From Candidatus Poribacteria bacterium (lineage in GTDB: Bacteria > Poribacteria > WGA-4E > PCPOR2b), in the NCBI GenBank assembly GCA_965218095.1, contig OZ244587.1, forward strand, positions 3,360,001 to 3,424,000: DNA of 64,000 nt. The letters run 5' to 3'. The notes beneath the pieces were generated by a model. That model saw nothing but the letters and a program-made list of their open reading frames with translations, searched no databases and was not told the origin of the DNA. Made by a program: the position numbers and the translations under genes. Positions within the stretch are counted from its first letter, which is position 1. Each line of letters begins with the position of its first letter. This document shows positions 1-64,000 of this stretch, one piece after another.

Positions 1-23
1 CTTGACAATAGAGTTATGGAATA

Positions 24-227
24 ATGCAATTTATCGGGGTTCGCAGACTTGTAGGTAATAGTCAGAAGGAGATTGCCAATAAGTATCGCGATCTGCTCAT
101 TGAACTTTACGGTGAGGAACAGGGGCGCAAAATCCAGTATGCCGAAGCGTTTGAAGCGTGTGGTTACGGGGTGCCGTTGATGGAAGAAAACAAACGGGTG
201 ATTTTCCCATTTTTCCCAGAGTTATAA
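24..227 (+). pseudogene. C-terminal fragment resembling PIG-L/LmbE family deacetylase
   Basis: Ends in YAEAFEACGYG...IFPFF, like PIG-L family C-termini. The frame is closed by stops at 3-5 and 9-11, so only a fragment is present. Confidence 0.4.
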
Positions 228-237
228 GGAGTGAAGC

Positions 238-504
238 ATGCCAACGGAAGAAGCTAGTGCCCGAACGCTGATGATGGTTGTCGGTGTCATCGGAATTATT
301 TTTACAATTGTGATGGTCATCCTTTTCTTCAACGCAGCCCCCGCCCGCTCTGACATTCCAGAGCACCGGACTTACACGAATCCCGATGCCTGTCTGAAGT
401 GCCATTTTCGTGGGACCGAGCAATCTCCAACCATGCCGCATCTCAAGGTGGGTGCCTGCAATCTCTGCCATCGGTTAGGCAAAGATAAAAAGCGTAAAAT
501 ATAA
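238..504 (+). CDS. Small membrane-anchored diheme c-type cytochrome
   Basis: N-terminal TM helix; two CxxCH motifs (CLKCH, CNLCH); RBS AAGGAG upstream. Confidence 0.8.
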   Translation: MPTEEASARTLMMVVGVIGIIFTIVMVILFFNAAPARSDIPEHRTYTNPDACLKCHFRGTEQSPTMPHLKVGACNLCHRLGKDKKRKI

Positions 505-543
505 AAAATCTGAAAACTCCGCAGAACGAGACTCTGTTGATTT

Positions 544-1068
544 CTATCGTCCGACCTCCCACGCCAGATGCTGCAATTCTGGTCCAATCAGTTTTTCCCA
601 CGCCAACTGCACCGCAGCCGTTGATCCGGGCGTAGAGATCACCACCTTCCCGCGATATACGCCGGCGGTGGCGCGGGATAACATCGCTGCTGCACCTACC
701 TGATCATAGCTAAACATGCGAAAGAGTTCGCCAAAGCCCGGCAGGGTCTTCTCCAGTGCACGGTTCAACACGTCAAAGGTCGTATCGCGTGGGGCGATAC
801 CGGTGCCGCCGTTAAAGATAATTACGCGAGCGTCGCCTGCTGCGAGTTCGTCCAGCACAACGCTCACCTGATCCGGTTCGTCTTTGATGATGCGATACGC
901 CACGACTTTATGGCTGTCTGCCGCCAATTGTTCGCGGAGGTAAGCTGCATTCTTATCTGTTTCCGGTGTGCGCGTGTCGCTAACGGTGACAATTGCTACA
1001 GGCACAGGTCCACCTTCCGTAGCCATCTCTCTGTGCTGCTCGGTGCTTGTCGAAGTTTTTTCCGCCAT
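544..1068 (-). CDS. moaB: Molybdenum cofactor biosynthesis protein MoaB/Mog
   Basis: [31 protein letters not shown] and PGS motifs. Confidence 0.9.
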
Positions 1069-1212
1069 ATTTTTCCTCCTCTATAATCAAAAGCCATTAA
1101 TTCTACAATGTCACATTAAACGTTAGATTCAGTTGTAGCCCAACTTTCTAAGTTGGCAGAGATCGTGCGGAACCAAGATAGAATCTTGGTCTACAGAGGC
1201 AGTGTTGTCGCG

Positions 1213-2190
1213 TTAGCCAAGTGCTGCCGTGATGAGGCGGTACAGCTTCGGAACGGTGCGATCAAAATCCCCCGAGATATGATAGCTCTCGCCGCCATCT
1301 TTCACGGTACGCACGAGGATCGTTTTCTTGGGACGATGGTAGTAGTGGGCGTCCGTCGGACTCCCTTCGTCACGAAAATGGGGAAAGTCGATCAGATCAA
1401 AGTTCGCTGTCGTGAAATGCCGAATCTCCTCACCGCGTTGTGCGGCGATGTTTCGCGCCATTGACAGGCTCTTGAGATAGACCTCCGGCCCCATCACCGC
1501 CGACCCTAAGTTCAGAAACACGCCCCCCTCTAATTTGGAGATGCTGTGGGCGAAGCGCAGGAAATCCTCGCCGGTCGTGTAACCCATCGCCGCATAATCC
1601 GCGGCGGGGTGCTGATCGATGATGTCGTAGCCGATGCCTTTATGAACGGTCATTGGAACACCCAAACGATACCCCGCCGCAAACATGCTGATCTTCCGGT
1701 GTAGAAATCTGATGCTACACTCCCCTTCTTGAATTAACCTGCCAATTGCTTCGCCGAAGCCGATCTTGTCGTAATAGCCGCGAATGATTGCTTCGTTGAT
1801 GTAATGCCCGGTCTCCTCCCAATTGCCGAACTTCCCATCCCGGATATACCGCTCCACATCCTCCAGTGTTGCGCCGATCAGGGCGAGTTCAAAATCGTGG
1901 ATGGCGCCCGCGCCGTTTGTCGCCAAGTGGGTGAGGACGCAGCGTTCCATCAGATCAATGATATAGCGCGAATTCCCCCGCCGTAGGACGTGCGCCCCCA
2001 TCAGCCAGATGACCTGCTTCCCTTCCCGATGGGCCTGGACTATCCGATCCGCCACTATCTGCAGATCTCTGTTCTGATATGGTGGCGTCTCCGCATCCAG
2101 CGGATAGATATCCGCGACGGTCATTTTATGCTCACGTTGGGCTAATGGTAGAATCTTTAACTGTGTTCGATCTAATTTTGGATAAGCCAC
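1213..2190 (-). CDS. Deoxyhypusine synthase-like (DHS-like) protein
   Basis: MGAHV, ATNGAGAIHDFE and LNLGSAVMGPEVYLK motifs. Confidence 0.65.
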   Translation of the reverse strand: MAYPKLDRTQLKILPLAQREHKMTVADIYPLDAETPPYQNRDLQIVADRIVQAHREGKQVIWLMGAHVLRRGNSRYIIDLMERCVLTHLATNGAGAIHDFELALIGATLEDVERYIRDGKFGNWEETGHYINEAIIRGYYDKIGFGEAIGRLIQEGECSIRFLHRKISMFAAGYRLGVPMTVHKGIGYDIIDQHPAADYAAMGYTTGEDFLRFAHSISKLEGGVFLNLGSAVMGPEVYLKSLSMARNIAAQRGEEIRHFTTANFDLIDFPHFRDEGSPTDAHYYHRPKKTILVRTVKDGGESYHISGDFDRTVPKLYRLITAALG

Positions 2191-2296
2191 AACTCATAAG
2201 TCTCCCTGATTTGATGTTTTCTGATTATACCAGAGAGCATGAAACGCTGCAACCGTGAAATGGCTAGTGCAGCGTGGCGGAAGTCCTTTACCAGTT

Positions 2297-2324
2297 CCGA
2301 GTTTTTGCCAAAAACTCGGTTTCT
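2297..2324. repeat. REP-like palindrome (AGAAACCGAGTTTT...AAAACTCGGTTTCT family)
   Basis: CCGAGTTTTTGCCAAAAACTCGG hairpin; same family at 58152, 62175 and 62816. Confidence 0.75.
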
Positions 2325-2479
2325 CCTCACTGACCAACCGGTTAATGATTTCTGCCGACGTGTACTAGGTTTATGCTCCAGCCTTTGGAAGGTTGAGCGA
2401 CGGATTACCTGGGCGGCGATTTGACGAATCTTATTTCCCCAAAAGAAAAAACCCTCCGAAGGTTTAATCTGCTCATTTA

Positions 2480-3442
2480 TTACGAAAACACAGAGTAAGG
2501 TAGCAGTTCGCCCTTCAGCCCGGCAAGCAGGTTTTCAGCCGCCATCGTTGCCATCCGCGTGCGGGTCTGGAAGGTTGAACTGCCAAGATGTGGGAAGATG
2601 AGAGCGTTATCAAGCGTCAGCAATGGATCGTCCGTCGGGAGGGGCTCCGGGTCTGTCACATCAAGCGCGGTGCCTGCGATTTCTCCGGTCTTCAATGCCT
2701 CGTACAGCGCCACCGGATCTACCACCGGTCCCCGCGCGATATTCACGAGAATCGCCGTGGACTTCATCTTTTGCAATTCTGCCTTGCCAATCAGATGATG
2801 GGTTTCCGGCGTCATCGGGACATGCAGGGTCACAAAGTCGGATTCTTCAAGCAAGCGATCAAAGGTGGCATATTCAACCCCCAACTCCGCCTCCCAGTCT
2901 TCGCGGCGATTTCGCTTGTAATACAAGACCCGCATATCAAATCCCAACGCCCTTTTGGCGACCTCATAACCGATTCGGCCCATACCGATAATGCCGATTG
3001 TTGCGTGATGCACGTCGTATCCATGGAAGCTGTTTGGATCATAGTATGTCCACTGCTTCGCTTGAACGTAGTTACTGGCAGGGATGAGGTGTCGCGCTGC
3101 CGCAAGGAGTTGTGCGAAGGTTGTATCTGCGGTGGTTTCGCTCAACACGCCGGGCGTGTTTCCAACCTCGATGCCTCTCGCCTTTGCAGCGTTTGCGTCA
3201 ACGTGATTGTACCCAACGCCGACGACGGCAATTACCTTGAGATTTGGGGCGCTGGCGATCATCGCCGCTGTCACTGGCTCGTGACTGTAAGTGACCAGCC
3301 CATCAAGCCCCGACATCTTCTCCGCAATCGGGGGCAGAATCGCGCTCGTATACCACATATCGACTTCGCACTTGGCTTCAATCATTTCTAACGCTTTTTC
3401 TGGAATGGGACGGGTAATAAAGACTTTCGGCTTCAATGGCAA
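2480..3442 (-). CDS. D-isomer-specific 2-hydroxyacid dehydrogenase (glyoxylate reductase-like)
   Basis: GIIGMGRIG Rossmann motif; NIARG, LDVTDPEP and PHLGS motifs. Confidence 0.92.
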   Translation of the reverse strand: MPLKPKVFITRPIPEKALEMIEAKCEVDMWYTSAILPPIAEKMSGLDGLVTYSHEPVTAAMIASAPNLKVIAVVGVGYNHVDANAAKARGIEVGNTPGVLSETTADTTFAQLLAAARHLIPASNYVQAKQWTYYDPNSFHGYDVHHATIGIIGMGRIGYEVAKRALGFDMRVLYYKRNRREDWEAELGVEYATFDRLLEESDFVTLHVPMTPETHHLIGKAELQKMKSTAILVNIARGPVVDPVALYEALKTGEIAGTALDVTDPEPLPTDDPLLTLDNALIFPHLGSSTFQTRTRMATMAAENLLAGLKGELLPYSVFS

Positions 3443-3490
3443 TACCTCCTAATGCGTGATGCGCAATGCGTAAAACCTAGCTGTAAGGGA

Positions 3491-3518
3491 TTGACAATAC
3501 AAAGGAAGCAGTTATAAT
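3491..3518 (+). promoter_or_regulatory. sigma70-type promoter
   Basis: TTGACA (3491-3496), 16 nt spacer, TATAAT (3513-3518). Confidence 0.65.
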
Positions 3519-3655
3519 ACCGTTTCTGAATAAAAATGCAGCATTAGAGTGGAAGGAAGGGAAGAACGGAAGGAAAGGAAGGCGGGTTTTCTTCCCTTCT
3601 TCCCTTCTCTCCATTCCTTCCAGAGGTTATGCTTGATTATCAATCGGCAATGGTA
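3518..3655. mobile_element. MITE (TACC...GGTA family), copy 1
   Basis: Imperfect terminal inverted repeats TACCGTTTCTGAAT / ATCGGCAATGGTA; TAA on both flanks; internal purine-rich and pyrimidine-rich arms. Confidence 0.7.
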
Positions 3656-3816
3656 TAATATAGGCAACCCTCGCCCACTATTCATTTGAGGATATTATAA
3701 TGCATGAGGGGGCGTATTCTCAAGAGGTTTCTGTCTTCGACTTCACTCAAGGGAGGGTGGGATACTTACTGCACACCCTACCCGCTGACGAATAGTCAGT
3801 CCAAGAGAGAATCACA

Positions 3817-4203
3817 TTGAGTCAAAAAGTCAACCGACAGAACACCCCACCCCAACCCCCACAACCACAGATCCGTTGGCGTGTAATCTGGTTGGGTCTG
3901 GGACTCATCCTTTTCAACAACTACTGACTTTTCAACAACTACTGAGTTTTCGCGATGTTGCGTTGGGAAGAAGGCCTCCCAACGACTATGTCGCTCTTCT
4001 TCAACGTGATTTTCATCTTGACGGTTTGGCTTGAGAGCGTTTCATCGTGGCCAGAAGTTTCGCAACACTTCAGCGCGGACAGCGTTGATGTTGCCTTCCT
4101 CACACCAGTCTGACCGCTGTGCAATCAATCCATCGGGTTGATCCAACGCGCAATCGAGGCGGTCGAAATCTCAACCGTGAAGAATCGTGTGGAAGCATGT
4201 TAG
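3817..4203 (+). pseudogene. Chimeric relic: membrane-protein N-terminus fused in frame to a fragment of glycine/sarcosine/betaine/proline reductase selenoprotein B
   Basis: Frame +1 reads IRWRVIWLGLGLILFNNY*...SLFFNVIFIL and then DSVDVAFLTPV*PLCNQSIGLIQRAIE. An 18-bp tandem duplication lies at 3910-3945. Confidence 0.55.
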
Positions 4204-4367
4204 GAGAGGGAAAACAAGGAATTCATCATTAGTTCATCAGTTCAGGAGTAACATTTTACGTTTACGAACCACGCATCGCAGCCTGTTGCTGCTTGATTTC
4301 TCTGGCTCGCGGGTCTCCGCTCGTCGTCGTCGCTTTTTCTTGCGCTTTATATGGGGATGGGTTATAA

Positions 4368-4577
4368 TACCAATTCTGATAAAGAGTCAAGTATTGTTGA
4401 AACGAGGGAGCAGGCGAGCCGGCAAGCAGAAGAAGAAAGTGAGCAGGTGTGAAAGTGGGCAAAAGCAGAAGAAGCAACTTCCTGTCTTTGTTTTTTCTCA
4501 CTTTCTCCTCCTCTCACTTTCTCATTGTCTCTGCGCTTTCTGTCCGAATCATGCGACAAAATTATTCAGAAACGGTA
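4368..4577. mobile_element. MITE (TACC...GGTA family), copy 2
   Basis: TACCAATTCTGATAA ... TTATTCAGAAACGGTA flanked by TAA. Its right end is the exact reverse complement of the left end of copy 1. Confidence 0.72.
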
Positions 4578-4616
4578 TAATGTACCGAATTTCCATACAG
4601 TTTGTGGTCAGGTCAA

Positions 4617-5270
4617 ATGTCCTCGAATGCTGCGTCTATTCTGAACCATGAATATATCTCCGAAGCCACGATTAATCGACTTTCTCTGTACTCCCGGCTT
4701 TTAGGGACGCTTGAACTCGAAGGGGTCACTGTTGTCTCTTCAAAGGATTTATCAGGACACACCGATTTCACAGCGACTCAAATCCGAAGGGACTTAGCCT
4801 GTTTTGGGCAATTCGGGAAGCGGGGGATTGGTTATGAGGTTGCTGCGCTCAAGCGAGCCGTTGACAAAATTCTCGGCGTCCATGTTCCCCGGAAGGTTGC
4901 ACTCATTGGCGTTGGCAACTTGGGCAGTGCCTTATTGGGGTATCGCGTACTCCGGGAACACAATTTTGAGATTGTCGCGGCATTCGATAGTGATTCGGAA
5001 AAATGGGATCGAGTCATCAATAATGTCGTTGTCCGAAACATTGAGCAACTTCCCGAAACAGTACAATCCCAGCAGATTAAAATTGGCATTATCGCCGTGC
5101 CTCTCCATGCTGCTCAGAGCGCACTAGACTGCCTCGTCTCGGCAGGAGTCAAAGCGATTCTTAACTTTGCCCCGGCTCGTCTGACCGTTCCTCGTCATAT
5201 TAAACTGAGGAATGTCGATTTATCTATAGAGCTTGAGGGGCTTTCTTACTTTTTGCAGCATGAATCGTAA
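4617..5270 (+). CDS. rex: Redox-sensing transcriptional repressor Rex
   Basis: TINRLSLY, QIRRDLACFGQFGKRGIGY, GVGNLGSAL and ILNFAP motifs. Confidence 0.95.
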   Translation: MSSNAASILNHEYISEATINRLSLYSRLLGTLELEGVTVVSSKDLSGHTDFTATQIRRDLACFGQFGKRGIGYEVAALKRAVDKILGVHVPRKVALIGVGNLGSALLGYRVLREHNFEIVAAFDSDSEKWDRVINNVVVRNIEQLPETVQSQQIKIGIIAVPLHAAQSALDCLVSAGVKAILNFAPARLTVPRHIKLRNVDLSIELEGLSYFLQHES

Positions 5271-5344
5271 CAGAGATTGCATCTTGTATTTCGTATGCTT
5301 ACCTTATGGTCTCCTGAATGACTGAACCAGTGAGAGAAACGGAT

Positions 5345-6322
5345 ATGAGTCACTTTCCTATCTATCGACCTAGACGACTTCGCGCCAACGAAAACCTGCG
5401 GCGCCTTGTTCGAGAGACGCAGCTTTTCGTTGATGACTTAATCTACCCGATGTTTGTCGTTCACGGGGTTGATGTCGCACATGAAATTCCATCAATGCCG
5501 GGGTGCTACCAATATTCGGTCGATCGGCTTGTCAGAGAGGCGAAAGCGCTCGCCTCCCTTCGCATTCCGGGGACAATCCTATTCGGTATCCCGCAAGCCA
5601 AAGACCCGGTCGGCTCAGAAGCTTATGATGACGACGGCATCATTCAGCAGGCTGTGCGAGCAATCAAGGATGCCGTCCCCGAATTCCTCGTGATGACTGA
5701 TGTTTGTCTCTGCGAATATACAGACCATGGGCATTGCGGTGTCATTCATGAGGGGGAGGTGCTGAACGACCCGACGTTGGAGTTGTTGGTCAAAGAAAGC
5801 TTGTCGCATGCCTGCGCCGGCGCAGACGTCATCGCTCCGTCCGACATGATGGATGGACGGGTCGGCGCTATCCGAAAGGCGTTGGACGAAAACGGATACG
5901 ATCAAACCCCCATCATGGCGTATTCCGCAAAATATGCGTCCGCGTTTTACGGTCCCTTCCGGGAGGCGGCAGAATCCGCCCCGCAGTTTGGCGATAGACG
6001 CGCGTATCAGATGGACCCACCGAATGTGGAGGAAGCGTTGCGGGAGGTTGCTCTAGACATTGAGGAAGGCGCGGATATTCTCATGGTCAAGCCTGCGCTG
6101 TCCTATCTTGACGTAGTCTGTCGGGTGAAAGCGCGTTTTCAGGTGCCTATCGCTGCGTATAACGTGAGCGGGGAGTACGCGATGATCAAAGCCGCTGGAC
6201 AAAACGGTTGGATTGACGAAAAGCGGGTTGCACTTGAGGCGCTGACTAGCATCAAGCGTGCGGGGGCGGATATAATCTTGACCTATTTTGCGAAATCGGT
6301 TGTCGAGTGGCTTGAAGAATGA
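5345..6322 (+). CDS. hemB: Porphobilinogen synthase
   Basis: [27 protein letters not shown] and AYNVSGEY motifs. Confidence 0.97.
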
Positions 6323-6325
6323 CAA

Positions 6326-6445
6326 ATGACTCAAGATGAAATGGTCAACCAAAACCTAGACCTCCTTTCGGATTTTATAAACGATACCTTTGAACAGCCT
6401 GATATCCTGGAGGGCAGCCCACTAGACGCGACGCTCAGACAATGA
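6326..6445 (+). pseudogene. Short remnant, possibly DUF5647-like
   Basis: 39-codon ORF MTQDEMVNQNLDLLSDFINDTFEQPDILE. The resemblance is recalled, not verified. Confidence 0.25.
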
Positions 6446-6539
6446 CGAGCTCCCGTTGGTACTCGGTACCAGAGCTGACACTGAGGATTAGGTTTTCAGA
6501 GTCCAAGATATGTACACCTGATTTTGAGGAGATTATTCG

Positions 6540-7046
6540 ATGTCAAACGAAGTCAGAGAAGAAAGGGAATCGGTTGAAGGCATGTCGATTCCAGCCTACT
6601 TTGATCGGTATGTGACCAGTGAATTCCGTGCGTTGGAGAAGCAAATTGACGCATTTAAGGAAGATTTCAATCACCGGTTTGAATCCGTGAATCAACGCTT
6701 TGAGGCAACAGACCGACACTTTGAGAAGATAGATCGTCGTTTTGAAGTTGTAGAATAGCGGCTGGACGCGATAGAACAGCATCTAACCAAATTGCAAGAA
6801 GAGATGAACCTCCGATTTGAAATGGTTGATCAGCGATTTGAAGCTATCGAGCGGCGGTTCATTGATCTGGAAAAAAACTGGGATGCACGTTACAATAACC
6901 TTCAGCACAATATGGATTTAAGATTTGCTGACATGAATCAACGGCTGGATCGGCTGGAAGGAACTTTGAAGAGGGGCTTTGGATTATTCGCTCCTGTCAT
7001 TATAGGAATTTTGGCAATCCTCGTTAAACAGTTTTTGGGGGCATAA
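6540..7046 (+). pseudogene. Coiled-coil repeat protein with C-terminal TM anchor, interrupted by one in-frame TAG
   Basis: ORFs 6540-6758 and 6792-7046 share a frame. Heptad RFEx repeats continue across the TAG at 6756-6758. RBS GAGGAG upstream. Confidence 0.7.
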
Positions 7047-7170
7047 CAGATTAGCAGCTAATACGATTGAGTTACAACGGAAAACACAGCGTCTCGCAGT
7101 CCTGTTGTGGGATGGCTCACAGACAGTTGATAAAAAATGAAGTATCTTTCAAGTCAAGAGGTGAGACACC

Positions 7171-8454
7171 TTGAACAACGCCAAATCCTTAGCAGCATGG
7201 CAAAAATCACAGCAATTTATTCCCGGTGGCGTTAATAGCCCAGTAAGAAACTTTAATAAGGTTGGCGGTAGCCCCCTTTTTATCCGGCGTGGCAAGGGAT
7301 CGAGGGTCTATGACATTGATGGCAATGAATATATTGATTATTTGGCATCATGGGGCCCGTTAATTTTAGGGCATGCACCTCCAAGCATTATTGAGGCAAT
7401 TCGAGGTGCAGCCGAGAACGGCACTAGTTTCGGGGCGGCAACGGCGTTAGAAACTGAACTTGCCGAACTAATTGTCAACGCCTGCCAGTCGATCGAGATT
7501 GTTCGATTGGTCAACTCTGGCACGGAAGCCACGATGAGCGCAATCCGTGTGGCGCGCGGGTACACCGGGCGTGATAAGGTCATCAAAATGGCGGGCTGCT
7601 ATCACGGGCACGCTGACTCACTTCTCGCCGAAGCGGGGTCCGGGGTTGCAACCTTCAGCGTTCCTGAGTGTATTGGCATTCCAGCCGATTTTACACGGCA
7701 CACCCTTGTTGTACCGTTCAATGATACTGATGCCGTGCGGCGTGTGATTGAAGCCAATCCTGACCAGATCGCATGTCTGATTCTTGAACCGATTGCGGGC
7801 AATATGGGAGTAATTCCGCCGCGTGATGGCTACCTCCAAGAATTGCGCGAGATTACCGCCGAACACGGCATTCTTCTCATTTTCGATGAAGTAATTACCG
7901 GATTTCGCGTGGCGTATGGCGGGGCACAGTCCCTCTATGGAGTTACACCCGATATGACCTGCCTTGGCAAGATCATTGGTGGAGGGATGCCAGTCGGTGC
8001 GTACGGAGGAAAAAAAGAGATTATGGAAAGCGTCGCTCCACTCGGCGACGTCTACCAAGCAGGGACGCTATCGGGCAATCCCCTTGCGGTGTCTGCTGGA
8101 ATCGCAATGCTGGAAACACTTTCCGAACCTGATGTCTATGATCGGCTTGAGGTTCGTGCTGCTGCCCTTGCAGAGGGACTCCAACAAGCTACCAAACGCC
8201 ACGGAATCAACGCTTGGCACAGCCGAGTCGGTTCAATGTTAATGTTCTATTTCACAAGTGAAACGGTCACCGATTACGAAGGCGTGCAGACCGCGGACAC
8301 CGAACGCTACGCGCCTTATTTCTGGGGCTTGCTTGAGAAAGGGGTTTATGTCGCCCCATCTCAGTTCGAGACCGGCTTTGTTTCACTAGCGCACTCTGAG
8401 GCAGATATAGACCAGACAATCGAGGCAGCCGATGAAGTGCTATCAAGACTTTAA
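7171..8454 (+). CDS. hemL: Glutamate-1-semialdehyde 2,1-aminomutase
   Basis: PGGVNSPVR, NSGTEATM, FDEVITGFR, GKIIGGG and YQAGTLSGNP motifs. Confidence 0.97.
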   Translation: MNNAKSLAAWQKSQQFIPGGVNSPVRNFNKVGGSPLFIRRGKGSRVYDIDGNEYIDYLASWGPLILGHAPPSIIEAIRGAAENGTSFGAATALETELAELIVNACQSIEIVRLVNSGTEATMSAIRVARGYTGRDKVIKMAGCYHGHADSLLAEAGSGVATFSVPECIGIPADFTRHTLVVPFNDTDAVRRVIEANPDQIACLILEPIAGNMGVIPPRDGYLQELREITAEHGILLIFDEVITGFRVAYGGAQSLYGVTPDMTCLGKIIGGGMPVGAYGGKKEIMESVAPLGDVYQAGTLSGNPLAVSAGIAMLETLSEPDVYDRLEVRAAALAEGLQQATKRHGINAWHSRVGSMLMFYFTSETVTDYEGVQTADTERYAPYFWGLLEKGVYVAPSQFETGFVSLAHSEADIDQTIEAADEVLSRL

Positions 8455-8517
8455 TGTAGGAAAGGGAGAATAAACGGAGAAACAAGAAGGAGGACAACGT
8501 TTCACGTTTCACATCCG

Positions 8518-9510
8518 ATGTCAACACAAAGCCTTAACGAAATTTGCCATCTTATTACAGATGATCTGCAAGCTGTCGAAAAAAAACTCAGTGAGAAAAC
8601 CACGAGTCATTACGATTTCGTTGATCTTGCTGTCCAGCATGTGGTCGAGGGGGGTGGGAAGCGGCTGCGCCCAATCCTACTGTTGCTCTCCGCGAAAGCG
8701 TGCGGATATCAAGGCGAGGATGCCCATACGCTTGCAGCAACTGTCGAACTGATCCATGTTGCATCACTCGTTCACGATGATGTCCTTGATGAAGCTCCTA
8801 TCCGGCGAGGACGTGAAACGTTGCACTCTAAATGGGGCAACAAAGTGGCGGTGCTCGTTGGGGATTATCTCCATGCCCGCGTTCTCTCGGTGCTTGTCGC
8901 CCGGCGTGCCGATGACCCCGCGATGGCACTTCTCTCCGACGCGACGCATGCGATGTGTGAAGGGGAAGTCATCCATGCCTATAAAAATGGGGATTTCAAT
9001 ATTTCGCAGGATGACTATCTAAAAATCATTGAACTAAAAACAGGAAAACTTATCACCGCCTCATGTGCGATGGGAGCGATACTTGGAATTGGAACGCAAG
9101 ATACGCAAATCGTCCAAGCCTTAACGGAATATGGAGAAGCGGTCGGCGCAGCATTTCAGATTATCGATGACCTCCTCGACCTCGTGGCGGATGGAGAAAA
9201 GTTGGGGAAGCAACCGTTCAGCGATTTGCGTGATGGGAAACTGACGTTTCCGATGATCTATACACGCGAAATCTGCACAACCGAAGAAAGAACAGAACTC
9301 GAACGGGTTTTTAGCTTAGAAATGGACGAGACTGGGGCAATCGAATGGATTGAAACTTTACTTGAACGCTATCAGATCCAGACACACTGCCGTGGGGTTG
9401 CTCAAGAATATGCGGACCGTGCGAAATCTGGTTTGAACGTGTTGCCCAAAACGCCTGCAAGAGATGCCCTTGTACAGCTTACGGACTACGGCGTATCGAG
9501 GGATTGGTGA
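8518..9510 (+). CDS. Long-chain polyprenyl diphosphate synthase
   Basis: GGKRLRP, HDDVLD (first DDxxD) and FQIIDDLLD (second DDxxD). Confidence 0.93.
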   Translation: MSTQSLNEICHLITDDLQAVEKKLSEKTTSHYDFVDLAVQHVVEGGGKRLRPILLLLSAKACGYQGEDAHTLAATVELIHVASLVHDDVLDEAPIRRGRETLHSKWGNKVAVLVGDYLHARVLSVLVARRADDPAMALLSDATHAMCEGEVIHAYKNGDFNISQDDYLKIIELKTGKLITASCAMGAILGIGTQDTQIVQALTEYGEAVGAAFQIIDDLLDLVADGEKLGKQPFSDLRDGKLTFPMIYTREICTTEERTELERVFSLEMDETGAIEWIETLLERYQIQTHCRGVAQEYADRAKSGLNVLPKTPARDALVQLTDYGVSRDW

Positions 9511-9585
9511 CGAATAAAGCACGAGGTTTAGCAAGCTGGTCCGTCAGGACCTCAACACTTATCAATCCAGTTTTACGTTTTGACT

Positions 9586-10758
9586 ATGTTCTATCCAGCG
9601 TATCTGAACCTCCAAAATCGTAAGTGCCTCGTTGTAGGCACGGGGCTTGTCGCCGAACGAAAAGTGCTCTCTCTGCTCCGCAGCGGCGGAGATGTAACGT
9701 TAATCAGCCCCGAAGCAACGCAGAACAATGCTGACTTGGCACGAAGCAATCAGATAATCTGGCATAAACGCCAGTTTCAGCCCGGCGATACGGAAGGGAT
9801 GTTCCTTGTCTGTGCGGCAACCGACCTGCCGGAAATCAACACGCAAGTCTTTAAGGAGGCACACGAAGTATACGGGATCAACCTTGTCAACGTGGTTGAT
9901 GTGATTCCTGAATGCACCTTCGCAGCGGCGTCCGTGATTACGCACGAAGACCTGACGATCAGCATCTCCACAAGCGGTAAAAGCCCAGGATTGTCCAGAC
10001 GCATCCGAGAATATCTCGAAGCAAAGTTCGGCGCGGCATCTCTTTACGATGAATCGTCTGAGGCAAATTTCACCCCGTCTCTTAAAGACCACGGTCTTCC
10101 GTACCCGGTCTATTTTTTATTGGAGAATCGTCATTGTGTCGTGATCAGTGATTCGGAGAAGATGCGGGAACCCCTCGCGCAAAGATTAGACCTACTGCTG
10201 CGTTGTGGTGCATCTATTGACCACATTGCCCTGACCCCTGACAATCTGGAACGCGTGTCAGGCGCCTTTCTTGTGTTAGTTGACGATTTTGAGTCCGAAG
10301 ATTCTGACTTCGCCGCCCTCGGTCAGCGTCAATTGATTGAATTCATCAACGCTCCAGAGCTTGGAACATTTACCACGCCGTTTCTGGTAAGAGATGGCGA
10401 GCTGATTATCAGCATTTCCGCCAATCATATTCAGGAGACTGACGCAGGCGTAGCCGGAGGATGTAGAATCGAATTTGTACAAACCCAGCTTGCCCATCAG
10501 TTTGAAAATAACGGTTATGGGGAGTTTATCGATTTTCTCGGTTCGCTACGACCTACAGTAATGGAATCTATCCCAACTCAGAAAGGTCGCCAGCGATACT
10601 TCGATCACCTCATCGATCAGATCCCTGGACATGAAGGACAGAAGTGCTGCTTAGGCTTTGAAGACCCTAACTGTGCGGTCGGATGCACTTTCAATATGAT
10701 TCGGAGCGGGCAAACCGACGCTGCTTGTCAATATGCCCTTCAACGGATCAGCGGATAA
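9586..10758 (+). CDS. Precorrin-2 dehydrogenase/sirohydrochlorin ferrochelatase (SirC/Met8-like) with internally duplicated domain
   Basis: YPAYLNLQNRKCLVVGTGLVAERK, VNVVD and ISTSGKSP; a second degenerate copy starts at YPVYFLLENRHCVVI. Confidence 0.8.
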   Translation: MFYPAYLNLQNRKCLVVGTGLVAERKVLSLLRSGGDVTLISPEATQNNADLARSNQIIWHKRQFQPGDTEGMFLVCAATDLPEINTQVFKEAHEVYGINLVNVVDVIPECTFAAASVITHEDLTISISTSGKSPGLSRRIREYLEAKFGAASLYDESSEANFTPSLKDHGLPYPVYFLLENRHCVVISDSEKMREPLAQRLDLLLRCGASIDHIALTPDNLERVSGAFLVLVDDFESEDSDFAALGQRQLIEFINAPELGTFTTPFLVRDGELIISISANHIQETDAGVAGGCRIEFVQTQLAHQFENNGYGEFIDFLGSLRPTVMESIPTQKGRQRYFDHLIDQIPGHEGQKCCLGFEDPNCAVGCTFNMIRSGQTDAACQYALQRISG

Positions 10759-10796
10759 ATTTTTGAACAAATGCGCTTCTTACATTTAATATCTCA

Positions 10797-11612
10797 ATGA
10801 ATTCACTATTTTTTCACACGCTTTTGCTGGTCTATTTGGCGGGGTGTATACTTCACATTCTTTTCCTCACAACAGGGAATCGAATGGTCGCAAAATTCGC
10901 CTACTGGCTGACGACAGGAGGATTTGTGCTGCACTCGGTCTTTATCCTCCTGCGCTGGCGGTATGCGGGACACCTGATGGCGCATTGGTATGACTCAACC
11001 TCCTTCCTAGCGTGGGCGATTATCTTGATTTACCTATGCATCGCACACCTAACCCACCTCCGCACGATCGGGGTTTTTGTTGTTCCCGCTGCGTTTATAG
11101 CCACCTTAGTCGCTTACACGCTACAAACTCAGGAAAATACTGCGATTCCCGCACATCTGCAAAACTACTGGCTCATTGCCCATTCTTCCGTTATTTTTCT
11201 ATCTTATGCCGCATTCATCGCTGCCTTTGGATTTGGACTGATGTACCTAATTGAAGAAAAGAAAATTCGTGAGAAACAGCACACGCTCATCTACAATCTC
11301 CTGCCCGCGCTTGGACGCTCTGACGAACTCGGTCACAAGTGCATCCTCGTTGGCGTGATCTTGATGACGATGGGCATTCTCATTGGGGTACTTTGGACGC
11401 AGTATGTTAAAGAAGTCAAATGGACATGGATCGATTCAAAGGTTATCTTCACAATCGCCACATGGCTTATCTATGTGTTACAACTCGGCATCCGCCAAGT
11501 TCTCGGCTGGCGCGGACGCAAAACCGCCTATTCCGCAATCATCGGTCTTACCGCCGTGTTGTTTACCTATGTAGGCGTTAATCTCTTTTTACCTAGCATA
11601 CACGCATTCTAA
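10797..11612 (+). CDS. Cytochrome c assembly family membrane protein (CcsA/HemX-like)
   Basis: About 8 TM segments; WLIAH, WxWIDSK and GWRGRK motifs; lies directly before hemA. Confidence 0.85.
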   Translation: MNSLFFHTLLLVYLAGCILHILFLTTGNRMVAKFAYWLTTGGFVLHSVFILLRWRYAGHLMAHWYDSTSFLAWAIILIYLCIAHLTHLRTIGVFVVPAAFIATLVAYTLQTQENTAIPAHLQNYWLIAHSSVIFLSYAAFIAAFGFGLMYLIEEKKIREKQHTLIYNLLPALGRSDELGHKCILVGVILMTMGILIGVLWTQYVKEVKWTWIDSKVIFTIATWLIYVLQLGIRQVLGWRGRKTAYSAIIGLTAVLFTYVGVNLFLPSIHAF

Positions 11613-11616
11613 GCAG

Positions 11617-12939
11617 ATGAACCCAATTGTCATTGTCGGTACTAGTCATCATATTGCACCGCTCGATTTTCGAGAACGGTTGTCGTTTTCTGAAGGCCAG
11701 CTTGCAGAGGCTTTCCAACTTTTAAGGGAACATCCCGATGTTCGGGAAGCCACGATTCTTTCGACTTGTAACCGTGTCGAAGTCTGTGCTGTGACCCACG
11801 GCAAAAACGGTTGTGCCGTTCTCTCCGATTTCCTTTCAGATTACCATCAAATCGAGTCGCAACAACTCAACAAGTTTACATATAGTCATCAAAATCTTGA
11901 TGCCATTCGTCATATCTTCAATGTAACTGCAAGCCTCGATTCCATGATTATCGGCGAACCACAGATTCTCGGTCAGGTGAAAGAGGCGTACGCTCAATCA
12001 CTCTCTGCTGGAACAACCGGCGATATTCTGAACCGCCTATTTGCCAAAGCGATAAGCGTCGGAAAACGAGTTCGCACCGAAACCAATATTGCCTCTGGTG
12101 CAGTATCCATCAGTTACGCAGCAGTTGAACTTGCCAAGAAAATCTTTCAAAGTCTGGAAGATAAAACGGTTGCCATTATCGGTGCCGGCGAGATGAGTGA
12201 ATTAACGGCGCAGCACCTTGTGAAGAACAACGTTTCCAAGGTCATCGTAGCGAACCGAACATATCAGCGTGCAGTCAACATCGCCAAAAGATTTAACGGG
12301 ATTCCCCTGACGTACGACACTGACCTGAGTTTCCTCGTTGAAGCAGACATCGTGATCAGCTCGACCGACGCACCGCATTATCTGATCCACCGGGATTCAC
12401 TTGCCGAAATTATGAAACAGCGGAAGCATCGCTATATGTTCCTGATCGACATCGCTGTGCCTCGTGATATCGACCCTGAAGTGAGCAAAGTAGATAATGC
12501 CTTCCTGTATAACATTGATGACCTTGAGACGGTGGTTGCCTCCAACCTCAAAGACCGACAACAGGAAGCGGAGATTGCAGCACAGATTGTCAAAGAAGAA
12601 GTTGCAAAATTTCAGTCACAGTTGCAAATCTTTCAAGTCAACCCAACGATCAAGGCACTCCATCAGCAGTTTCAGCAGGTTGCTTCAAAAGAGTTGGGAA
12701 TCTATCTTGACAAAGCGAATCTGACCCCTAAACAGCAAAAGATGGTTGAAGCTATGACGCAATCAATTATCAAAAAATTGTTGCATCAACCGACGAAAAA
12801 TTTGCGTCAGGTCGCTTTGGATCCCGATCTTACCGAGGCAGTCAATGATACCGATGGCGAGCATGTGCAGTATGTCCGCGTGCTGAAGGAATTGTTTGGT
12901 TTGGAAAAGGTGGCAAATGCGAAAGATACAGAAGATTAA
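11617..12939 (+). CDS. hemA: Glutamyl-tRNA reductase
   Basis: STCNRVE, LDSMIIGEPQILGQVK, IGAGEM and IDIAVPRDID motifs. Confidence 0.97.
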   Translation: MNPIVIVGTSHHIAPLDFRERLSFSEGQLAEAFQLLREHPDVREATILSTCNRVEVCAVTHGKNGCAVLSDFLSDYHQIESQQLNKFTYSHQNLDAIRHIFNVTASLDSMIIGEPQILGQVKEAYAQSLSAGTTGDILNRLFAKAISVGKRVRTETNIASGAVSISYAAVELAKKIFQSLEDKTVAIIGAGEMSELTAQHLVKNNVSKVIVANRTYQRAVNIAKRFNGIPLTYDTDLSFLVEADIVISSTDAPHYLIHRDSLAEIMKQRKHRYMFLIDIAVPRDIDPEVSKVDNAFLYNIDDLETVVASNLKDRQQEAEIAAQIVKEEVAKFQSQLQIFQVNPTIKALHQQFQQVASKELGIYLDKANLTPKQQKMVEAMTQSIIKKLLHQPTKNLRQVALDPDLTEAVNDTDGEHVQYVRVLKELFGLEKVANAKDTED

Positions 12940-12945
12940 AAAGAT

Positions 12946-13785
12946 ATGATACGGACGGATGTAATTGACCTGATTTTCAAAATCGCCGGATCGGAAAATG
13001 CTTTCGATATTCTGGAAGGAAAATTTGCAGAAATCACGAAGAGCGAGTTGAGTTCAAGTCTGTTAGGATGTGGAGTTATCCCTGAGTTATTGGAACACGA
13101 TTCATCAGAAGAAAAGCTGTGGGCCAAATACTGTGACATCCTATTAGCGCAAACATGGACCTATTTGTCTATTCCTGCCGAAGTTTTAAGGGCAAGAGGT
13201 GACTCTGCTGACGTTTTCGGGAGAACTCATAACTACAGCATTGTTGGTGATGCCAAAGCATTCCGCCTGAGTTGTACAGCGAAAAATCAGAAGGACTTTA
13301 AGGTGCAAGCACTGAATGATTGGCGTAAAAGTAATACATACGCTTGTCTTGTATCACCACTTTATCAATATCCTCAGCGAGGAAGCCAAATTTACGAGCA
13401 AGCAATTGAGCGAAATGTCACGCTGTTATCGTATACCCATCTCAAATTTCTACTTGATTACGCTAATGGACAAAATTTCGATTCCCTTTGGCAGATAGGT
13501 AGTGAGCTACCAAGGAGCAAAAACGCCCAACAGTATTGGGAAGCGATTGATAAAACAGCGCGCGAAATCGCTGGTGAAAGCGAGGAAACACTCAACAGTT
13601 ATAAGCAGAGGACAATTGATAAAATTAAACAACTCGGTAAAGAGGGCATTGATTACTGGGAGACAAGAATAGCTGCTTATAAGAAATTGTCTCAAGAAGA
13701 AGCAGTAGCAAAACTGATTAAGGCAGAAAAAGTTGAAGCTAAGATCTGGACAATAAAAAAGGCGATTGACATTCTTCAATCGTAA
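12946..13785 (+). CDS. Type II restriction endonuclease, HindIII-like
   Basis: HDSSEEKL, ADV...DAKAFRLS.TAKNQKDFKV (PD-(D/E)xK core); adjacent to an MTase. Confidence 0.8.
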   Translation: MIRTDVIDLIFKIAGSENAFDILEGKFAEITKSELSSSLLGCGVIPELLEHDSSEEKLWAKYCDILLAQTWTYLSIPAEVLRARGDSADVFGRTHNYSIVGDAKAFRLSCTAKNQKDFKVQALNDWRKSNTYACLVSPLYQYPQRGSQIYEQAIERNVTLLSYTHLKFLLDYANGQNFDSLWQIGSELPRSKNAQQYWEAIDKTAREIAGESEETLNSYKQRTIDKIKQLGKEGIDYWETRIAAYKKLSQEEAVAKLIKAEKVEAKIWTIKKAIDILQS

Positions 13786-13793
13786 AAAACCTG

Positions 13794-14720
13794 ATGGACA
13801 CACTGCTTGATAAAATTATCCGAGGCGATTGTATAGATTGGCTCCCCAAAATTCCACCAGAATCCGTTCACCTCTTCCTCTCGGATATACCCTACGGTAT
13901 AGGATTGGACGATTGGGATGTTCTACACAATAACACAAATTCCGCTTATCTCGGTCAGTCCCCGGCACAACATGGCAAAAGTGGTTTCAAAAGGAGGGGA
14001 AAACCGATTCGGGGATGGAATGCCGCCGACAGGAACATTGTCAGAGATTATCAAAAATGGTGTGACCAGTGGGCGCAACTCGCTTACCCTATCATGAAAA
14101 AAGGGGCAAGCTTATTTGTGTTTGGCGCACGTCGAACGATTCACAGAGCGATTGTCGCGCTTGAGGATGCCGGTTTTCTGCTTCGTGATATTCTGATTTG
14201 GAAAAAGGATTCTGCCCACCACCGGAGCCAGCGTCTGGAAATCGTCCTAGACAGAAGGGGAGAAGAAAAATTAGCAGAAAAGTGGAAGGGCTGGCGGATA
14301 GGCAATTTAGCACCGATCTACGAACCGATTGCATGGCTGTTTAAGCCGTATGACCACACAATCACTGACAATATCATCGAAAACGAAGTTGGAGGGATGA
14401 ACGTCGCCGAATGTCTGATCAACGGCAAAAGTCCTACCAATGTGTTAGAGATTGACTTTCGCGCCAATGAAACACGGGTACATGAAGCGCAAAAACCCGT
14501 TGCTCTAATGGAATACCTCATCAGACTCACAACGCTCGATAATCAGGTTGTATTGGATCCCTTTATCGGCAGTGGGACAACCGCAATCGCATGTCGCAGT
14601 TTGAACCGAAGATTTATCGGTTTCGAGATTAACGAGTCCTATTATCAGAATGCCCTCCACCGGTTGGAAACCGAAACGCGGCAATTGCGGTTTCTACGCG
14701 AGTCGACTGGGTGCGATTGA
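13794..14720 (+). CDS. Site-specific DNA methyltransferase (beta class, N6/N4)
   Basis: DIPY motif IV is N-terminal; HEAQKP and VLDPFIGSGTT (motif I) are C-terminal. Confidence 0.9.
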   Translation: MDTLLDKIIRGDCIDWLPKIPPESVHLFLSDIPYGIGLDDWDVLHNNTNSAYLGQSPAQHGKSGFKRRGKPIRGWNAADRNIVRDYQKWCDQWAQLAYPIMKKGASLFVFGARRTIHRAIVALEDAGFLLRDILIWKKDSAHHRSQRLEIVLDRRGEEKLAEKWKGWRIGNLAPIYEPIAWLFKPYDHTITDNIIENEVGGMNVAECLINGKSPTNVLEIDFRANETRVHEAQKPVALMEYLIRLTTLDNQVVLDPFIGSGTTAIACRSLNRRFIGFEINESYYQNALHRLETETRQLRFLRESTGCD

Positions 14721-14747
14721 ACGGTCAGGAGATTCGTTGGAGTCCAC

Positions 14748-15689
14748 ATGAAGCAAACTATCACCATCGGTACACGCGGCAGCCAACTTGCCCTCTGGCA
14801 GGCAGACTATGTGAGAAAGCGTCTGCATCATCACTTTCCCGACCGCTTGATTGAACGCAAGGTCATCAAAACAACGGGGGACAAAATTCGAGACCGTTCC
14901 CTCGTCGGACTCGGCAAAGGGGTCTTTACAAAGGAGATCGAAATCGCACTTTTGGACGGCACAATCGATCTCGCTGTCCACAGCATGAAAGACCTGCCGA
15001 CAGATCTGCCCGACGGGCTTTGTATCGCCGCTATCCCTGTACGTGAAGATCCCCGCGATGTGCTGGTCACCCAATCTGGACTGCTCCTCAATCAACTCCC
15101 AAAAGGAGCGAAAATTGGAACGACAAGCCCACGTCGAAAATCTCAGTTTCTACACTTACGTTCTGATTTGCAGGTTGTGGATGTCCGCGGAAATCTTGAT
15201 ACGCGCCTTCGTAAACTGCATGAAACAGAACTTGATGGAATTATCCTTGCTGCGGCGGGTATTAAACGGCTGATCGGTGAAGAAATCATTACGGAGTATT
15301 TTGAGGCAGATCGGCTGGTTCCCGCTGCCGGGCAAGGGGCATTGGGGGTAGAAGTGCGCGAAGATGACCTTGAAATCAAGACATTGTTAGACGCAATTAA
15401 CGATAGCTCTAGCGAAACTGAGGTGCTTGTGGAAAGGGCTGTGTTGCAAGAATTGGGCGGTGGGTGTCAAGTTCCGATTGGCGTAAACGCACGGCTGAGG
15501 GACGATAGGCTTCATCTAATTGCCACCGTTTGCAGCCCCGACGGAAAGCATCGCATCCTTGAGCGGCTATCGAGTTGCTTTGAATCCCGATCTTATCGGG
15601 GCGATTCGGTGTGTGCTCAAGAGTTGGGGGTCAACCTTGTGACAAAGCTGATTCAGAGTGGCGCGAGCAAACTTCAAAGTAAAACGTGA
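14748..15689 (+). CDS. hemC: Hydroxymethylbilane synthase
   Basis: IGTRGSQLALWQA, FTKEIE, AVHSMKD, RGNLDTRL and LGGGCQVP motifs. Confidence 0.97.
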   Translation: MKQTITIGTRGSQLALWQADYVRKRLHHHFPDRLIERKVIKTTGDKIRDRSLVGLGKGVFTKEIEIALLDGTIDLAVHSMKDLPTDLPDGLCIAAIPVREDPRDVLVTQSGLLLNQLPKGAKIGTTSPRRKSQFLHLRSDLQVVDVRGNLDTRLRKLHETELDGIILAAAGIKRLIGEEIITEYFEADRLVPAAGQGALGVEVREDDLEIKTLLDAINDSSSETEVLVERAVLQELGGGCQVPIGVNARLRDDRLHLIATVCSPDGKHRILERLSSCFESRSYRGDSVCAQELGVNLVTKLIQSGASKLQSKT

Positions 15690-15745
15690 AACGTAAAAAG
15701 ATCTTACGTTTTACGCATTACGTTTTACGCATTACGCATTACGTA
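15680..15745. repeat. Heptamer tandem repeats in inverted arrangement (GTGAAAC/GTAAAA ... TTTTACG/CATTACG)
   Basis: Direct reading. Related arrays occur near 3450, 19790, 21955, 23900, 24660, 37550, 39120 and 42225. Confidence 0.75.
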
Positions 15746-15756
15746 AAGCATGAATC

Positions 15757-17277
15757 ATGTCTGCCAAATGTGGTAAAGTCTACCTTGTTGGGGCAGGTCC
15801 GGGCGATCAGAAACTGATTACGCTCAAAGGGATTGAATGCCTCCAACGTGCGGATGTCGTAATCTATGACCTGCTTGTCAACGTCAAACTTCTTGAACAT
15901 TGCCCGTCGCAGACCGAAAAGATCTACGGGGGGAAGATGCCGGGCGAGCAGAAAGAACGTCAAGTCGAGCTCAACGCTCTGATGATTCAGTACGCGAAAG
16001 CTGGAAAAACGGTAGTCCGGCTGAAAGGCGGCGATCCATTCGTCTTCGGGCGTGGCGGCGAGGAGGCGTTGGCGCTTTCAGAAGCGGGGATTGAATTCGA
16101 GATTGTTCCCGGCATCACTGCTGCGATTGCAGCGCCGGCGTATGCAGGCATCCCCATCACGCACCGGGGATACGCCTCGTCTGTCGCGTTTGTCACGGGA
16201 CACTCGGCGTCGCTCGCCCCCGATTCACCGATTGGCTGGGAATGGTTGGCGACGGCGGTTGATACGCTCGTGGTCTACATGGGCGTCGGACATCTTCGCC
16301 AGATTGCAGAACGCTTAATCGCGCATGGGCGTCAACCCGAAACGCCGGTGGCGCTTGTCCATTGGGGAACAACGCCGCAGCAGAAAACCCTTGAAGGGAC
16401 GCTCGTAGACATCGCCGAAAAAGCGGATGCGGCTGATTTTCGTAATCCGGCGGTGATCGTGGTTGGTGAAGTGAACGCTTTGCGCGACCGGCTGCGCTGG
16501 TTTGACCGAAAGCCCCTTTTCTGTCGCCGAATCATTGTCACTCGCGCACGGGCCCAAGCCAGCGACTTCGCCGAACACCTCGAATCTTGCGGCGCCGAAG
16601 TGATCCAATTCCCGACGATTGAAACCCGGCCGATTACCGACAACTCTACATTAGATGAAGCCATTGCTCGGCTTGCGACGTACAATTGGGTTATCTTTAC
16701 CAGCGTCAATGCGGTAGAGTATTTCTACCGCCGTTTGCGAGAAAACGGCAAAGATGCTCGATCACTTGGAAATGCTCAGATCTGCGCGGTCGGCCCAAAA
16801 ACTGTCACGACGTTAGAACAGATCGGGCTGTGTGCGGATTATGTTCCGTCGCAATCCCGCGGCGCAATTATCGCGGCTGAATTGGAAGATGTGGAAAGGC
16901 AAAAGATCCTGCTCCCTCGCGCCAAGATCGCCGTCGAAGATTTGCCTAATAGCTTGCGCGAAAGGGGCGCGATTGTTGACGCCATCCCGATTTATGATAC
17001 CGTCAGAGCGGATACGGAAAAATGTGAGGAAATCGAAGCCGCCTTGGTAGACGGGCGGATTGACATGGTGACATTTACAAGTTCATCAACCGTCACCAAC
17101 TTTCTGGAGATGTTCGATCCACACCCGCCTGCTGTCTTGCTCGACAAGGTTCACATTGCGGTCATTGGGCCATCAACCGCCGCAACTGCGAGAACGCATG
17201 GATTGACGGTAGACATGGTTGCGAAGAAGGCATCCGTAGAAGCGCTCGCGGAAGAAATTGTCAAGTTCTATACATGA
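15757..17277 (+). CDS. cobA: Uroporphyrinogen-III C-methyltransferase / uroporphyrinogen-III synthase fusion (CobA-HemD)
   Basis: VGAGPGD and VRLKGGDPFVFGRGGEE; HemD half has IIVTRA, FTSVNAV and FTSSSTV. Confidence 0.95.
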   Translation: MSAKCGKVYLVGAGPGDQKLITLKGIECLQRADVVIYDLLVNVKLLEHCPSQTEKIYGGKMPGEQKERQVELNALMIQYAKAGKTVVRLKGGDPFVFGRGGEEALALSEAGIEFEIVPGITAAIAAPAYAGIPITHRGYASSVAFVTGHSASLAPDSPIGWEWLATAVDTLVVYMGVGHLRQIAERLIAHGRQPETPVALVHWGTTPQQKTLEGTLVDIAEKADAADFRNPAVIVVGEVNALRDRLRWFDRKPLFCRRIIVTRARAQASDFAEHLESCGAEVIQFPTIETRPITDNSTLDEAIARLATYNWVIFTSVNAVEYFYRRLRENGKDARSLGNAQICAVGPKTVTTLEQIGLCADYVPSQSRGAIIAAELEDVERQKILLPRAKIAVEDLPNSLRERGAIVDAIPIYDTVRADTEKCEEIEAALVDGRIDMVTFTSSSTVTNFLEMFDPHPPAVLLDKVHIAVIGPSTAATARTHGLTVDMVAKKASVEALAEEIVKFYT

Positions 17278-17291
17278 AAGGAGAAGCAAAC

Positions 17292-17738
17292 ATGAATCGG
17301 AAAAGAGTCAAAATCATTATTGCGAGTCTTATCTTATCTGCTGCAATGACGTTCCTGTTCGTCGCAGGAGTGAAGAACACAAGTATGCGGCACTTCACGC
17401 CCAATGCGCTCATTGCACACGCGCAAGAGGTTGACAATAAGGGCATCCAAGTAGATGGGTTGATTTCGGAAGGTACAACCCAATGGGACCCAACAAAGTT
17501 TCAACTCACCTTTGCGGTGCGAGATCAAGAAGGCACAGCAAAAGTCAACGTCCTCTATGCAAATAGACTCAGACCTGACAACTTCAAAGATGGTGGAAAC
17601 GTCTTTGTTCAAGGGAAATATAACGCAGCGGAAAATCTCATCGTTGCCTCCAAACTCCAAACGAAGTGCGCGTCGAAATATGAGGCGGCTGAAAGGGCTA
17701 CAGCGCAAGCTAGTGGGGCAAGTGAACGCGATTATTAG
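17292..17738 (+). CDS. ccmE: Heme chaperone CcmE (CxxxY variant)
   Basis: N-terminal TM, PDNFKDG and KCASKY. Confidence 0.9.
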   Translation: MNRKRVKIIIASLILSAAMTFLFVAGVKNTSMRHFTPNALIAHAQEVDNKGIQVDGLISEGTTQWDPTKFQLTFAVRDQEGTAKVNVLYANRLRPDNFKDGGNVFVQGKYNAAENLIVASKLQTKCASKYEAAERATAQASGASERDY

Positions 17739-17774
17739 CCATCTCGAATGACAAACGGTAGGAATAGATAAACT

Positions 17775-19793
17775 ATGGCAGAATTGGGGCAAGCGGCAAT
17801 ATATCTTTCAGTTTTTTCCTGTCTGTGGGCAATGGCGATGCTCTGGATGGGATTGCGTCATAAAAACTACAACGCAGTCCTCAGCGGACGCAACAGCGTC
17901 GTCGGGACGTTCGCTTTAATAACGCTTGCAGCCGGCGCATTGATCTATAGCTTTGTGACAAACGACTTCTCAATGAAATACGTCGTCGAGGTATCGAGCT
18001 ATGATCAGCCACTGTTGTACAAGGTTACGGCGTTGTGGGGACGGATGTCCGGATCCCTGCTGTTCTGGCTTTGGCTCGTGACACTTTTCGGGGCACTGGT
18101 TGTATGGACAAACCGACGTGCAAGCGACCATCTCGCCGATTATGCACTCATTCCGATCTCAATCGTGCAGCTCTTTTTCATCATTCTCGTGACTGGTCTA
18201 GTCGAAGGCGTCTATAATCCACTGGAGCGGTTTCCGAATGGCATGGTTGCCCGAGACGGTGCCGGAATGAATCCGCTGCTGCAAACACCAAGCATGGTTT
18301 TTCATCCTCCATCGCTTTATGTTGGCTTCGTCAGCCTAACCGTGCCGTTTGCCTTTGCCATTGGTGCCCTTGCCGCTGGAAAGATGGGCAGCGAGTGGAT
18401 TATCCGATCTCGACGATGGATGATGGCATCCTGGCTGGTGTTGACACTCGGCATCATGCTCGGTGGAAATTGGGCGTATCGTGAGCTCGGGTGGGGCGGC
18501 TATTGGGCATGGGATCCGGTCGAAAACGCCTCGTTCATGCCGTGGCTGCTTGGGACCGCCTACCTCCATTCGGTGATAATCCAAGAGAAGCGGAATATGC
18601 TCAAACTCTGGAATATCATCCTGATCACCCTGGCGTTTGAGTTTACGCTGTTGGGAACCTTCATCACCCGTAGCGGGATTATCTCTTCTGTGCACGCATT
18701 CGCGCAATCAGACATTGGGCACTACTTCCTCAGCTTTATCATTCTCTCTGGGCTTGGTGTTGCCTTTCTTATCCATTATCGCTGGAATGACCTGAAAAGC
18801 CCCAATCGACTCGAATCTCTCCTTTCTCGTGAAAGCGCATTCCTCCTAAACAACTGGATGCTTGTGGGGCTGACACTGATTATTCTTTGGGGAACGCTGT
18901 GGCCAATTATCACGGAAGGGGTTACCGGAGCGAAAGTTGCCGTGCCGGAGTCATTCTTCAATCAGGTGGTCATTATTCCCGGACTGCTTCTCTTGTTGTT
19001 GACAGGGGTTGGGCCCATCACCTCATGGAAAAAGTTGACGCCGAGTAATTTCAGACGGATGTTCGCCAAACCGATTGTTTTCGGTGTAGTCGGTGGCATA
19101 CTCACATGGGTATATCTTGCTTTGAAAGGACACGCTGCACCGATCTACTCCGTGCTTTGCGTCTTCGCTAGCGTATTCGTCTTTGCAGCTATCTCTGACG
19201 AATTCTATCGCGGATCAAAATTGAGAGCCAAACGGGGTGAAACTTCCTTCCTTGATGGACTCATTCGGCTCATTCAACGCAACAAACGTCGATACGGCGG
19301 CTACATCGTCCATATCGGTATCGTGATTGTATACATTGGAATTCTGGGGTCTAAAGGCTATTTCCTGTTGGAATCGAAGGGGCTACGACTTGAGGAATCA
19401 ATGGAGGTCGGCAAATACACACTCACGATGCAGGATGCGTTTCAGGAGGAACACCCCAATTTCTCGCTCGGTGGGGTTATCTTAGCTGTTGAAAGGGAGG
19501 GGAAGTCGATAGGGACGATGCGTCCGGCACGTGGATTCTACCACAAAGCGGGACAGGGGGAACAGGATACAATCGAGTCAGCGATACGCCATTTCGGATT
19601 AAACGACCTCTATATTGCATTAGGGCCCCTCCCTGAAAACGTGCCTGCCTATGTGCAATCGGGCGGAATCGTTTCTGTTCAAGTTTACCATAACCCGCTT
19701 GTTAATGTTGTCTGGCTTGGCGTTGCCGTCATGATGATTGGTGGGCTTGTCGCTCTCCTTGAGAAAAGTGAAGTGAATAAAAATGAAGCGTGA
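17775..19793 (+). CDS. ccmF: Heme lyase CcmF
   Basis: GMNPLLQ, HPP, WAYRELGWGGYWAWDPVENAS and SVHAF motifs. Confidence 0.96.
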   Translation: MAELGQAAIYLSVFSCLWAMAMLWMGLRHKNYNAVLSGRNSVVGTFALITLAAGALIYSFVTNDFSMKYVVEVSSYDQPLLYKVTALWGRMSGSLLFWLWLVTLFGALVVWTNRRASDHLADYALIPISIVQLFFIILVTGLVEGVYNPLERFPNGMVARDGAGMNPLLQTPSMVFHPPSLYVGFVSLTVPFAFAIGALAAGKMGSEWIIRSRRWMMASWLVLTLGIMLGGNWAYRELGWGGYWAWDPVENASFMPWLLGTAYLHSVIIQEKRNMLKLWNIILITLAFEFTLLGTFITRSGIISSVHAFAQSDIGHYFLSFIILSGLGVAFLIHYRWNDLKSPNRLESLLSRESAFLLNNWMLVGLTLIILWGTLWPIITEGVTGAKVAVPESFFNQVVIIPGLLLLLLTGVGPITSWKKLTPSNFRRMFAKPIVFGVVGGILTWVYLALKGHAAPIYSVLCVFASVFVFAAISDEFYRGSKLRAKRGETSFLDGLIRLIQRNKRRYGGYIVHIGIVIVYIGILGSKGYFLLESKGLRLEESMEVGKYTLTMQDAFQEEHPNFSLGGVILAVEREGKSIGTMRPARGFYHKAGQGEQDTIESAIRHFGLNDLYIALGPLPENVPAYVQSGGIVSVQVYHNPLVNVVWLGVAVMMIGGLVALLEKSEVNKNEA

Positions 19794-19806
19794 AATGTAA
19801 AACGTA

Positions 19807-20364
19807 ATGCGTAAAATGATTCGTCGATTTGCGAATTCACGCAGAAGGGTGATTCCATTGAAAAGCCTCTACACAATTCTCTTGGTCTTATTGCTCATCA
19901 GTTTCCCAATCTTAGTTACATACGCCCAAGAGCAGGGCATCACAACGCCTCCATCGCTCGAATCAAAGTTAGAGGAACTAACGACAAGTGTATACTGTCA
20001 CTGCGGCTGCACGCGAGAGATTATTCAACAATGTGTCTGTGGAACTGCCCAACAGATTGAAAGCGAATTTCGCAATCGCCTCATCGCCGGATGGACAGTT
20101 GAACAGATTCGAGATAACTATATTGCAACGCATGGCACACAGTATTCCGCGCTCATGCCCGTCGAAGGGTTTAATATCGTCGCTTATGCTATGCCTGCCG
20201 TTATCATCGTGCTGCTCGGCGTTATCGTCTTTCTTGTGCTTAGGTCAAAGTGCAGAGCGGAGTTGGCGGAGCCGCCCGTTTCAACAGAGCCACAGCCGTC
20301 AGCATCGGCAGATCAATACGAACAAATTGAGGAAGAACTTGAGCGTTACAAGCAGCGAAGGTAG
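19807..20364 (+). CDS. ccmH: Cytochrome c biogenesis protein CcmH/CcmL-like (start uncertain)
   Basis: Signal peptide, CHCGC...CVCG, C-terminal TM helix; follows ccmF. Confidence 0.7.
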   Translation: MRKMIRRFANSRRRVIPLKSLYTILLVLLLISFPILVTYAQEQGITTPPSLESKLEELTTSVYCHCGCTREIIQQCVCGTAQQIESEFRNRLIAGWTVEQIRDNYIATHGTQYSALMPVEGFNIVAYAMPAVIIVLLGVIVFLVLRSKCRAELAEPPVSTEPQPSASADQYEQIEEELERYKQRR

Positions 20365-20665
20365 CCATTATGGAGGGTTAATGAAAATCTACGATTTTCA
20401 TCAACTCTAACCCAAGTTGCCACCTTGATCAGAAAAGGCACAGAAACTAAGTTTTTAGATGAATAGATACGAGTTCGGTGGAAACGCCAAGGATTTGCTC
20501 AGCATCTGGGTTGGTAGCGGACAAAACGAGCAAAAACGGCTTAATTTTTCCGCCAGAATCCGCTTAAAAGCCATGCCACGACTACACGCATGGCACTGGA
20601 CAAAACAGCGGACAAAATCACGAAGAACGAAGGATACAGTTGACAGATTCGAGCAGTAAAGAAAC

Positions 20666-21250
20666 ATGGTGCAATTTCTCGTAGATGATACTCGGCTTAC
20701 ATGGGTGACGGATGTCAAACCGTTGATACTTTTCGTATTCTTGCTAATTACCTGTCTTGGCTGCGGGGATGACTCGGTGATTCAATACCCCGGCGCACCC
20801 GTTATCACTATCGAAAAAACCGCTTTTGACGGATGGGAGGCGGTTGAGTCTCCCGTCTTGCCACGGAGGGTCAATAATTGGGATAACTGGCTGGAAAAGG
20901 AAGCACCACATCTCCACTATCGACTCAAAGCAGAAGAACTCCTACCTTATGACATTGAAGTTGAGCTCTCTTTTAAGCTGACATATTATTCCGACCACCT
21001 GATGGAGCAGCATGGGGGAGCGAGGGATTTTATGTATCAGCAGCGGTATGATATGAAGGCAGACAGACTGACTTATGAAGATAGTCTGGCAATGTACTCT
21101 ATCTTTCATCATACACACACATCGTCTGAAGACGAAATAATCATTAGAAGGATCAGGAATATAGTTATAGAGATTCTCCCTTGGACTGGTACAGGGTCTG
21201 AACCTTACAATGTCGGATCCCCTTCACGAATTGAGATAAAGCGAAAATAA
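20666..21250 (+). CDS. Hypothetical putative lipoprotein
   Basis: Hydrophobic stretch followed by lipobox-like CLGC-GDD; start uncertain. Confidence 0.55.
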   Translation: MVQFLVDDTRLTWVTDVKPLILFVFLLITCLGCGDDSVIQYPGAPVITIEKTAFDGWEAVESPVLPRRVNNWDNWLEKEAPHLHYRLKAEELLPYDIEVELSFKLTYYSDHLMEQHGGARDFMYQQRYDMKADRLTYEDSLAMYSIFHHTHTSSEDEIIIRRIRNIVIEILPWTGTGSEPYNVGSPSRIEIKRK

Positions 21251-21343
21251 AGTAGTGGTTCGTAGTAGCGCAATTCATTGCGCGTTCTTTGATCTGTTCA
21301 GCGGATCGAAAACCGACACCTAAAACTCGGTTTCTTAAATAGG

Positions 21344-21487
21344 TAGGTTCTGTTGACATTTGACAGATTGAATCAATCCCCCGATGCACCTTGAGGCGAT
21401 TTAGGACAACCGCTCGGGGTTTTGGCGGGTAGCGCGATGATTACAGCGTTTCCCAAATTCGTGACAGCGAAATGTCAACACGCCCTA
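21344..21487. mobile_element. Nested MITE with IS5-like ends
   Basis: TAGGTTCTGTTGACATTT / AAATGTCAACACGCCCTA (15 of 18 inverted match), TA at both ends. Confidence 0.65.
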
Positions 21488-21559
21488 GCAACTTGGGTTA
21501 AACTCTACTTGATTTCGCAGGATAGGTGGGCAAAACAGGACAGGTTAGGAGTTTAACTT

Positions 21560-21898
21560 ATGTTTTTTGTGTTTCTATGGATTTTACTACTCGGACTTCC
21601 CCTTTTGGTCTATCTGGGTTTACCACTTTGGTCTCAACCCCGCATATCTCCAGAAATAGAGCCCGTCGAGGCGCGTATGCGAACGCTATTCCTCGAGCGT
21701 GAACGCAGCTATTCGGCGCTTGTAGACCTTGAGGAAGATTACGAAACAGGCAAGCTATCCCAAGGAGATTATCAAACCCTACGAGGGCAACTGCTGCAAG
21801 AAACAGCAGCGGTGTTGGCGCAGATCGAAACGTTTGGCATGGCATCCGTTGAAGAAGAGATCGAGAGATATAGGCAAGAGAGACAACCGCGGAGTTAA
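21560..21898 (+). CDS. ccm-associated small membrane protein (CcmI N-terminal-like)
   Basis: TM helix followed by DLEEDYETGKLSQGDYQTLR; RBS AGGAG. Confidence 0.7.
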   Translation: MFFVFLWILLLGLPLLVYLGLPLWSQPRISPEIEPVEARMRTLFLERERSYSALVDLEEDYETGKLSQGDYQTLRGQLLQETAAVLAQIETFGMASVEEEIERYRQERQPRS

Positions 21899-21906
21899 GA
21901 TAAAAT

Positions 21907-23211
21907 ATGCACAACAACCGGAAAGCCGGAAAACCAGAAAACAAAATTTTATTACGTTTCACGTTTTACGTTTTACGCTTTACGCTTACCCTTTTAATCT
22001 GTCTTCCTTCCGCTTTCGGACAAGGTGAGGCTGGCAAAATCGAAGGGCAAGTTATTGACAAGCAGAAGGGGCTACCGCTTACACAACAGCGAATCCTCCT
22101 ACAGATCCGCTGGGAAGGCGAAGATGTCCAGCAACGTGAGACGGTAACAGACAACAGTGGGTCTTATACCTTCGATAATCTCTCAACGGCTTTCGATGTG
22201 CACTATGTGATTTCAACCACTTACGAAGGGGAGGAATATGTCGAAAAAGACCTTGTCTTGTCAGAGTGGGTATCAGAAATCAAGGCCAATATTGAGATTG
22301 GTGGCTTTACCGATGACCCATCGCAGGTGAAGATTCGGCAGCATACGATTGTCATTTCACCGCCGCCGGCAGATCACGCCCCAGATCAAGCCGTTTCGGT
22401 GATGGAGATTATTCAGGTCGAAAATACCAGTGATCTGGCGTTTAAAACATCAATAGGGGTTCAACCGGCAGGTGTGCATTTCAACTTGCCAAATGGTTAC
22501 GAGAACCTTCAGCTTGATCAGAGCTCCAAACAAGATCTCGGGGCAACTGCAAACCGGTTAATCGCCAACCAACCGTTAGCTCCGGGAACGCATAACGTCG
22601 GATATTCTTATTTGATACACATTGTTGATTCGGATTTAGCCCTCTCCCGAAAGCTGACATTTGATACAGACCAACTCTATGTATTCATTGCGCAAGGGAT
22701 GCCATTAAAGCCACAATCACGAATCTTAGGAGCTGGCCGTCAGGAAGACATCCACGGCATGGTATACACCATTTATGCAACCGACCCTGCCAAGCCGCTA
22801 TCAACGGGGCAAACTGTAGACCTAAGCATTAAGGTTGCCTCCGTTGCTCCGGCTCCTCAAGGTGGTACGGCTGGACAACCGTCTGACCCAAAGATGATTG
22901 CGCTGATCGCAATCGCCGCGGCACTTGCAGGCGGTTTTTTGGTTGCGGCGATTTTCAAAATCCGAACCCCCACGCCGAAGCCGTCTGACGGCTCCCAAAG
23001 ATCTCAAGCGGCTCCCGATGCCAGTTGGCTCCGTAAGCTGGATGCCGCCGACATTGAGCGGACGCGGATTGCCCGGCTTGAGATGGTTACTCGTTTGGAG
23101 GAATTGTACGAGAAGCACGAAATCTCCGAGCGGGTTTATAAGCGGTTGCGGAAAGAGCAGGCAGATCGGCTCGCGGCTGTCCTTGAGCGAATGAATAGAA
23201 AAGGAGAATGA
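21907..23211 (+). CDS. ccm-associated secreted/membrane protein with carboxypeptidase-regulatory-like domain
   Basis: GKIEGQVID...TDNSGSYTFDNL beta-sandwich, late TM helix, helical tail. Confidence 0.65.
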   Translation: MHNNRKAGKPENKILLRFTFYVLRFTLTLLICLPSAFGQGEAGKIEGQVIDKQKGLPLTQQRILLQIRWEGEDVQQRETVTDNSGSYTFDNLSTAFDVHYVISTTYEGEEYVEKDLVLSEWVSEIKANIEIGGFTDDPSQVKIRQHTIVISPPPADHAPDQAVSVMEIIQVENTSDLAFKTSIGVQPAGVHFNLPNGYENLQLDQSSKQDLGATANRLIANQPLAPGTHNVGYSYLIHIVDSDLALSRKLTFDTDQLYVFIAQGMPLKPQSRILGAGRQEDIHGMVYTIYATDPAKPLSTGQTVDLSIKVASVAPAPQGGTAGQPSDPKMIALIAIAAALAGGFLVAAIFKIRTPTPKPSDGSQRSQAAPDASWLRKLDAADIERTRIARLEMVTRLEELYEKHEISERVYKRLRKEQADRLAAVLERMNRKGE

Positions 23212-23214
23212 ACC

Positions 23215-23862
23215 ATGAATCCTGAAGAAATCCGCAATCTGGAAGATGAATCCCTATCTATCGCGGCTATCGAAAGCATTGGTTCGATGACCGAAGATGA
23301 GTTCGTAGAGTGGTGCGATGAAGATATTCGTGCCGAATATGTTTACGGAAAGGTTATTATTATGTCGCCAGAATCGGTGTGAGATGGAGAACTACGATGG
23401 TCTGTTGGAACAGTCCTCAAAATCTTTGTAGAGCATCACGATCTCGGGCAGGTTTTTGGTCCAAATCTCCAAATCCGTCTGCAACTGCGATTAAGACGAA
23501 TTCCAGATCTCATGTTTATATCCCGTGAACGTCTTCACCTGCTTCAGGAAGCACACCTTGAGGGGCCTCCGGATCTGGCGATGGAGATTGTTTCGCCCGA
23601 TAGCTAGGAAAGAGACGAGCGAGACAAATATCAAGAGTACGAGACGTTTGGTATACGCGAATACTGGATAGTTGCACCGTTGGCGAAACGGATTGATGTC
23701 TATCGCTTGTCCGATCAGGGTAAATGTGAACCGCTGCTGCCCGACGCATCTGGCGTCTACCACTCTGCTATAATCCCCGGCTTTTTCGTAAACCTCCAAT
23801 GGCTTTGGCGGCAGCCTCCACCCAAAACGCGCGATATTTTGCGCGAGTTGGGCATCTCATAA
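23215..23862 (+). pseudogene. Uma2 family endonuclease pseudogene
   Basis: Single frame with PDLMF, GPPDLAMEIVSP and GIREYWIV; in-frame stops TGA 23380 and TAG 23605. Confidence 0.85.
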
Positions 23863-23953
23863 CCGTAATTTCCGAATAACGTAAGATGGGAGGTTCTTCT
23901 TACGCACTACGCACTACGCACTACGCATTACGTTTTACCAATAAGAGATTCTG

Positions 23954-24670
23954 ATGCTCCTCCAAGCCTCCCAAATCACGAAACGCTTTGGCCATCGAAT
24001 GGTGTTGAACGGGCTCGAGCTCAATGTCCAGTCTGGCGAAGTTGTTGCGATTTTTGGGCCAAACGGTGCTGGCAAAACGACCCTCATTCAGATCCTTTCA
24101 ACATTAATCAAACCCACATCTGGCAGGCTTCAAATTGGAGGTATTGACGCCCTTTCGGATGCACTGCGTGTCCGTCCATCATTGGGGGTGGTCGTTCACG
24201 AACCGCTCGCTTACCTCGAGTTGAGCCCTTATGAGAACCTGAAATTTTTCGGACGACTCTACGGGCTTGATGGGTTAGAGCAGCGGATCGCAGACCTCCT
24301 TGCCGATGTTCAACTCACCCCATTCGCTCACGAACCTGTCAAGATCTTCTCTCGCGGCATGACCCAACGATTCATGCTTGCCAAGGCATTGATTCATGAC
24401 CCGATGCTACTGCTCTTTGACGAACCGTTTTCGGGACTCGACCTCGCTGCGAAGCAATTTGTGTTAAAGCGGATCGATCAAGAGCGTGCTTGCGGCAAAG
24501 GAATTATCCTCACGACGCACGATACGGAATTGGGCTACCATGCAGGCTCACACTTCCACTTCCTATTGAATGGTCGAATTGAAACGGTCGCTGAAAAGGG
24601 GGAGATTGGATTGGAAGAATTGTCTCGTCGGTATGAGGATCGGTTGAAAAGACAGACACGTAAGGCGTGA
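23954..24670 (+). CDS. ccmA: Heme exporter ATP-binding protein CcmA
   Basis: Walker A GPNGAGKT, FSRGM signature, LLLFDEP. Confidence 0.9.
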   Translation: MLLQASQITKRFGHRMVLNGLELNVQSGEVVAIFGPNGAGKTTLIQILSTLIKPTSGRLQIGGIDALSDALRVRPSLGVVVHEPLAYLELSPYENLKFFGRLYGLDGLEQRIADLLADVQLTPFAHEPVKIFSRGMTQRFMLAKALIHDPMLLLFDEPFSGLDLAAKQFVLKRIDQERACGKGIILTTHDTELGYHAGSHFHFLLNGRIETVAEKGEIGLEELSRRYEDRLKRQTRKA

Positions 24671-24752
24671 AACGTAAAATCTTCTTACGTTTTACGACCG
24701 CTTTGATCCGCAAAGGTGCGTCGTTAACGCTAAAGAGGGGAGTCCATTTTAA

Positions 24753-25472
24753 TTGATGGAAGTATGCTATAAAATCGGCTGGCTCATCCGGAAAGACCTC
24801 GCGCTCCAATTCCGCACGAAGGATACGCTTGCTTTAATTTTCGTGTTCAGTGTGTTAGTCGTGCTGATCTTCTGCTTCGCGTTCGGACCGATTTTCCCCG
24901 AAAAATTGGAGGAACGTGGGAAATTGGCTGCCAGCGTGTTATGGACAACGTTTTTGTTTGCGGGCATCATCACGCTGAACAGGTCTTTCGATATTGAACG
25001 CGCAAACGGTGCACTGCACGGACTGAGATTGACAGGGGTGGATGCGAGCCACTTTTACCTTTCAAAAGTCGTCAGTATCTTCGTTTTTCTCGCACTGCTG
25101 GAGGTAATTGTTACACCGATTTCGCTTCAATTCTTGGATGTCCTCAGTGTTTTACCTGTCGCGTTGCAAAAACAACTCCCCTGGCTCCTGCTAAAACTCA
25201 TCGGCGTGCTCGCGATTGGAACGCTCGGTTTCTGTGCGGTGGGTGTCATTGTCTCCGGCATCTCTACCAGCACGCATGGAAAGGAAAGTCTGCTCTCGGT
25301 GATCCTACTGCCGCTGACCTTCCCGGTAGTCATAGCGGGAGCAAAATGCACCGTTTCTCTGCTGACAACAGGTGGGCTTGGGGGCAGCTTCTGGATTTCA
25401 ATTTTAGTTGTCTACGGCCTTGTATTTCTAGCGAGCTCATATCTCCTCTTTGAGTTTGTCATTGAAGGGTGA
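24753..25472 (+). CDS. ccmB: Heme exporter permease CcmB
   Basis: KDL...FR, LNRSF..E..NG and LLSVILLPL..PV motifs. Confidence 0.9.
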   Translation: MMEVCYKIGWLIRKDLALQFRTKDTLALIFVFSVLVVLIFCFAFGPIFPEKLEERGKLAASVLWTTFLFAGIITLNRSFDIERANGALHGLRLTGVDASHFYLSKVVSIFVFLALLEVIVTPISLQFLDVLSVLPVALQKQLPWLLLKLIGVLAIGTLGFCAVGVIVSGISTSTHGKESLLSVILLPLTFPVVIAGAKCTVSLLTTGGLGGSFWISILVVYGLVFLASSYLLFEFVIEG

Positions 25473-25513
25473 GCTCTCTCAGAAAGTCCAGTTCACAAGA
25501 GGAAAGAGAAAAA

Positions 25514-26182
25514 ATGACACGCACTCAACTGATTGGAATGCTTTCAGCAATCTTCTTATTTGTTGCCATCTACTTCGTTTTCAGCTTCGCCGAGATTGAG
25601 ATGACGATGCTAGAAGTTCAGAAAATCTTCTACTTCCATGTTTCTTCGGCGTTCACCGTATTCCTCGCTTTTGGCGTGACCTGCCTGTTCAGCATCCTCT
25701 ACCTAATCAAGCGCAAGGACAAACACGATATGATTGCTCTCGCCTCAACGGAAATCGGGGTTGTTTTCGGCATTGTCGTGTTTACCACAGGCCCCATTTG
25801 GGCGAGATCTGCTTGGAATACTTGGTGGAATTGGGAACCGAGATTGACAAGCGCGTTGATCCTTTGGCTAACATACATCGGTTACCTTATCCTGAGGTCT
25901 GCCTTGGCGGAGGAAAAAAAACGGGTTTACTCCGCAGTCTTGGGAATCATCGGCTTCCTGAATGTGCCCATCGTTTACTTTTCGGTCGAGCTCTGGCAGG
26001 GTGGCTTGCACCCCGGCACGGGCACCAAGATGAACCTTCCGGCTACCATGCAAATTGCGTGGCTGATTTCATGGCTTGCGCTGACCCTCCTCTACCTATT
26101 CTTGCTGATGTTGCGGTATCGCGCTGAACAGATGAAGTTAGAATTAGAAACGATTCAATACCAACAGATGGGTGAATCGTAA
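25514..26182 (+). CDS. ccmC: Heme exporter CcmC
   Basis: IFYFHV, TGPIWAR.AWNTWWNWEPRLT and LHP motifs. Confidence 0.92.
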   Translation: MTRTQLIGMLSAIFLFVAIYFVFSFAEIEMTMLEVQKIFYFHVSSAFTVFLAFGVTCLFSILYLIKRKDKHDMIALASTEIGVVFGIVVFTTGPIWARSAWNTWWNWEPRLTSALILWLTYIGYLILRSALAEEKKRVYSAVLGIIGFLNVPIVYFSVELWQGGLHPGTGTKMNLPATMQIAWLISWLALTLLYLFLLMLRYRAEQMKLELETIQYQQMGES

Positions 26183-26238
26183 AACGCAAACCGTTCGGAT
26201 GAGCTCACGCCGAAGCCTCCTATCTCTGGAAAAATTCA

Positions 26239-26589
26239 ATGCACAAAGGTTTATGGATAGCTGTTCTTGCTATTTTCGCGCTCTTTTTCGGGTTATTTAT
26301 CCTGAGCCAAATTCCGGTCACCATCACACAGGACGAGGTCTTCGCTGCCGTCAGTGATGCCATTGCCGAAACGAAAGTTCAAGTGGACGAGGCAGAAGTT
26401 GAACAAGTTGTGAGCAAAGCATTAGAAAAATTGGAGGCTCGGCAAAAAAGGCGGTTGCGGTTTCTCGTATCCGCTTACTTTTTGCTCTGGCTGATCTTTC
26501 TGCTCTACGCGCTACGACTGGCGCGAACTCAAGATCAACTGCGCAAGCGACTTGAGCAATTACAAGGCGGTTCACCGCAGAAGAAATAA
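26239..26589 (+). CDS. CcmD-like membrane protein
   Basis: AYFLLWLIFLLYALRL...Q..L..RLEQL C-terminus; follows ccmC. Confidence 0.6.
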   Translation: MHKGLWIAVLAIFALFFGLFILSQIPVTITQDEVFAAVSDAIAETKVQVDEAEVEQVVSKALEKLEARQKRRLRFLVSAYFLLWLIFLLYALRLARTQDQLRKRLEQLQGGSPQKK

Positions 26590-26779
26590 GCATTATTTAC
26601 CCGACGAGAAGGAAATATGGAAATTCGTGCAGCAAAAGCACATGAACGCGAAAAATGGCGAAAATACCCGAAGCTGCTGGAAGCCATGGAAAAAAAGGGG
26701 ACTTCGACATAACACCCAAGTAGCGGATTCAGAGGGGATTGGAAGCTAATCGTTTCGGCTGAGCTCAACGTCGAAGCCG

Positions 26780-27078
26780 AAAACTATTTGGTGGTGGCAT
26801 CGGCAATCATAAAGACGGAATAGATGCCCTCAACAGGATACGAGGCGGAGGGATTGCATGAGTGCACGAATCTTTCCTTTTATCGGTTCGCCTCTCCCCC
26901 TACGATCTCGATTGATGCCTATCACTTTGCGATTGCTCGTGCGGACGGAATCAATTCCTTTGTTACCCTCGATCAAGGCTTCGGCGTCATCGATACCCTC
27001 AATCTCTACACCTGTGATCTGGCTCTCCTCCAAAATCAAACGACTGCCACAGAAATCCTACCCTCTAATCAGACGTGA
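26780..27078 (+). pseudogene. PIN-domain protein remnant
   Basis: DAYHFAIA...GINSFVTLDQGF resembles a PIN C-terminus; upstream part is broken. Confidence 0.4.
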
Positions 27079-27157
27079 ATTTGTCATTTACGCTTCACGC
27101 AACACATAACACACACGATACCAAAGATTGAACCCCATTTGAACGGAGCAGAAGTCT

Positions 27158-28227
27158 ATGGCAATTCCCACGATTCACGTTGGCTGCACGCATTTCGCTC
27201 ATGGACGGCTACAGGCGCTGATTAACTGCAAAGGATTGGCCCCGTCGCTGGTGTGGATATAAACCTCGAAGCGGCCCAAGAGAGCGTGAAGTCCCTGGAA
27301 GGCGACATCCCCGCGGGACTCGCCGACCGCATTTACAGGACGATTACGGAGGCGCGTGAGAAGCATCACGCAGAGGTCTGCCTCATCTACGCCTCGACGA
27401 CGGCGCACGCGAAACTGGTCGTTGAGAGTCTCAATCTCGGCATGCACACGTTTTGCGTCAAGCCGATTGCCACGACGCAAGCCGAATTCCAGGAAATTAT
27501 TGGCGCCCACAAGGCACACCCCGATCTGATGCTCGTGCAGGGGCAGAACAAACGGTGGAATCCCGCTGCTGCCAAAATGCGCGAATGGCTTCGCGAGGAG
27601 AATGGCATCGGTGACATGCTCAGCGGCGAATGTCGCTTCTGGATTCGCCAGAACCTTTGGCGGGGCACGGATTCACGGCAGCCAGATGCTTTCGTGGAGA
27701 GACTTTTCTTCCACTCAGCGACCAGTCATCAACTCGATTAACTGGTTGCTGCGAAAAGGCTTCCAAAATATGTGACGGCTCGCGTGCATACACGCCAGGA
27801 CCCTGACCTTGGTCAGACGGGCGTCTGGGGAACGGCTGGGGGGCAAGCACTGTGGGAATACCCCAATGGTGCTTCCTTCTGCTACATGGGGACTCGCGCT
27901 GGTCACACGAACCCCTTCGGCTGGAGTGGGTACTGGACATTCCACGGTGAAAAAGGCGACCTTCGACGTGATGCCGGACACCTTCAACTTCTCTGCAAGG
28001 GCAAGTGCATCGAAGATCTTCAGCTTCAAGACCTTCACCCGGGACTTATCGAAGATGACCGTCTTCAGTTTGACGCTTTTGCAGAAGCCATTTCGACGGG
28101 GAAAGACCGGGAGTGGATGCAGGAAACGACGCTCGACACATGGATTGTCATGGAAGCCTGCAACGAGTCGGCACGGACGGTTGAGCGTGTGGATGTCGAA
28201 GCCTTCCATGCGAAGATGATGGAGTAA
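27158..28227 (+). pseudogene. Gfo/Idh/MocA oxidoreductase pseudogene
   Basis: ATG 27158 is in a different frame (frameshift near 27240). Contains HTFCVKPIA and QGQNKRWNP. An in-frame TAA at 27739 separates two same-frame ORFs. Confidence 0.8.
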
Positions 28228-28286
28228 CAAACGAACCTGCTTCTTAACGAAGCAAAATCCTTATTCATCGTGGAGAAGTAAACTGA

Positions 28287-29101
28287 ATGTCTACCGTAAA
28301 CCGTTTTGCACATCCAGAGCCCCCATTTCCGGTTGGAGTGGAGTATTACCGCGCTCCCACACCAAAACCCGATTATTGGGACAAAGACTTCGCCCGGTTG
28401 CGCGCTGCCGGTTTTCGGGTTGTGCGCAGTTTTACCTATTGGAATTGGATGGAGCCGCAGCCGGGCGTCTACGAACTGGATGATTTTGATTATCTGTTCG
28501 ATTTAGCCGAAAAGCATAGGGTGTCCGTTTGGCTCGACATTGTGCTGGGGACGCATGGTGCGTGCCCGGAGTGGTTAACCCGTGAGCATCCGGACATGCG
28601 GATTGTGAATTACCATGGCCAACGAGCTGAGTCCTGTGCAGGCTCAGCTAGGCCAGTTACAGTCATCACGCTGTGTGGTTACGCGGTGTTAGCGCTACGC
28701 GGCGACACGCGGGCAATAGCGTCTTTAGCGCCACGGTAGCGATTCAAACTGCCGACAAATGCTTTACATGGTTTGGCTTCACGCTGTCAGCCGGATTTGG
28801 GGATGTCGGACAGCCGGATTTAGTGCTTGGGCTGACGGAGGAGTTGGGCGTACGGCCACGGGTATCAGTCGAAGGAGACCGTGTGGCGTCAATGGCACGG
28901 CGCTCACGCCGTGGTGGATGGCTTCTGTTTGTGTTCAACGTTGAGCGACAAAAAGCGCACGTCACGTTACGACCGAGATGGCAAATTGGCCGCGCTTATG
29001 ATCTGTTGGCTCAATGCGACGTACCGATAAAAGACAATACATTTCAGCTTGTCATCGAGCCGTGGGAGGTCGCGGTCATCCATTGTATGGAGGGCGCATG
29101 A
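28287..29101 (+). pseudogene. GH42-like beta-galactosidase, internally deleted
   Basis: N-terminus GVEYYR..., WNWMEPQPGVY...CPEWL joined out of frame to a C-terminus LLFVFN...DLL; far too short for an intact enzyme. Confidence 0.75.
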
Positions 29102-31008
29102 ACAGATCAGAACCCAGGTATGGAATCGTTATATTTAAGGACGTGATGGTTCCCATGCGCGATGGGGTCCGGCTGGCGACCGACATCTATCGGCCGGCCC
29201 TCGACAGCGAGTTGGTAGCCGGCGCATTCCCCACCATTCTGGGACGCACCTCATATGACAAGAACAGCCCGCAGATGTGGGTCGAGCCGGTGGCTGAGTT
29301 CTTTACCCGGCGCGGATACGTGACGGTCATCCAGGACTTGCGAGGTCGCCATCGTTCCGAAGGCACAGGGCAATACTTTCACACAGCCAACGTCAATGAG
29401 GGGCACGACGGCTACGACACAGTAGAGTGGATCGCCGCCCAACCCTGGTCAAGTGGGCGTGTGGGGACGGTGGGGAGTTCGCACGGCGCCATTGTCCAGA
29501 GCGTGATGGCGCTGTACCGTCCGCCGCACCTGACAGCGATGTGGCAGGATGTGGGCCCGACCAACATTTACGCCCACGAAGCCCGCGAAGGCGGTGCGAT
29601 GGCGCTGCACATGTTCGGCGCGCTGTTTCTGCACGCTCACGACGCCCAGGAGATTCGGGGTGACCCTGTGGCGAAGGACTCAATTGCGCGAGCGATGGAG
29701 TGTATGCGGGAACTGGTCTTTTCGACGCCGTTCAAGCCGGGACATACGCCGCTGGCAGTCACGCCCAACCTTGAAAAGACCCTGTTCAACTACTACTATC
29801 GTGGCGAGTACGATGAATTCTGGGGGCAAGATTGCTGCGACCAAGAGCGTTACTTCGATCGACACGCCGATGCGCCTTCGGTCTTTAGCGGCGGCTGGTA
29901 CGATCCCTTTTCAGTTGCCACGACGAACTACTTTGCGACGATGTGCAAGCAGAACAAGACTCCCCAACGGCTGGTGATGGGGCCCTGGAATCACGGCGGC
30001 ATGCGTGGCGGAGGGGCCTCATACGTGGGCGATGTGGACTTCGGGCCGGACGCCGCGTGGGGCGACCGGATATACAATGAGGAGCGGCTCTGCTGGTTTG
30101 ATCGTTGGCTGAAGGACGTGCCAAATAGGCTGGAGGAAGACCCACCGGTACGAATCTTTGTGATGGGTGGAGGCGACGGCCGACGCAACCGCGAAGGGCA
30201 TTTGAACCACGGCGGCGTGTGGAGGTCAGAAAAGGAGTGGCCGCTTGCCCGCACAAAGTACACTGCCTACTATCTCCACACCAGTGGATGCCTAAGCCCG
30301 GATATGCCGAGAGAGAATGACCCGTCGGCCCGTTTCCTCCACGATCCGGCCAATCCGGTGCCGACTATCGCCGCAAACGTCACGGGGTTCTACGAGCTGG
30401 TAGCGTTGGGGGAGGGGATGGCACCCCAGTACACGTCTCCCAGAGCGAGGATGCGTAGTATCGTTATGGATGGCGCGGCTCACCAGAAGGAAGAGCCCGG
30501 CATGGTCGGGGCTAAACCGCCGTATCTCCCCCTTGCGGCAAGACCCGATGTCCTCGTGTTTCAGATGTCCCCGCTAGATCAGGACATGGAGGTGACGGGG
30601 ACCATCGTGGTGAAGCTGTGGATTTCGTCTTCGGCGGTGGATACTGACTTCACGGCGAAGCTAATTGATGTCTATCCTCCAAACGAGGATTATCCCGCTG
30701 GCTACCACATGAACCTCGTTGATTCTATTATCCGTACCCGCTATCGAAACGGCTGGGAGCAGGCGAAGTTGATGGAGCCGGGAGAGGTTTATCAAGTCCA
30801 GATCGCCCTGCCACCGACCTGTAATATTTTCAAAACAGGGCACCGGATTCGGGTGGATATATCGAGCAGCAACTTTCCGCGCTTCGACATCAACCCAAAC
30901 ACCGGCGAGCCGATGGGTCGACATACGGATACCGTCGTGGCGCATAATACGGTGTACCTGGACCGCGACCGCCCTTCGCACATTGTGTTGCCTATCATTC
31001 CCCGGTGA
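29098..31008 (+). CDS. CocE/NonD family hydrolase
   Basis: PMRDGVRLATDIY, QDLRGRHRSEG, GSSHG, GGWYD, GPWNH and SSSNFPRF motifs. Confidence 0.93.
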   Translation: MNRSEPRYGIVIFKDVMVPMRDGVRLATDIYRPALDSELVAGAFPTILGRTSYDKNSPQMWVEPVAEFFTRRGYVTVIQDLRGRHRSEGTGQYFHTANVNEGHDGYDTVEWIAAQPWSSGRVGTVGSSHGAIVQSVMALYRPPHLTAMWQDVGPTNIYAHEAREGGAMALHMFGALFLHAHDAQEIRGDPVAKDSIARAMECMRELVFSTPFKPGHTPLAVTPNLEKTLFNYYYRGEYDEFWGQDCCDQERYFDRHADAPSVFSGGWYDPFSVATTNYFATMCKQNKTPQRLVMGPWNHGGMRGGGASYVGDVDFGPDAAWGDRIYNEERLCWFDRWLKDVPNRLEEDPPVRIFVMGGGDGRRNREGHLNHGGVWRSEKEWPLARTKYTAYYLHTSGCLSPDMPRENDPSARFLHDPANPVPTIAANVTGFYELVALGEGMAPQYTSPRARMRSIVMDGAAHQKEEPGMVGAKPPYLPLAARPDVLVFQMSPLDQDMEVTGTIVVKLWISSSAVDTDFTAKLIDVYPPNEDYPAGYHMNLVDSIIRTRYRNGWEQAKLMEPGEVYQVQIALPPTCNIFKTGHRIRVDISSSNFPRFDINPNTGEPMGRHTDTVVAHNTVYLDRDRPSHIVLPIIPR

Positions 31009-31092
31009 ACGGAAAATGGAGTTATGCCCCCTGAAATCATAAGTGGTGTGAAAGGCTGATAGTATCAACATTTCATGAAATTGGAGCTTCGT

Positions 31093-32241
31093 ATGCAAAC
31101 AGTACGTGTGGCAACTTTTGATAGTCCCGGAACCAAGCCCAAGATCCAAACCGTTCCCCGGCCGAACGTCCCTGACAAGGCAGCACTCATCCAAATCGGC
31201 GCGTGTGGGGTGTGCGGTACCGACCTGCATATCCTCAAGGGTCACTGGCCCAAGCCCTTGCCCTGGCCCTTTACGCTTGGCCATGAATTGGCTGGCATTA
31301 TCGTTGAAAAAGGTCCCGCCTTGGAAGTAGACTTTATGGGCAAGCCATTGACTGTTGGAAGCAAGGTCATGCTGCCGCCGCTGATGCCGTGCGGGGAATG
31401 CTACTATTGCGTGCACTACCCGGAGCACGCCAATCGCTGCCTCAACCCGACCTACTATGGCCGGTACCTGCCCTTTGACAAGCCGCCGCACCTCTGGGGT
31501 GGATGGGCGGAGATGGTCTATGTTGATTTAGACATGTTGCCAGCCACAAAGATCTACCGTTTGCCGGACGACATGTCATTGGCGCTGGGAGCGCTGACTG
31601 AGCCGTTAGCCTGCTGTATCCGGGCCCTCAACCGCGCCGCGTCGGTCAACGGCTTCCGATTCGGGGACACCGTGGTCATCCAGGGCTCGGGTCCCATAGG
31701 CGTGCTGATGATCGCCGCCGCGAGGGAGATGGGAGCGGGGTGTGTGATCGTGGTGGGGGTGCCCGAAGATCCAAGACTTGCCCTCTGCCGCGAATTCGGC
31801 GCGGAGGCCACCGTATCGCTTGAAACCCACACGACGCCGCAGGAACGAATCGACGCCATCTGTGAGATTGTCGGCGGATTCGGCGCCGATCTTGTGGTCG
31901 ATTGCAGCGGCCATCCATCAGCAGGACCAGAGGGCGTCGAAATGCTTCGGGACGGCGGGACTTATGTGGAGATGGGACAGTTCACGGATGCGGGTGCCAT
32001 CGAAACTAACTGGCACCGCTTCTGCGCCAAGGACCTCAAGCTGGTGGGGAGTTGGGGCATTACCGCCAACGACCTCCCGTTGGGAATCGACACCCTTGAC
32101 CGCGCCCGAGCCCGCTATCCCTGGCGTCGGATGCAGACCGAGTTTCCCTTCACCGAAGCGGGAGTAACGGCGGCGGTGCAGAGCGCCCTGGAGATGCGGT
32201 GCGTCAAGGCCACGATTGTGCCGAATGAAGGTATCGGCTGA
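31093..32241 (+). CDS. Zinc-binding alcohol dehydrogenase family protein
   Basis: CGVCGTDLH, GHE, CGECYYC...C and GSGPIG motifs. Confidence 0.92.
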   Translation: MQTVRVATFDSPGTKPKIQTVPRPNVPDKAALIQIGACGVCGTDLHILKGHWPKPLPWPFTLGHELAGIIVEKGPALEVDFMGKPLTVGSKVMLPPLMPCGECYYCVHYPEHANRCLNPTYYGRYLPFDKPPHLWGGWAEMVYVDLDMLPATKIYRLPDDMSLALGALTEPLACCIRALNRAASVNGFRFGDTVVIQGSGPIGVLMIAAAREMGAGCVIVVGVPEDPRLALCREFGAEATVSLETHTTPQERIDAICEIVGGFGADLVVDCSGHPSAGPEGVEMLRDGGTYVEMGQFTDAGAIETNWHRFCAKDLKLVGSWGITANDLPLGIDTLDRARARYPWRRMQTEFPFTEAGVTAAVQSALEMRCVKATIVPNEGIG

Positions 32242-32369
32242 CGCCAACCAATTAGGGGAAAATGATGAGTGACGAGTGATGAGCGATAAACGCCGTCGCT
32301 TCTCACTTGTCACTCATTATGTCCAATAGGTTATGGGTAAAACTATGCGAAAACTTGCCGTCTGGGCGC

Positions 32370-34421
32370 TTAACTGGCATTTTCATTCGCATACTGATCC
32401 CGCAGAACGCGGCGCATGACCTTGTTGGATGCGGTGCGAGGGAGAGCGTCAACGATAACGAAGTCGTGAATCCTGAAAAGCGGGTTGAGATGTTCCCGAA
32501 TCGCCGTTTGTAACGAAGTCATCAAGGCTTCCTTTGTCGTATCCACATCTGGCACAAGTATAGCATAAATCACCAGTTGGCTGGGTCCCCCGTCCGGGGG
32601 AGACACCGCAATAGCCGCAGTTTCGCGGATGCCGCTGACGGAATTGAGTGTCTGTTCGATTTCCGCTGAACTGACTTTAATCCCACCGAGATTCATCGTG
32701 TCATCCACGCGTCCGTGGATGCGGTAGTAGCCGCCGTTCAACCGCTCGACCTGATCGCCGTGGCGGCGGAGGGGCAGCGTCCCCGGCAGTTGGGGCGTTC
32801 CGTCGAAATACACCTCATAATGGTCTCTGTTCAGCAACTCGGTGGAGAGGCCAATGGAGGGCGGTATGACAAATACCTCTCCGTTATCAGTCGGCTGACC
32901 GCCCTCATCGCAGATGACCAGATCCAATCCCAATGCCGGCGTCGTAAACGTTGCCGGGGCAGCAGGCTGGACTGTCGTGCCGGTGAGATAACCGCCGCCA
33001 ATCTCGGTGCCGCCGCAATACTCAATAATGGGGCGGTATCCCGCCAGGGACATCAGAAACAGCATGTCTTCCGGGTTGGAACATTCGCCTGTAGAACTAA
33101 AGGCTTTGACGGCGCTCCAGTCGAGTTCCTTCATACATTCCGTGTTTTTCCATGCTCTCACCAGACTCGGCATCACGCCAAGCATCGTGACGCGAGTGTT
33201 CTGGACAAACTCGCCAAATTCCCTTCCGATCGGCGCGCCGTTATATAGCGCCATCGTTGCCTGATTGATCAAACTGGCGTAGATAAGCCATGGCCCCATC
33301 ATCCATCCTAGATTCGTTGGCCACGCCAACACATCGCCCGGTTGAATATCATGATGCAGATGCGCATCTACTGCGCATTTAATCGGCGTGGTCTGCGTCC
33401 ACGGAATCGCTTTGGGTTCTCCGGTGGTTCCCGAAGAGAACAGAATGTTCGTGTGCTCATGCGGGTGACGGGCAACTGAGTCAAACTGATCATTATCGCT
33501 GAGAAACCCTTCCCAAGTCAAATCGCCCTCTCGCAACTCAACCGATAGCTCGCCCTTGCAGGAAAGCACAACCGCCTTTGGTGCATTGGCGTCAACGACC
33601 TTCGCATATAACGGCAACTGTTTTCCAGCACGACGGATAGAGTCCTGAGTGAAAATCCCTTTCGCATTTGCGATGCGCAGACGCATCTGGATCTCATCTG
33701 GCGCGAAACTATCGGCAATCGAAATCACGGCACCGCCCGCTTTGATGATTCCCAGATAGATGGGGACCGATTCGGCGTGCATCGGCATATCAACAGCGAT
33801 AGCATCGCCCGGCTGGAAACCGGCCTCCGTCAATCCATTGGCAACCCGATTTGTCAGTGCGTTGAGTTCGTCGTAGGTCATCGTCGAAAGCGTCGAACCT
33901 TCTGACCGAAACACAATTGCGGTGGCATCACTTGGCGCGTTAAAACAACTCTCGACGATGTTGAACCGTGCGTCCACGAGCCACTTGGGGAACTCAGCCC
34001 CCTGAGACAGATCAAGCACCTCGCGGAATTCCTGATGGAATTGAATCCCAAGCTGCTCAATCATCAACTCCCAAAAATCGGTGCGATGGTGTACCGACCA
34101 TGAATGGAGTGCCTCGTAAGAATCGAGATTTCGCTCCCGCATCACCGCCGAAACGTTTGTTTTCTCAACTTCATCTTCAGCCGGAAACCAAGCGGGTGCA
34201 GCGCCTTGTGCGCCATCCCAATCGGCAAAAACGGTTTTGTGCAGGAATTGGTGCAGCGGAAATGGGTGATCGGGGGTTAAAATTGTTTGCGAAATTCTTC
34301 GCCAACAGGCTGTGGCTGGAAGCGATGCGAGTAATGGATTGATACACTTTAGCAGGCGCTCCGATGTCGATTTGTCCAATCCGCATTCGGTGAGGTTTTC
34401 ACACGTCAGTTTCTTTGCCAT
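32370..34421 (-). CDS. AMP-forming acyl-CoA synthetase (acetyl-CoA synthetase-like)
   Basis: FSSGTTGEPK, YCGGTEIGG, GRVDD and LPRTASNK motifs; RBS AGGAGG. Confidence 0.9.
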   Translation of the reverse strand: MAKKLTCENLTECGLDKSTSERLLKCINPLLASLPATACWRRISQTILTPDHPFPLHQFLHKTVFADWDGAQGAAPAWFPAEDEVEKTNVSAVMRERNLDSYEALHSWSVHHRTDFWELMIEQLGIQFHQEFREVLDLSQGAEFPKWLVDARFNIVESCFNAPSDATAIVFRSEGSTLSTMTYDELNALTNRVANGLTEAGFQPGDAIAVDMPMHAESVPIYLGIIKAGGAVISIADSFAPDEIQMRLRIANAKGIFTQDSIRRAGKQLPLYAKVVDANAPKAVVLSCKGELSVELREGDLTWEGFLSDNDQFDSVARHPHEHTNILFSSGTTGEPKAIPWTQTTPIKCAVDAHLHHDIQPGDVLAWPTNLGWMMGPWLIYASLINQATMALYNGAPIGREFGEFVQNTRVTMLGVMPSLVRAWKNTECMKELDWSAVKAFSSTGECSNPEDMLFLMSLAGYRPIIEYCGGTEIGGGYLTGTTVQPAAPATFTTPALGLDLVICDEGGQPTDNGEVFVIPPSIGLSTELLNRDHYEVYFDGTPQLPGTLPLRRHGDQVERLNGGYYRIHGRVDDTMNLGGIKVSSAEIEQTLNSVSGIRETAAIAVSPPDGGPSQLVIYAILVPDVDTTKEALMTSLQTAIREHLNPLFRIHDFVIVDALPRTASNKVMRRVLRDQYANENAS

Positions 34422-34495
34422 CAAAGGGGACCTCCTATAAATTGCTAACGCCGACATTTTAGCAGAAAGTCGGGTTGAAAGCAACATATCCGCAC

Positions 34496-34524
34496 TTGAT
34501 TGTTGCGTCCGCCCGTGATAGAAT
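34496..34524 (+). promoter_or_regulatory. sigma70-type promoter for the IMPase gene
   Basis: TTGATT, 17 nt spacer, TAGAAT, with extended -10 TG. Confidence 0.5.
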
Positions 34525-34596
34525 ACGATAAATTTGGCAAGCGAATAAAATCCGCATCGGATTTAGCCAACACCCCATGTATAGAGGATAGTATCC

Positions 34597-35394
34597 ATGC
34601 CCCAAAGTCAATTTCTCAAAATTGCTTTAGAAGCCGCTCACAACGCGGAAGAAGTTATATTAAAGTATTATGCCGATTCCATTCGGGTCGAATTCAAGCC
34701 GGATGCAACACCCGTTACCATTGCAGATAGAGAGGCAGAGCGAGTCATCATCGAAACCATTCAGCGTGCGTTTCCCGACCACGGTTTTTTAGGAGAGGAA
34801 TCCGGTGATACCCACTCCGAATCCGGGTATCGGTGGATTATTGACCCGATCGATGGGACGAAGAATTACATCCGCAAAATCCCCCTGTTTGCCACACAGA
34901 TAGCTCTCATGAAAGATGGGGAGCGCATTTTGGGGGTTTCCAATTCGCCGCTGATTAAAGAGTTGCTTTATGCAGAGCGTGGTGCGGGAGCATTTATGAA
35001 CGGTCAGCCGATTCGTGTGAGCGAAGTAGCAGAAGTGTCCGATGCCATGATTTGCCACGGCGGCCTTGATTGGTTCGATTCAATAGGAATGCAGACGAAT
35101 ATCTGGAAACTGATAACCGACTCAAGTCGATCGCGCGGCTTCGGTGATTTCTACATTTTCCACACGCTTGCTTCCGGGCGGACGGATATCGCGGTGGAGG
35201 GTGGCCACTTGATGGCTTGGGATATTGCCGCTTTGGCGGTCATCATTGAGGAGGCAGGGGGCAAAATTACGGACATGGGGCGGAATGCGCTAACTCTCAG
35301 TCCATCGCCGGTCATCGCAACAAATGGTGTGTTACATGAACAGGTGTTAGACTATTTTAGAGACGTAACCTCAGATACGAACAACGCAACCTAA
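34597..35394 (+). CDS. Inositol monophosphatase family protein (histidinol-phosphate phosphatase HisN-like)
   Basis: PVTIAD, GEESG, WIIDPIDGTKNY and WDIAA motifs. Confidence 0.85.
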   Translation: MPQSQFLKIALEAAHNAEEVILKYYADSIRVEFKPDATPVTIADREAERVIIETIQRAFPDHGFLGEESGDTHSESGYRWIIDPIDGTKNYIRKIPLFATQIALMKDGERILGVSNSPLIKELLYAERGAGAFMNGQPIRVSEVAEVSDAMICHGGLDWFDSIGMQTNIWKLITDSSRSRGFGDFYIFHTLASGRTDIAVEGGHLMAWDIAALAVIIEEAGGKITDMGRNALTLSPSPVIATNGVLHEQVLDYFRDVTSDTNNAT

Positions 35395-35404
35395 CATCCA
35401 AGCT

Positions 35405-36103
35405 CTATCCGACTGTCTGACTGTCTTCCAACATGCCTAACGCCGACCGCCCAATCGGGAGAAGCCCAAACTCTTGTCCCGCCTCCACCATGGTATCCCA
35501 AATGTATGCCCCCAGCGATTGTGCGCCGATGATGGAAAAGGTGGGGAGTTCATCAATGTCCCGGCGGATGATCAACTGTGCCGTCTTGACGAGGCTGCTC
35601 TGTTTCGCTGCTCCGTCCGGAAACGCCATGGGGTGAAAATCCAGCCCACACACCTTGCTCAAGAGTTCTTGGCTGGCGGGACCAATCACCCGGATTTCTG
35701 ACCATCCGTGGGTGATATCTGTGACCGTGACAAATTGTTCGGATTTTTCCACTGTTGTCGTCAACTTCTTCCGTGCCGCAGTCTCTCCGCCGGGCGGTGT
35801 GCTGATGAAAAAGAAGTTGCTTCGCAAGCGATAGATTCGATTAAATCCTTCCCCAATCGCGAGTGTAGGTACATCGAAGGCTGCGCTCAAGACGGATTCA
35901 GCCCCATCCCCCTCGATTGTCAGTTTGCCATTTGGGCTCTCGTCAGCTAGGACGACACCCTCCCGGGCGGCAGTGATTTCATCCTCCAGCGTAGTATAGA
36001 CCTCCGGGATGCGCCATCGGCGTTGTTCGGTGAATTGCGCACCGAGGCGTTGGGCGATTGTGTGCAGGGGCGTCAATTTGATGGGTTTGTTGGAGGTGCT
36101 CAC
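35405..36103 (-). CDS. soxG: Sarcosine oxidase gamma-like subunit
   Basis: VTDITHG...GP...LLSKVCGLDF; last gene of the sox operon. Confidence 0.75.
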   Translation of the reverse strand: MSTSNKPIKLTPLHTIAQRLGAQFTEQRRWRIPEVYTTLEDEITAAREGVVLADESPNGKLTIEGDGAESVLSAAFDVPTLAIGEGFNRIYRLRSNFFFISTPPGGETAARKKLTTTVEKSEQFVTVTDITHGWSEIRVIGPASQELLSKVCGLDFHPMAFPDGAAKQSSLVKTAQLIIRRDIDELPTFSIIGAQSLGAYIWDTMVEAGQEFGLLPIGRSALGMLEDSQTVG

Positions 36104-39045
36104 ATTCGTAACCTTTCTCCGTCGGAGTCGTAAAAGGCGTCATGATGGACGCGGGCTTCCTCCAGGTTTCCGTTCATGCGAATTGTAAAGGAAGCGCCGT
36201 TTTGAGCGCCCAAATCTGCCGGCAGCCAACAGAGCCCAATCGCCTCCTCCAGGGTCGGGCTGAACCGACTGGAGGTGACCCAGCCGATGATCTCCGGTTT
36301 CCCGTTCGATCCAGGCTCGACGATCTGCAGCCCTTCATCGGGGACAGCGTCGGGATTAGCCGTTTTGAATCCCACCAGAAGTTGCTTGGGACCTTCGGCG
36401 GAAATCCGCATCAGGGACAGTTTCCCAAGGAAATCGGGCTTGTTCAGCTTTACCGCCCATTCCATATTGGCGGAAAGTGGGTCAGACATGGCGTCGGTGT
36501 CCTGTCCAACGATGATGTGCGCTTTTTCCAGTCTTAGTATACGTTGCGTCTCCACGCCAAACGGGACAATACCAAACTCTCTGCCGGCGTCCATCAGCGC
36601 CTCCCATACATGGAGGGCGTAACCGGACGGACAGTGGATTTCGTAGGAGAGTTCGCCGGTGAAACCGATACGCAGCAATCGGCAGGGGACGCCCGCGACT
36701 TTTGCGGAGCGGATGCGCATGTACGGGAAGGCTTTGTTGTCAAGGTTGCGTTCAGTCAATTTGTTCAACACCTCCCGTGACCGGGGCCCCGCCAAGTTGA
36801 AGGCAGAGTAGGTATCGGTCAGGTCGGTCAGATGGACGCCTTCGCCCCATCCGGATTGCAACCACCATTGCAGCCACTCAAACACAGCGGCCGCGCCGGT
36901 AGAGGTGGTGGTCATATACCACTCTTCGTCTTTCAGGTGAGCACAGACGCCATCGTTTATCACCACACCTTCGTCGTTGCACATCACGCCGTAGCGCACT
37001 CGCCCAACGCGAAGATTCCGCCACTGGTTGATGTAGATGCGTTCAAGCAGATCGGGGACGCCGGGACCGGTAAGCTGTAGTTTGCCCAGTGGGCTTACGT
37101 CGATTAACCCGACTCGTTTACGCACAGCCAGCGCTTCCACCGCTGGATCGCCATAGTAGTTGGGACGCAGCCACAGTCCAGCCACCATCATTTTCGCGCC
37201 CCGATCCAGATGCCACTCATGGATGGGGGTCACCTGCACCGGCTCCATGTTCTGTCCTGCTAGTGCGCCCAGCGTCACCGGCGTGGTGGGAGCACGCGCA
37301 GTCGTCGTGCCGGTTTCCTGCACCGTCCAACTATTAGCGCGCGCGCAGAGGTGGATGGTGTTCATCGAACACATCTTGCCCTGACATGGACCCATTGAAA
37401 TGGTACTGTACCGCTTGAGCAGTTCAACGCTGTCGTAGCCCTCTGCGGTGGCAGTTTCAAGGTCTTCGTCGGTGACATCTTCGCAATAGCATACGAACCG
37501 TTTCTTTTTTCCGGAGATTCTCACCCGATCGGAAGTACGACGAGGTTCGTGAAACGTGGAACGTGAAACGTGAAGGGGTTGATCTGTCGATTCGTTCGCA
37601 CTTCCCAAGCCGATAAAAGCAGCGGCGTTCAAGCCAGCCAGCCGTCCTTCGGAGATTTGCGCATCAACGGTGTGTGTCCCTGCTGCCCGTCCTGCCACAT
37701 AAAGCCCCGGCGGGGTGGACACCAGCAATATTTCCGCTCGTTCTTCGTTGTATTCCGATTTTCCACCTGCCATATAAACCAATTCAGTGGCAGGCGTCCA
37801 CCCCATGCTGGTCACAATCAGATCACATTTCAGCGACTGCGCCGTGGATGGGTCGATTTCGCCCCCGATAGAATCGGGACTCAAAGCAGCTTGTGCGTCA
37901 ATACGGGCAATCCTTGCGCCCTTTACCGAGCCGGCGCCGAGGGCTTCTAAGATGGTATGCCGATAGAAAACCGGAACCCCGGCATTAGCCAATCCATCCC
38001 TATAGGGGCTAGAGCAGGCATCCTGATCTCGTTCATCCACGATAGCTGCCACGTTCACCCCCAGCGCATGGAGGTCAGCAGCGATGTCCCAGCCATCGCC
38101 GTTGGCCGTCACAACCACAGCCTGTTTGCCGGGGACGACGCCATAGAGATGAATCAGACGCTGCACGGCGCTCCCCAACATCACGCCCGGCAGATCGTTG
38201 TTGTCGAAGATAAGCGGGGTTTCGTAGGCGCCAGTCGCTGTGACCAGCGATTTCGTTCTAATCTTGAACAGGCATGTCCCCCTGACGGCAGAAATCCAGT
38301 TGTCCTGGTACCAACCGAGGACAGCGGTATCGGTGAAGACCGTGACATTTGGCTGCTGATTGAGTGCTTCTAATAGATCAGGCAAGGGAGAGTGAAGGGG
38401 GAAGGTGAAGCGGAGGTGACCGCCCAGGTCCGGGTTCTCGTCAAAAAGCAACACTCGGGCACCCTCTTCGGCTGCTACGAGCGCCGCGCTTATTCCTGCC
38501 GGCCCGCCGCCGGTTACAACGACATCGGTATGCAGATACTGCTTGTCAAACTCGCCTGGGGGCGTTTCAATATCGACTTCGCCCAGTCCGGCGACATGAC
38601 GTAACGCACGCTCGTATAAGGGCCACAGCCGCTGGGGCCGAATGAAAGTCTTATAGTAAAAACCGACCGGCATAAAGCGAGTTCCCATTTGGGTCAGGGA
38701 CAGCAGATCCCGATTGAGCGAGGGCCAGACGTTCTGTGCTCGCACGTTCATGCCTGCGTTGACCGGTCTGGTACAGGCGCGGACGTTTGGTTCATCACCG
38801 ATTTGTACTAGGCAGTTGGGGCAGTGTCCAGCGCAACAGAGCAACCCACGCGGACGGTGATATTTGAATGAGCGGCTCAACACTTTTACACCCGCCGCTG
38901 TCAGAGCTGAAGTGATAGTATCACCAGGGTGGGCGGTGTACTCCACCCCATCAAAAGTGAACCGAATCGTGGTAGAGCGATCGATGACCTCACCGGGTTT
39001 CGGGGGAAGCCGATTGGGTGTTGTTTTCGGTTGTTCAGTTTGCAT
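36100..39045 (-). CDS. soxA: Sarcosine oxidase alpha-like subunit
   Basis: RSFKYHRPRG, 2Fe-2S-like cysteines, GGGPAG, KRYST.SMGPCQGK and a GcvT-like C-terminus. Confidence 0.9.
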   Translation of the reverse strand: MQTEQPKTTPNRLPPKPGEVIDRSTTIRFTFDGVEYTAHPGDTITSALTAAGVKVLSRSFKYHRPRGLLCCAGHCPNCLVQIGDEPNVRACTRPVNAGMNVRAQNVWPSLNRDLLSLTQMGTRFMPVGFYYKTFIRPQRLWPLYERALRHVAGLGEVDIETPPGEFDKQYLHTDVVVTGGGPAGISAALVAAEEGARVLLFDENPDLGGHLRFTFPLHSPLPDLLEALNQQPNVTVFTDTAVLGWYQDNWISAVRGTCLFKIRTKSLVTATGAYETPLIFDNNDLPGVMLGSAVQRLIHLYGVVPGKQAVVVTANGDGWDIAADLHALGVNVAAIVDERDQDACSSPYRDGLANAGVPVFYRHTILEALGAGSVKGARIARIDAQAALSPDSIGGEIDPSTAQSLKCDLIVTSMGWTPATELVYMAGGKSEYNEERAEILLVSTPPGLYVAGRAAGTHTVDAQISEGRLAGLNAAAFIGLGSANESTDQPLHVSRSTFHEPRRTSDRVRISGKKKRFVCYCEDVTDEDLETATAEGYDSVELLKRYSTISMGPCQGKMCSMNTIHLCARANSWTVQETGTTTARAPTTPVTLGALAGQNMEPVQVTPIHEWHLDRGAKMMVAGLWLRPNYYGDPAVEALAVRKRVGLIDVSPLGKLQLTGPGVPDLLERIYINQWRNLRVGRVRYGVMCNDEGVVINDGVCAHLKDEEWYMTTTSTGAAAVFEWLQWWLQSGWGEGVHLTDLTDTYSAFNLAGPRSREVLNKLTERNLDNKAFPYMRIRSAKVAGVPCRLLRIGFTGELSYEIHCPSGYALHVWEALMDAGREFGIVPFGVETQRILRLEKAHIIVGQDTDAMSDPLSANMEWAVKLNKPDFLGKLSLMRISAEGPKQLLVGFKTANPDAVPDEGLQIVEPGSNGKPEIIGWVTSSRFSPTLEEAIGLCWLPADLGAQNGASFTIRMNGNLEEARVHHDAFYDSDGERLRM

Positions 39046-39130
39046 TTTTAAGTGGTGAATTGTCTGCTGTATTTCTCCAGTTACCGCACCGGATAGGAAA
39101 TGATGAAATGGGGAGATGACGCATCACGTT

Positions 39131-39397
39131 TCACGCATCACGTTTCACGTAAAGGTAAGTCTTTATCACCTCATTTGTCCGTGTATGCCGATCGGCCAAA
39201 AACCAGAGGCAGCAGCCGGACTCGTGATACCACCACTCCGTTTGCATGCCCATGGTGTTATTACGCAGATAGAGGTAGTCTGCTAACTCCGCATCGCTAG
39301 GAGCCGTGAGTTCTTTGGGACGCGGGTTGTATTCTCCGCCAAAACGGAACTCGCTGACGTTTCGAGACCCACAGTTGGGACAGGTTAAAAGTAGCAT
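39131..39397 (-). CDS. soxD: Sarcosine oxidase delta subunit
   Basis: CPNCGSR..SEF, EWWYH..GC and RHTRTNE motifs. Confidence 0.92.
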   Translation of the reverse strand: MLLLTCPNCGSRNVSEFRFGGEYNPRPKELTAPSDAELADYLYLRNNTMGMQTEWWYHESGCCLWFLADRHTRTNEVIKTYLYVKRDA

Positions 39398-39436
39398 GAG
39401 TCACTCCTATGCACGGATTACCCAATTAAGTCTAAG

Positions 39437-40654
39437 TCAAAGGTAATGAGGTTTTTGGGCTGATACCAAAAATTCATAAAGTTCTTTCTTTGAATTTCGT
39501 TTACGTAACGTATCTATCTTGACCGAAGTAAATCCATGCTGCTGCAATAGGCTCGCATAGATTGCCTCCACCGGAACTAACGTCTCGTAGAACTTGGAAT
39601 TGCCTACGACATAAAAAACGGCGCCGCCCTCAGTGAGTTGGGGATAGACAGATTCGATGTGCATTGCAATGTCAACGAAATACTTATGAACATAGTTCGC
39701 CAAAACCTGGCTTTCTTTGGCAATTGAATGAATCATCAACTCAAATCCGGGATAATCGATCCGTATCTCAGACGGTTTCCACTTTCCCACCCGGCTTGTT
39801 GCGATTCCCCACGTTCCGCCAATTGCCTGCCAGTCAAGCTCTCCCGCGTCGCGGGCCTCCGAAAGGTAGCCTAGCCAATACATATAAGGTCTCAGTTCAC
39901 GAATATAACTCATTCGGTTTGGATACGGCGGTGAGGTGATTACGCAATCATAGCGCCTGTCACTGAGTTTTTGAACGTGCCGTGAGTCAGCCACAGCTAC
40001 TCGAACCTGTCCCTTGAGGGCATGGCTGGCAGATTCAATGACCTCTTCGACGCTCCTGGCGAAGTGCGCTAAAAGGAAATCGTCAAAATTCTCATCAAAC
40101 TGAAGTTGCTGGGAATCACCCTTAAAAGACATTGACTGATGATTGAAAGCTGCGTTTGACCATTGGATCACAACACGGCAAAAGGCGACGAGTAGCAAAT
40201 CCTTCGCTGGCACGCTGTCTGGAAACAGATGATGGAGTGCTTGATAAATGCGAGCGAGAAGCAACCGCCGCCCTTCTGACCACCATCGTTCAATATTCTG
40301 AATCGGCGGCAACCAGAGACCATCATCGCTATTTCTCCTTGCCTCATCAAGGGTTCTCTTTGCTGCGGCTTGTACTTCCAGCAGTTGAGTGGCAGTATAA
40401 TTTTGGGTTTTGACGCGAGCTAACCAGACCAAGAACGGGTTTATATCCAGCAAATCACATTCTAACCCACGCTCGCGACAGACGAGACCTGTTGTGCCCG
40501 TTCCAGAAAACGGATCGAGCACATACCCAACCGATGAATACTCCTCCAGAATTTTATGGACCACTTTAATAGAATAGGCTGGCGTCAGCCGGAGCCATCC
40601 ATGCCTGCCGTTTTTTAAGTTGTGCCTAAAGGTTAGATCCGTCCTCTGTTTCAT
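39437..40654 (-). CDS. DNA methyltransferase, probably N4-cytosine (alpha class)
   Basis: VLDPFSGTGTT precedes TSPPYPN; likely start MKQRTD at 40654. Confidence 0.85.
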   Translation of the reverse strand: MKQRTDLTFRHNLKNGRHGWLRLTPAYSIKVVHKILEEYSSVGYVLDPFSGTGTTGLVCRERGLECDLLDINPFLVWLARVKTQNYTATQLLEVQAAAKRTLDEARRNSDDGLWLPPIQNIERWWSEGRRLLLARIYQALHHLFPDSVPAKDLLLVAFCRVVIQWSNAAFNHQSMSFKGDSQQLQFDENFDDFLLAHFARSVEEVIESASHALKGQVRVAVADSRHVQKLSDRRYDCVITSPPYPNRMSYIRELRPYMYWLGYLSEARDAGELDWQAIGGTWGIATSRVGKWKPSEIRIDYPGFELMIHSIAKESQVLANYVHKYFVDIAMHIESVYPQLTEGGAVFYVVGNSKFYETLVPVEAIYASLLQQHGFTSVKIDTLRKRNSKKELYEFLVSAQKPHYL

Positions 40655-40976
40655 TTCTCGTTCCCAAGAGCGTTTGAGAGATGGTCGAATCAATATCAAG
40701 GTAATCCGCAACCTGATACAGCCAATCAGAAACCCGCTCCTTTTGAGTCTCGTTACCAAGTGAAGCCAACTCGATACGCCCATCGAGCGATAACGTCCGC
40801 GTGCGTCCTGATAGTGTCTGAACCTGATAGGACCACTTCGCTTGGTTTTCGGTTAAGCCCAAATCGTATAGACTTTGAAAATCTTCCAAAGCGACATTTT
40901 TACCCGTCCCCAACTTCGGTCTATAGTTCTTACAAACCCGTAACTGTGAGAAAGATGACCTAACGTAAATGCTCAA
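40655..40976 (-). pseudogene. Eroded remnant of a probable cognate restriction endonuclease
   Basis: Short ORF directly upstream of the MTase (YRPKLG...WSY...RTLSLDGRI). Assignment rests on context and recalled similarity. Confidence 0.4.
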
Positions 40977-42211
40977 TGCCCCACCGCTGCCGCGCCTTTC
41001 TCCCCGACCAAATCATGCTCTTCAAAACGTGAGAGGCGGAAGGGGGCGATAAGGTCCGGGGTTTTGCCGGTAGCAATCAATTCCGCCAACGTTTTCCCGG
41101 CGATGGGCGACGCCTTGAACCCGTAAGTTCCCCAACCGACATTGACCAGAAATCCCTCGACGGGTGTAAACCCCATAATCGGACTATAGTCGGGGGGCAT
41201 TTCACAAATCCCCGCCCATTGTCGCAGCACACGGACGTGGCTCAACGACGGAAAGAGCTCGAGGACATGCCCTGCAATGCCTTCGAGGAACGTGAGGGAG
41301 CCAGCCATTGAATAGGAGGAGAAAGGGTCTACGCTGGCGCCCATCACCAACTCGCCCCGATCGGTCTGGCTGATGTAGACGTGCAAGCTGCCGGAGACAA
41401 CGACCACGTCTAGGAAGGGCTTGAGCGGTTCGGTGACGCAGGCTTGTAAGGGAATGGTGGTCAGGGGCAACTTAACCCCCACCATCGCCGTAATCGTCGA
41501 AGCCCAACCGGCGGTTGCGTTGAGGACAGTTCCGGTTCTGATATGGCCGCAGGTCGTCTCAACGCCCGTGACTTTCCCGTTTTCCATCGAAAGTCCGGTG
41601 GCTTCCGTCTGCTGATGAATGTGGACGCCGCGCACGTCCGCCTGATGGGCATAGCCCCAGACGACCGCATCGTGGCGGATGATGCCGCCGGGAGGGTGAT
41701 AGAGCGCTGCCAGAATCGGATAGCGGGGATGGTCGCTCACGTCGAGATAGGGGCAGAGGCGCTTGATTTCATCAGGCCAGATTAGGCGTGAGTCTACGTC
41801 TTCGATCTGGTTGACCTCCGCCCGACGGCGCATGGTGCTGATGGCGCCGTCGGTATGGGCGAGGGTCAGGTGTCCCCGCTGACTAAACATCACATTGAAA
41901 TCGAGTTCTCCCGACAGTTGTTCGTAGAGCTTGACGCTCTCGTCGTAAAAGCGCACGCCTTCCGGGGTGAGGTAGTTGCTGCGGATAATGGCGGTGTTGC
42001 GCCCGCTTCCGCCGGCGCCGATGTAGTTTTTCTCCAGCACCGCCACATCGGTGACGCCGTGCTCTTTGGCGAGATAATAGGCGCAGGCGAGCCCATGCGC
42101 CCCCCCGCCGATGATGACGACATCGTAGCGTTCTTTCAGTTCATGCGACCGCCACATTCTCGGCGGCGGTCTGTGGCCATTGAAGGCTTGTCGGATGAGT
42201 TTGAGTGACAT
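40973..42211 (-). CDS. soxB: Sarcosine oxidase beta-like subunit
   Basis: IIGGGAHG, GRNTAIIRSNY, GWGTYGFKA and EKGAAAVGH motifs. Confidence 0.92.
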   Translation of the reverse strand: MSLKLIRQAFNGHRPPPRMWRSHELKERYDVVIIGGGAHGLACAYYLAKEHGVTDVAVLEKNYIGAGGSGRNTAIIRSNYLTPEGVRFYDESVKLYEQLSGELDFNVMFSQRGHLTLAHTDGAISTMRRRAEVNQIEDVDSRLIWPDEIKRLCPYLDVSDHPRYPILAALYHPPGGIIRHDAVVWGYAHQADVRGVHIHQQTEATGLSMENGKVTGVETTCGHIRTGTVLNATAGWASTITAMVGVKLPLTTIPLQACVTEPLKPFLDVVVVSGSLHVYISQTDRGELVMGASVDPFSSYSMAGSLTFLEGIAGHVLELFPSLSHVRVLRQWAGICEMPPDYSPIMGFTPVEGFLVNVGWGTYGFKASPIAGKTLAELIATGKTPDLIAPFRLSRFEEHDLVGEKGAAAVGH

Positions 42212-42282
42212 TTATTTTCCGTAAAACGTGATGCGTAAAACGTAAGATAATTCAGACAGGGGCGAAGTTAGAACAGACTTAT

Positions 42283-43137
42283 CTACCTGGCCTCCCCCTT
42301 CCGAGACCGCTCCTGTAACTCATAGAGCGACGCACTCTTCTCTTTGTAGCGGGGGATAGGAAACTCCTTCATCGTAAAACGCGCAACCTCGGTTTGATCG
42401 CCACGCACCAGCCGCGTGTACGCTTCGATACGGCTGGTCATCTCCCCGTAATAGATGGGAAAGGCGTCAGCCGCCCGGTAACTGAGGATGAGCGTGCGTC
42501 GCGGACGATTCGACCGGTTGGCGATCGAGGCATGCGGGGTCATGCAGTGCATGAAGATGGCCGCGCCAGCTTTGCCCTTAATCAGCACCGCATGCGAGCT
42601 ATCGACCGCTTCCGTGGCTCCACCTTGAAAGTACCCGTCGCGCGCATGAGCAAGCAATGGCTCCTCGTGGCGGCCGGGTTGCATCTGCAGACAGCCGTTC
42701 TCCACATCGGCGTCATCCAGGTAAAACAGCACAGCGAGCGAATCTCGGTTCGTCAACGGGTAATAAGACAGGTCTTGGTGCCACTCCACGACTGACCCGA
42801 TTTCGGGAGGTTTCATATTGAGCTTGCTGTAGTGAAACAGAAGGTTGGGACCAAGCAACTGCTCGACGCTGTCCAACAATTTGTCGGACTCGGATAACTC
42901 TCTGAACAGGGGGTAATGGGAGCACGGCTCATAAAGCCGACGGACTTTGGCGCCATCCCGGGGCTGGTCCGGCTCCATTTCCATTCGGTCTTTATCATGA
43001 TTGACAAGTGTGGCGCCGTGAATAATCTTCTCGGTTTCGGTCAGTAACTCGGCAACCTCATCCGAATTCAAGAAATCCGGGTAAACGGTGTATCCGTTCT
43101 GATGGTATTCAGTGATTTGGGCTTCGGTTAACATCAC
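42283..43137 (-). CDS. Phytanoyl-CoA dioxygenase (PhyH) family protein
   Basis: WHQD, ENGCL, distal H and R (HASIANRS..PRR). Confidence 0.9.
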   Translation of the reverse strand: MMLTEAQITEYHQNGYTVYPDFLNSDEVAELLTETEKIIHGATLVNHDKDRMEMEPDQPRDGAKVRRLYEPCSHYPLFRELSESDKLLDSVEQLLGPNLLFHYSKLNMKPPEIGSVVEWHQDLSYYPLTNRDSLAVLFYLDDADVENGCLQMQPGRHEEPLLAHARDGYFQGGATEAVDSSHAVLIKGKAGAAIFMHCMTPHASIANRSNRPRRTLILSYRAADAFPIYYGEMTSRIEAYTRLVRGDQTEVARFTMKEFPIPRYKEKSASLYELQERSRKGEAR

Positions 43138-43291
43138 GATCTCCTACTCAATGCTAATGCTGCGGGGTTATCCTGGTTCGTTATCTAATCTTGCGGCCAA
43201 GACCCATCCCTAACCCCTTGAGAAGGGGGGACAGACAACATTCCCCTTCTCAGACCCCCTTGACAGGGGGTTAGACGTTGAGACTCAAAAA

Positions 43292-43325
43292 AATCCCAAT
43301 GTCTTTAGACTTGGGAGTATGTCAA
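43292..43325 (+). mobile_element. IS200/IS605-like right-end relic
   Basis: AATCCCAATGTCTTTAGACTTGGGAGTATGTCAA: subterminal hairpin ending in TCAA; no tnpA or tnpB nearby. Confidence 0.5.
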
Positions 43326-43327
43326 TA

Positions 43328-43451
43328 TACCGATTTAGGATTGGAGTTGCACATTGAGGGGAAGGAAGAAAAGAACTTTCTTCCTCATCCTTCCTTTCTT
43401 CCTTTTCCTCCAACTTAACACAGATTATGCGAAAAGTCAAACATAAATCGG
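43328..43451. mobile_element. MITE (TACC family), copy 3, right end clipped
   Basis: TACCGATTTAGGATTG ... CAAACATAAATCGG with purine/pyrimidine arms. Confidence 0.55.
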
Positions 43452-43660
43452 CCCAACGGAGATCGGTTGTCCGCTGGGCAACCTGCAGGTCTTGCTAGAC
43501 GCCTTCGGTAAGGGTAATCTGGTAAACTTTTGCTGTGATGCCGCCGGCAATCATCAGCGGCAAATCCGCGCCAATTGGCCGGTGGTCATGTGCCACCACG
43601 ATGATTGCACGGTGGTGAATTGGGTCAGCAGAGGCTTCAATCGCTTTCATTCGTCTTTGC

Positions 43661-44086
43661 CTATTTCGTGATAATCAGATAAAGACCACTACAGACAAGA
43701 AACACGCCGATAACATACCGCAAAGTGAGCGGTTCTTTCAGCAGCACCAAGCCAGCCAAACTCGCCAGCAATATTCCCCCAAGCCGGATGACGGGTGAGC
43801 CAACAGAAATTGGTACCCCTGCACCAAAGGTGGCGTACAGCCCCAAAGTCACCCCACTAAATGCGAATCCTACGCCTAAAGCCGCCAAGACACCCGATGT
43901 TTGGGCATATTGCGGTACGCCGAAAGCCCATTGCCACAGCGCCCAACCGAGCCCTGTCAGGAATGTGCTGCTTCCGTACAATAATAGCGCCACACTGTTG
44001 GAGAGCTTACCTGCTGCCAGTTTGACGAAAAGATCAGCGGCGGCCAATGCGAATGCTGTGGCCACTGCATATTTAATCCAAGCCAA
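43661..44086 (-). CDS. EamA/DMT family small transporter
   Basis: About 5 TM helices; LLKEPLT...IG motif. Confidence 0.8.
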   Translation of the reverse strand: MAWIKYAVATAFALAAADLFVKLAAGKLSNSVALLLYGSSTFLTGLGWALWQWAFGVPQYAQTSGVLAALGVGFAFSGVTLGLYATFGAGVPISVGSPVIRLGGILLASLAGLVLLKEPLTLRYVIGVFLVCSGLYLIITK

Positions 44087-44371
44087 ATTTGACTCCTATC
44101 AGCAACTCCAACTGCCCTACCCGTGAAAAGGCAGTAATTTCTGGTTAAGATTTTGCTGTGCGGTAAATCTGCCTTTTTTGGGGGCAATTGGAGCATTGAC
44201 AATTGTAGATTCAAATCAAATGTACTTTACCAAAGTTAACGGATTTTCTGTAAAGATTTTTATCATCAGTTACCCATAAATCGGTAGCCATAAAAATTGG
44301 TGTAACAATTCATAAATTTGGGCGATGAGCAATTTTCTAACCAGAAATTACTGAGCGGCAACGTAAAACAC

Positions 44372-46042
44372 CTATCTGATGCGGAAATGGCTTCCCGCAA
44401 TGAAGCGAGTGCCGCCGAAGTTATTCCCGTCGGGCAAGGTGTAGTAATAGGCGATGAAGATGCGTCCATCATCGAGCTCACAGCCGACAGGGTAGCCCAG
44501 ATCGCCGTGACTAGCATCATCACGGATAACAAATTCCTCGCTCCACGTCACGCCCCCGTCCGAGCTAAGGACGCCACCGATGCCCATCGGCAGCCGCCGC
44601 CGAGCAAACACGACGAGGATACGACCATCCTTGAGTTGCATCGGCCATGGCGAGCGGTAAATGACCCCACCGCCGCGGGGATCCTTCCAACACCCACCCC
44701 CCGTCCCTACGATGGGCACAGGTGCGCTCCAAGTCTCACCGCTATCCTTCGACACTGACATGCATATCGCGTTCTTGAGGCCGTCCACGATCTGGTCACT
44801 CCGTGCGATGTGCAGGAAGTAGCATTGCAAGTCGCCATTGGGTGACAGTAGTAGACCAGCATACGTGAAGCGTCGGTCTACAGCCACGCGACTCAAGAAA
44901 TTCCACATGATGCCGTTATCTGTGGATGCGTAGATGGCCGGTCCGCCCGGCTGTGCAATGCTCATTGCTGCTAGCAGCGTTTTACCGTCTGGCATGCGCA
45001 CGACCGGGTGACAGTCCTTATGCACCCAGACCTTCTCGCCGTCCGGATGCTTGATGATGGTCGGCGCCTCTTCCCATGTTCTACCCTTGTCCGGTGAGCG
45101 TAGAGCAAAGCAGACTGGCACGCCGCCCCGATCCTCCGGCAGGTAGGTCCGGCCAAAGAAAAACACCGACTCCGGCTGGAACATATCGTACTGCTCGCGC
45201 GGCGCGCCCTTCTGGTAGAGGAAAGCGCGCTTCTCCTCCGACGACATCGTTTCGTCGTATACGGTCACGTCGTCTCCTTCAGGCCACGTCGCCCCACCGT
45301 CGACAGAGCGCTGAAGGAGGGCGACCGCGCGGCTGTGATACCCCCCTAAGTCATGCCTCACGTCGGAGGGAACTTGATAGTTACACAGCGCGTGGTTGTG
45401 CCCAACGACAATCTCCCTGTCGCTGAAAGACTTAAAGATTGCCTGCCGTGGATGGCCACAATATGTTTTCTCGTCATAGTGGAGCTTGAAGTGCTGCACG
45501 TCGTATATCTCCGGACGTGGCGCCAGGGAGGACTTCTGCTGTTGCTTAACTTTGTCGAGCGCTTCCTTGGCGGCATCGTGGCCCCGCTCATCGTCGCCTT
45601 CCTTTGCTAGTTGAACCCTGCGGAGAGTCACTTGGCTGGGGCTTTTAATCTTCAAGGCTTGCGCCAGATACCCCTCGTTGATGGCTATTTTTAACAGATT
45701 CTGACTGCGACTGAAACGCACGAGGTAATCGCCTGTCGGAACATCACCGTAGTTTGAGATGTATAGACAACGGATCTTCTGTCCATCTTCAAATGTGACT
45801 TCGAGGGTGTCTCCCAGTTCCCATCTAAGTGCGGTAAATTGAGAAGGTTCGATATTGGTCACGGCGTTACTATGATCGTCGCTTTCAATGATTTGAGCGA
45901 CGATTTGGCTTTCGCTTTCAGCTTCGATGTCGCCCGCCGTGCCGTGCTCACTTTCTGACTGGAGGGATTTCCCGCCGGGAGTGATCAACCCTATCGTCAG
46001 GATGGTCAAAGCGAAAACATGAAAAGGCGTGTTGTGTTTCAT
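44372..46042 (-). CDS. Secreted BNR-repeat sialidase-like protein with an N-terminal SAM hydrolase/fluorinase C-terminal-like domain
   Basis: Signal peptide; DDHSNAVTNI...YGDVP.G...IAINEG; Asp boxes SVDGGATW, SPDKGRTW, STDNGIMW, SKDSGETW and SSDGGVTW. Confidence 0.75.
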   Translation of the reverse strand: MKHNTPFHVFALTILTIGLITPGGKSLQSESEHGTAGDIEAESESQIVAQIIESDDHSNAVTNIEPSQFTALRWELGDTLEVTFEDGQKIRCLYISNYGDVPTGDYLVRFSRSQNLLKIAINEGYLAQALKIKSPSQVTLRRVQLAKEGDDERGHDAAKEALDKVKQQQKSSLAPRPEIYDVQHFKLHYDEKTYCGHPRQAIFKSFSDREIVVGHNHALCNYQVPSDVRHDLGGYHSRAVALLQRSVDGGATWPEGDDVTVYDETMSSEEKRAFLYQKGAPREQYDMFQPESVFFFGRTYLPEDRGGVPVCFALRSPDKGRTWEEAPTIIKHPDGEKVWVHKDCHPVVRMPDGKTLLAAMSIAQPGGPAIYASTDNGIMWNFLSRVAVDRRFTYAGLLLSPNGDLQCYFLHIARSDQIVDGLKNAICMSVSKDSGETWSAPVPIVGTGGGCWKDPRGGGVIYRSPWPMQLKDGRILVVFARRRLPMGIGGVLSSDGGVTWSEEFVIRDDASHGDLGYPVGCELDDGRIFIAYYYTLPDGNNFGGTRFIAGSHFRIR

Positions 46043-46379
46043 AGGAAATCTCCTTAGAATTTCGGGTGATAGTTATCGGTGGATGTATCGGGATCGATGA
46101 GATGCCGCCGTTTCATATCAGGGTTGTACCAGACAGCGAACCAATCGAAGCCCTTCTCCCAGTGTCCGTCTTGCCGTTGTTTCCGAATCTGTCCGCGGAT
46201 CCGTCGTCTTCGCTCATGCAGATTAAATGCTGTCCGTCGTCCACCGGCAACACCGACAACCTGCCGATTACCGATTCGGTCTATCGTGTTCTGAACGAGC
46301 ACAGCCTGCCCCGATCTATCGGGGGACTCCCGGACCGGGGTTCCACATTCTACAATACGAACTGAAAAAGTCGTATGAA

Positions 46380-47153
46380 TTATCGCATACCGAGCTGGAT
46401 CTTCAGCAACCGGTGGAGTTCTTCGATGGGACGTTTATGGTCATCGACCCGCAGATCGATATACCGATCATTGAAGCCGCTGTATCCGCCGCCCTCGCGC
46501 ACGACAAGCAACGCCGCGGATTGCTGTCCACGCCGATCTCCACCTGTTTCTTGTCCCGCGATAAGGGCAGCCATGAGCTTTTCTGCCAACTCCCCCTCCG
46601 TCTCTTCAAACGCTTCGCCGATCGCTTTGACGACTTCTCCGCTGACCAAGATGTTGCCCTGTGCGGTGTGGTTTTCCCCTTTGACTCCGCCCGCCCATTC
46701 CAGACATTCATCGCCGGTGTAGTTAGCCGGATTGCCTTTTGCGTCAATGATACCGACCTGACGCTGCGATCTGCCATTGTCGTCTGCGATTAACCGATCC
46801 AGCGCTTGTTGCGCGGTGAGTCCGCTTTCAAGCATCTCCAGGCCTTTTGGCCCATAAGTCGTGTTCCCCCACGCCTGGGTTGCGATTGCGCCGACGCCTG
46901 CCTTTGCCCAGGGGACAACAGATCCAACGGCGAAGAATTTAGACTGAACGGCAACCCCGAGATCTCCATTCTCCGGATCGCGCCCAACGATTGAAAAAGT
47001 TGCCACAGGGGAAACGTGGGATCTGACACTTGGCTGATAACATCCAATGCCAGCGAATGCGATAATACCCATACAGGTTGTCATACAAACAAGCCAGATA
47101 GCGTGCAAACATCCTTCCATTCTTCCCTTCCTTCCTTTCCTTCCATTCCTCAC
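46380..47153 (-). CDS. DUF1028 (Ntn-hydrolase-like) protein
   Basis: ATFSIV, GVAVQSKF, QGNIL, GGDRRGQQSAAL and DLRVDDH motifs; start uncertain. Confidence 0.85.
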   Translation of the reverse strand: MRNGRKGRKGRMEGCLHAIWLVCMTTCMGIIAFAGIGCYQPSVRSHVSPVATFSIVGRDPENGDLGVAVQSKFFAVGSVVPWAKAGVGAIATQAWGNTTYGPKGLEMLESGLTAQQALDRLIADDNGRSQRQVGIIDAKGNPANYTGDECLEWAGGVKGENHTAQGNILVSGEVVKAIGEAFEETEGELAEKLMAALIAGQETGGDRRGQQSAALLVVREGGGYSGFNDRYIDLRVDDHKRPIEELHRLLKIQLGMR

Positions 47154-48472
47154 GACTTTGGTTCGATCTCGTCCTGACCATTATCAAATCGTATCGTCAT
47201 CGCCGCTGCATGCCCATCAAGCCCTTCGACCTGCGCCAACTTGACCACAGCCGGTGTTACTTTTTCTAACGCGGTTTTGGTATAAAAGATAACACTTGTC
47301 TTTTTCAGGAAGTCATCGACGCTCAACGGCGATGCATATCTTGCCGCCCCGCCTGTCGGCAGCACATGGTTGGGACCGGCGATGTAATCGCCGACAGATT
47401 CCGGGGTGTAGGGACCAAGCATGATTGCGCCGGCGTTACGAATTGCGCCGATCCACTCAAACGGGTTTTCCACCTCTAACTCAACGTGTTCAGGAGCAAT
47501 ATCGTTAGCAAGTGCAACCGCTTCATCCAGATCCGCAACGACGAACGCTACACCGTAGTTTTCAAAAGCGCCAGTCAATTCAGCTTGGCGCGGCAATTCC
47601 TTCATCTGCGATTCAATCTCACTGCAAACCTGTTCAGCAAGCCCCCGCGATGTGGTGACAAGAATCGCCGAGCAATCTTCACTGTGTTCTGCCTGCGAAA
47701 TCAAATCCGCGGCGATATAAGTAGGTTCTGCGGTTTGATCAGCAATGACGAGGACTTCACTTGGGCCCGCCAGTTTGTCGATATCCACTAGACCGTAGAC
47801 CTCCTTCTTGGCGAGTTGGACATAAAGATTGCCCGGTCCCACAATTTTGTCCACTTTCGGGATGGCATCCGTCCCATAAGCCATTGTACCGACCGCCTGG
47901 GCGCCGCCACATTTGTAAATCTCGCCAACCCCGCATTCTGCCGCGGCGACAAGCATGTGCGGATCAATCTTCCGATTTCGCATCGGTCCCATGAAGGCCG
48001 CAATCTCCTCAACGCCCGCGACTTTCGCAGGAACCACACACATCATCAGTGAGGAAACCAACAACTGACTCACGGAAGGCACGCATACGCCGACGCGCTT
48101 CAGCGGACGGATGAGGTGTCCTAAAAGGACCCCATCCGCTTCGGTGGACAGCCACGAATTCCGCGACTGCTTCTGATGAAACCACTCAATGTTCGTCTGC
48201 GCCAGCTTGACCGCATCAAGGAATTCCGAATCGACCTGCGCGTATGCGTCATTGATTTCCTCGTCTGTGACTCGCAACTCTTTGACGGATATTCGTGGAG
48301 CGTCAAACCTGCGCGTATATTTGATGACGGCTTTATCGCCATTTTTCTGGACATCCTGCAATATCCGACGGACGGTTCTCAGAATGCTCTGGTCTTCCAA
48401 CTGGCCGCGAAGATTGAGCTTTTCGATGAAAACCTTTGCCTCTTCGGAATGTGCATCAAGAATTCTGATCAT
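47150..48472 (-). CDS. hisD: Histidinol dehydrogenase
   Basis: KIVGPGN, AGPSEV, SQAEH, APEH and GDYIAGPNHVLPT motifs. Confidence 0.96.
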   Translation of the reverse strand: MIRILDAHSEEAKVFIEKLNLRGQLEDQSILRTVRRILQDVQKNGDKAVIKYTRRFDAPRISVKELRVTDEEINDAYAQVDSEFLDAVKLAQTNIEWFHQKQSRNSWLSTEADGVLLGHLIRPLKRVGVCVPSVSQLLVSSLMMCVVPAKVAGVEEIAAFMGPMRNRKIDPHMLVAAAECGVGEIYKCGGAQAVGTMAYGTDAIPKVDKIVGPGNLYVQLAKKEVYGLVDIDKLAGPSEVLVIADQTAEPTYIAADLISQAEHSEDCSAILVTTSRGLAEQVCSEIESQMKELPRQAELTGAFENYGVAFVVADLDEAVALANDIAPEHVELEVENPFEWIGAIRNAGAIMLGPYTPESVGDYIAGPNHVLPTGGAARYASPLSVDDFLKKTSVIFYTKTALEKVTPAVVKLAQVEGLDGHAAAMTIRFDNGQDEIEPKS

Positions 48473-48547
48473 GACAAGCTCCTTGTCCCTTGTCAAAACG
48501 GGGTTTTACCTTGTGTTCTGTCTGTTTTGATGAAATGTATTTTCCAA

Positions 48548-48576
48548 TTGACACTTTAGTCCGAATATGTTAGATT
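48548..48576 (+). promoter_or_regulatory. sigma70-type promoter upstream of the BMP gene
   Basis: TTGACA, 17 nt spacer, TAGATT, with extended TG. Confidence 0.55.
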
Positions 48577-48829
48577 TCAGCAGAAATATTACATGATAAG
48601 GAGCTATAAATCAAACAAAAGTTCATTATTTGTTTGGAAACTTTCCTTTGGATATGATACCATAGCACGAGTCGAAATTCCCCCTAATTTGAGTGCTGAT
48701 GTTCACCTTCGTCTTGAACTAGGCGCATTTGAACATTTTTTTAAGGCGTTGAAAACCTTCAAAAGGTGTCATTAAAGGGTTAACCAACCTTGTCCGTGTG
48801 CTGAACAGTTTCTTACAGGAGTAAATAGC

Positions 48830-49834
48830 ATGCAGAGACAATGTATCAGTATCCTCATCTTCTTTGTTACGGTCACTTTTCTGCTTGTCGGGGCAGGCTC
48901 CCAGAGCGTCCGCGCCGCAAAGTCCAAACGGATTGGATTAATTTATGATGTCGGTGGGCGTGGCGATCTCTCATTTTGTGACGCCGCATACGCTGGCGCC
49001 AAGAAAGCTGTCGATCTGTGGAAACTCGACCTTAAAGAAATCACCCCCGGACAGAGTACAGACATCGAAAGAGTCTTGAGACAACTCGCTCGGTTAAAAT
49101 TTGATCTCATCATCGGGGTCGGTTTTCTCTTTCAAGAACCGATGAGTCGAGTCGCTGCCGAATTTCCAAACGCAAGGTTTGCAATCGTTGATGTCGAAGC
49201 CGAAGGGCAGAATGTTGCCTCGCTGATTTTCAAAGCGCATGAGGGCGCCTACCTTGTCGGCGCAATTGCTGCGCTGAAAACGGAGACGAATAAGATTGGA
49301 TTTATCGGTGGGATGAATATCCCGCTGTTGCATAGCTTTGAGGCGGGCTATCGCGCTGGCGCAAAGGCAATCAACCCGGAGGTTGAAGTATTTGTTGATT
49401 ACGCGGGCGTTACGCCCCAAGCCTTCAGCGACCCCGCTAAAGGGAAAGAACTCGGGCTGGGGCAGTACAACAAAGGTGTGGACGTAATCATGGCGGGGGC
49501 AGGTGCAACGAGTCTGGGCATCCTTGAAGCCGCGAAAAAAGAGAAGAAATACATCATCTGGGTAGATGCAAACGGGAATCACCTCGCGCCGGGGTTTGTC
49601 CTGACGAGCATGATCAAGGGTGTGGAATTGTCAGTGTACCAAACAATCGAGAGCGTCGTTGAGGGAAAATTTACCGGTGGAACAAAGGTATACGGTCTGA
49701 AGGAGGGTGGGATTGAATACATTGTTGATGACAACAATCGGGAGTTGTTTTCTGAGGGGATCTTGAAGCGCGTTGAAAGACTCAAACAGAAAATTATCAA
49801 CGGAAAGATTGTTGTGCCGTCGGAAAGAAAATAA
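48830..49834 (+). CDS. BMP family ABC transporter substrate-binding protein
   Basis: GGRGDLSF, IGVGF, KIGFIGGM and F.DPAKGKE motifs. Confidence 0.9.
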   Translation: MQRQCISILIFFVTVTFLLVGAGSQSVRAAKSKRIGLIYDVGGRGDLSFCDAAYAGAKKAVDLWKLDLKEITPGQSTDIERVLRQLARLKFDLIIGVGFLFQEPMSRVAAEFPNARFAIVDVEAEGQNVASLIFKAHEGAYLVGAIAALKTETNKIGFIGGMNIPLLHSFEAGYRAGAKAINPEVEVFVDYAGVTPQAFSDPAKGKELGLGQYNKGVDVIMAGAGATSLGILEAAKKEKKYIIWVDANGNHLAPGFVLTSMIKGVELSVYQTIESVVEGKFTGGTKVYGLKEGGIEYIVDDNNRELFSEGILKRVERLKQKIINGKIVVPSERK

Positions 49835-50059
49835 AGTGAGATTTGCGTTCGCCAAGGGAAAGATTACCTTCGGACAAACCGGGTTTTATCAGGAGCATCC
49901 CTGATTAAGGTTCGCGGTGCGACGCCCCCCTCTGTCTCTCCCCCCAAACTTGGGTGGAGACCAAACGTGCGATGAATTGCACGACTACGAAGTAATCAGC
50001 ACAAGTCGTCAATATCCATTTTTTTATCAAATGGCTGAAACCGACAAAGGAGGATATAA

Positions 50060-50270
50060 AATGAGATGTCCAAATGGTATTACAATTCTCAGTCTCGTGT
50101 TTCTGTTTGCAATGAGCGGTTCGATGGCGCAAGGCGCCGTTGCCGGTGCACAGATTGAGTTTATCGCTGACGAAGCCAACTTCGTCAACGGTGACTGGAA
50201 GAGCATCGGCGTAGCCGGCAAGAAACTGAAAGGTGGGGCGGTGTCAAAACACGGTATTAGAAGCATTTGA
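50060..50270 (+). pseudogene. Truncated secreted-protein remnant
   Basis: RBS AAGGAGG and signal peptide MRCPNGITILSLVFLFAMSGSMAQG, followed by an early stop. Confidence 0.35.
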
Positions 50271-50473
50271 GAAAAACTATATGCGCGGCTATCAAGGGGG
50301 TTAACAGACCTCTTTGATTGTCCGCATTCGTGGGTACGAAACACCAAAGCGGATGGTCAATTGAAGGTGGATAACCCCTTCGTCGATATTATTGCTAGAA
50401 ACTGTCAAAGTCGAGTCTGAAGGTGTCTCATACCAGACCGTTCACGGTTCAATTCGACAGGTGTGAACCATTA

Positions 50474-51007
50474 TCATGGCTGATGTTCACCTTCTTGATG
50501 GTGTTTCCTGCGTTGATGATGCCTTCTGCCCCGACGGTGTTGAGCGTCTCTATCGAAACGCTTGCCGCGATGATTAAGCCGTTCTTGATGACGACTGTGT
50601 CCCCAATGGTGGGAACTCATCAGTTTCGCCCGCTGTTGCTTCGTCAATATCTTTGCCACTTGAAGATGGCGGCGCGTCATCTTTTCACGGATTTGTTTCT
50701 CCACCGAAGCAATCTCATTGGTCTTGGCAATAATGGCATCTTCATCGAGTTCGTCCGCTGTCCACAATTGCCTCAATTCCAACTTTTTGATTTTCATCTC
50801 GGACCGTAAAGGCAGCACTTGCTTGGCGACATCAATGCGGAGTGACTGCAATTTTTCAACCTGTTGTTCGGTCAATGTTTTCCTCAACTCACGCGGGAGA
50901 TGGAATTTGACGCCCCTGCTATGTTTGCCAAACGGCTGTGAAAGGCCGACGGAGGCGATAAGACCGACGATAAGGCAGGTGATGAGTATGCTGACAACAA
51001 CTTTCAT
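50474..51007 (-). CDS. Spy/CpxP family periplasmic protein
   Basis: Signal peptide; LTEQQ and ILTKQQR motifs; His/Arg-rich tail. Confidence 0.8.
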   Translation of the reverse strand: MKVVVSILITCLIVGLIASVGLSQPFGKHSRGVKFHLPRELRKTLTEQQVEKLQSLRIDVAKQVLPLRSEMKIKKLELRQLWTADELDEDAIIAKTNEIASVEKQIREKMTRRHLQVAKILTKQQRAKLMSSHHWGHSRHQERLNHRGKRFDRDAQHRRGRRHHQRRKHHQEGEHQP

Positions 51008-51165
51008 TTTGAAACACTCCTTCGATTTAGTAATGATAATTTGTTTTTCTGTGTTGCTGTTCCTTTAGACAAGCAATGACAGAAATTGTTCGTACAAAAT
51101 ACGCATTTGTTGTCGATTTGCTAGAAGCCGCACCACCATTATGGTGAAGAGAAAGAAACCATCAC

Positions 51166-51199
51166 GCCGTCAGTGTCTTTTTTCACTGGCGGCTTTTTT
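51166..51199 (+). terminator. Intrinsic terminator
   Basis: GCCGTCAGTG / CACTGGCGGC stem followed by TTTTTT. Confidence 0.7.
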
Positions 51200-51225
51200 G
51201 TTCCACCATTATCAGACGTTTTCAC

Positions 51226-51255
51226 TTGACATTTAACGCAGCGTCAGTTTGTAAT
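51226..51255 (+). promoter_or_regulatory. Candidate cas6 promoter
   Basis: TTGACA, 18 nt spacer, TGTAAT. Confidence 0.45.
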
Positions 51256-51330
51256 TGGCTATGCTTTTTGCAACCAATCATCTCCCAATGACGCGATCAA
51301 AAGCGGACAATATGAGAAAAGGAAACGACA

Positions 51331-52314
51331 ATGAACCCACTTCAAAACTTCCGCCTCGCACGCTACCGTGTGATTTTAACAGCGCTTTCGACGATTTTGA
51401 TGCCGCCCTACGCCGGCTCCACATACCGTGGCGGATTCGGTCACGCATTCCGCAAGATGGTTTGTACCCAGGGTCCAATCGACTGTGGAGATTGCACGCT
51501 CAAAGCGGTCTGCCCATACCCATATATCTTCGAGACCGCCCCATTCGAGGGCGCGCAGCAGCTACGAACCTACGGCGACGTGCCGCGCCCGTTTGTCATT
51601 GACCCACTCGGAACACGCGGCGAATACCGGCGGGGCGAATCATTTGCGTTTCGTCTCACCCTCATTGGTCGCGCCATCGACTATCTCCCCTATTTTCTGG
51701 TCAGCTTCCGCGAGTTAGGAGAGATTGGTATCGGCAAAAGACGCGGGCGTTTCCAGTTGACCCAAGTCATCGCGGATGAGGAAGGTTTTATCTTTCCACA
51801 ATCCTGTAAATCCTTGAATCCTGATGGGGAATCGATCTACACATCGGAGACGCAAACGGTACACAATCTCGATAACGCCCTGAGTTTCGACGACATTCAG
51901 CGGGAAGCGGAATCTTTGCCAACCGACTCATTGACCGTGCACCTACTCACCCCAACACGCATCACGCACGAGGGGGAGTTGACGGACAAACTCCCGTTCC
52001 ACATCTTCTGGCGACGGTTGATTGGACGCATCTCCGCGTTGGCGTATTTCCACTGTGGCGAATCGCTGAAACTGGATTTTAAGGGGCTCATCGCGCAGGC
52101 GGAGACGGTCGAGACGGTTCAGAGCGGGTTACGTTGGCACGATTGGACGCGCTATTCGTCGCGTCAGAATCAGAAGATGCAACTCGGCGGGTTGGTCGGG
52201 AGTGTGACGTATGCAGGGGATTTGGGGGTGTTCACCCCGTTTATGGCGTTGGGTGCGTTTCTGCATGTGGGCAAAAACGCGACCTTTGGACTTGGAAAGT
52301 ATCAAATTCGATGA
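51331..52314 (+). CDS. cas6: CRISPR-associated endoribonuclease Cas6
   Basis: GSTYRGGFG, CxxC..CPY.YIFE, PRPFVI and C-terminal G-rich loop HVGKNATFGLG. Confidence 0.92.
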   Translation: MNPLQNFRLARYRVILTALSTILMPPYAGSTYRGGFGHAFRKMVCTQGPIDCGDCTLKAVCPYPYIFETAPFEGAQQLRTYGDVPRPFVIDPLGTRGEYRRGESFAFRLTLIGRAIDYLPYFLVSFRELGEIGIGKRRGRFQLTQVIADEEGFIFPQSCKSLNPDGESIYTSETQTVHNLDNALSFDDIQREAESLPTDSLTVHLLTPTRITHEGELTDKLPFHIFWRRLIGRISALAYFHCGESLKLDFKGLIAQAETVETVQSGLRWHDWTRYSSRQNQKMQLGGLVGSVTYAGDLGVFTPFMALGAFLHVGKNATFGLGKYQIR

Positions 52315-52503
52315 GGTTTTGCTTGCGATGTCAAATTTTTTGAAAGAGACTAACTTAGGCGATGCAGAGATCGCACAAATCTTTGAGGGGTGCGTGGAAA
52401 ATTTGGCAATTCGAGCACAACGACGCCCTGGGCCCACATCAAAGTTCAGGCAGGACGTTAGTCGAGAGGCAATGGCAGATTCTGAATAAGGAGATCACAC
52501 CAA

Positions 52504-53475
52504 ATGTCTACCAAGATGGAAAGAATTTACTGGATAGATCGGCAAATTCGATCGGAAAGGTATCCAAACGTCCATAAAGTCAAGGAACAGTTTGAACTCC
52601 GCAGCACTCGGATCGTCTACGAAGATAGGAAATTTATGATAAATTGCCTTCACGCGCCTATCAAATATTGCAGACGCAGAGAAGGATGGTACTATACGGA
52701 TGCCACCTATTTCCTCCCCGCGATAATGCTGACAAGGGAAGAAATCACAGCTTTTTTTCTGGGGGAAGAGTTATTCAGGCGGTATCTAGGCACCCCCTTT
52801 GAAACGCCTCTTCGGCTTGCACTTGATAAGATAAAACAACACCTACCGGAGCATGTAGGCTACGACGCGCAAAAGGAAACCTCTGCGTTTGCCTTCACAG
52901 GTGGCGGCAGAGCGATGGTCGATCCAGAATTATTGCTCGAACTCAATGACGCTATCCTTTCAAAACGCTCGATTGAGATAGAATATTATTCAGCGAGTCG
53001 CGGTCAAACAAACACGCGAACCGTTAATCCATACCACCTCCATAACATCCATGGCGATTGGTATCTGATCGCCTATTGTCACACACGGCGCGAACCGCGC
53101 GACTTCCTCACCAACCGCATCAAAGCGCGTAAACGCCTACCATCTACCTTCCAAGTTGCCTCGGATTTTTCCCTCAATGCGTACTTAGAGACCGGATTTC
53201 TCGCAGAACGGGCGACAGAGCCTGATAATATCGTCATCAAATTTGATGAGTATCAGGCACGTTGGATAAGAGAGCGTCAGTGGCACTCCAGTCAACAAAT
53301 TGAGGAGTTACCATCCGGTGGACTGATATTGCGACTGAGAGTCGGTGGATTGGGTGAAGTGAAGCGGTGGGTCATGGGCTATGGACCACATGCGGAAGTT
53401 CTCGAACCTGAAAGGCTCCGTCGTGAAATCAAGGAAGAAGTAAAAAAAATGAAAGAAATCTACCGTAAAAAGTAA
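52504..53475 (+). CDS. wHTH-WYL-WCX transcriptional regulator
   Basis: N-terminal HTH; RTVNPYHL...WYLIAYC; WHSSQ and WVMGYG..AEVLEP. Confidence 0.93.
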   Translation: MSTKMERIYWIDRQIRSERYPNVHKVKEQFELRSTRIVYEDRKFMINCLHAPIKYCRRREGWYYTDATYFLPAIMLTREEITAFFLGEELFRRYLGTPFETPLRLALDKIKQHLPEHVGYDAQKETSAFAFTGGGRAMVDPELLLELNDAILSKRSIEIEYYSASRGQTNTRTVNPYHLHNIHGDWYLIAYCHTRREPRDFLTNRIKARKRLPSTFQVASDFSLNAYLETGFLAERATEPDNIVIKFDEYQARWIRERQWHSSQQIEELPSGGLILRLRVGGLGEVKRWVMGYGPHAEVLEPERLRREIKEEVKKMKEIYRKK

Positions 53476-53546
53476 AGTGCGCTTATATTGCACTGTGGGA
53501 TGGTATAATAACCGCCGATTGGAGATCAAACATGCTTTCAAACGGA

Positions 53547-53607
53547 TGCGTTTCTGCATGTGGGCCAAAACGCGACGTTTGGGTTGGGGAAGTATCAGGT
53601 TGGATAA
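53547..53607 (+). pseudogene. Second, diverged copy of the cas6 3' end
   Basis: 51 of 61 nt identical to 52254-52314; encodes AFLHVGQNATFGLGKYQVG*. Confidence 0.8.
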
Positions 53608-53801
53608 AGCGTGGAGGTAAGGTAGGGGTAGCCCTTGTGGCTACCCTCTTAAGGCTCATTTCCGCGTACCGTAAAGGAAAAAATGTGACACGCGCCTGAA
53701 AAATTACAGTATTTTCCGATCACCGACATGTTCTGACGGGAATAGAGGTTATAATATGGAACAATCAATTCAAGAGTTTGTTTCCACGGAGGTATTGAAA
53801 T

Positions 53802-56582
53802 ATGGATTATCAAGCATTCAGAACAAGGGCTGTCAAATTCATGCTCAACCGCGATTGGAAGAAAAAAACCGCAAAGCGGAGAAATTTTGAGCAAAGCTTA
53901 TTTGACCACACAGTTATTGAAATTGACGCTCTTATTACATTGTTGCCACTGCTTCAGCACACCTTCTCACCTCCACTAACAGAGCCCGAGGAACAAGTGC
54001 TCCTAACCAGTGTTCTCGCACATGATGTTGGTAAAGAACTTGATGAGTGGCAGGAATACGTGATGGGGAGGCGTGACTTCCTCTCCGATGTAAATCGAGA
54101 GTTAGCCGAGGAAGTGGTCCCCGAGTTGGCGAGTCAATTCGAGTTCAGCGGTGTTGAGGAGATACTATCGTCGGTCCTTTTACACATGCGTTATGAAAGG
54201 ACACCAGTGAATGTAACAAGTCGCCTTTTGTTTGGTCAGCATACAAATCCACGTTGGAAAACATTGGCAGACATTGTTGATGCAGTGGATAATCTGTGCT
54301 CAGCAAAAGGTCTTTTTGCCGGATTACAATGCGTGGCAGAGAAAACCTGTATATCTAACCATCTCCACACTGTCTACCATCTCGTGCAAACACGAGGCGT
54401 CTCAACAACGCTGTTACATCGCGCCGCAATTGATGCCTTCATCGAATGTGGCTGGAGTCCGTTGTTACACTATAGCAACGGCACAATTTACGTAGCAAGC
54501 AGCGCGACCCAACCGCTAGAGCCGGGCGTTGACGAAATTCAAGACCAAATGGTGGAGCGTCTCAGAGAAGCGATGCCTGATAAAATAGCGAAATTAATCG
54601 TTGGCAATCCAACAAGTAGCATAATGCCAAAACCTAATCTATTTGACTACCGCGATTTGGAAACATGTTTATCCGTTGCCGCGAGCCGCATCACCCGCAA
54701 AAGCTTTTTCAACAGGCCTGAATCAAAGCGGGTTGAGGTCATTGGCAAATATTTGCTTCTTTTAGAATGCTTAATTGAAAATGAACCTAAATCTGCTTTC
54801 ACTGAATCTAACAAGAAATGGAAAATGAACGACCGCCCAGACATAGATGATGAAACTCTTGCATTGCAAATGTCGAGGATAGCCACAGCACAACCTGAAA
54901 TGTGTGTCTTCAAATTCTTCAAAGCAGTTTTGGCAGATGGTCTTCTCGGTAAACAGGTCACACCGGAAGCGGAAGAGATCTATGCCGATTTCGCAGAAGG
55001 TGGCGGGAAAAAGAAAGTACCGAAAGTAACCCCACAAAGCGTCGCCCGAACGGAATACGACGCCGTTTTTGGTGAAGGGGCTTACGCCGAGTTGCAGTCT
55101 ACAGCAAACTTAATGCCTGCTCGTGACATGGCGTTTACCGTTGACCGATTTTGGTCACTGGATGGCTCACAATTTGGACTTGATGTACCGACAGTTGAAA
55201 TTCTGCTTGACGACACCAAACGTGAGGAGATTCTCATTGATACCCTTGTAGATATTGCGAACAAAGTTTACACTGCAATACCCGTTGAAAACCGACCGGC
55301 ACGTGCAACGCCGGAAGATTTTGCGCGATGTTTCATGCCAGATCTGATTCATCCATCGCCCAAGCTGAATCTCGACGAACTGATTGCACAGCAGATGCAA
55401 GCATACGGGCAAACAAAAGCAAATGCTCGGAAGGAGAAAGGTTTGCATCTTTGCCCAATCTGCAATCAAACGTTTGATGGAGGCACAAAGGCGAAAGCTG
55501 ATTTCGTTGGAAACCCTGAGGGGCATACAAATCGCGGCGTTTCGCACGGCGGGGCCGGACAGATTGTCATCTGCGATGCCTGTAAGTATGAGAGGTTTCT
55601 CCAACAACTGTTGCTCGGTTCGCAGGTCGCCGATATTCTCGTACTGTTCCCGCGCATGAACATCGGTCACAGTAGTGGGGAAGCGTTACGCAAAAAGGCG
55701 ATTCAGATTTGGGACAAGGCTTCAATCCGAATGACTGGAGATAATCCGAACCCGGACCAACACATTACACTCAGCCTAACTAATCTAATCGCAAGAAATA
55801 TGAGCAAGAACAATTACGATGTCTATCGGCTGACGCACAATGAAATCGTTGAGTTGCTAACTTATGAGTCCACGGAAGATACAAAGAAAAAGCACAGAAA
55901 AATTTTGGATAAAGAACTCAAAGAATACTTCTCAACGGATGAACTAAGTGTCGAGGATCTGAATGAAGAGTGGGCAACTAATTTTCAAACGGTGGAAGAC
56001 GCGGTTCAGGCATTAACTGAAGGTAGAATTCAAGATGATGAAGCCCGCCGAATCCAAGCGAAGGCTTTTAATTTGATTCCACAATTTCACATAGCTTGCC
56101 AAACTCCGCATATGATTCTTGTTCCGACAACCAACCTTTTGGATTCCAAGAAATCTGCTTTTCAAAAGAAAGTTGGAAAAAATTGGGAATCAGACACAAA
56201 CGCAGGAATTCGGGAACTGTATTTGACGCTCATACTCGGACTTTCACTCGACTGCTCGGTTGCTGTTGTGAAAGCAGGTGAGGTTATTACATTCGAGGAT
56301 AGCGAAGGTGTTGCGAAAGTTCCGTCCGCACCTGCCCTTCGCGATCTGGTTGGTGCGGATTGGGTCTCAATAGAGGCAGCAGAGAAATGGCTTGACGCTA
56401 TCGGTGCGGCAGCACTGCTTGCCAATTCAACGGAATATCCCGAACGTTACAACCTCTACCAAATTCTCAAAAGTCCAACGTTGGGGCATGTACTTCGCCG
56501 AATTGAGCAGAAAAGCGACAACGGCCAAGCGTACATGTACCATTTCCATTTACTTGAACAAATGAAGGAGGTTCTCAGATGA
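53802..56582 (+). CDS. cas10d: Type I-D large subunit Cas10d with N-terminal HD nuclease
   Basis: QSLFDH...LAHDVGKE...H...D HD domain; CPIC...CDAC Zn finger; precedes cas7d and cas5d. Confidence 0.82.
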   Translation: MDYQAFRTRAVKFMLNRDWKKKTAKRRNFEQSLFDHTVIEIDALITLLPLLQHTFSPPLTEPEEQVLLTSVLAHDVGKELDEWQEYVMGRRDFLSDVNRELAEEVVPELASQFEFSGVEEILSSVLLHMRYERTPVNVTSRLLFGQHTNPRWKTLADIVDAVDNLCSAKGLFAGLQCVAEKTCISNHLHTVYHLVQTRGVSTTLLHRAAIDAFIECGWSPLLHYSNGTIYVASSATQPLEPGVDEIQDQMVERLREAMPDKIAKLIVGNPTSSIMPKPNLFDYRDLETCLSVAASRITRKSFFNRPESKRVEVIGKYLLLLECLIENEPKSAFTESNKKWKMNDRPDIDDETLALQMSRIATAQPEMCVFKFFKAVLADGLLGKQVTPEAEEIYADFAEGGGKKKVPKVTPQSVARTEYDAVFGEGAYAELQSTANLMPARDMAFTVDRFWSLDGSQFGLDVPTVEILLDDTKREEILIDTLVDIANKVYTAIPVENRPARATPEDFARCFMPDLIHPSPKLNLDELIAQQMQAYGQTKANARKEKGLHLCPICNQTFDGGTKAKADFVGNPEGHTNRGVSHGGAGQIVICDACKYERFLQQLLLGSQVADILVLFPRMNIGHSSGEALRKKAIQIWDKASIRMTGDNPNPDQHITLSLTNLIARNMSKNNYDVYRLTHNEIVELLTYESTEDTKKKHRKILDKELKEYFSTDELSVEDLNEEWATNFQTVEDAVQALTEGRIQDDEARRIQAKAFNLIPQFHIACQTPHMILVPTTNLLDSKKSAFQKKVGKNWESDTNAGIRELYLTLILGLSLDCSVAVVKAGEVITFEDSEGVAKVPSAPALRDLVGADWVSIEAAEKWLDAIGAAALLANSTEYPERYNLYQILKSPTLGHVLRRIEQKSDNGQAYMYHFHLLEQMKEVLR

Positions 56583-57217
56583 GACAGTTAATCGTAACCA
56601 AGGGGGAGCGGTTTGATATCGAAACCGTTCCCCCCAAAATTGAGCGCATTGCCGATGCCTTTGACCGGTATCTTGATGAGTATAACCCCAAAACAAGGCG
56701 AACTATGCACGGCGTTATGGGACCTGTGCAAAGGATTCTTGACGGAGCGCGTGTCCGAAAAGAGGACGCCAAAACATTGGTGGGAAGGGCGGTACGCGCT
56801 CATGAAATGAACGAGAATAACCGCGGGTATTTATCGCCATCCGCGCTTGAGGCTCTTGAGACGGGGACGCAGGATTTATTGGTATTGTGTAACGAAGTGC
56901 CTATCACAACCGTCTCCAAGGTTACTGAGCGCGTCCGTTACACCGTCTACTACATGCGAAGAAAAAAGGATATTGAGTGGTTGGAGCAGACACGCAAGAC
57001 GTTTATCGAGTTTCTGCGAAAACGTTACGCCGATGAAACTACGCTCACTACAGCGTGGGGAGAGAAATCATTGAAATTCGATGACGTTCGTTTTCCCTCT
57101 CGGAAAAATCAGGCGTTTAAGCGGGCAAACGACGTAAAGAAGGGAGATATTACCAGTTTCTGGGAATCTACCGATACAGAACCCATCATCGAAGAAGAGG
57201 AGGACGACAATGAGTAG
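56579..57217 (+). CDS. Separately encoded small subunit (Cas11d-like) with C-terminal extension
   Basis: Own RBS AAGGAGG, ATGA overlap with cas10d, helical sequence, located between cas10d and cas7d. Confidence 0.65.
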   Translation: MRQLIVTKGERFDIETVPPKIERIADAFDRYLDEYNPKTRRTMHGVMGPVQRILDGARVRKEDAKTLVGRAVRAHEMNENNRGYLSPSALEALETGTQDLLVLCNEVPITTVSKVTERVRYTVYYMRRKKDIEWLEQTRKTFIEFLRKRYADETTLTTAWGEKSLKFDDVRFPSRKNQAFKRANDVKKGDITSFWESTDTEPIIEEEEDDNE

Positions 57218-58145
57218 CTTAGACCTTTTGAAACCCTTCACCATAGACAAACCGCAACCGCTGATCGGTGCGAAGACAGTTCAAATCCTACTGATGCGCG
57301 AAATACTGGATTACACGGTTCTACGCACAGAAGAAACACGCGAACTCAACACAGTCGCTACGCCCCTCTCACTTAACAATGGTGACAATACCATCATGCG
57401 AGTTGCATTTCTGGCAACGAAGCAGAAAGCGGCTGAATCACGACAGCTAGAGCAACTCCTGCGAACAGGAACGTCTGAAGCAGATTTGTCAGTAACAGAA
57501 TGCTATCTGAAAGACAAGCTCTGCCTCGAATGTCCTCGCTGTACCTTATTTGGCGCGACAAACACAGAATCTGGACGTGAAAATCGAGCCAACATCAAGC
57601 ACCGCATCGAGTATTCGACAGCATTTTCCTTGCTCCCATTTGAGGACATTGAATCGTCAACGACGTTCAACGCAATTAACGACCTCAACCAAACGACCGG
57701 ACAAGCATTAGGTAGCCGCTACGCTGTCGTACCTGCGACCGTATTTCCAAGCATCGTCAGCTTGCGGAGCGCGACGCTCACCGAGGTAATTTTGACCATC
57801 AAAACGTTGTTGGCAAGCAAGAGCTACGGTGCAGAATCCCGAATCGGCGGAGATGTGCGTAACTCTGTTTTCGGTATCATCGGTGGTTGGGAGGAAGTCA
57901 TCACGCCCCTTGAACTCACACTTGAACTCTATGACCAACGCGACAACTTGGTCGGCGATACCTTCAAAACGATTGCCAAGAAGTATAAACCGTTGGCAGG
58001 CAATCCTGACCACGTGACCATTTTCTCGCCTGATGAGGTGGATGCAACCGTCGGAGCCGCTGCGAACACACCGCTCGATAAATCGTTATTGACGACAGCT
58101 TATAACGATGCGAAAACCTACGTCAAAGCCCAGCAGAAAAAATGA
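57210..58145 (+). CDS. cas7: Type I-D Cas7 (Csc2)
   Basis: LMRE..DY..LRTE, KQKAAE.R, CLECPRCTLFG, RIEYSTAFS and YGAESR motifs. Confidence 0.88.
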   Translation: MSSLDLLKPFTIDKPQPLIGAKTVQILLMREILDYTVLRTEETRELNTVATPLSLNNGDNTIMRVAFLATKQKAAESRQLEQLLRTGTSEADLSVTECYLKDKLCLECPRCTLFGATNTESGRENRANIKHRIEYSTAFSLLPFEDIESSTTFNAINDLNQTTGQALGSRYAVVPATVFPSIVSLRSATLTEVILTIKTLLASKSYGAESRIGGDVRNSVFGIIGGWEEVITPLELTLELYDQRDNLVGDTFKTIAKKYKPLAGNPDHVTIFSPDEVDATVGAAANTPLDKSLLTTAYNDAKTYVKAQQKK

Positions 58146-58151
58146 GCGTTC

Positions 58152-58187
58152 AAGAAACCGAGTTTTTTCGGAAAAACTCGGTTTCTT
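58152..58187. repeat. REP-like palindrome between cas7 and cas5
   Basis: AAGAAACCGAGTTTTTTCGGAAAAACTCGGTTTCTT. Confidence 0.85.
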
Positions 58188-58216
58188 CATACACATCAGC
58201 CAAGCGAGGTGACAAC

Positions 58217-58969
58217 ATGGCAAACGCTATTCGGCTTTATGAACATGGCGTGCGCGTATTTGCAGGACGACTGTATAACCACGATTACCTCTGGTTCTCA
58301 TCCAACGAAATCAGCAAAGTCTCAACAACCCAACCCATCCTGCACAACTACGCACTCTGTTATGCAATTTCGCAACGCTCCTACGGTGTCTATCTCGGTA
58401 CAACACCAAAATATGTTGAAGATCCGGATGGCGAATTCAATGCGATGCCGCTCTACGCAACGCCCGCCCACGCTGACTCCGAGCACGTATCGCGCACGAC
58501 TATCACCTTCAATGCCGTTGATTCACGCACATTGACAACAGGTGATAGCAAATCAATGAATACACCGAATTTGGGAAAGCGAGTCTACATCAATCCGGCG
58601 TGGGAATCAACGGAGGTAGAACGTCCAGAAAAAGGCTATCAATTTTACGTTTTCACATTCGACAACTATCGCCCACCAGGGGTAACACGGCTCGGTAAGA
58701 AAGGTGCTTCAATGCGCATTCGGTGGGATGAGGTACACCAACCTGTCGCAATCCACCGTGAAGGTAAACAAAGCCCAACACACCCAATTAACCCTTTGGA
58801 TGTCAACGGACACCTCGTCAGCTATGATCCGGTGATGATTCCCCCACATCTGTTATTTCGGACAGCAACCCTCGCCGCAGATTGGTGGGTGTTCTTCAGT
58901 CCCGGCAGAGCGCGGCATACCATACACGTCCCCAAACGTGTTTTGAACCGAATCGGAGGTGTATCATGA
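58217..58969 (+). CDS. cas5: Type I-D Cas5 (Csc1)
   Basis: HDYLWFSS.E, LHNYALCYA, YATPA, RLGKK and PINPLD motifs; RBS GAGGTG. Confidence 0.88.
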   Translation: MANAIRLYEHGVRVFAGRLYNHDYLWFSSNEISKVSTTQPILHNYALCYAISQRSYGVYLGTTPKYVEDPDGEFNAMPLYATPAHADSEHVSRTTITFNAVDSRTLTTGDSKSMNTPNLGKRVYINPAWESTEVERPEKGYQFYVFTFDNYRPPGVTRLGKKGASMRIRWDEVHQPVAIHREGKQSPTHPINPLDVNGHLVSYDPVMIPPHLLFRTATLAADWWVFFSPGRARHTIHVPKRVLNRIGGVS

Positions 58970-60993
58970 GAATACAAGGCTATTCTTACAAACAGGTTGT
59001 TGTCGAAGATGTGAAAACCCGCCTTTATCCACATCAAGCTGCCATGTACAACGAGTGGCCCAACCACACCGGATTTCTACTCGTGACAAAAACGGGAAGT
59101 GGCAAAACACGGGCGACAGCGTTACCCGTACTGAAAAATCACGAATCTGCTGTTTTCGCCTACCCGACAAACGCGCTGATTCAAGACCAATCGCGGGCGA
59201 TTCAGCAATTGATGGACGATGAATATATCGCCTACCGAGAATTGACACCGCAGAATGCAACCGACAAGTTTGGTAAAGAAGAATATCAACTTGTCCAAAT
59301 TAACGCGCAGACGCTGGTAGATTTTGCAAAGGCGTGGGGAATGGGTGAAAAGCAAAAAGGGGCTGCACTTATAAGGCTAATTCAACAGGACAAGCAAAAA
59401 ATTGTATTGATTAACCCCGACATTCTTTATCTTCTGTACTCGTTGCGCTACCGTGGCAGCCAAGAGGCTTTATCATATTTGCAAGCATACAAGACAATTG
59501 TATTTGACGAGTTTCATCTCTACAACGGCGTTGAATTAGCCCACGCGCTTTTCCTTATCTTTTTGGCACAACGTATGGGGGCGTTTCAACGAGTTGTGTT
59601 GCTCTCTGCCACTCCGAATGAAGATGTCAAAACCTATCTTGATCGACTGCTCAACCCGCTTGTCATTGATGCGGATGTAAAAGTTCCGCAGCCCGTTTGT
59701 GGCAAGCGAGCGGTCGCATATGATGTAGAGCTCAATGCTTTGCCTTTGCCCGTTACTAAGGATGTCGTCGAAACGGCACAATCGAAGATCCTTGAACTTC
59801 AGAGCGAATTATACCGACTCCAAACAGAAAACTGGGAAGCGAACAAAGCGGGAGATTATGTGCCTTGTGTTGTTATCCTCAATTCGGTCGTCAATGCCAT
59901 CGCACTGGAGGATACCCTTGTTGAAGCGGGGATATCCCGCACAGAAATCGCACCGATTCGCGGGCTTTCAGCGCGGAGTAGTCGAGACGTGAGAGGCAAA
60001 ACGCTTGTCATCGGCACAGCGGCAATCGAAGTCGGAATTGATTTCAAAACCGATTATCTGATTTTCGAGGCGGGCAATCAAGCGTCGTTCATGCAGCGAT
60101 TTGGACGGCTTGGGAGGCATAGTGCCGGACAGGCATTCCTACTCGCTGACCCGCGTGAATATCAAGCGGTCAAATCTCTTGGGGATGACATCTCCCGCGA
60201 TGATCTAGAGCAGGGCATCAAAACTATCTATCCCGGACAGGATGCGAAAGAGTGGTTTGTTGATACGCAGTGTGGTGCGTTTACGGTGCTCGCCCAAGCT
60301 GAGAACTTCCGCAGTCGAATTATCGACGATTGGCCTGCTGATGAATCAATGAAAACTGAACTTGAGGCGTGGCTAGACGCCGCTTTGACAGACTATGCAA
60401 CACATATGAATCTATCTCAGATGAAACGTGCTCGATTGAAACTTCGACGCAAGCCAACGTGGTTTGAGCATTACAAAGCGTTGGACTCATTTCGCACATC
60501 GTTACCGAGTCAGGAGGTTTGGGATGTTCGGGAAAAAGAGAACGAGCGCGATTGGTCTTACGATGCCGACGTCAAGATGTTGCTCACTCGTGCCGAGCGG
60601 TTGTGGTATAATGAAAGACATGACCGGCTCTACGTCAAAGGCTACGGAAAGTATCGCCAAGTCTGGTTTGCCAAAACCTTCGACGATGAACGTGAAGATG
60701 ACTGTTGTGGCATACTTCGCACAACTGCCGATTATTCAAGGGAAGATATGCAGTTCATGCAGGAAGGTCATTTGACATCAGTTTCGCATGTGATGGCAAA
60801 ACAGAAATACAAAGAGCGTGTTACCGGCCATGTATTTGTTCTCGCACCCATAGATTTAATCCCAAAATTGGACTGGCGACTGGCGTGGTTTAGATGCGGA
60901 TCGCGTGGGAAATACATCATTGCATTTGATGGAGACGCCCTTCTACTGAAAGAAATCTATGATCGGGTACTGAAGGAAAGAAACAGAAAATGA
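58966..60993 (+). CDS. cas3: Type I-D Cas3' helicase (no HD domain)
   Basis: TGSGKT, YPTNAL, DEFH, SAT, AIEVGIDF and QRFGRLGRH motifs. Confidence 0.92.
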   Translation: MRIQGYSYKQVVVEDVKTRLYPHQAAMYNEWPNHTGFLLVTKTGSGKTRATALPVLKNHESAVFAYPTNALIQDQSRAIQQLMDDEYIAYRELTPQNATDKFGKEEYQLVQINAQTLVDFAKAWGMGEKQKGAALIRLIQQDKQKIVLINPDILYLLYSLRYRGSQEALSYLQAYKTIVFDEFHLYNGVELAHALFLIFLAQRMGAFQRVVLLSATPNEDVKTYLDRLLNPLVIDADVKVPQPVCGKRAVAYDVELNALPLPVTKDVVETAQSKILELQSELYRLQTENWEANKAGDYVPCVVILNSVVNAIALEDTLVEAGISRTEIAPIRGLSARSSRDVRGKTLVIGTAAIEVGIDFKTDYLIFEAGNQASFMQRFGRLGRHSAGQAFLLADPREYQAVKSLGDDISRDDLEQGIKTIYPGQDAKEWFVDTQCGAFTVLAQAENFRSRIIDDWPADESMKTELEAWLDAALTDYATHMNLSQMKRARLKLRRKPTWFEHYKALDSFRTSLPSQEVWDVREKENERDWSYDADVKMLLTRAERLWYNERHDRLYVKGYGKYRQVWFAKTFDDEREDDCCGILRTTADYSREDMQFMQEGHLTSVSHVMAKQKYKERVTGHVFVLAPIDLIPKLDWRLAWFRCGSRGKYIIAFDGDALLLKEIYDRVLKERNRK

Positions 60994-61086
60994 ACCCAGC
61001 AAACAAAATTCAGTTACTCCATCAAAGCCGCTCCAATCGTCAAAAACTTTACACACCTGTGCGACACATGCGAAAGGCCAATCCCT

Positions 61087-62175
61087 ATGCAATCACTCAT
61101 CGTTGATGATTTTGGCGCATACCTCGGCAAACGCTCCGAGCGCGTCAGCGTCCGATACCGAGACAAAGAACGAGAAAAAGAAGAACACGCCCTCATGGAC
61201 CTCGACCACATCGTCATCGCCTCGCGGGGTGTCAGTATGTCCTCAGACCTCATCGAAGCGTGTACCGAGCGCGGCATCGAAATCTCGTTTCTCAGTTTCA
61301 ACGGCAAACCGTATGCGAAACTCAACAGCCCGTCACTGACAGCGACCGTAATTTCAAGACGCGAACAACTCGCCGCATATAACGATGAACGCGGCGTCGA
61401 GATTACCAAACGGTTCGCCACAGGCAAGTTACGGAATCAGATTAACCTCGTCCGCTATTTCGGCAAATACCGCAAGAAACGTGCGCCGAAGAAGTACGCG
61501 GAGCTAGTCGAGCGGCTCACAAAAATTGAGGTGATTATTGATGAACTCCAGTGCGTGGGGATGGGTGCAACCGATGCGCCGTCAATTGATGGTGCACGCG
61601 GCACGTTACTCAACCTCGAAGGACGCGCCGGCGCTCTCTATTGGGAATGCGTCCAACGGCTGCTGCCCGCCGGACGTTTCACAACCCGAAACCATCAAGG
61701 CGCGGTTGATGACGTGAACGCGCTGCTCAACTACGGCTACGGGATACTCTACTCACAGGTCTGGAGCGCACTCACGTTAGCTGGACTCGAACCATTTGCG
61801 GGGTTCCTACACGTTGACCGCCCCGGCAAACCATCGTTGGTGTTGGATTTTATCGAGGAGTTCCGTCAGCCGATCGTTGACCGGGTTGTGTTTGCAATGA
61901 TCAACAAGAGATTCAAGGTCGAGTGGGAAGCGCCGGATAGCGACGCCGCCAAAGCCGCGCGCCAGTCCGCAACGACCGAAATTCCGACACAGCGCCGTTT
62001 AAGCAGAGACACCCGACGCGCATTTGCCGACCGGCTACTGGCACGCCTTCAGGAGACCGAGCGATTCGAGCGAAAGGAACAGAAACTCTGCAACATTATC
62101 CAACTCCAAGCCCGCCATCTGGCGATGTTCCTGCGCCGTGAACGGGATTATCAGTCGTTGGTTGCCCGCTGGTAA
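61087..62175 (+). CDS. cas1: CRISPR-associated integrase Cas1
   Basis: EGRAGALYW, NALLNYGYGIL, GFLH and LVLDFIEEFR motifs. Confidence 0.95.
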   Translation: MQSLIVDDFGAYLGKRSERVSVRYRDKEREKEEHALMDLDHIVIASRGVSMSSDLIEACTERGIEISFLSFNGKPYAKLNSPSLTATVISRREQLAAYNDERGVEITKRFATGKLRNQINLVRYFGKYRKKRAPKKYAELVERLTKIEVIIDELQCVGMGATDAPSIDGARGTLLNLEGRAGALYWECVQRLLPAGRFTTRNHQGAVDDVNALLNYGYGILYSQVWSALTLAGLEPFAGFLHVDRPGKPSLVLDFIEEFRQPIVDRVVFAMINKRFKVEWEAPDSDAAKAARQSATTEIPTQRRLSRDTRRAFADRLLARLQETERFERKEQKLCNIIQLQARHLAMFLRRERDYQSLVARW

Positions 62176-62208
62176 GAAACCGAGTTTTTTCCTCAAAACT
62201 CGGTTTCT
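62175..62208. repeat. REP palindrome, left flank of RAYT
   Basis: AGAAACCGAGTTTT / AAAACTCGGTTTCT; overlaps the cas1 stop codon. Confidence 0.85.
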
Positions 62209-62221
62209 GGAGGCGTCACAG

Positions 62222-62788
62222 ATGCGAAACATCCAATTTAGAGCCGGATATTATTACCATTTATACAACCGTGGTGTGGATCGTCAACCCATCTTCTTCG
62301 ATGAGGAAAACTGGGGATACTTTATAAAACGTTTGCGTCATTACTGCATACCTGATCTGATTGAAATTGTCGCTTATTGTCTCATGCCGAATCATTACCA
62401 CATTCTCGCTTATCTGAAAGATGACAACCTGAGCACGAAAATCATGCAACCATTCACCGTGTCCTACACCAAAGCTGTGAATCGGCAACAAGACCGCGTG
62501 GGCCCAGTTTTCCAAGGCACCTTTAAGGCAAAGTTAGTAGACAAAAACGAGTATCTTCTACATCTTTCACGCTATCTTCACCTGAATCCAGTATTGGCGG
62601 GGATAGTTGGTAATCCTGCAAGCTGGACATTTTCTAGCTATCAGGACTACGTTGGCTTGCGTAACGGAACTTTATCCAAACCTGATATCGTACTGTCCCA
62701 GTTTCCTTCGCGCCAGGCTTATGCTAAATTTGTCCGTGCGTATTCTGAGACCGACAGGGAGTTAATTGAGCATTTGATGTTAGATTAG
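62222..62788 (+). mobile_element. REP-associated tyrosine transposase (RAYT, Y1 HUH)
   Basis: YYHLYNRG...IF, AYCLMPNHYH (HUH), G.VFQG.F, YLHLNPV and W.FSSY motifs; flanked by REPs. Confidence 0.88.
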
Positions 62789-62815
62789 AAAACAAAGAAA
62801 CCGGATAGGAGGCAA

Positions 62816-62849
62816 AGAAACCGAGTTTTCAAGAAAAAACTCGGTTTCT
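62816..62849. repeat. REP palindrome, right flank of RAYT
   Basis: AGAAACCGAGTTTTCAAGAAAAAACTCGGTTTCT, 7 nt before the cas2 ATG. Confidence 0.85.
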
Positions 62850-62856
62850 ACATACT

Positions 62857-63108
62857 ATGCACACCTACGTCATCTACGACATTGTCAAAGACCGCATCCG
62901 CAAAAAAATCGCGGATGTCTGCCTCGATTACGGCTTAAAACGCATCCAATACAGCGCGTTCCTAGGCGACATCAATACCACACGACAGCGGGCGTTAGAG
63001 GAGAAACTCACGGAACAACTCGGCAGAGCGGAAGGGAAGATCGAAATCCTCAGCGTGTGCGCGAAGGACTTCGACAAGCGAACCGTTATTGAGGAGGCTG
63101 GAGAATGA
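62857..63108 (+). CDS. cas2: CRISPR-associated Cas2
   Basis: VIYDI..DRIR and GLKRIQYSAF motifs. Confidence 0.95.
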   Translation: MHTYVIYDIVKDRIRKKIADVCLDYGLKRIQYSAFLGDINTTRQRALEEKLTEQLGRAEGKIEILSVCAKDFDKRTVIEEAGE

Positions 63109-63677
63109 ACATACGAGTCAGTGACATCAAGCAGTACTTCTACTGCCCAAGGGTGGTCTACCACACCTACTTGACACCCGTCCACCGGCCCGTCACGCAT
63201 CCGATGCAACTGGGCGCCGTCGAACACGAGGTGCTCAGTGTCTTGGAGCGGCGTCGAACCCTCTCCCGCTATGGGCTTGACGCTGGAAGCCGTAAATTCC
63301 ATCTCTCACTGCACGCCGAGTCTCTCGGATTGACAGGCGTACTCGACCTGCTGATTGAGACGGAAGATGGCGCGTTTCCGGTCGAGTTTAAGTCCACGAC
63401 TCAACGGCTGAACCTGAACGCGAAATACCAATTGACGGCGTATGCGATGCTGGTGGAGGCGTGTCTCGGTCATTCAGTTTCTCAAGGGTTTATCTATCGG
63501 ATTCCGACACAGCGCATCACAGCGGTTCCGATTTCAGAGACACTTCGTCGGAAGACCCACCACGCCATCGAGCAGATACGGGGTATGCTTTCAGACGAGC
63601 GGCTGCCATCGCCGACGCCACAGCGAGGAAAATGTGTCGAGTGCGAATTTCGTCGATTCTGTGGCGATGTGTTGTGA
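63105..63677 (+). CDS. cas4: CRISPR-associated Cas4
   Basis: QYFYCPR, G.LD, PVEFK, QLTAY and CVECEFRRFC motifs. Confidence 0.95.
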   Translation: MNIRVSDIKQYFYCPRVVYHTYLTPVHRPVTHPMQLGAVEHEVLSVLERRRTLSRYGLDAGSRKFHLSLHAESLGLTGVLDLLIETEDGAFPVEFKSTTQRLNLNAKYQLTAYAMLVEACLGHSVSQGFIYRIPTQRITAVPISETLRRKTHHAIEQIRGMLSDERLPSPTPQRGKCVECEFRRFCGDVL

Positions 63678-64000
63678 GCGTTTCGCAAATCGGTTTTCTG
63701 CGGAAAAGAGGGGGGGATTTGCGAAAGGCTTACAGCGGCATAAAATTCGGACGAACCGTTGATTGTCAGACCTTGACGCCCGGTAATTGACGCCTTCGAC
63801 ACAGCGTTCGAGTCACATTTCAGCACGAGATAGTCGCTATTTTCGATAGGCTGTCTCCGTATTTCATAAAGTTTATGTGTCGTTCCCCGGCAAACTGGCG
63901 ATTTGCGAACAACCGTACAAGAACCCGCCAAAACCTGACGCCGACTGAACACTTCACACATATACACTTTACCATTGACACGGCAACACGGATATGCCAT
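63678..64000 (+). promoter_or_regulatory. Probable CRISPR leader (array expected beyond the window)
   Basis: Non-coding region after cas4; inverted repeat TTTCGCAAATC / GATTTGCGAAA and a third copy at 63900. Confidence 0.6.

Follow-up and report, generated by a model that had tools for sequence, protein, structure and literature searches.

[quoted passage not shown] In Synechocystis, Cas11d starts at M830 of Cas10d, from an in-frame internal start, and the complex without Cas11d shows no detectable binding of double-stranded DNA (10.1101/2020.04.18.045682). Internal translation of Cas11d is described as conserved across I-D lineages (2023 review, PMC10212523; McBride preprint, 10.1101/2020.04.18.045682). 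The locus analysed here lies in a 64,000-nt stretch of a Candidatus Poribacteria genome (the window, by which we mean the whole stretch) and raises this question because cas10d is followed by a 212-aa open reading frame (ORF212) in another frame. We consider it very probable that this is a complete locus from a deep branch of the I-D lineage, where the small Cascade subunit is encoded by its own gene.

Layout of the locus

Scans with Pfam, NCBIfam and PADLOC profiles (the last being the curated defence profiles of PADLOC-DB v2.0.0, 2023) give the operon order cas6, WYL, cas10d, ORF212, cas7d, cas5d, cas3', cas1, transposase, cas2, cas4, with the following features.

51331..52314, + strand: cas6 (crRNA endoribonuclease), preceding the effector genes; PADLOC Cas6 PDLC01477, E 3.4e-107, full length
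52504..53475, + strand: WYL-WCX transcription regulator of the CRISPR-associated type; Pfam WYL and WCX, PADLOC WYL PDLC01652, E 1e-39
53802..56582, + strand: cas10d, the 926-aa large subunit; HD nuclease domain at the N terminus, four-Cys Zn finger, apparently without a C-terminal Cas11 domain
56565..56571, + strand: Shine-Dalgarno AAGGAGG within the cas10d 3' end, 7 nt before the cas11d ATG; read from the sequence
56579..57217, + strand: putative cas11d (ORF212), a stand-alone gene for a 212-aa small subunit; predicted Cas11 bundle at residues ~14-139, acidic tail at 141-212
57210..58145, + strand: cas7d (csc2), 8-nt overlap with cas11d; Pfam Csc2 E 1.6e-40, TIGR03157 97.3 bits (cut-off 38)
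58142..58969, + strand: cas5d (csc1), 4-nt overlap with cas7d; TIGR03159 92.1 bits (cut-off 41.4)
58966..60993, + strand: cas3' helicase without HD domain; TIGR03158 165.3 bits (cut-off 69.1), Pfam DEAD, ResIII and Cas3-like_C_2 only
61087..62175, + strand: cas1; Pfam Cas_Cas1 E 3.1e-71
62024-62788: IS200/REP-type tyrosine transposase ORF, between cas1 and cas2 in operon order
62857..63108, + strand: cas2; Pfam CRISPR_Cas2 E 9.5e-16
63105..63677, + strand: cas4, downstream of cas2; TIGR00372 123.4 bits (cut-off 65)

The profile scans reproduce the gene order of a first-pass annotation made from the letters, which had placed cas3' after cas5d, cas6 detached upstream and cas4 after cas2. Its cas10d of 926 aa, with HD domain and Zn finger and a stop at 56582, is likewise borne out by the list of open reading frames and the raw sequence, and the 212-aa ORF that it started at 56579, in another frame with its own AAGGAGG and ATGA coupling, can be read in the sequence in every particular. 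The features of I-D present here are a separate Cas3' helicase lacking an HD domain, Csc2 (Cas7d), Csc1 (Cas5d), a Cas3''-type HD nuclease domain on Cas10d, and the adaptation genes cas1, cas2 and cas4 together with a CRISPR array. No array was found inside the 64,000-nt window. In the following 15 kb there is an array next to cas4; it starts at window coordinate 64073, 73 nt past the end of the window, and holds approximately 119 copies of the 37-nt repeat GTTTCAACCTTTGCCCCGATGAAAAGGGGACTGAAAG at a spacing of 71-76 nt. The array thus lies just past the window end, and the CRISPR-Cas locus can therefore be regarded as complete; so many repeats beside cas4 suggest a functioning system.

The cas3' reading frame is open from a TTG at 58882. 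The more likely start is the ATG at 58966, which is preceded by GGAGG and overlaps the cas5d stop by 4 nt. Given this start, all neighbours from cas10d through cas3' overlap by 4 or 8 nt, which suggests that these genes form a single translationally coupled effector operon.

The cas10d/cas11d junction and its conservation

The final cas10d codons are GTT CTC AGA TGA. The TGA at 56580-56582 overlaps the ORF212 ATG at 56579-56581 in a 4-nt ATGA, and ORF212 is in the -1 frame relative to cas10d. Hence, the in-frame internal start within cas10d that characterizes I-D is not what is found here; the small subunit would come from a separate ORF in another frame.

Scanning one genome for each species, we found 12 related loci at 52-86% identity, which by title are nine Candidatus Poribacteria, about two Chloroflexota-named (with Chloroflexaceae among the titles) and one Fimbriimonadia. 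All 12 keep the order cas10d-cas11d-cas7d-cas5d-cas3' and have a GGAG Shine-Dalgarno core at the same place before cas11d, and the junction itself reads ATGA in 11 and GTGA in the remaining one. An assembly slip does not explain the split, because all 12 independent assemblies have the A/GTGA junction. Within the window's phylum the gene is present in 7 of 151 sampled genomes, the window's own genome counted. In one of the 12 loci, the reading frames of cas10d, cas11d and cas3' are broken in several places.

Protein lengths were compared on a wider scale. The best 120 of 135 ORF212 relatives in a word-indexed search (range 116-371 aa) are 205-218 aa long, and the best 120 of 268 Cas10d relatives are all at most 948 aa, with proteins of up to 1621 aa eligible. 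A search with the ORF212 family profile through 1.84 billion representatives, with no length restriction and at E <= 0.001, gave 106 matches, 103 of them of at most 247 aa; two longer matches (764 and 315 aa) are weak and extend over only ~50 residues. A fused homologue accounts for one of the 106 family representatives. This protein, P0304 (1119 aa), has a full Cas11d domain at residues 908-1117, a Cas10d part that is 26% identical to the window's Cas10d, and a Met at the joint. It belongs to a cluster of one member on two contigs, and its DNA was not found when metagenome contigs were searched; for these reasons a true fusion and a sequence error cannot be told apart.

It is vanishingly improbable that the split is an artefact caused by a single wrong base, from sequencing or assembly, in a cas10d-cas11d gene that is normally fused: P0304 is the one fused homologue found, against which stand the identical overlap in independent assemblies from three phyla, more than 100 stand-alone homologues of ~210 aa and the absence of any protein above 948 aa among the 120 Cas10d relatives listed. 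Contigs of four public runs (short Logan contigs from related strains), compared with positions 55800-57400, also speak against such an error, with no insertion or deletion reported, although no contig reaches 31 letters past the junction in both directions. Among the checks named in the first-pass annotation were that homologous loci share the split and that reads reveal no indel fusing the two ORFs. The split is common to 12 of 12 loci, with close homologues not all fused (1 of 106), and the four runs' contigs contain no reported indel of this kind, with none of them spanning the junction by 31 letters on each side. The cas10d/cas11d split is confirmed as real and conserved.

One metatranscriptome run gave contigs over 56438-56823 and 57196-57400 at 90-99% likeness, which is not proof of transcription, given that DNA is possible in such libraries. 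A single-contig joint in the same run skips 56823-57196 and was given no weight.

Could both canonical products nevertheless be made from the two frames? A programmed -1 frameshift at the overlap would yield a Cas10d-Cas11d fusion alongside free Cas11d, that is, the canonical product pair. Shine-Dalgarno-like elements can stimulate frameshifting in prfB and dnaX, and here the AAGGAGG is located upstream of the stop codon; moreover, in the distant relative P0304 the two proteins are fused in frame, with a Met retained where they meet. We nevertheless hold a frameshift to be very unlikely, given that a slippery heptamer is absent at the junction and that the bases preceding A/GTGA vary among the 12 loci. 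Only the Shine-Dalgarno and the overlap are kept while these bases vary, which is the signature of translational coupling. Because the ATGA overlap is combined with a strong, well-spaced Shine-Dalgarno, cas11d is probably translated both by ribosomes re-initiating after cas10d and by fresh initiation, and this dual initiation would supply one or more Cas11d per Cas10d.

The two subunits and their predicted contact

A curated profile and the predicted fold together support ORF212 as a Cas11d-type small subunit. It matches PADLOC PDLC01194 ('Cas11d; CAS-I-D; effector_SS') at E 1e-65, with residues 1-208 aligned along the whole model (positions 1-202 of 202). The Pfam and NCBIfam models gave no match for ORF212, and phmmer against PDB chains returned nothing relevant. 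The structural model of ORF212 has the helical-bundle fold of Cas11d (PDB 7SBA chain J), and the three best-scoring structures are each an I-D Cas11d or a Cas10d Cas11 domain, with a lead of 3 Z units over the next match. ORF212 is 66 residues longer than the 146-aa canonical Cas11d. Its first 140 residues are basic (pI 9.4) and its last 72 acidic (pI 4.65), the acidic tail being without a counterpart in the canonical protein and without an assigned fold.

The link to canonical Cas11d appears at the level of the fold only, and sequence searches found none: hhalign gave no link between the ORF212 profile and the profile of the variant Cas10d and a probability of 0.6% for the canonical Cas10d of the same genome, and no canonical Cas10d is among the 106 family profile matches at E <= 0.001. 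A generic helical bundle of this kind might also be an accessory protein that binds Cas10d as an adaptor, as a regulator or to recruit Cas3', and take no part in a minor filament. This seems unlikely, considering that the best three structural matches are I-D Cas11d or the Cas11 domain by a clear 3 Z units, that the Cas10d model stops where the Cas11 domain would start, that the gene occupies the slot between the large subunit and cas7, and that a curated profile labels the protein as the I-D small subunit. The basic N-terminal 140 residues (pI 9.4) also fit the stabilisation of an R-loop, as described for the small subunit in the 2023 review (PMC10212523).

The large subunit, Cas10d, matches PADLOC PDLC01192 over its full length at 1074.9 bits, whereas the TIGR03174 equivalog reaches 33.7 bits, below its cut-off of 60, and covers residues 30-256 only. 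When the 926-residue model was searched whole, it aligned with canonical Cas10d only up to the boundary at residue 827, where the Cas11 domain starts, and the ORF212 model matched the ranges 828-969 and 719-844 of canonical Cas10d, these ranges being the first and last aligned residues only. The ranges aligned to Cas10d are the complements of those matched by ORF212, and the two genes thus appear to divide the canonical protein at the Cas11d boundary. As the alignment of the Cas10d model ends at the Cas11 start, a large subunit without a built-in small-subunit domain is supported. Both features had been proposed from the letters in the first-pass annotation: its Cas11d-like helical ORF agrees with PDLC01194 and the Cas11 fold, and its large subunit lacking the small-subunit domain with a model alignment that ends at canonical residue 827.

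A complex model of Cas10d residues 300-926 with ORF212 scored 0.71, compared with 0.00 for the best of three controls. It passes a score mark that 58 of 80 solved complexes attain, as do 2 of 110 mismatched pairs; these counts are rough here, given that the alignments were custom-made. At least 88% of contacts are common to the runs, and the pLDDT of the partner is 78 or higher. The predicted interface joins Cas10d 892-918, its C-terminal helices, to ORF212 114-136 and includes the invariant residues T893, G895 and R899 of Cas10d and K114, R118, Y124, Y125, R128, K129 and E136 of ORF212. However, because a similar complex has already been solved, the score may reflect likeness to 7SBA rather than the pair's own signal.

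In the mechanism that we propose, Cas10d would form the foot of the complex and its Zn-finger/PAM side and provide the HD nuclease. Its last helices are the predicted, non-covalent docking site of the first Cas11d, which would bind through its most conserved basic and aromatic helix. By analogy with the fused domain and two free Cas11d of Synechocystis, further copies would lie along the Cas7d filament on its belly side and stabilise the R-loop. Recruitment of Cas3' would follow, with DNA cleavage by the HD domain of Cas10d. Because Cas10d seems to have no Cas11 domain, every belly subunit would here be a free Cas11d. The modelling predicts the contact with Cas10d only; several ORF212 copies might form the Cascade minor filament and stabilise the R-loop. 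As the first-pass annotation inferred, the split may allow a different stoichiometry and independent evolution of the small subunit.

Place among known systems

The first-pass annotation had implied that the variant is new, and in this it went too far. PADLOC-DB v2 (2023) already has paired Cas10d and Cas11d models for this lineage, and variation of the effector gene order among I-D groups, notably in the positions of cas3' and cas6, is already described in the 2023 review (PMC10212523). Because the family already has curated profiles, the locus is a further member of a catalogued, experimentally untouched lineage and not a new kind of system. We found no mention of a separate cas11d gene in the accessible portions of the 2023 review (PMC10212523) and the McBride preprint (10.1101/2020.04.18.045682), and no discussion of a stand-alone cas11d in those of the 2025 classification update (PMC12669027). 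Among the papers listed in a literature search, no title or abstract dealt with a stand-alone cas11d gene. Within the accessible parts of the literature searched, we found no expression, assembly or interference data for the split lineage.

The lineage is a natural exception, present in three bacterial phyla, to the reported conservation of internal Cas11d translation, and it shows that I-D systems do not need a Cas11 domain fused to Cas10d. It would offer a naturally modular I-D effector, which is relevant to the editing of eukaryotic cells with separately supplied cas11d; I-D editing in such cells required cas11d as a separate gene (2023 review, PMC10212523). The split also bears on the number of times, one or several, that large and small subunits fused between type III and type I.

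Type III-A and III-B effector operons are ordered cas10, cas11 (csm2/cmr5), cas7, cas5 and, to our knowledge, lack Cas3'. The type III Cas10 combines a cyclase palm with a permuted HD domain (2023 review, PMC10212523). By its Cas7, Cas5 and Cas3' profiles, the locus belongs to I-D rather than to type III. A tentative and rather doubtful reading is that the lineage keeps the ancestral, type III-like state of separate cas10, cas11, cas7 and cas5, and is a living intermediate from which canonical I-D arose by fusion of cas11d onto cas10d with the start codon kept. If so, P0304, with its Met at the joint, would show the fusion step in action, the minor filament would be built only of free 25-kDa Cas11d subunits, and their acidic tails could alter the subunit number or gate the recruitment of Cas3'.

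The closest well-characterized comparison is the I-D Cascade of Synechocystis sp. PCC 6803 (PDB 7SBA/7SBB), with a composition of Cas10d1:Cas7d7:Cas5d1:Cas11d2 and a minor filament made of the C-terminal Cas11 domain of Cas10d and two free Cas11d (PMC9123187). The two systems share an HD-bearing Cas10d, Csc2/Cas7d, Csc1/Cas5d, a separate Cas3' helicase, an array of 37-nt repeats and a small subunit with the Cas11d fold, as well as the gene order large subunit, small subunit, cas7, cas5. They differ in that Cas10d of Synechocystis covalently carries one Cas11 domain, whereas cas11d is here a separate gene in the -1 frame, in the size of the small subunit (212 aa with an acidic tail here, 146 aa there), and in gene position, given that cas3' follows cas5d here and precedes cas10d there, and cas6 lies upstream here.

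A canonical I-D locus is found in the same genome, at ~4.773-4.786 Mb of the same contig. Like the variant locus it has a WYL regulator, cas3', cas10d, cas7d, cas5d, cas6, cas1, cas2, cas4 and its own array. However, its cas10d is one ORF of up to 1020 aa, with a TIGR03174 match of 397.5 bits (positions 2-945). In local coordinates cas10d ends at 12494 and cas7d starts at 12481, with no separate ORF for cas11d between them. The gene order is cas3'-cas10d-cas7d-cas5d-cas6 with a cas4-cas1 fusion, and the 37-nt repeat is unrelated to that of the variant locus. Canonical and variant I-D in one genome, each with its own Cas6 and repeat, form a convenient natural pair for comparison.

Apparently fused and frame-broken relatives of the split genes

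Among the 106 proteins matched by the profile of the ORF212 family, the stand-alone Cas11d family, at E <= 0.001, only one is an apparently fused Cas10d-Cas11d. This is P0304, a metagenomic protein of 1119 aa that forms a single-member cluster and was seen on two contigs. Its residues 908-1117 make up the Cas11d part, and a Met is retained at the joint between Cas10d and Cas11d. In the copy of the locus from a Chloroflexia MAG (L014:5316-12297), the reading frames of cas10d, cas11d and cas3' are broken at several points; this copy is either decaying or the product of an error-rich assembly. In a Poribacteria relative, about 2.2 kb is inserted between cas3' and cas1 (L003:12441-14671), two genes that lie 93 nt apart in the window.

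A transposase ORF and short tandem runs in the window

The following feature lies between cas1 and cas2:

62024-62788, + strand: IS200/REP-associated tyrosine transposase (RAYT-like) ORF

The 5' end of this ORF overlaps the 3' end of cas1, and its true start is therefore probably later than 62024. A transposase copy with 89-92% identity occupies the equivalent position in two related loci (L005 and L009) and is absent from that spot in three others (L003, L004 and L006).

Elsewhere, at four separate window sites, 7-nt units related to one another (TTACGCA, TTACGTT and TACGCAC, with a 14-nt form, ACGCATCACGTTTC) are repeated in short tandem runs:

15704-15744: tandem run
21952-21984: tandem run
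23901-23932: tandem run
39119-39149: tandem run

A second, canonical I-D locus in the same genome

About 1.36 Mb from the window locus, the same genome holds a second type I-D locus, in the stretch L017 (G000:C1:4766001-4786000):

L017, about 2741-20000: canonical type I-D locus
L017:17394-17783: a 78-nt unit present five times in tandem, in the stretch that separates cas2 from the cas4-cas1 fusion

Each 78-nt unit starts with the final 11 letters of this locus's CRISPR repeat. In the canonical locus cas3' precedes cas10d, which is a single ORF of up to 1020 aa, cas4 and cas1 are fused, and the locus has its own array, with a 37-nt repeat that differs from that of the window locus.

Follow-up and report, generated by a model that had tools for sequence, protein, structure and literature searches.

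The question raised by this locus is how a type I-D-like system supplies its small subunit, Cas11d, when the large subunit, Cas10d, carries no fused Cas11 domain, and what the helical extension on that small subunit is. The descent of Cas11 within class 1 systems is counted among the open questions in a type I-D review (PMC10212523). A preliminary description had claimed that one and the same non-Cas helical module, resembling a subdomain of GH42 beta-galactosidases, occurs in both proteins.

A type I-D locus with a separate cas11d gene

The window (the whole 64,000-nt stretch of DNA that was analysed) contains the following genes:

51331..52314, + strand: cas6-like gene, 327 aa (Pfam PF10040 CRISPR_Cas6, E 2.5e-17; weak TIGR01877 match)
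52504..53475, + strand: WYL-WCX regulator gene, 323 aa (Pfam WYL, E 2.4e-21; WCX, E 2.9e-23)
53802..56582, + strand: cas10d, 926 aa (P0001), large subunit without a fused Cas11 domain
56579..57217, + strand: cas11d as its own gene, 212 aa (P0002)
57210..58145, + strand: cas7d (csc2), 311 aa (PF18320, E 1.6e-40; TIGR03157, 97.3 bits, cut-off 38)
58142..58969, + strand: cas5d (csc1), 275 aa (TIGR03159, 92.1 bits, cut-off 41.4)
58882..60993, + strand: cas3' helicase, longest ORF (TIGR03158 type I-D Cas3', 165.3 bits, cut-off 69.1)
61087..63677, + strand: adaptation genes cas1 (61087-62175), cas2 (62857-63108) and cas4 (63105-63677) (NCBIfam matches)
62024-62788, + strand: REP-associated tyrosine transposase-like ORF between cas1 and cas2 (NCBIfam matches)

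The gene set is that expected of type I-D (Cas10d with an HD domain, Cas7d, Cas5d and a separate Cas3' helicase), with Cas7d, Cas5d and Cas3' each scoring above the respective NCBIfam cut-off (TIGR03157, TIGR03159 and TIGR03158); the true start of cas3' is probably the ATG at 58966. The TIGR03174 model gave 33.7 bits on P0001, below its cut-off of 60 and with the match confined to the N-terminus, and a profile of the Cas10d proteins of this clade matched canonical Cas10d with an hhalign probability of 98.4% (E 7.9e-15). P0001 ends at the point where the Cas11 domain of Synechocystis begins.

The 212-aa product of the next ORF, P0002, was left unnamed by Pfam and NCBIfam searches. It has 135 close homologues of 205-218 aa, and a search of cluster representatives gave 91. 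P0002 aligns over its residues 5-197 with P0200, a fused Cas10d of 1119 aa, at residues 911-1104 of the latter (E 3.5e-6), and P0200 in turn aligns with the Cas10d clade, so that P0002 is homologous to the C-terminal part of Cas10d; its model has the helical-bundle fold of Cas11d and of the Cas10d C-terminal domain. P0200 was kept out of the family alignment, as was P0203 (312 aa, five module matches), which was set aside as the probable translation of repeated DNA on account of its identical tandem repeats.

According to McBride et al. (preprint) and PMC10212523, Cas11d arises when translation starts in frame inside cas10d, a mode that the review calls widely conserved. P0002 is not made by internal in-frame translation inside cas10d but is a separate ORF, as direct reading of the sequence establishes. 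A Shine-Dalgarno-like AAGGAGG (56565..56571, + strand) lies within the 3' end of cas10d, 7 nt 5' of the cas11d ATG at 56579, and this ATG overlaps the cas10d stop codon as ATGA. At the other end of the gene, a GAGGAGG and the cas7d ATG (57197..57212, + strand) sit inside the tail codons of cas11d, an instance of dual coding likewise read directly from the sequence; the cas7d ribosome-binding site and start codon lay within the last tail codons of cas11d in 11/11 related loci, and the slot of cas11d between cas10d and cas7d was the same in 11 of 12 genome loci. Here cas11d is thus a separate, translationally coupled gene rather than an internal product of cas10d; its product would play the part of Cas11d, with only the mode of encoding changed. 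Reconstitution of such systems requires separate expression of cas11d, for which it also matters that cas7d takes its ribosome-binding site and start codon from the 3' end of this gene.

The arrangement differs from that of Synechocystis, in which Cas11d (7SBA chain J) is the C-terminal domain of Cas10d, made by internal translation from a gene whose Cas11 domain is fused, whereas here Cas10d lacks that domain and Cas11d has a gene and a ribosome-binding site of its own. Synechocystis Cas11d measures 146 aa, compared to 212 aa in P0002 with its additional GH42-like arm and acidic tail, and sequence similarity between the two is not detectable: the full-length family profile (A1) returned no match against the PDB at E<=10. 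A closer parallel in layout is a plasmid of Halococcus dombrowskii (NZ_CP095009.1), where cas10d is split into ORFs of 833 aa and 145 aa, both annotated as Cas10d/Csc3. There, likewise, a separate small-subunit ORF overlaps the end of cas10d, and the genes follow one another as they do here (cas6, cas10d, small ORF, cas7d, cas5d, cas3'). The 145-aa ORF has no arm and no detectable similarity to the P0002 family (profile A1, hhalign probability 0.9%). The type I-D-like clade with a separate cas11d spans Poribacteria, Chloroflexota and Armatimonadota-type genomes; it splits cas10d cleanly at the Cas11 boundary, and a mini-domain of foreign origin has been added to its small subunit.

Anatomy of the small subunit

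Three parts were distinguished in Cas11d:

56579..56995, + strand: core, residues 1-139, helical bundle
56978..57172, + strand: GH42-like three-helix arm, residues 134-198
57173..57214, + strand: acidic tail, residues 199-212, net charge -9, predicted to be disordered

The stretch singled out in the preliminary description occupies residues 142-195 (57002-57163) of the 212-aa ORF (56579-57217) and thus lies within the arm. The last helix of the bundle continues into the arm, and the tail follows with pLDDT below 50 at residues 203-212 of the predicted model. Only residues 13-139 of the P0002 model are matched by the 146-aa Synechocystis Cas11d, which bears out the earlier suggestion that the extension stands outside the standard fold: judged from the predicted model, the arm is an add-on to canonical Cas11d. 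It was found in 69/80 family representatives. It was missing from all six canonical or split Cas10d sequences of plasmids and from all 27 short-form Cas11d loci, in a scan made with an alignment of four of the eight short forms (A6), the eight-sequence alignment (A5) being too divergent. The fused P0200 also carries the arm, and the idea that the arm compensates for the lost covalent link between Cas10d and Cas11 was rejected on this ground.

The conserved positions of the arm are core hydrophobics of the mini-domain and do not form a variable surface. Core and arm each have a net charge of +4 and the tail -9. A tail charge of -4 or below was found in 52 of 68 family members, and at least six D/E among the last 15 residues in 48 of 69 arm-bearing members. 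The acidic tail as sole explanation of the extension was weakened by the presence of the cas7d ribosome-binding site in its codons.

The arm resembles a GH42 subdomain

The relationship of the arm to GH42 glycosidases is carried by profile comparison. An alignment of 83 family modules matched one of 60 GH42 proteins with an hhalign probability of 97.3% (E 2.3e-11; 56 columns, 23% identity), well above chance; the match covers both halves of the arm, with about ten pattern positions at equal spacing. A six-sequence profile of the module gave 16 matches against the PDB at E<=10, all 16 being glycosidases with the same motif (11 beta-galactosidases, four agarases and one beta/alpha-amylase; best E 0.0034); the glycosidases were found by the module-only profile (A2). 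A language-model search with the arm (Atlas) gave GH42 in 27 of 30 matches. When the module HMM was run on the 14,422 ORFs of the host genome, P0002 came first and a GH42-like ORF (L023) second. In a fold search (VIA), all seven entries covering residues 133-203 were glycosidases (rmsd 2.0-4.4 A), with the best superpositions reaching 2.0-2.2 A over 61-64 residues; the Cas structures compared are AlphaFold models from a network that could have learned this motif, so that the agreement in fold is not fully independent of sequence. The preliminary claim of a non-Cas, GH42-like module in the small subunit therefore stood. Foldseek gave no match against the PDB at E<=0.001 for either the Cas11d or the Cas10d model. 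Full-text literature searches returned no paper that describes such a module in Cas proteins, in agreement with what had been supposed.

The likeness concerns one subdomain and not the enzyme. The GH42 catalytic domain (PF02449) contains an excursion at residues 156-228 of 3TTS, 155-193 of 1KWG and 171-238 of 4UCF, which the arm resembles in sequence pattern and predicted fold over 56-65 residues. Unlike GH42, the arm forms a mini-domain attached to a helical bundle and has no TIM barrel, no acid/base or nucleophile glutamate and no zinc-binding cysteine cluster; the P0002 model is all-helical and strand-free. The GH42 region aligned with the arm begins past the acid/base glutamate (Glu-163) of P0335. 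The extension itself matched PF02449 at E 0.058 (profile positions 146-197 of 376) with 13.2 bits, below the cut-off of 21, and whole P0002 gave no PF02449 match; the arm shares a GH42 subdomain and is not a member of the PF02449 family. As it has neither catalytic residues nor a barrel, the arm is no enzyme. Most probably it derives from a GH42-type TIM-barrel glycosidase by capture of a fragment, namely the non-catalytic helical excursion after the acid/base strand 4.

An alternative is that the likeness reflects convergence on a common way of packing a helix-turn-helix, with no descent from a glycosidase. The segment is short and its identity to GH42 low, every E-value obtained with a single sequence or a small profile was marginal (0.058, 0.0034 and 0.033), and the motif occurs in several glycosidase families, including agarase and beta-amylase chains, and may be an easily reached solution. 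Against this, the profile-profile match extends over both halves of the arm with matched spacing, the PDB matches without exception and nearly all Atlas matches fall within one enzyme group, and the superpositions are close. We consider convergence quite unlikely, and the identification of the protein as a Cas11d with a GH42-like, non-catalytic arm highly probable. A TIM-barrel piece of about 60 residues appears to persist on a helical bundle, where it forms an independent arm; this clearly exemplifies the re-use of a sub-domain across folds that are unrelated.

A stretch of Cas10d weakly resembles half of the motif

The second stretch of the preliminary description corresponds to residues 702-734 (55905-56003) of the 926-aa ORF (53802-56582), within these features:

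55869..56084, + strand: Cas10d residues 690-761, helical insertion in the palm-like domain
55887..56000, + strand: Cas10d residues 696-733, first-half GH42-type motif (helix, then LNEEWATNF)

The insertion that houses the motif is specific to the lineage or clade. When the module was compared with full-length Cas10d by hhalign, the top match fell exactly on this stretch (P 6e-4, probability 29%), and the stretch matched GH42 with P 5.8e-4. Only the first 27-34 columns of the module align, and its second half has no counterpart in Cas10d; the pattern of both halves (helix and L[NT]xAW..., then F..V.[FY]P...K.D...F) is absent there. The statement that both proteins contain the same module thus held for the arm in Cas11d and for a first-half motif of 27-34 residues in Cas10d, but not for the module as a whole.

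Whether even this half is more than an unrelated amphipathic helix and turn that resembles the module by chance, the module being confined to Cas11d, was judged from several searches. BLASTP between P0001 and P0002 did not align the two stretches. The module HMM scored -3.2 to 6.1 bits on the Cas10d stretch and 3.3 bits on P0001, a score reached by 6 of 2000 shuffles and one that would rank about 40th among the 14,422 genome ORFs. None of the ten PDB matches of a profile of the Cas10d segment (A3; eight of 12 locus sequences) was a glycosidase, 0/12 full-length Cas10d sequences matched PF02449 in Pfam at E<=10, and an Atlas search with Cas10d residues 690-765 gave no usable match. Chance is opposed by the two profile comparisons with P-values near 6e-4, by a register that is consistent across three pairwise profile comparisons, and by the controls: no column shuffle reached the observed score (0/80 for module against Cas10d, 0/48 in a second series), and reversed controls scored 17.3 and 17.5 compared to 28.0 and 40.5 observed. 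The nine-residue pattern [LIVM]N..W.[TS].[FY] was present in 41/46 Cas10d proteins of the clade and 41/60 GH42 proteins but in only eight of the 14,422 genome ORFs, and among these eight the preceding helix context was found only in Cas10d and the GH42-like ORF. A fold search with the Cas10d model placed a GH42 chain on exactly the motif segment at rank 18 of 48,161. On this evidence a chance likeness is a substantial possibility that nevertheless falls short of being probable; genuine structural analogy between the stretch and the first half of the arm seems reasonably probable, and homology between them possible but doubtful.

The motif was present in 12/12 loci of the arm-bearing clade, compared to 0/21 large ORFs adjoining arm-less Cas11d, non-independent counts drawn from two clades of relatives. 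Arm and motif are not strictly linked, as P0200, the fused protein, carries the former but lacks the latter.

A possible role on the belly filament

In the reading that we prefer, the arm would project from each small subunit at one end and touch other proteins along the belly (minor) filament of Cascade, its partner being the next Cas11d, Cas7d, or the Cas10d of this clade without a fused Cas11 domain. The role would parallel that in GH42 trimers, where the equivalent arm reaches the neighbouring subunit: in PMC10688820, long helices of domain A carry Trp-200 and Phe-221 at their tips and extend to the active site of the next subunit. Counted from the acid/base glutamate (Glu-160 in PMC10688820, Glu-163 in P0335), both residues would fall within the aligned region 177-237, the mapping being approximate. 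In the hhalign alignment, Cas11d lacks the five-residue tip loop of GH42, to which the second Trp belongs, and has therefore probably lost the residue with which GH42 touches its neighbour. A complex would, as the preliminary description proposed, display several copies of the arm if the stoichiometry of two Cas11d in 7SBA (PMC9123187) applies by analogy. By this analogy, an inter-subunit contact arm on the filament is a plausible role, a little short of an even chance; taken together, a separate and coupled cas11d, a captured GH42-type arm and a contact role on the filament are somewhat favoured as the best explanation.

A different role would follow if the arm were mainly a spacer presenting the acidic tail. 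Single-strand DNA-binding proteins recruit partners through their acidic tails, and the tail here, disordered and widely acidic in the family, is attached to a core and an arm that are both positive. It might fold onto the basic non-target-strand surface of Cas11d and Cas10d and be displaced on R-loop formation, or it might recruit the Cas3' helicase; positive residues of Cas11d and of the Cas10d C-terminus probably stabilise the R-loop, according to a passage of PMC10212523. The dual coding of the last tail codons argues against this role, and arm-less short forms end in GGE/GGG-type tails that could also encode a ribosome-binding site. Since the cas7d site and ATG are encoded there in every related locus, and short-form tails have the same capacity, the composition and conservation of the tail may in part be a by-product of constraint at the DNA level. 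We regard the spacer role as unlikely.

The contact reading can be extended to the Cas10d stretch, so that arm and look-alike would form a matched docking pair, and an oligomerisation arm of a sugar hydrolase would have been re-used as a connector of a CRISPR filament. In this clade Cas10d has no fused Cas11 domain from which the belly filament could start, and its element would dock the first free Cas11d as each arm docks the next subunit. This extension is decidedly improbable. The suggestion that the module forms an anti-anti-CRISPR shield along the belly is hardly credible: AcrID1 binds Cas10d (titles of 6THH and PMC7689449) and additional domains at the surface might in principle keep such binders off, but nothing in the sequence, context or homologues indicates Acr pressure, and the conserved positions belong to the hydrophobic core and not to a variable surface.

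Adjacent CRISPR array

A CRISPR array of about 119 repeats of 37 nt begins approximately 70 nt beyond the end of the window. The repeat ends in ...GGGGACTGAAAG, which resembles the end of the Synechocystis I-D repeat as quoted in the methods of PMC9123187.

Type I-D locus and CRISPR array

An operon-like block occupies the plus strand from 51.3 kb to the end of the window and is followed by a CRISPR array; the features are listed below.

51331-52314, plus strand, cas6-like gene
52504-53475, plus strand, WYL-WCX regulator gene
53802-56582, plus strand, Cas10d (P0001), 926 aa; TIGR03174 match at the HD end only, below cut-off
56579-57217, plus strand, 212-aa ORF (P0002, Cas11d); no Pfam or NCBIfam name
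57210-58145, plus strand, cas7d/csc2, above the NCBIfam type I-D cut-off
58142-58969, plus strand, cas5d/csc1, above the NCBIfam type I-D cut-off
58882-60993, plus strand, cas3', above the NCBIfam type I-D cut-off
downstream of cas3', plus strand, cas1, a REP-associated tyrosine transposase-like ORF, cas2 and cas4
window-equivalent ~64073 onwards, CRISPR array (1073-9536 and 12040-12278 of L031, the DNA reaching past the window end)

The array lies directly 3' of cas4, ~70 nt beyond the window end, and comprises ~119 repeats of 37 nt separated by spacers of 34-39 nt; the repeat end (...GGGGACTGAAAG) resembles that of the Synechocystis I-D repeat, and point variants are present in later repeats. 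The transposase-like ORF between cas1 and cas2 (62024-62788; NF047646, 68.9 bits, cut-off 80) shares DNA with the 3' end of cas1 in a different frame. Tandem arrays of related 7-mers (TTACGCA, TTACGTT, TACGCAC) were observed at four sites of the window (15704-15744, 21952-21984, 23901-23932 and 39119-39149).

Cas11d is encoded by a separate gene

The 212-aa ORF is a Cas11d with its own gene. A word-indexed search returned a well-conserved family of 135 proteins (the 120 of the 135 listed have 205-218 aa and 57-87% identity) and an exhaustive search 91 cluster representatives, one of which, the fused 1119-aa Cas10d P0200, aligns over residues 911-1104 with P0002 residues 5-197. The AlphaFold model of P0002, based on a 25-sequence alignment, was confident (pLDDT 85.9, pTM 0.79). 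Cas11d starts at an ATGA overlapping the cas10d stop, with AAGGAGG 7 nt before it, and the gene order cas10d-cas11d-cas7d-cas5d-cas3' was kept in 11 of 12 genome loci, from Poribacteria, Chloroflexota and Fimbriimonadia, the twelfth being degraded.

According to PMC10212523, PMC9123187 and the McBride preprint (passages), Cas11d arises by translation from within cas10d, a mechanism 'widely conserved' across I-D lineages. The split into cas10d and cas11d is not unique to this clade. On the Halococcus dombrowskii plasmid NZ_CP095009.1 (L028 2036-4971) cas10d is annotated as ORFs of 833 and 145 aa in an identical gene order, and a Rubrobacter plasmid (L030 2379-4839) looks similar, with cas10d apparently split likewise. 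Public annotations thus already contain type I-D loci with cas10d divided between a large ORF and one of 145-149 aa that precedes cas7d.

A GH42-type helical arm in Cas11d

In the predicted structure of P0002, residues 13-139 exhaust the canonical Cas11d of 146 aa, with residues 134-198 (the arm) as surplus; the last bundle helix (109-149) extends into the arm and is followed by helices at 153-160, 178-181 and 185-198. The preliminary description had proposed the same GH42-like module in Cas10d and in the small subunit, at positions that proved exact (small ORF, residues 142-195; Cas10d, residues 702-734), and for the small-subunit extension the GH42 likeness was strongly confirmed.

PF02449 matched the last 85 residues of P0002 below cut-off (E 0.058, profile positions 146-197) and two of six module-only sequences (best E 1.6e-4). 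A six-sequence module profile retrieved 16 PDB sequences at E<=10 (best E 0.0034), all of them glycosidases matched at one motif, namely 11 beta-galactosidases, 4 agarases (which we take to be GH50) and 1 beta/alpha-amylase (presumably GH14). When an 83-sequence module profile was aligned by hhalign with a GH42 profile of 60 sequences (every second of 120 proteins), the match had a probability of 97.3% and an E of 2.3e-11 over 56 columns, spanning both halves of the arm and residues 177-237 of P0335, the aligned GH42 protein. Language-model look-up with P0002 residues 134-212 returned GH42 clusters in 27 of 30 matches (top score 0.95). Run as a natural-background control over the host genome's 14,422 stop-to-stop ORFs (>=100 aa), the module HMM ranked P0002 first (79.6 bits), the GH42-like L023 second (19.4 bits) and a second host GH42 gene eighth. 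L023 (886 aa; G000:C1:5110154-5112811), carrying Pfam GH42M (trimerisation domain) and the GH42 motif, is a divergent relative whose catalytic-domain match is confined to the arm motif. This combination of matches identifies a GH42-type helical arm.

The arm is not an enzyme, because it is without strands and catalytic glutamates and begins beyond the acid/base Glu of P0335. Most of its invariant positions hold aromatic or aliphatic residues (F142, F145, L146, Y150, L156, W160, F194; in addition P173, K187 and D190), a pattern that fits a folding core.

A 150-aa ORF elsewhere in the window (28287-28739) matches PF02449 only at positions 10-95 (E 1e-13), the N-terminal quarter of the GH42 catalytic domain, and is probably a gene remnant, with the arm region outside the ORF.

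Full-text searches found no paper linking Cas11 with GH42, Cas11 or the small subunit with an acidic tail or glycoside hydrolase, or type I-D with Poribacteria, and the passages on Cas11d cited above mention no such extension.

Resemblance in Cas10d

The proposal of one module in both proteins held strongly for Cas11d, but for Cas10d the resemblance was weak and partial, being limited to the first half of the arm. The module HMM had its best match at one site in 12 of 12 Cas10d sequences, with low scores (-3.2 to 6.1 bits) that 6, 1 and 48 of 2000 shuffles attained for three Cas10d. By hhalign, the top match of the module in a 46-sequence full-length Cas10d profile was P0001 residues 696-733 (P 6e-4, probability 29%; score 28, runner-up 13), and the same Cas10d profile matched GH42 best at P0001 699-728, equivalent to P0335 177-202 (P 5.8e-4; 37% identity over 27 columns). 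The three alignments (module-GH42, module-Cas10d, Cas10d-GH42) agreed in register. None of 80 column-shuffled Cas10d alignments attained 28.0 against the module (maximum 20.5) and none of 48 attained 40.5 against GH42 (maximum 25.4), while reversed alignments gave 17.3 and 17.5. Of 46 clade Cas10d, 41 had the pattern [LIVM]N..W.[TS].[FY], as did 41 of 60 GH42 proteins but only 8 of the 14,422 genome ORFs; among these 8, only Cas10d and the GH42-like ORF shared the preceding helix context.

BLASTP of Cas10d against Cas11d gave no match at this stretch, ~40 of the 14,422 genome ORFs equalled it under the module HMM, PF02449 matched none of 12 full-length Cas10d, and the second half of the arm had no counterpart in Cas10d. 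An 8-sequence profile of the segment retrieved no glycosidases among 10 PDB matches and Atlas look-up of the segment gave no usable match. A 46-sequence segment HMM ranked the GH42-like ORF 15 and P0002 246 in the host genome, with bona fide GH42 at 11-15 bits. All 12 loci of the arm-bearing clade had the Cas10d motif, against none of 21 large ORFs beside an arm-less Cas11d; the motif is missing from the fused P0200, although this protein carries the arm. These co-occurrence counts represent two clades of relatives and therefore indicate clade-specificity, not co-evolution.

Distribution of the arm

The arm was present in 69 of 80 family representatives having a core; the 11 arm-less ones comprised eight of 145-153 aa, two ending within the core and one of 174 aa. 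It was absent from 27 loci of a metagenome scan using four short forms (best module score 3.5 bits) and from all 6 canonical or split plasmid Cas10d sequences. The arm is thus an accretion of one clade, found there with split cas10d and in the fused P0200 alike.

P0203 (312 aa) contains at least 5 identical 59-residue tandem repeats, each a weak arm match (E 5.6e-6 overall), and is probably the translated product of repetitive DNA.

Possible role of the arm and the acidic tail

The analysis established what the parts are, that the arm is foreign in origin or likeness, that it is conserved and that it sits where the last Cas11d helix ends. According to passages of PMC10688820, the corresponding region of GH42 trimers extends as long helices, with Trp-200 and Phe-221 of BiBga42A at the tips entering the active site of the neighbouring subunit; counted from the acid/base Glu, approximately and assuming no indels, both fall within the aligned region. 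By this analogy the arm may be an inter-subunit contact element, a reading we hold as possible though somewhat short of probable. It would protrude from one end of each subunit in the Cascade belly, where subunits stack head to tail, and would most simply contact a neighbour, whether the next Cas11d, Cas7d or Cas10d. In the hhalign alignment Cas11d lacks the 5-residue tip loop of GH42, so the contact chemistry cannot match that of GH42.

It is unlikely that the main role belongs to the acidic tail (residues 199-212), as a non-target-strand stand-in or helicase handle. Its net charge of -9 against a body of +8 would suit such a role, but this reading is weakened by what the last tail codons also encode: GAGGAGG and, 6 nt on, the cas7d ATG, both in the window (57197-57217) and at all 11 related loci, which makes the tail dual-coding. 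Arm-less Cas11d forms have tails of the GGE/GGG type, which would supply the same signal.
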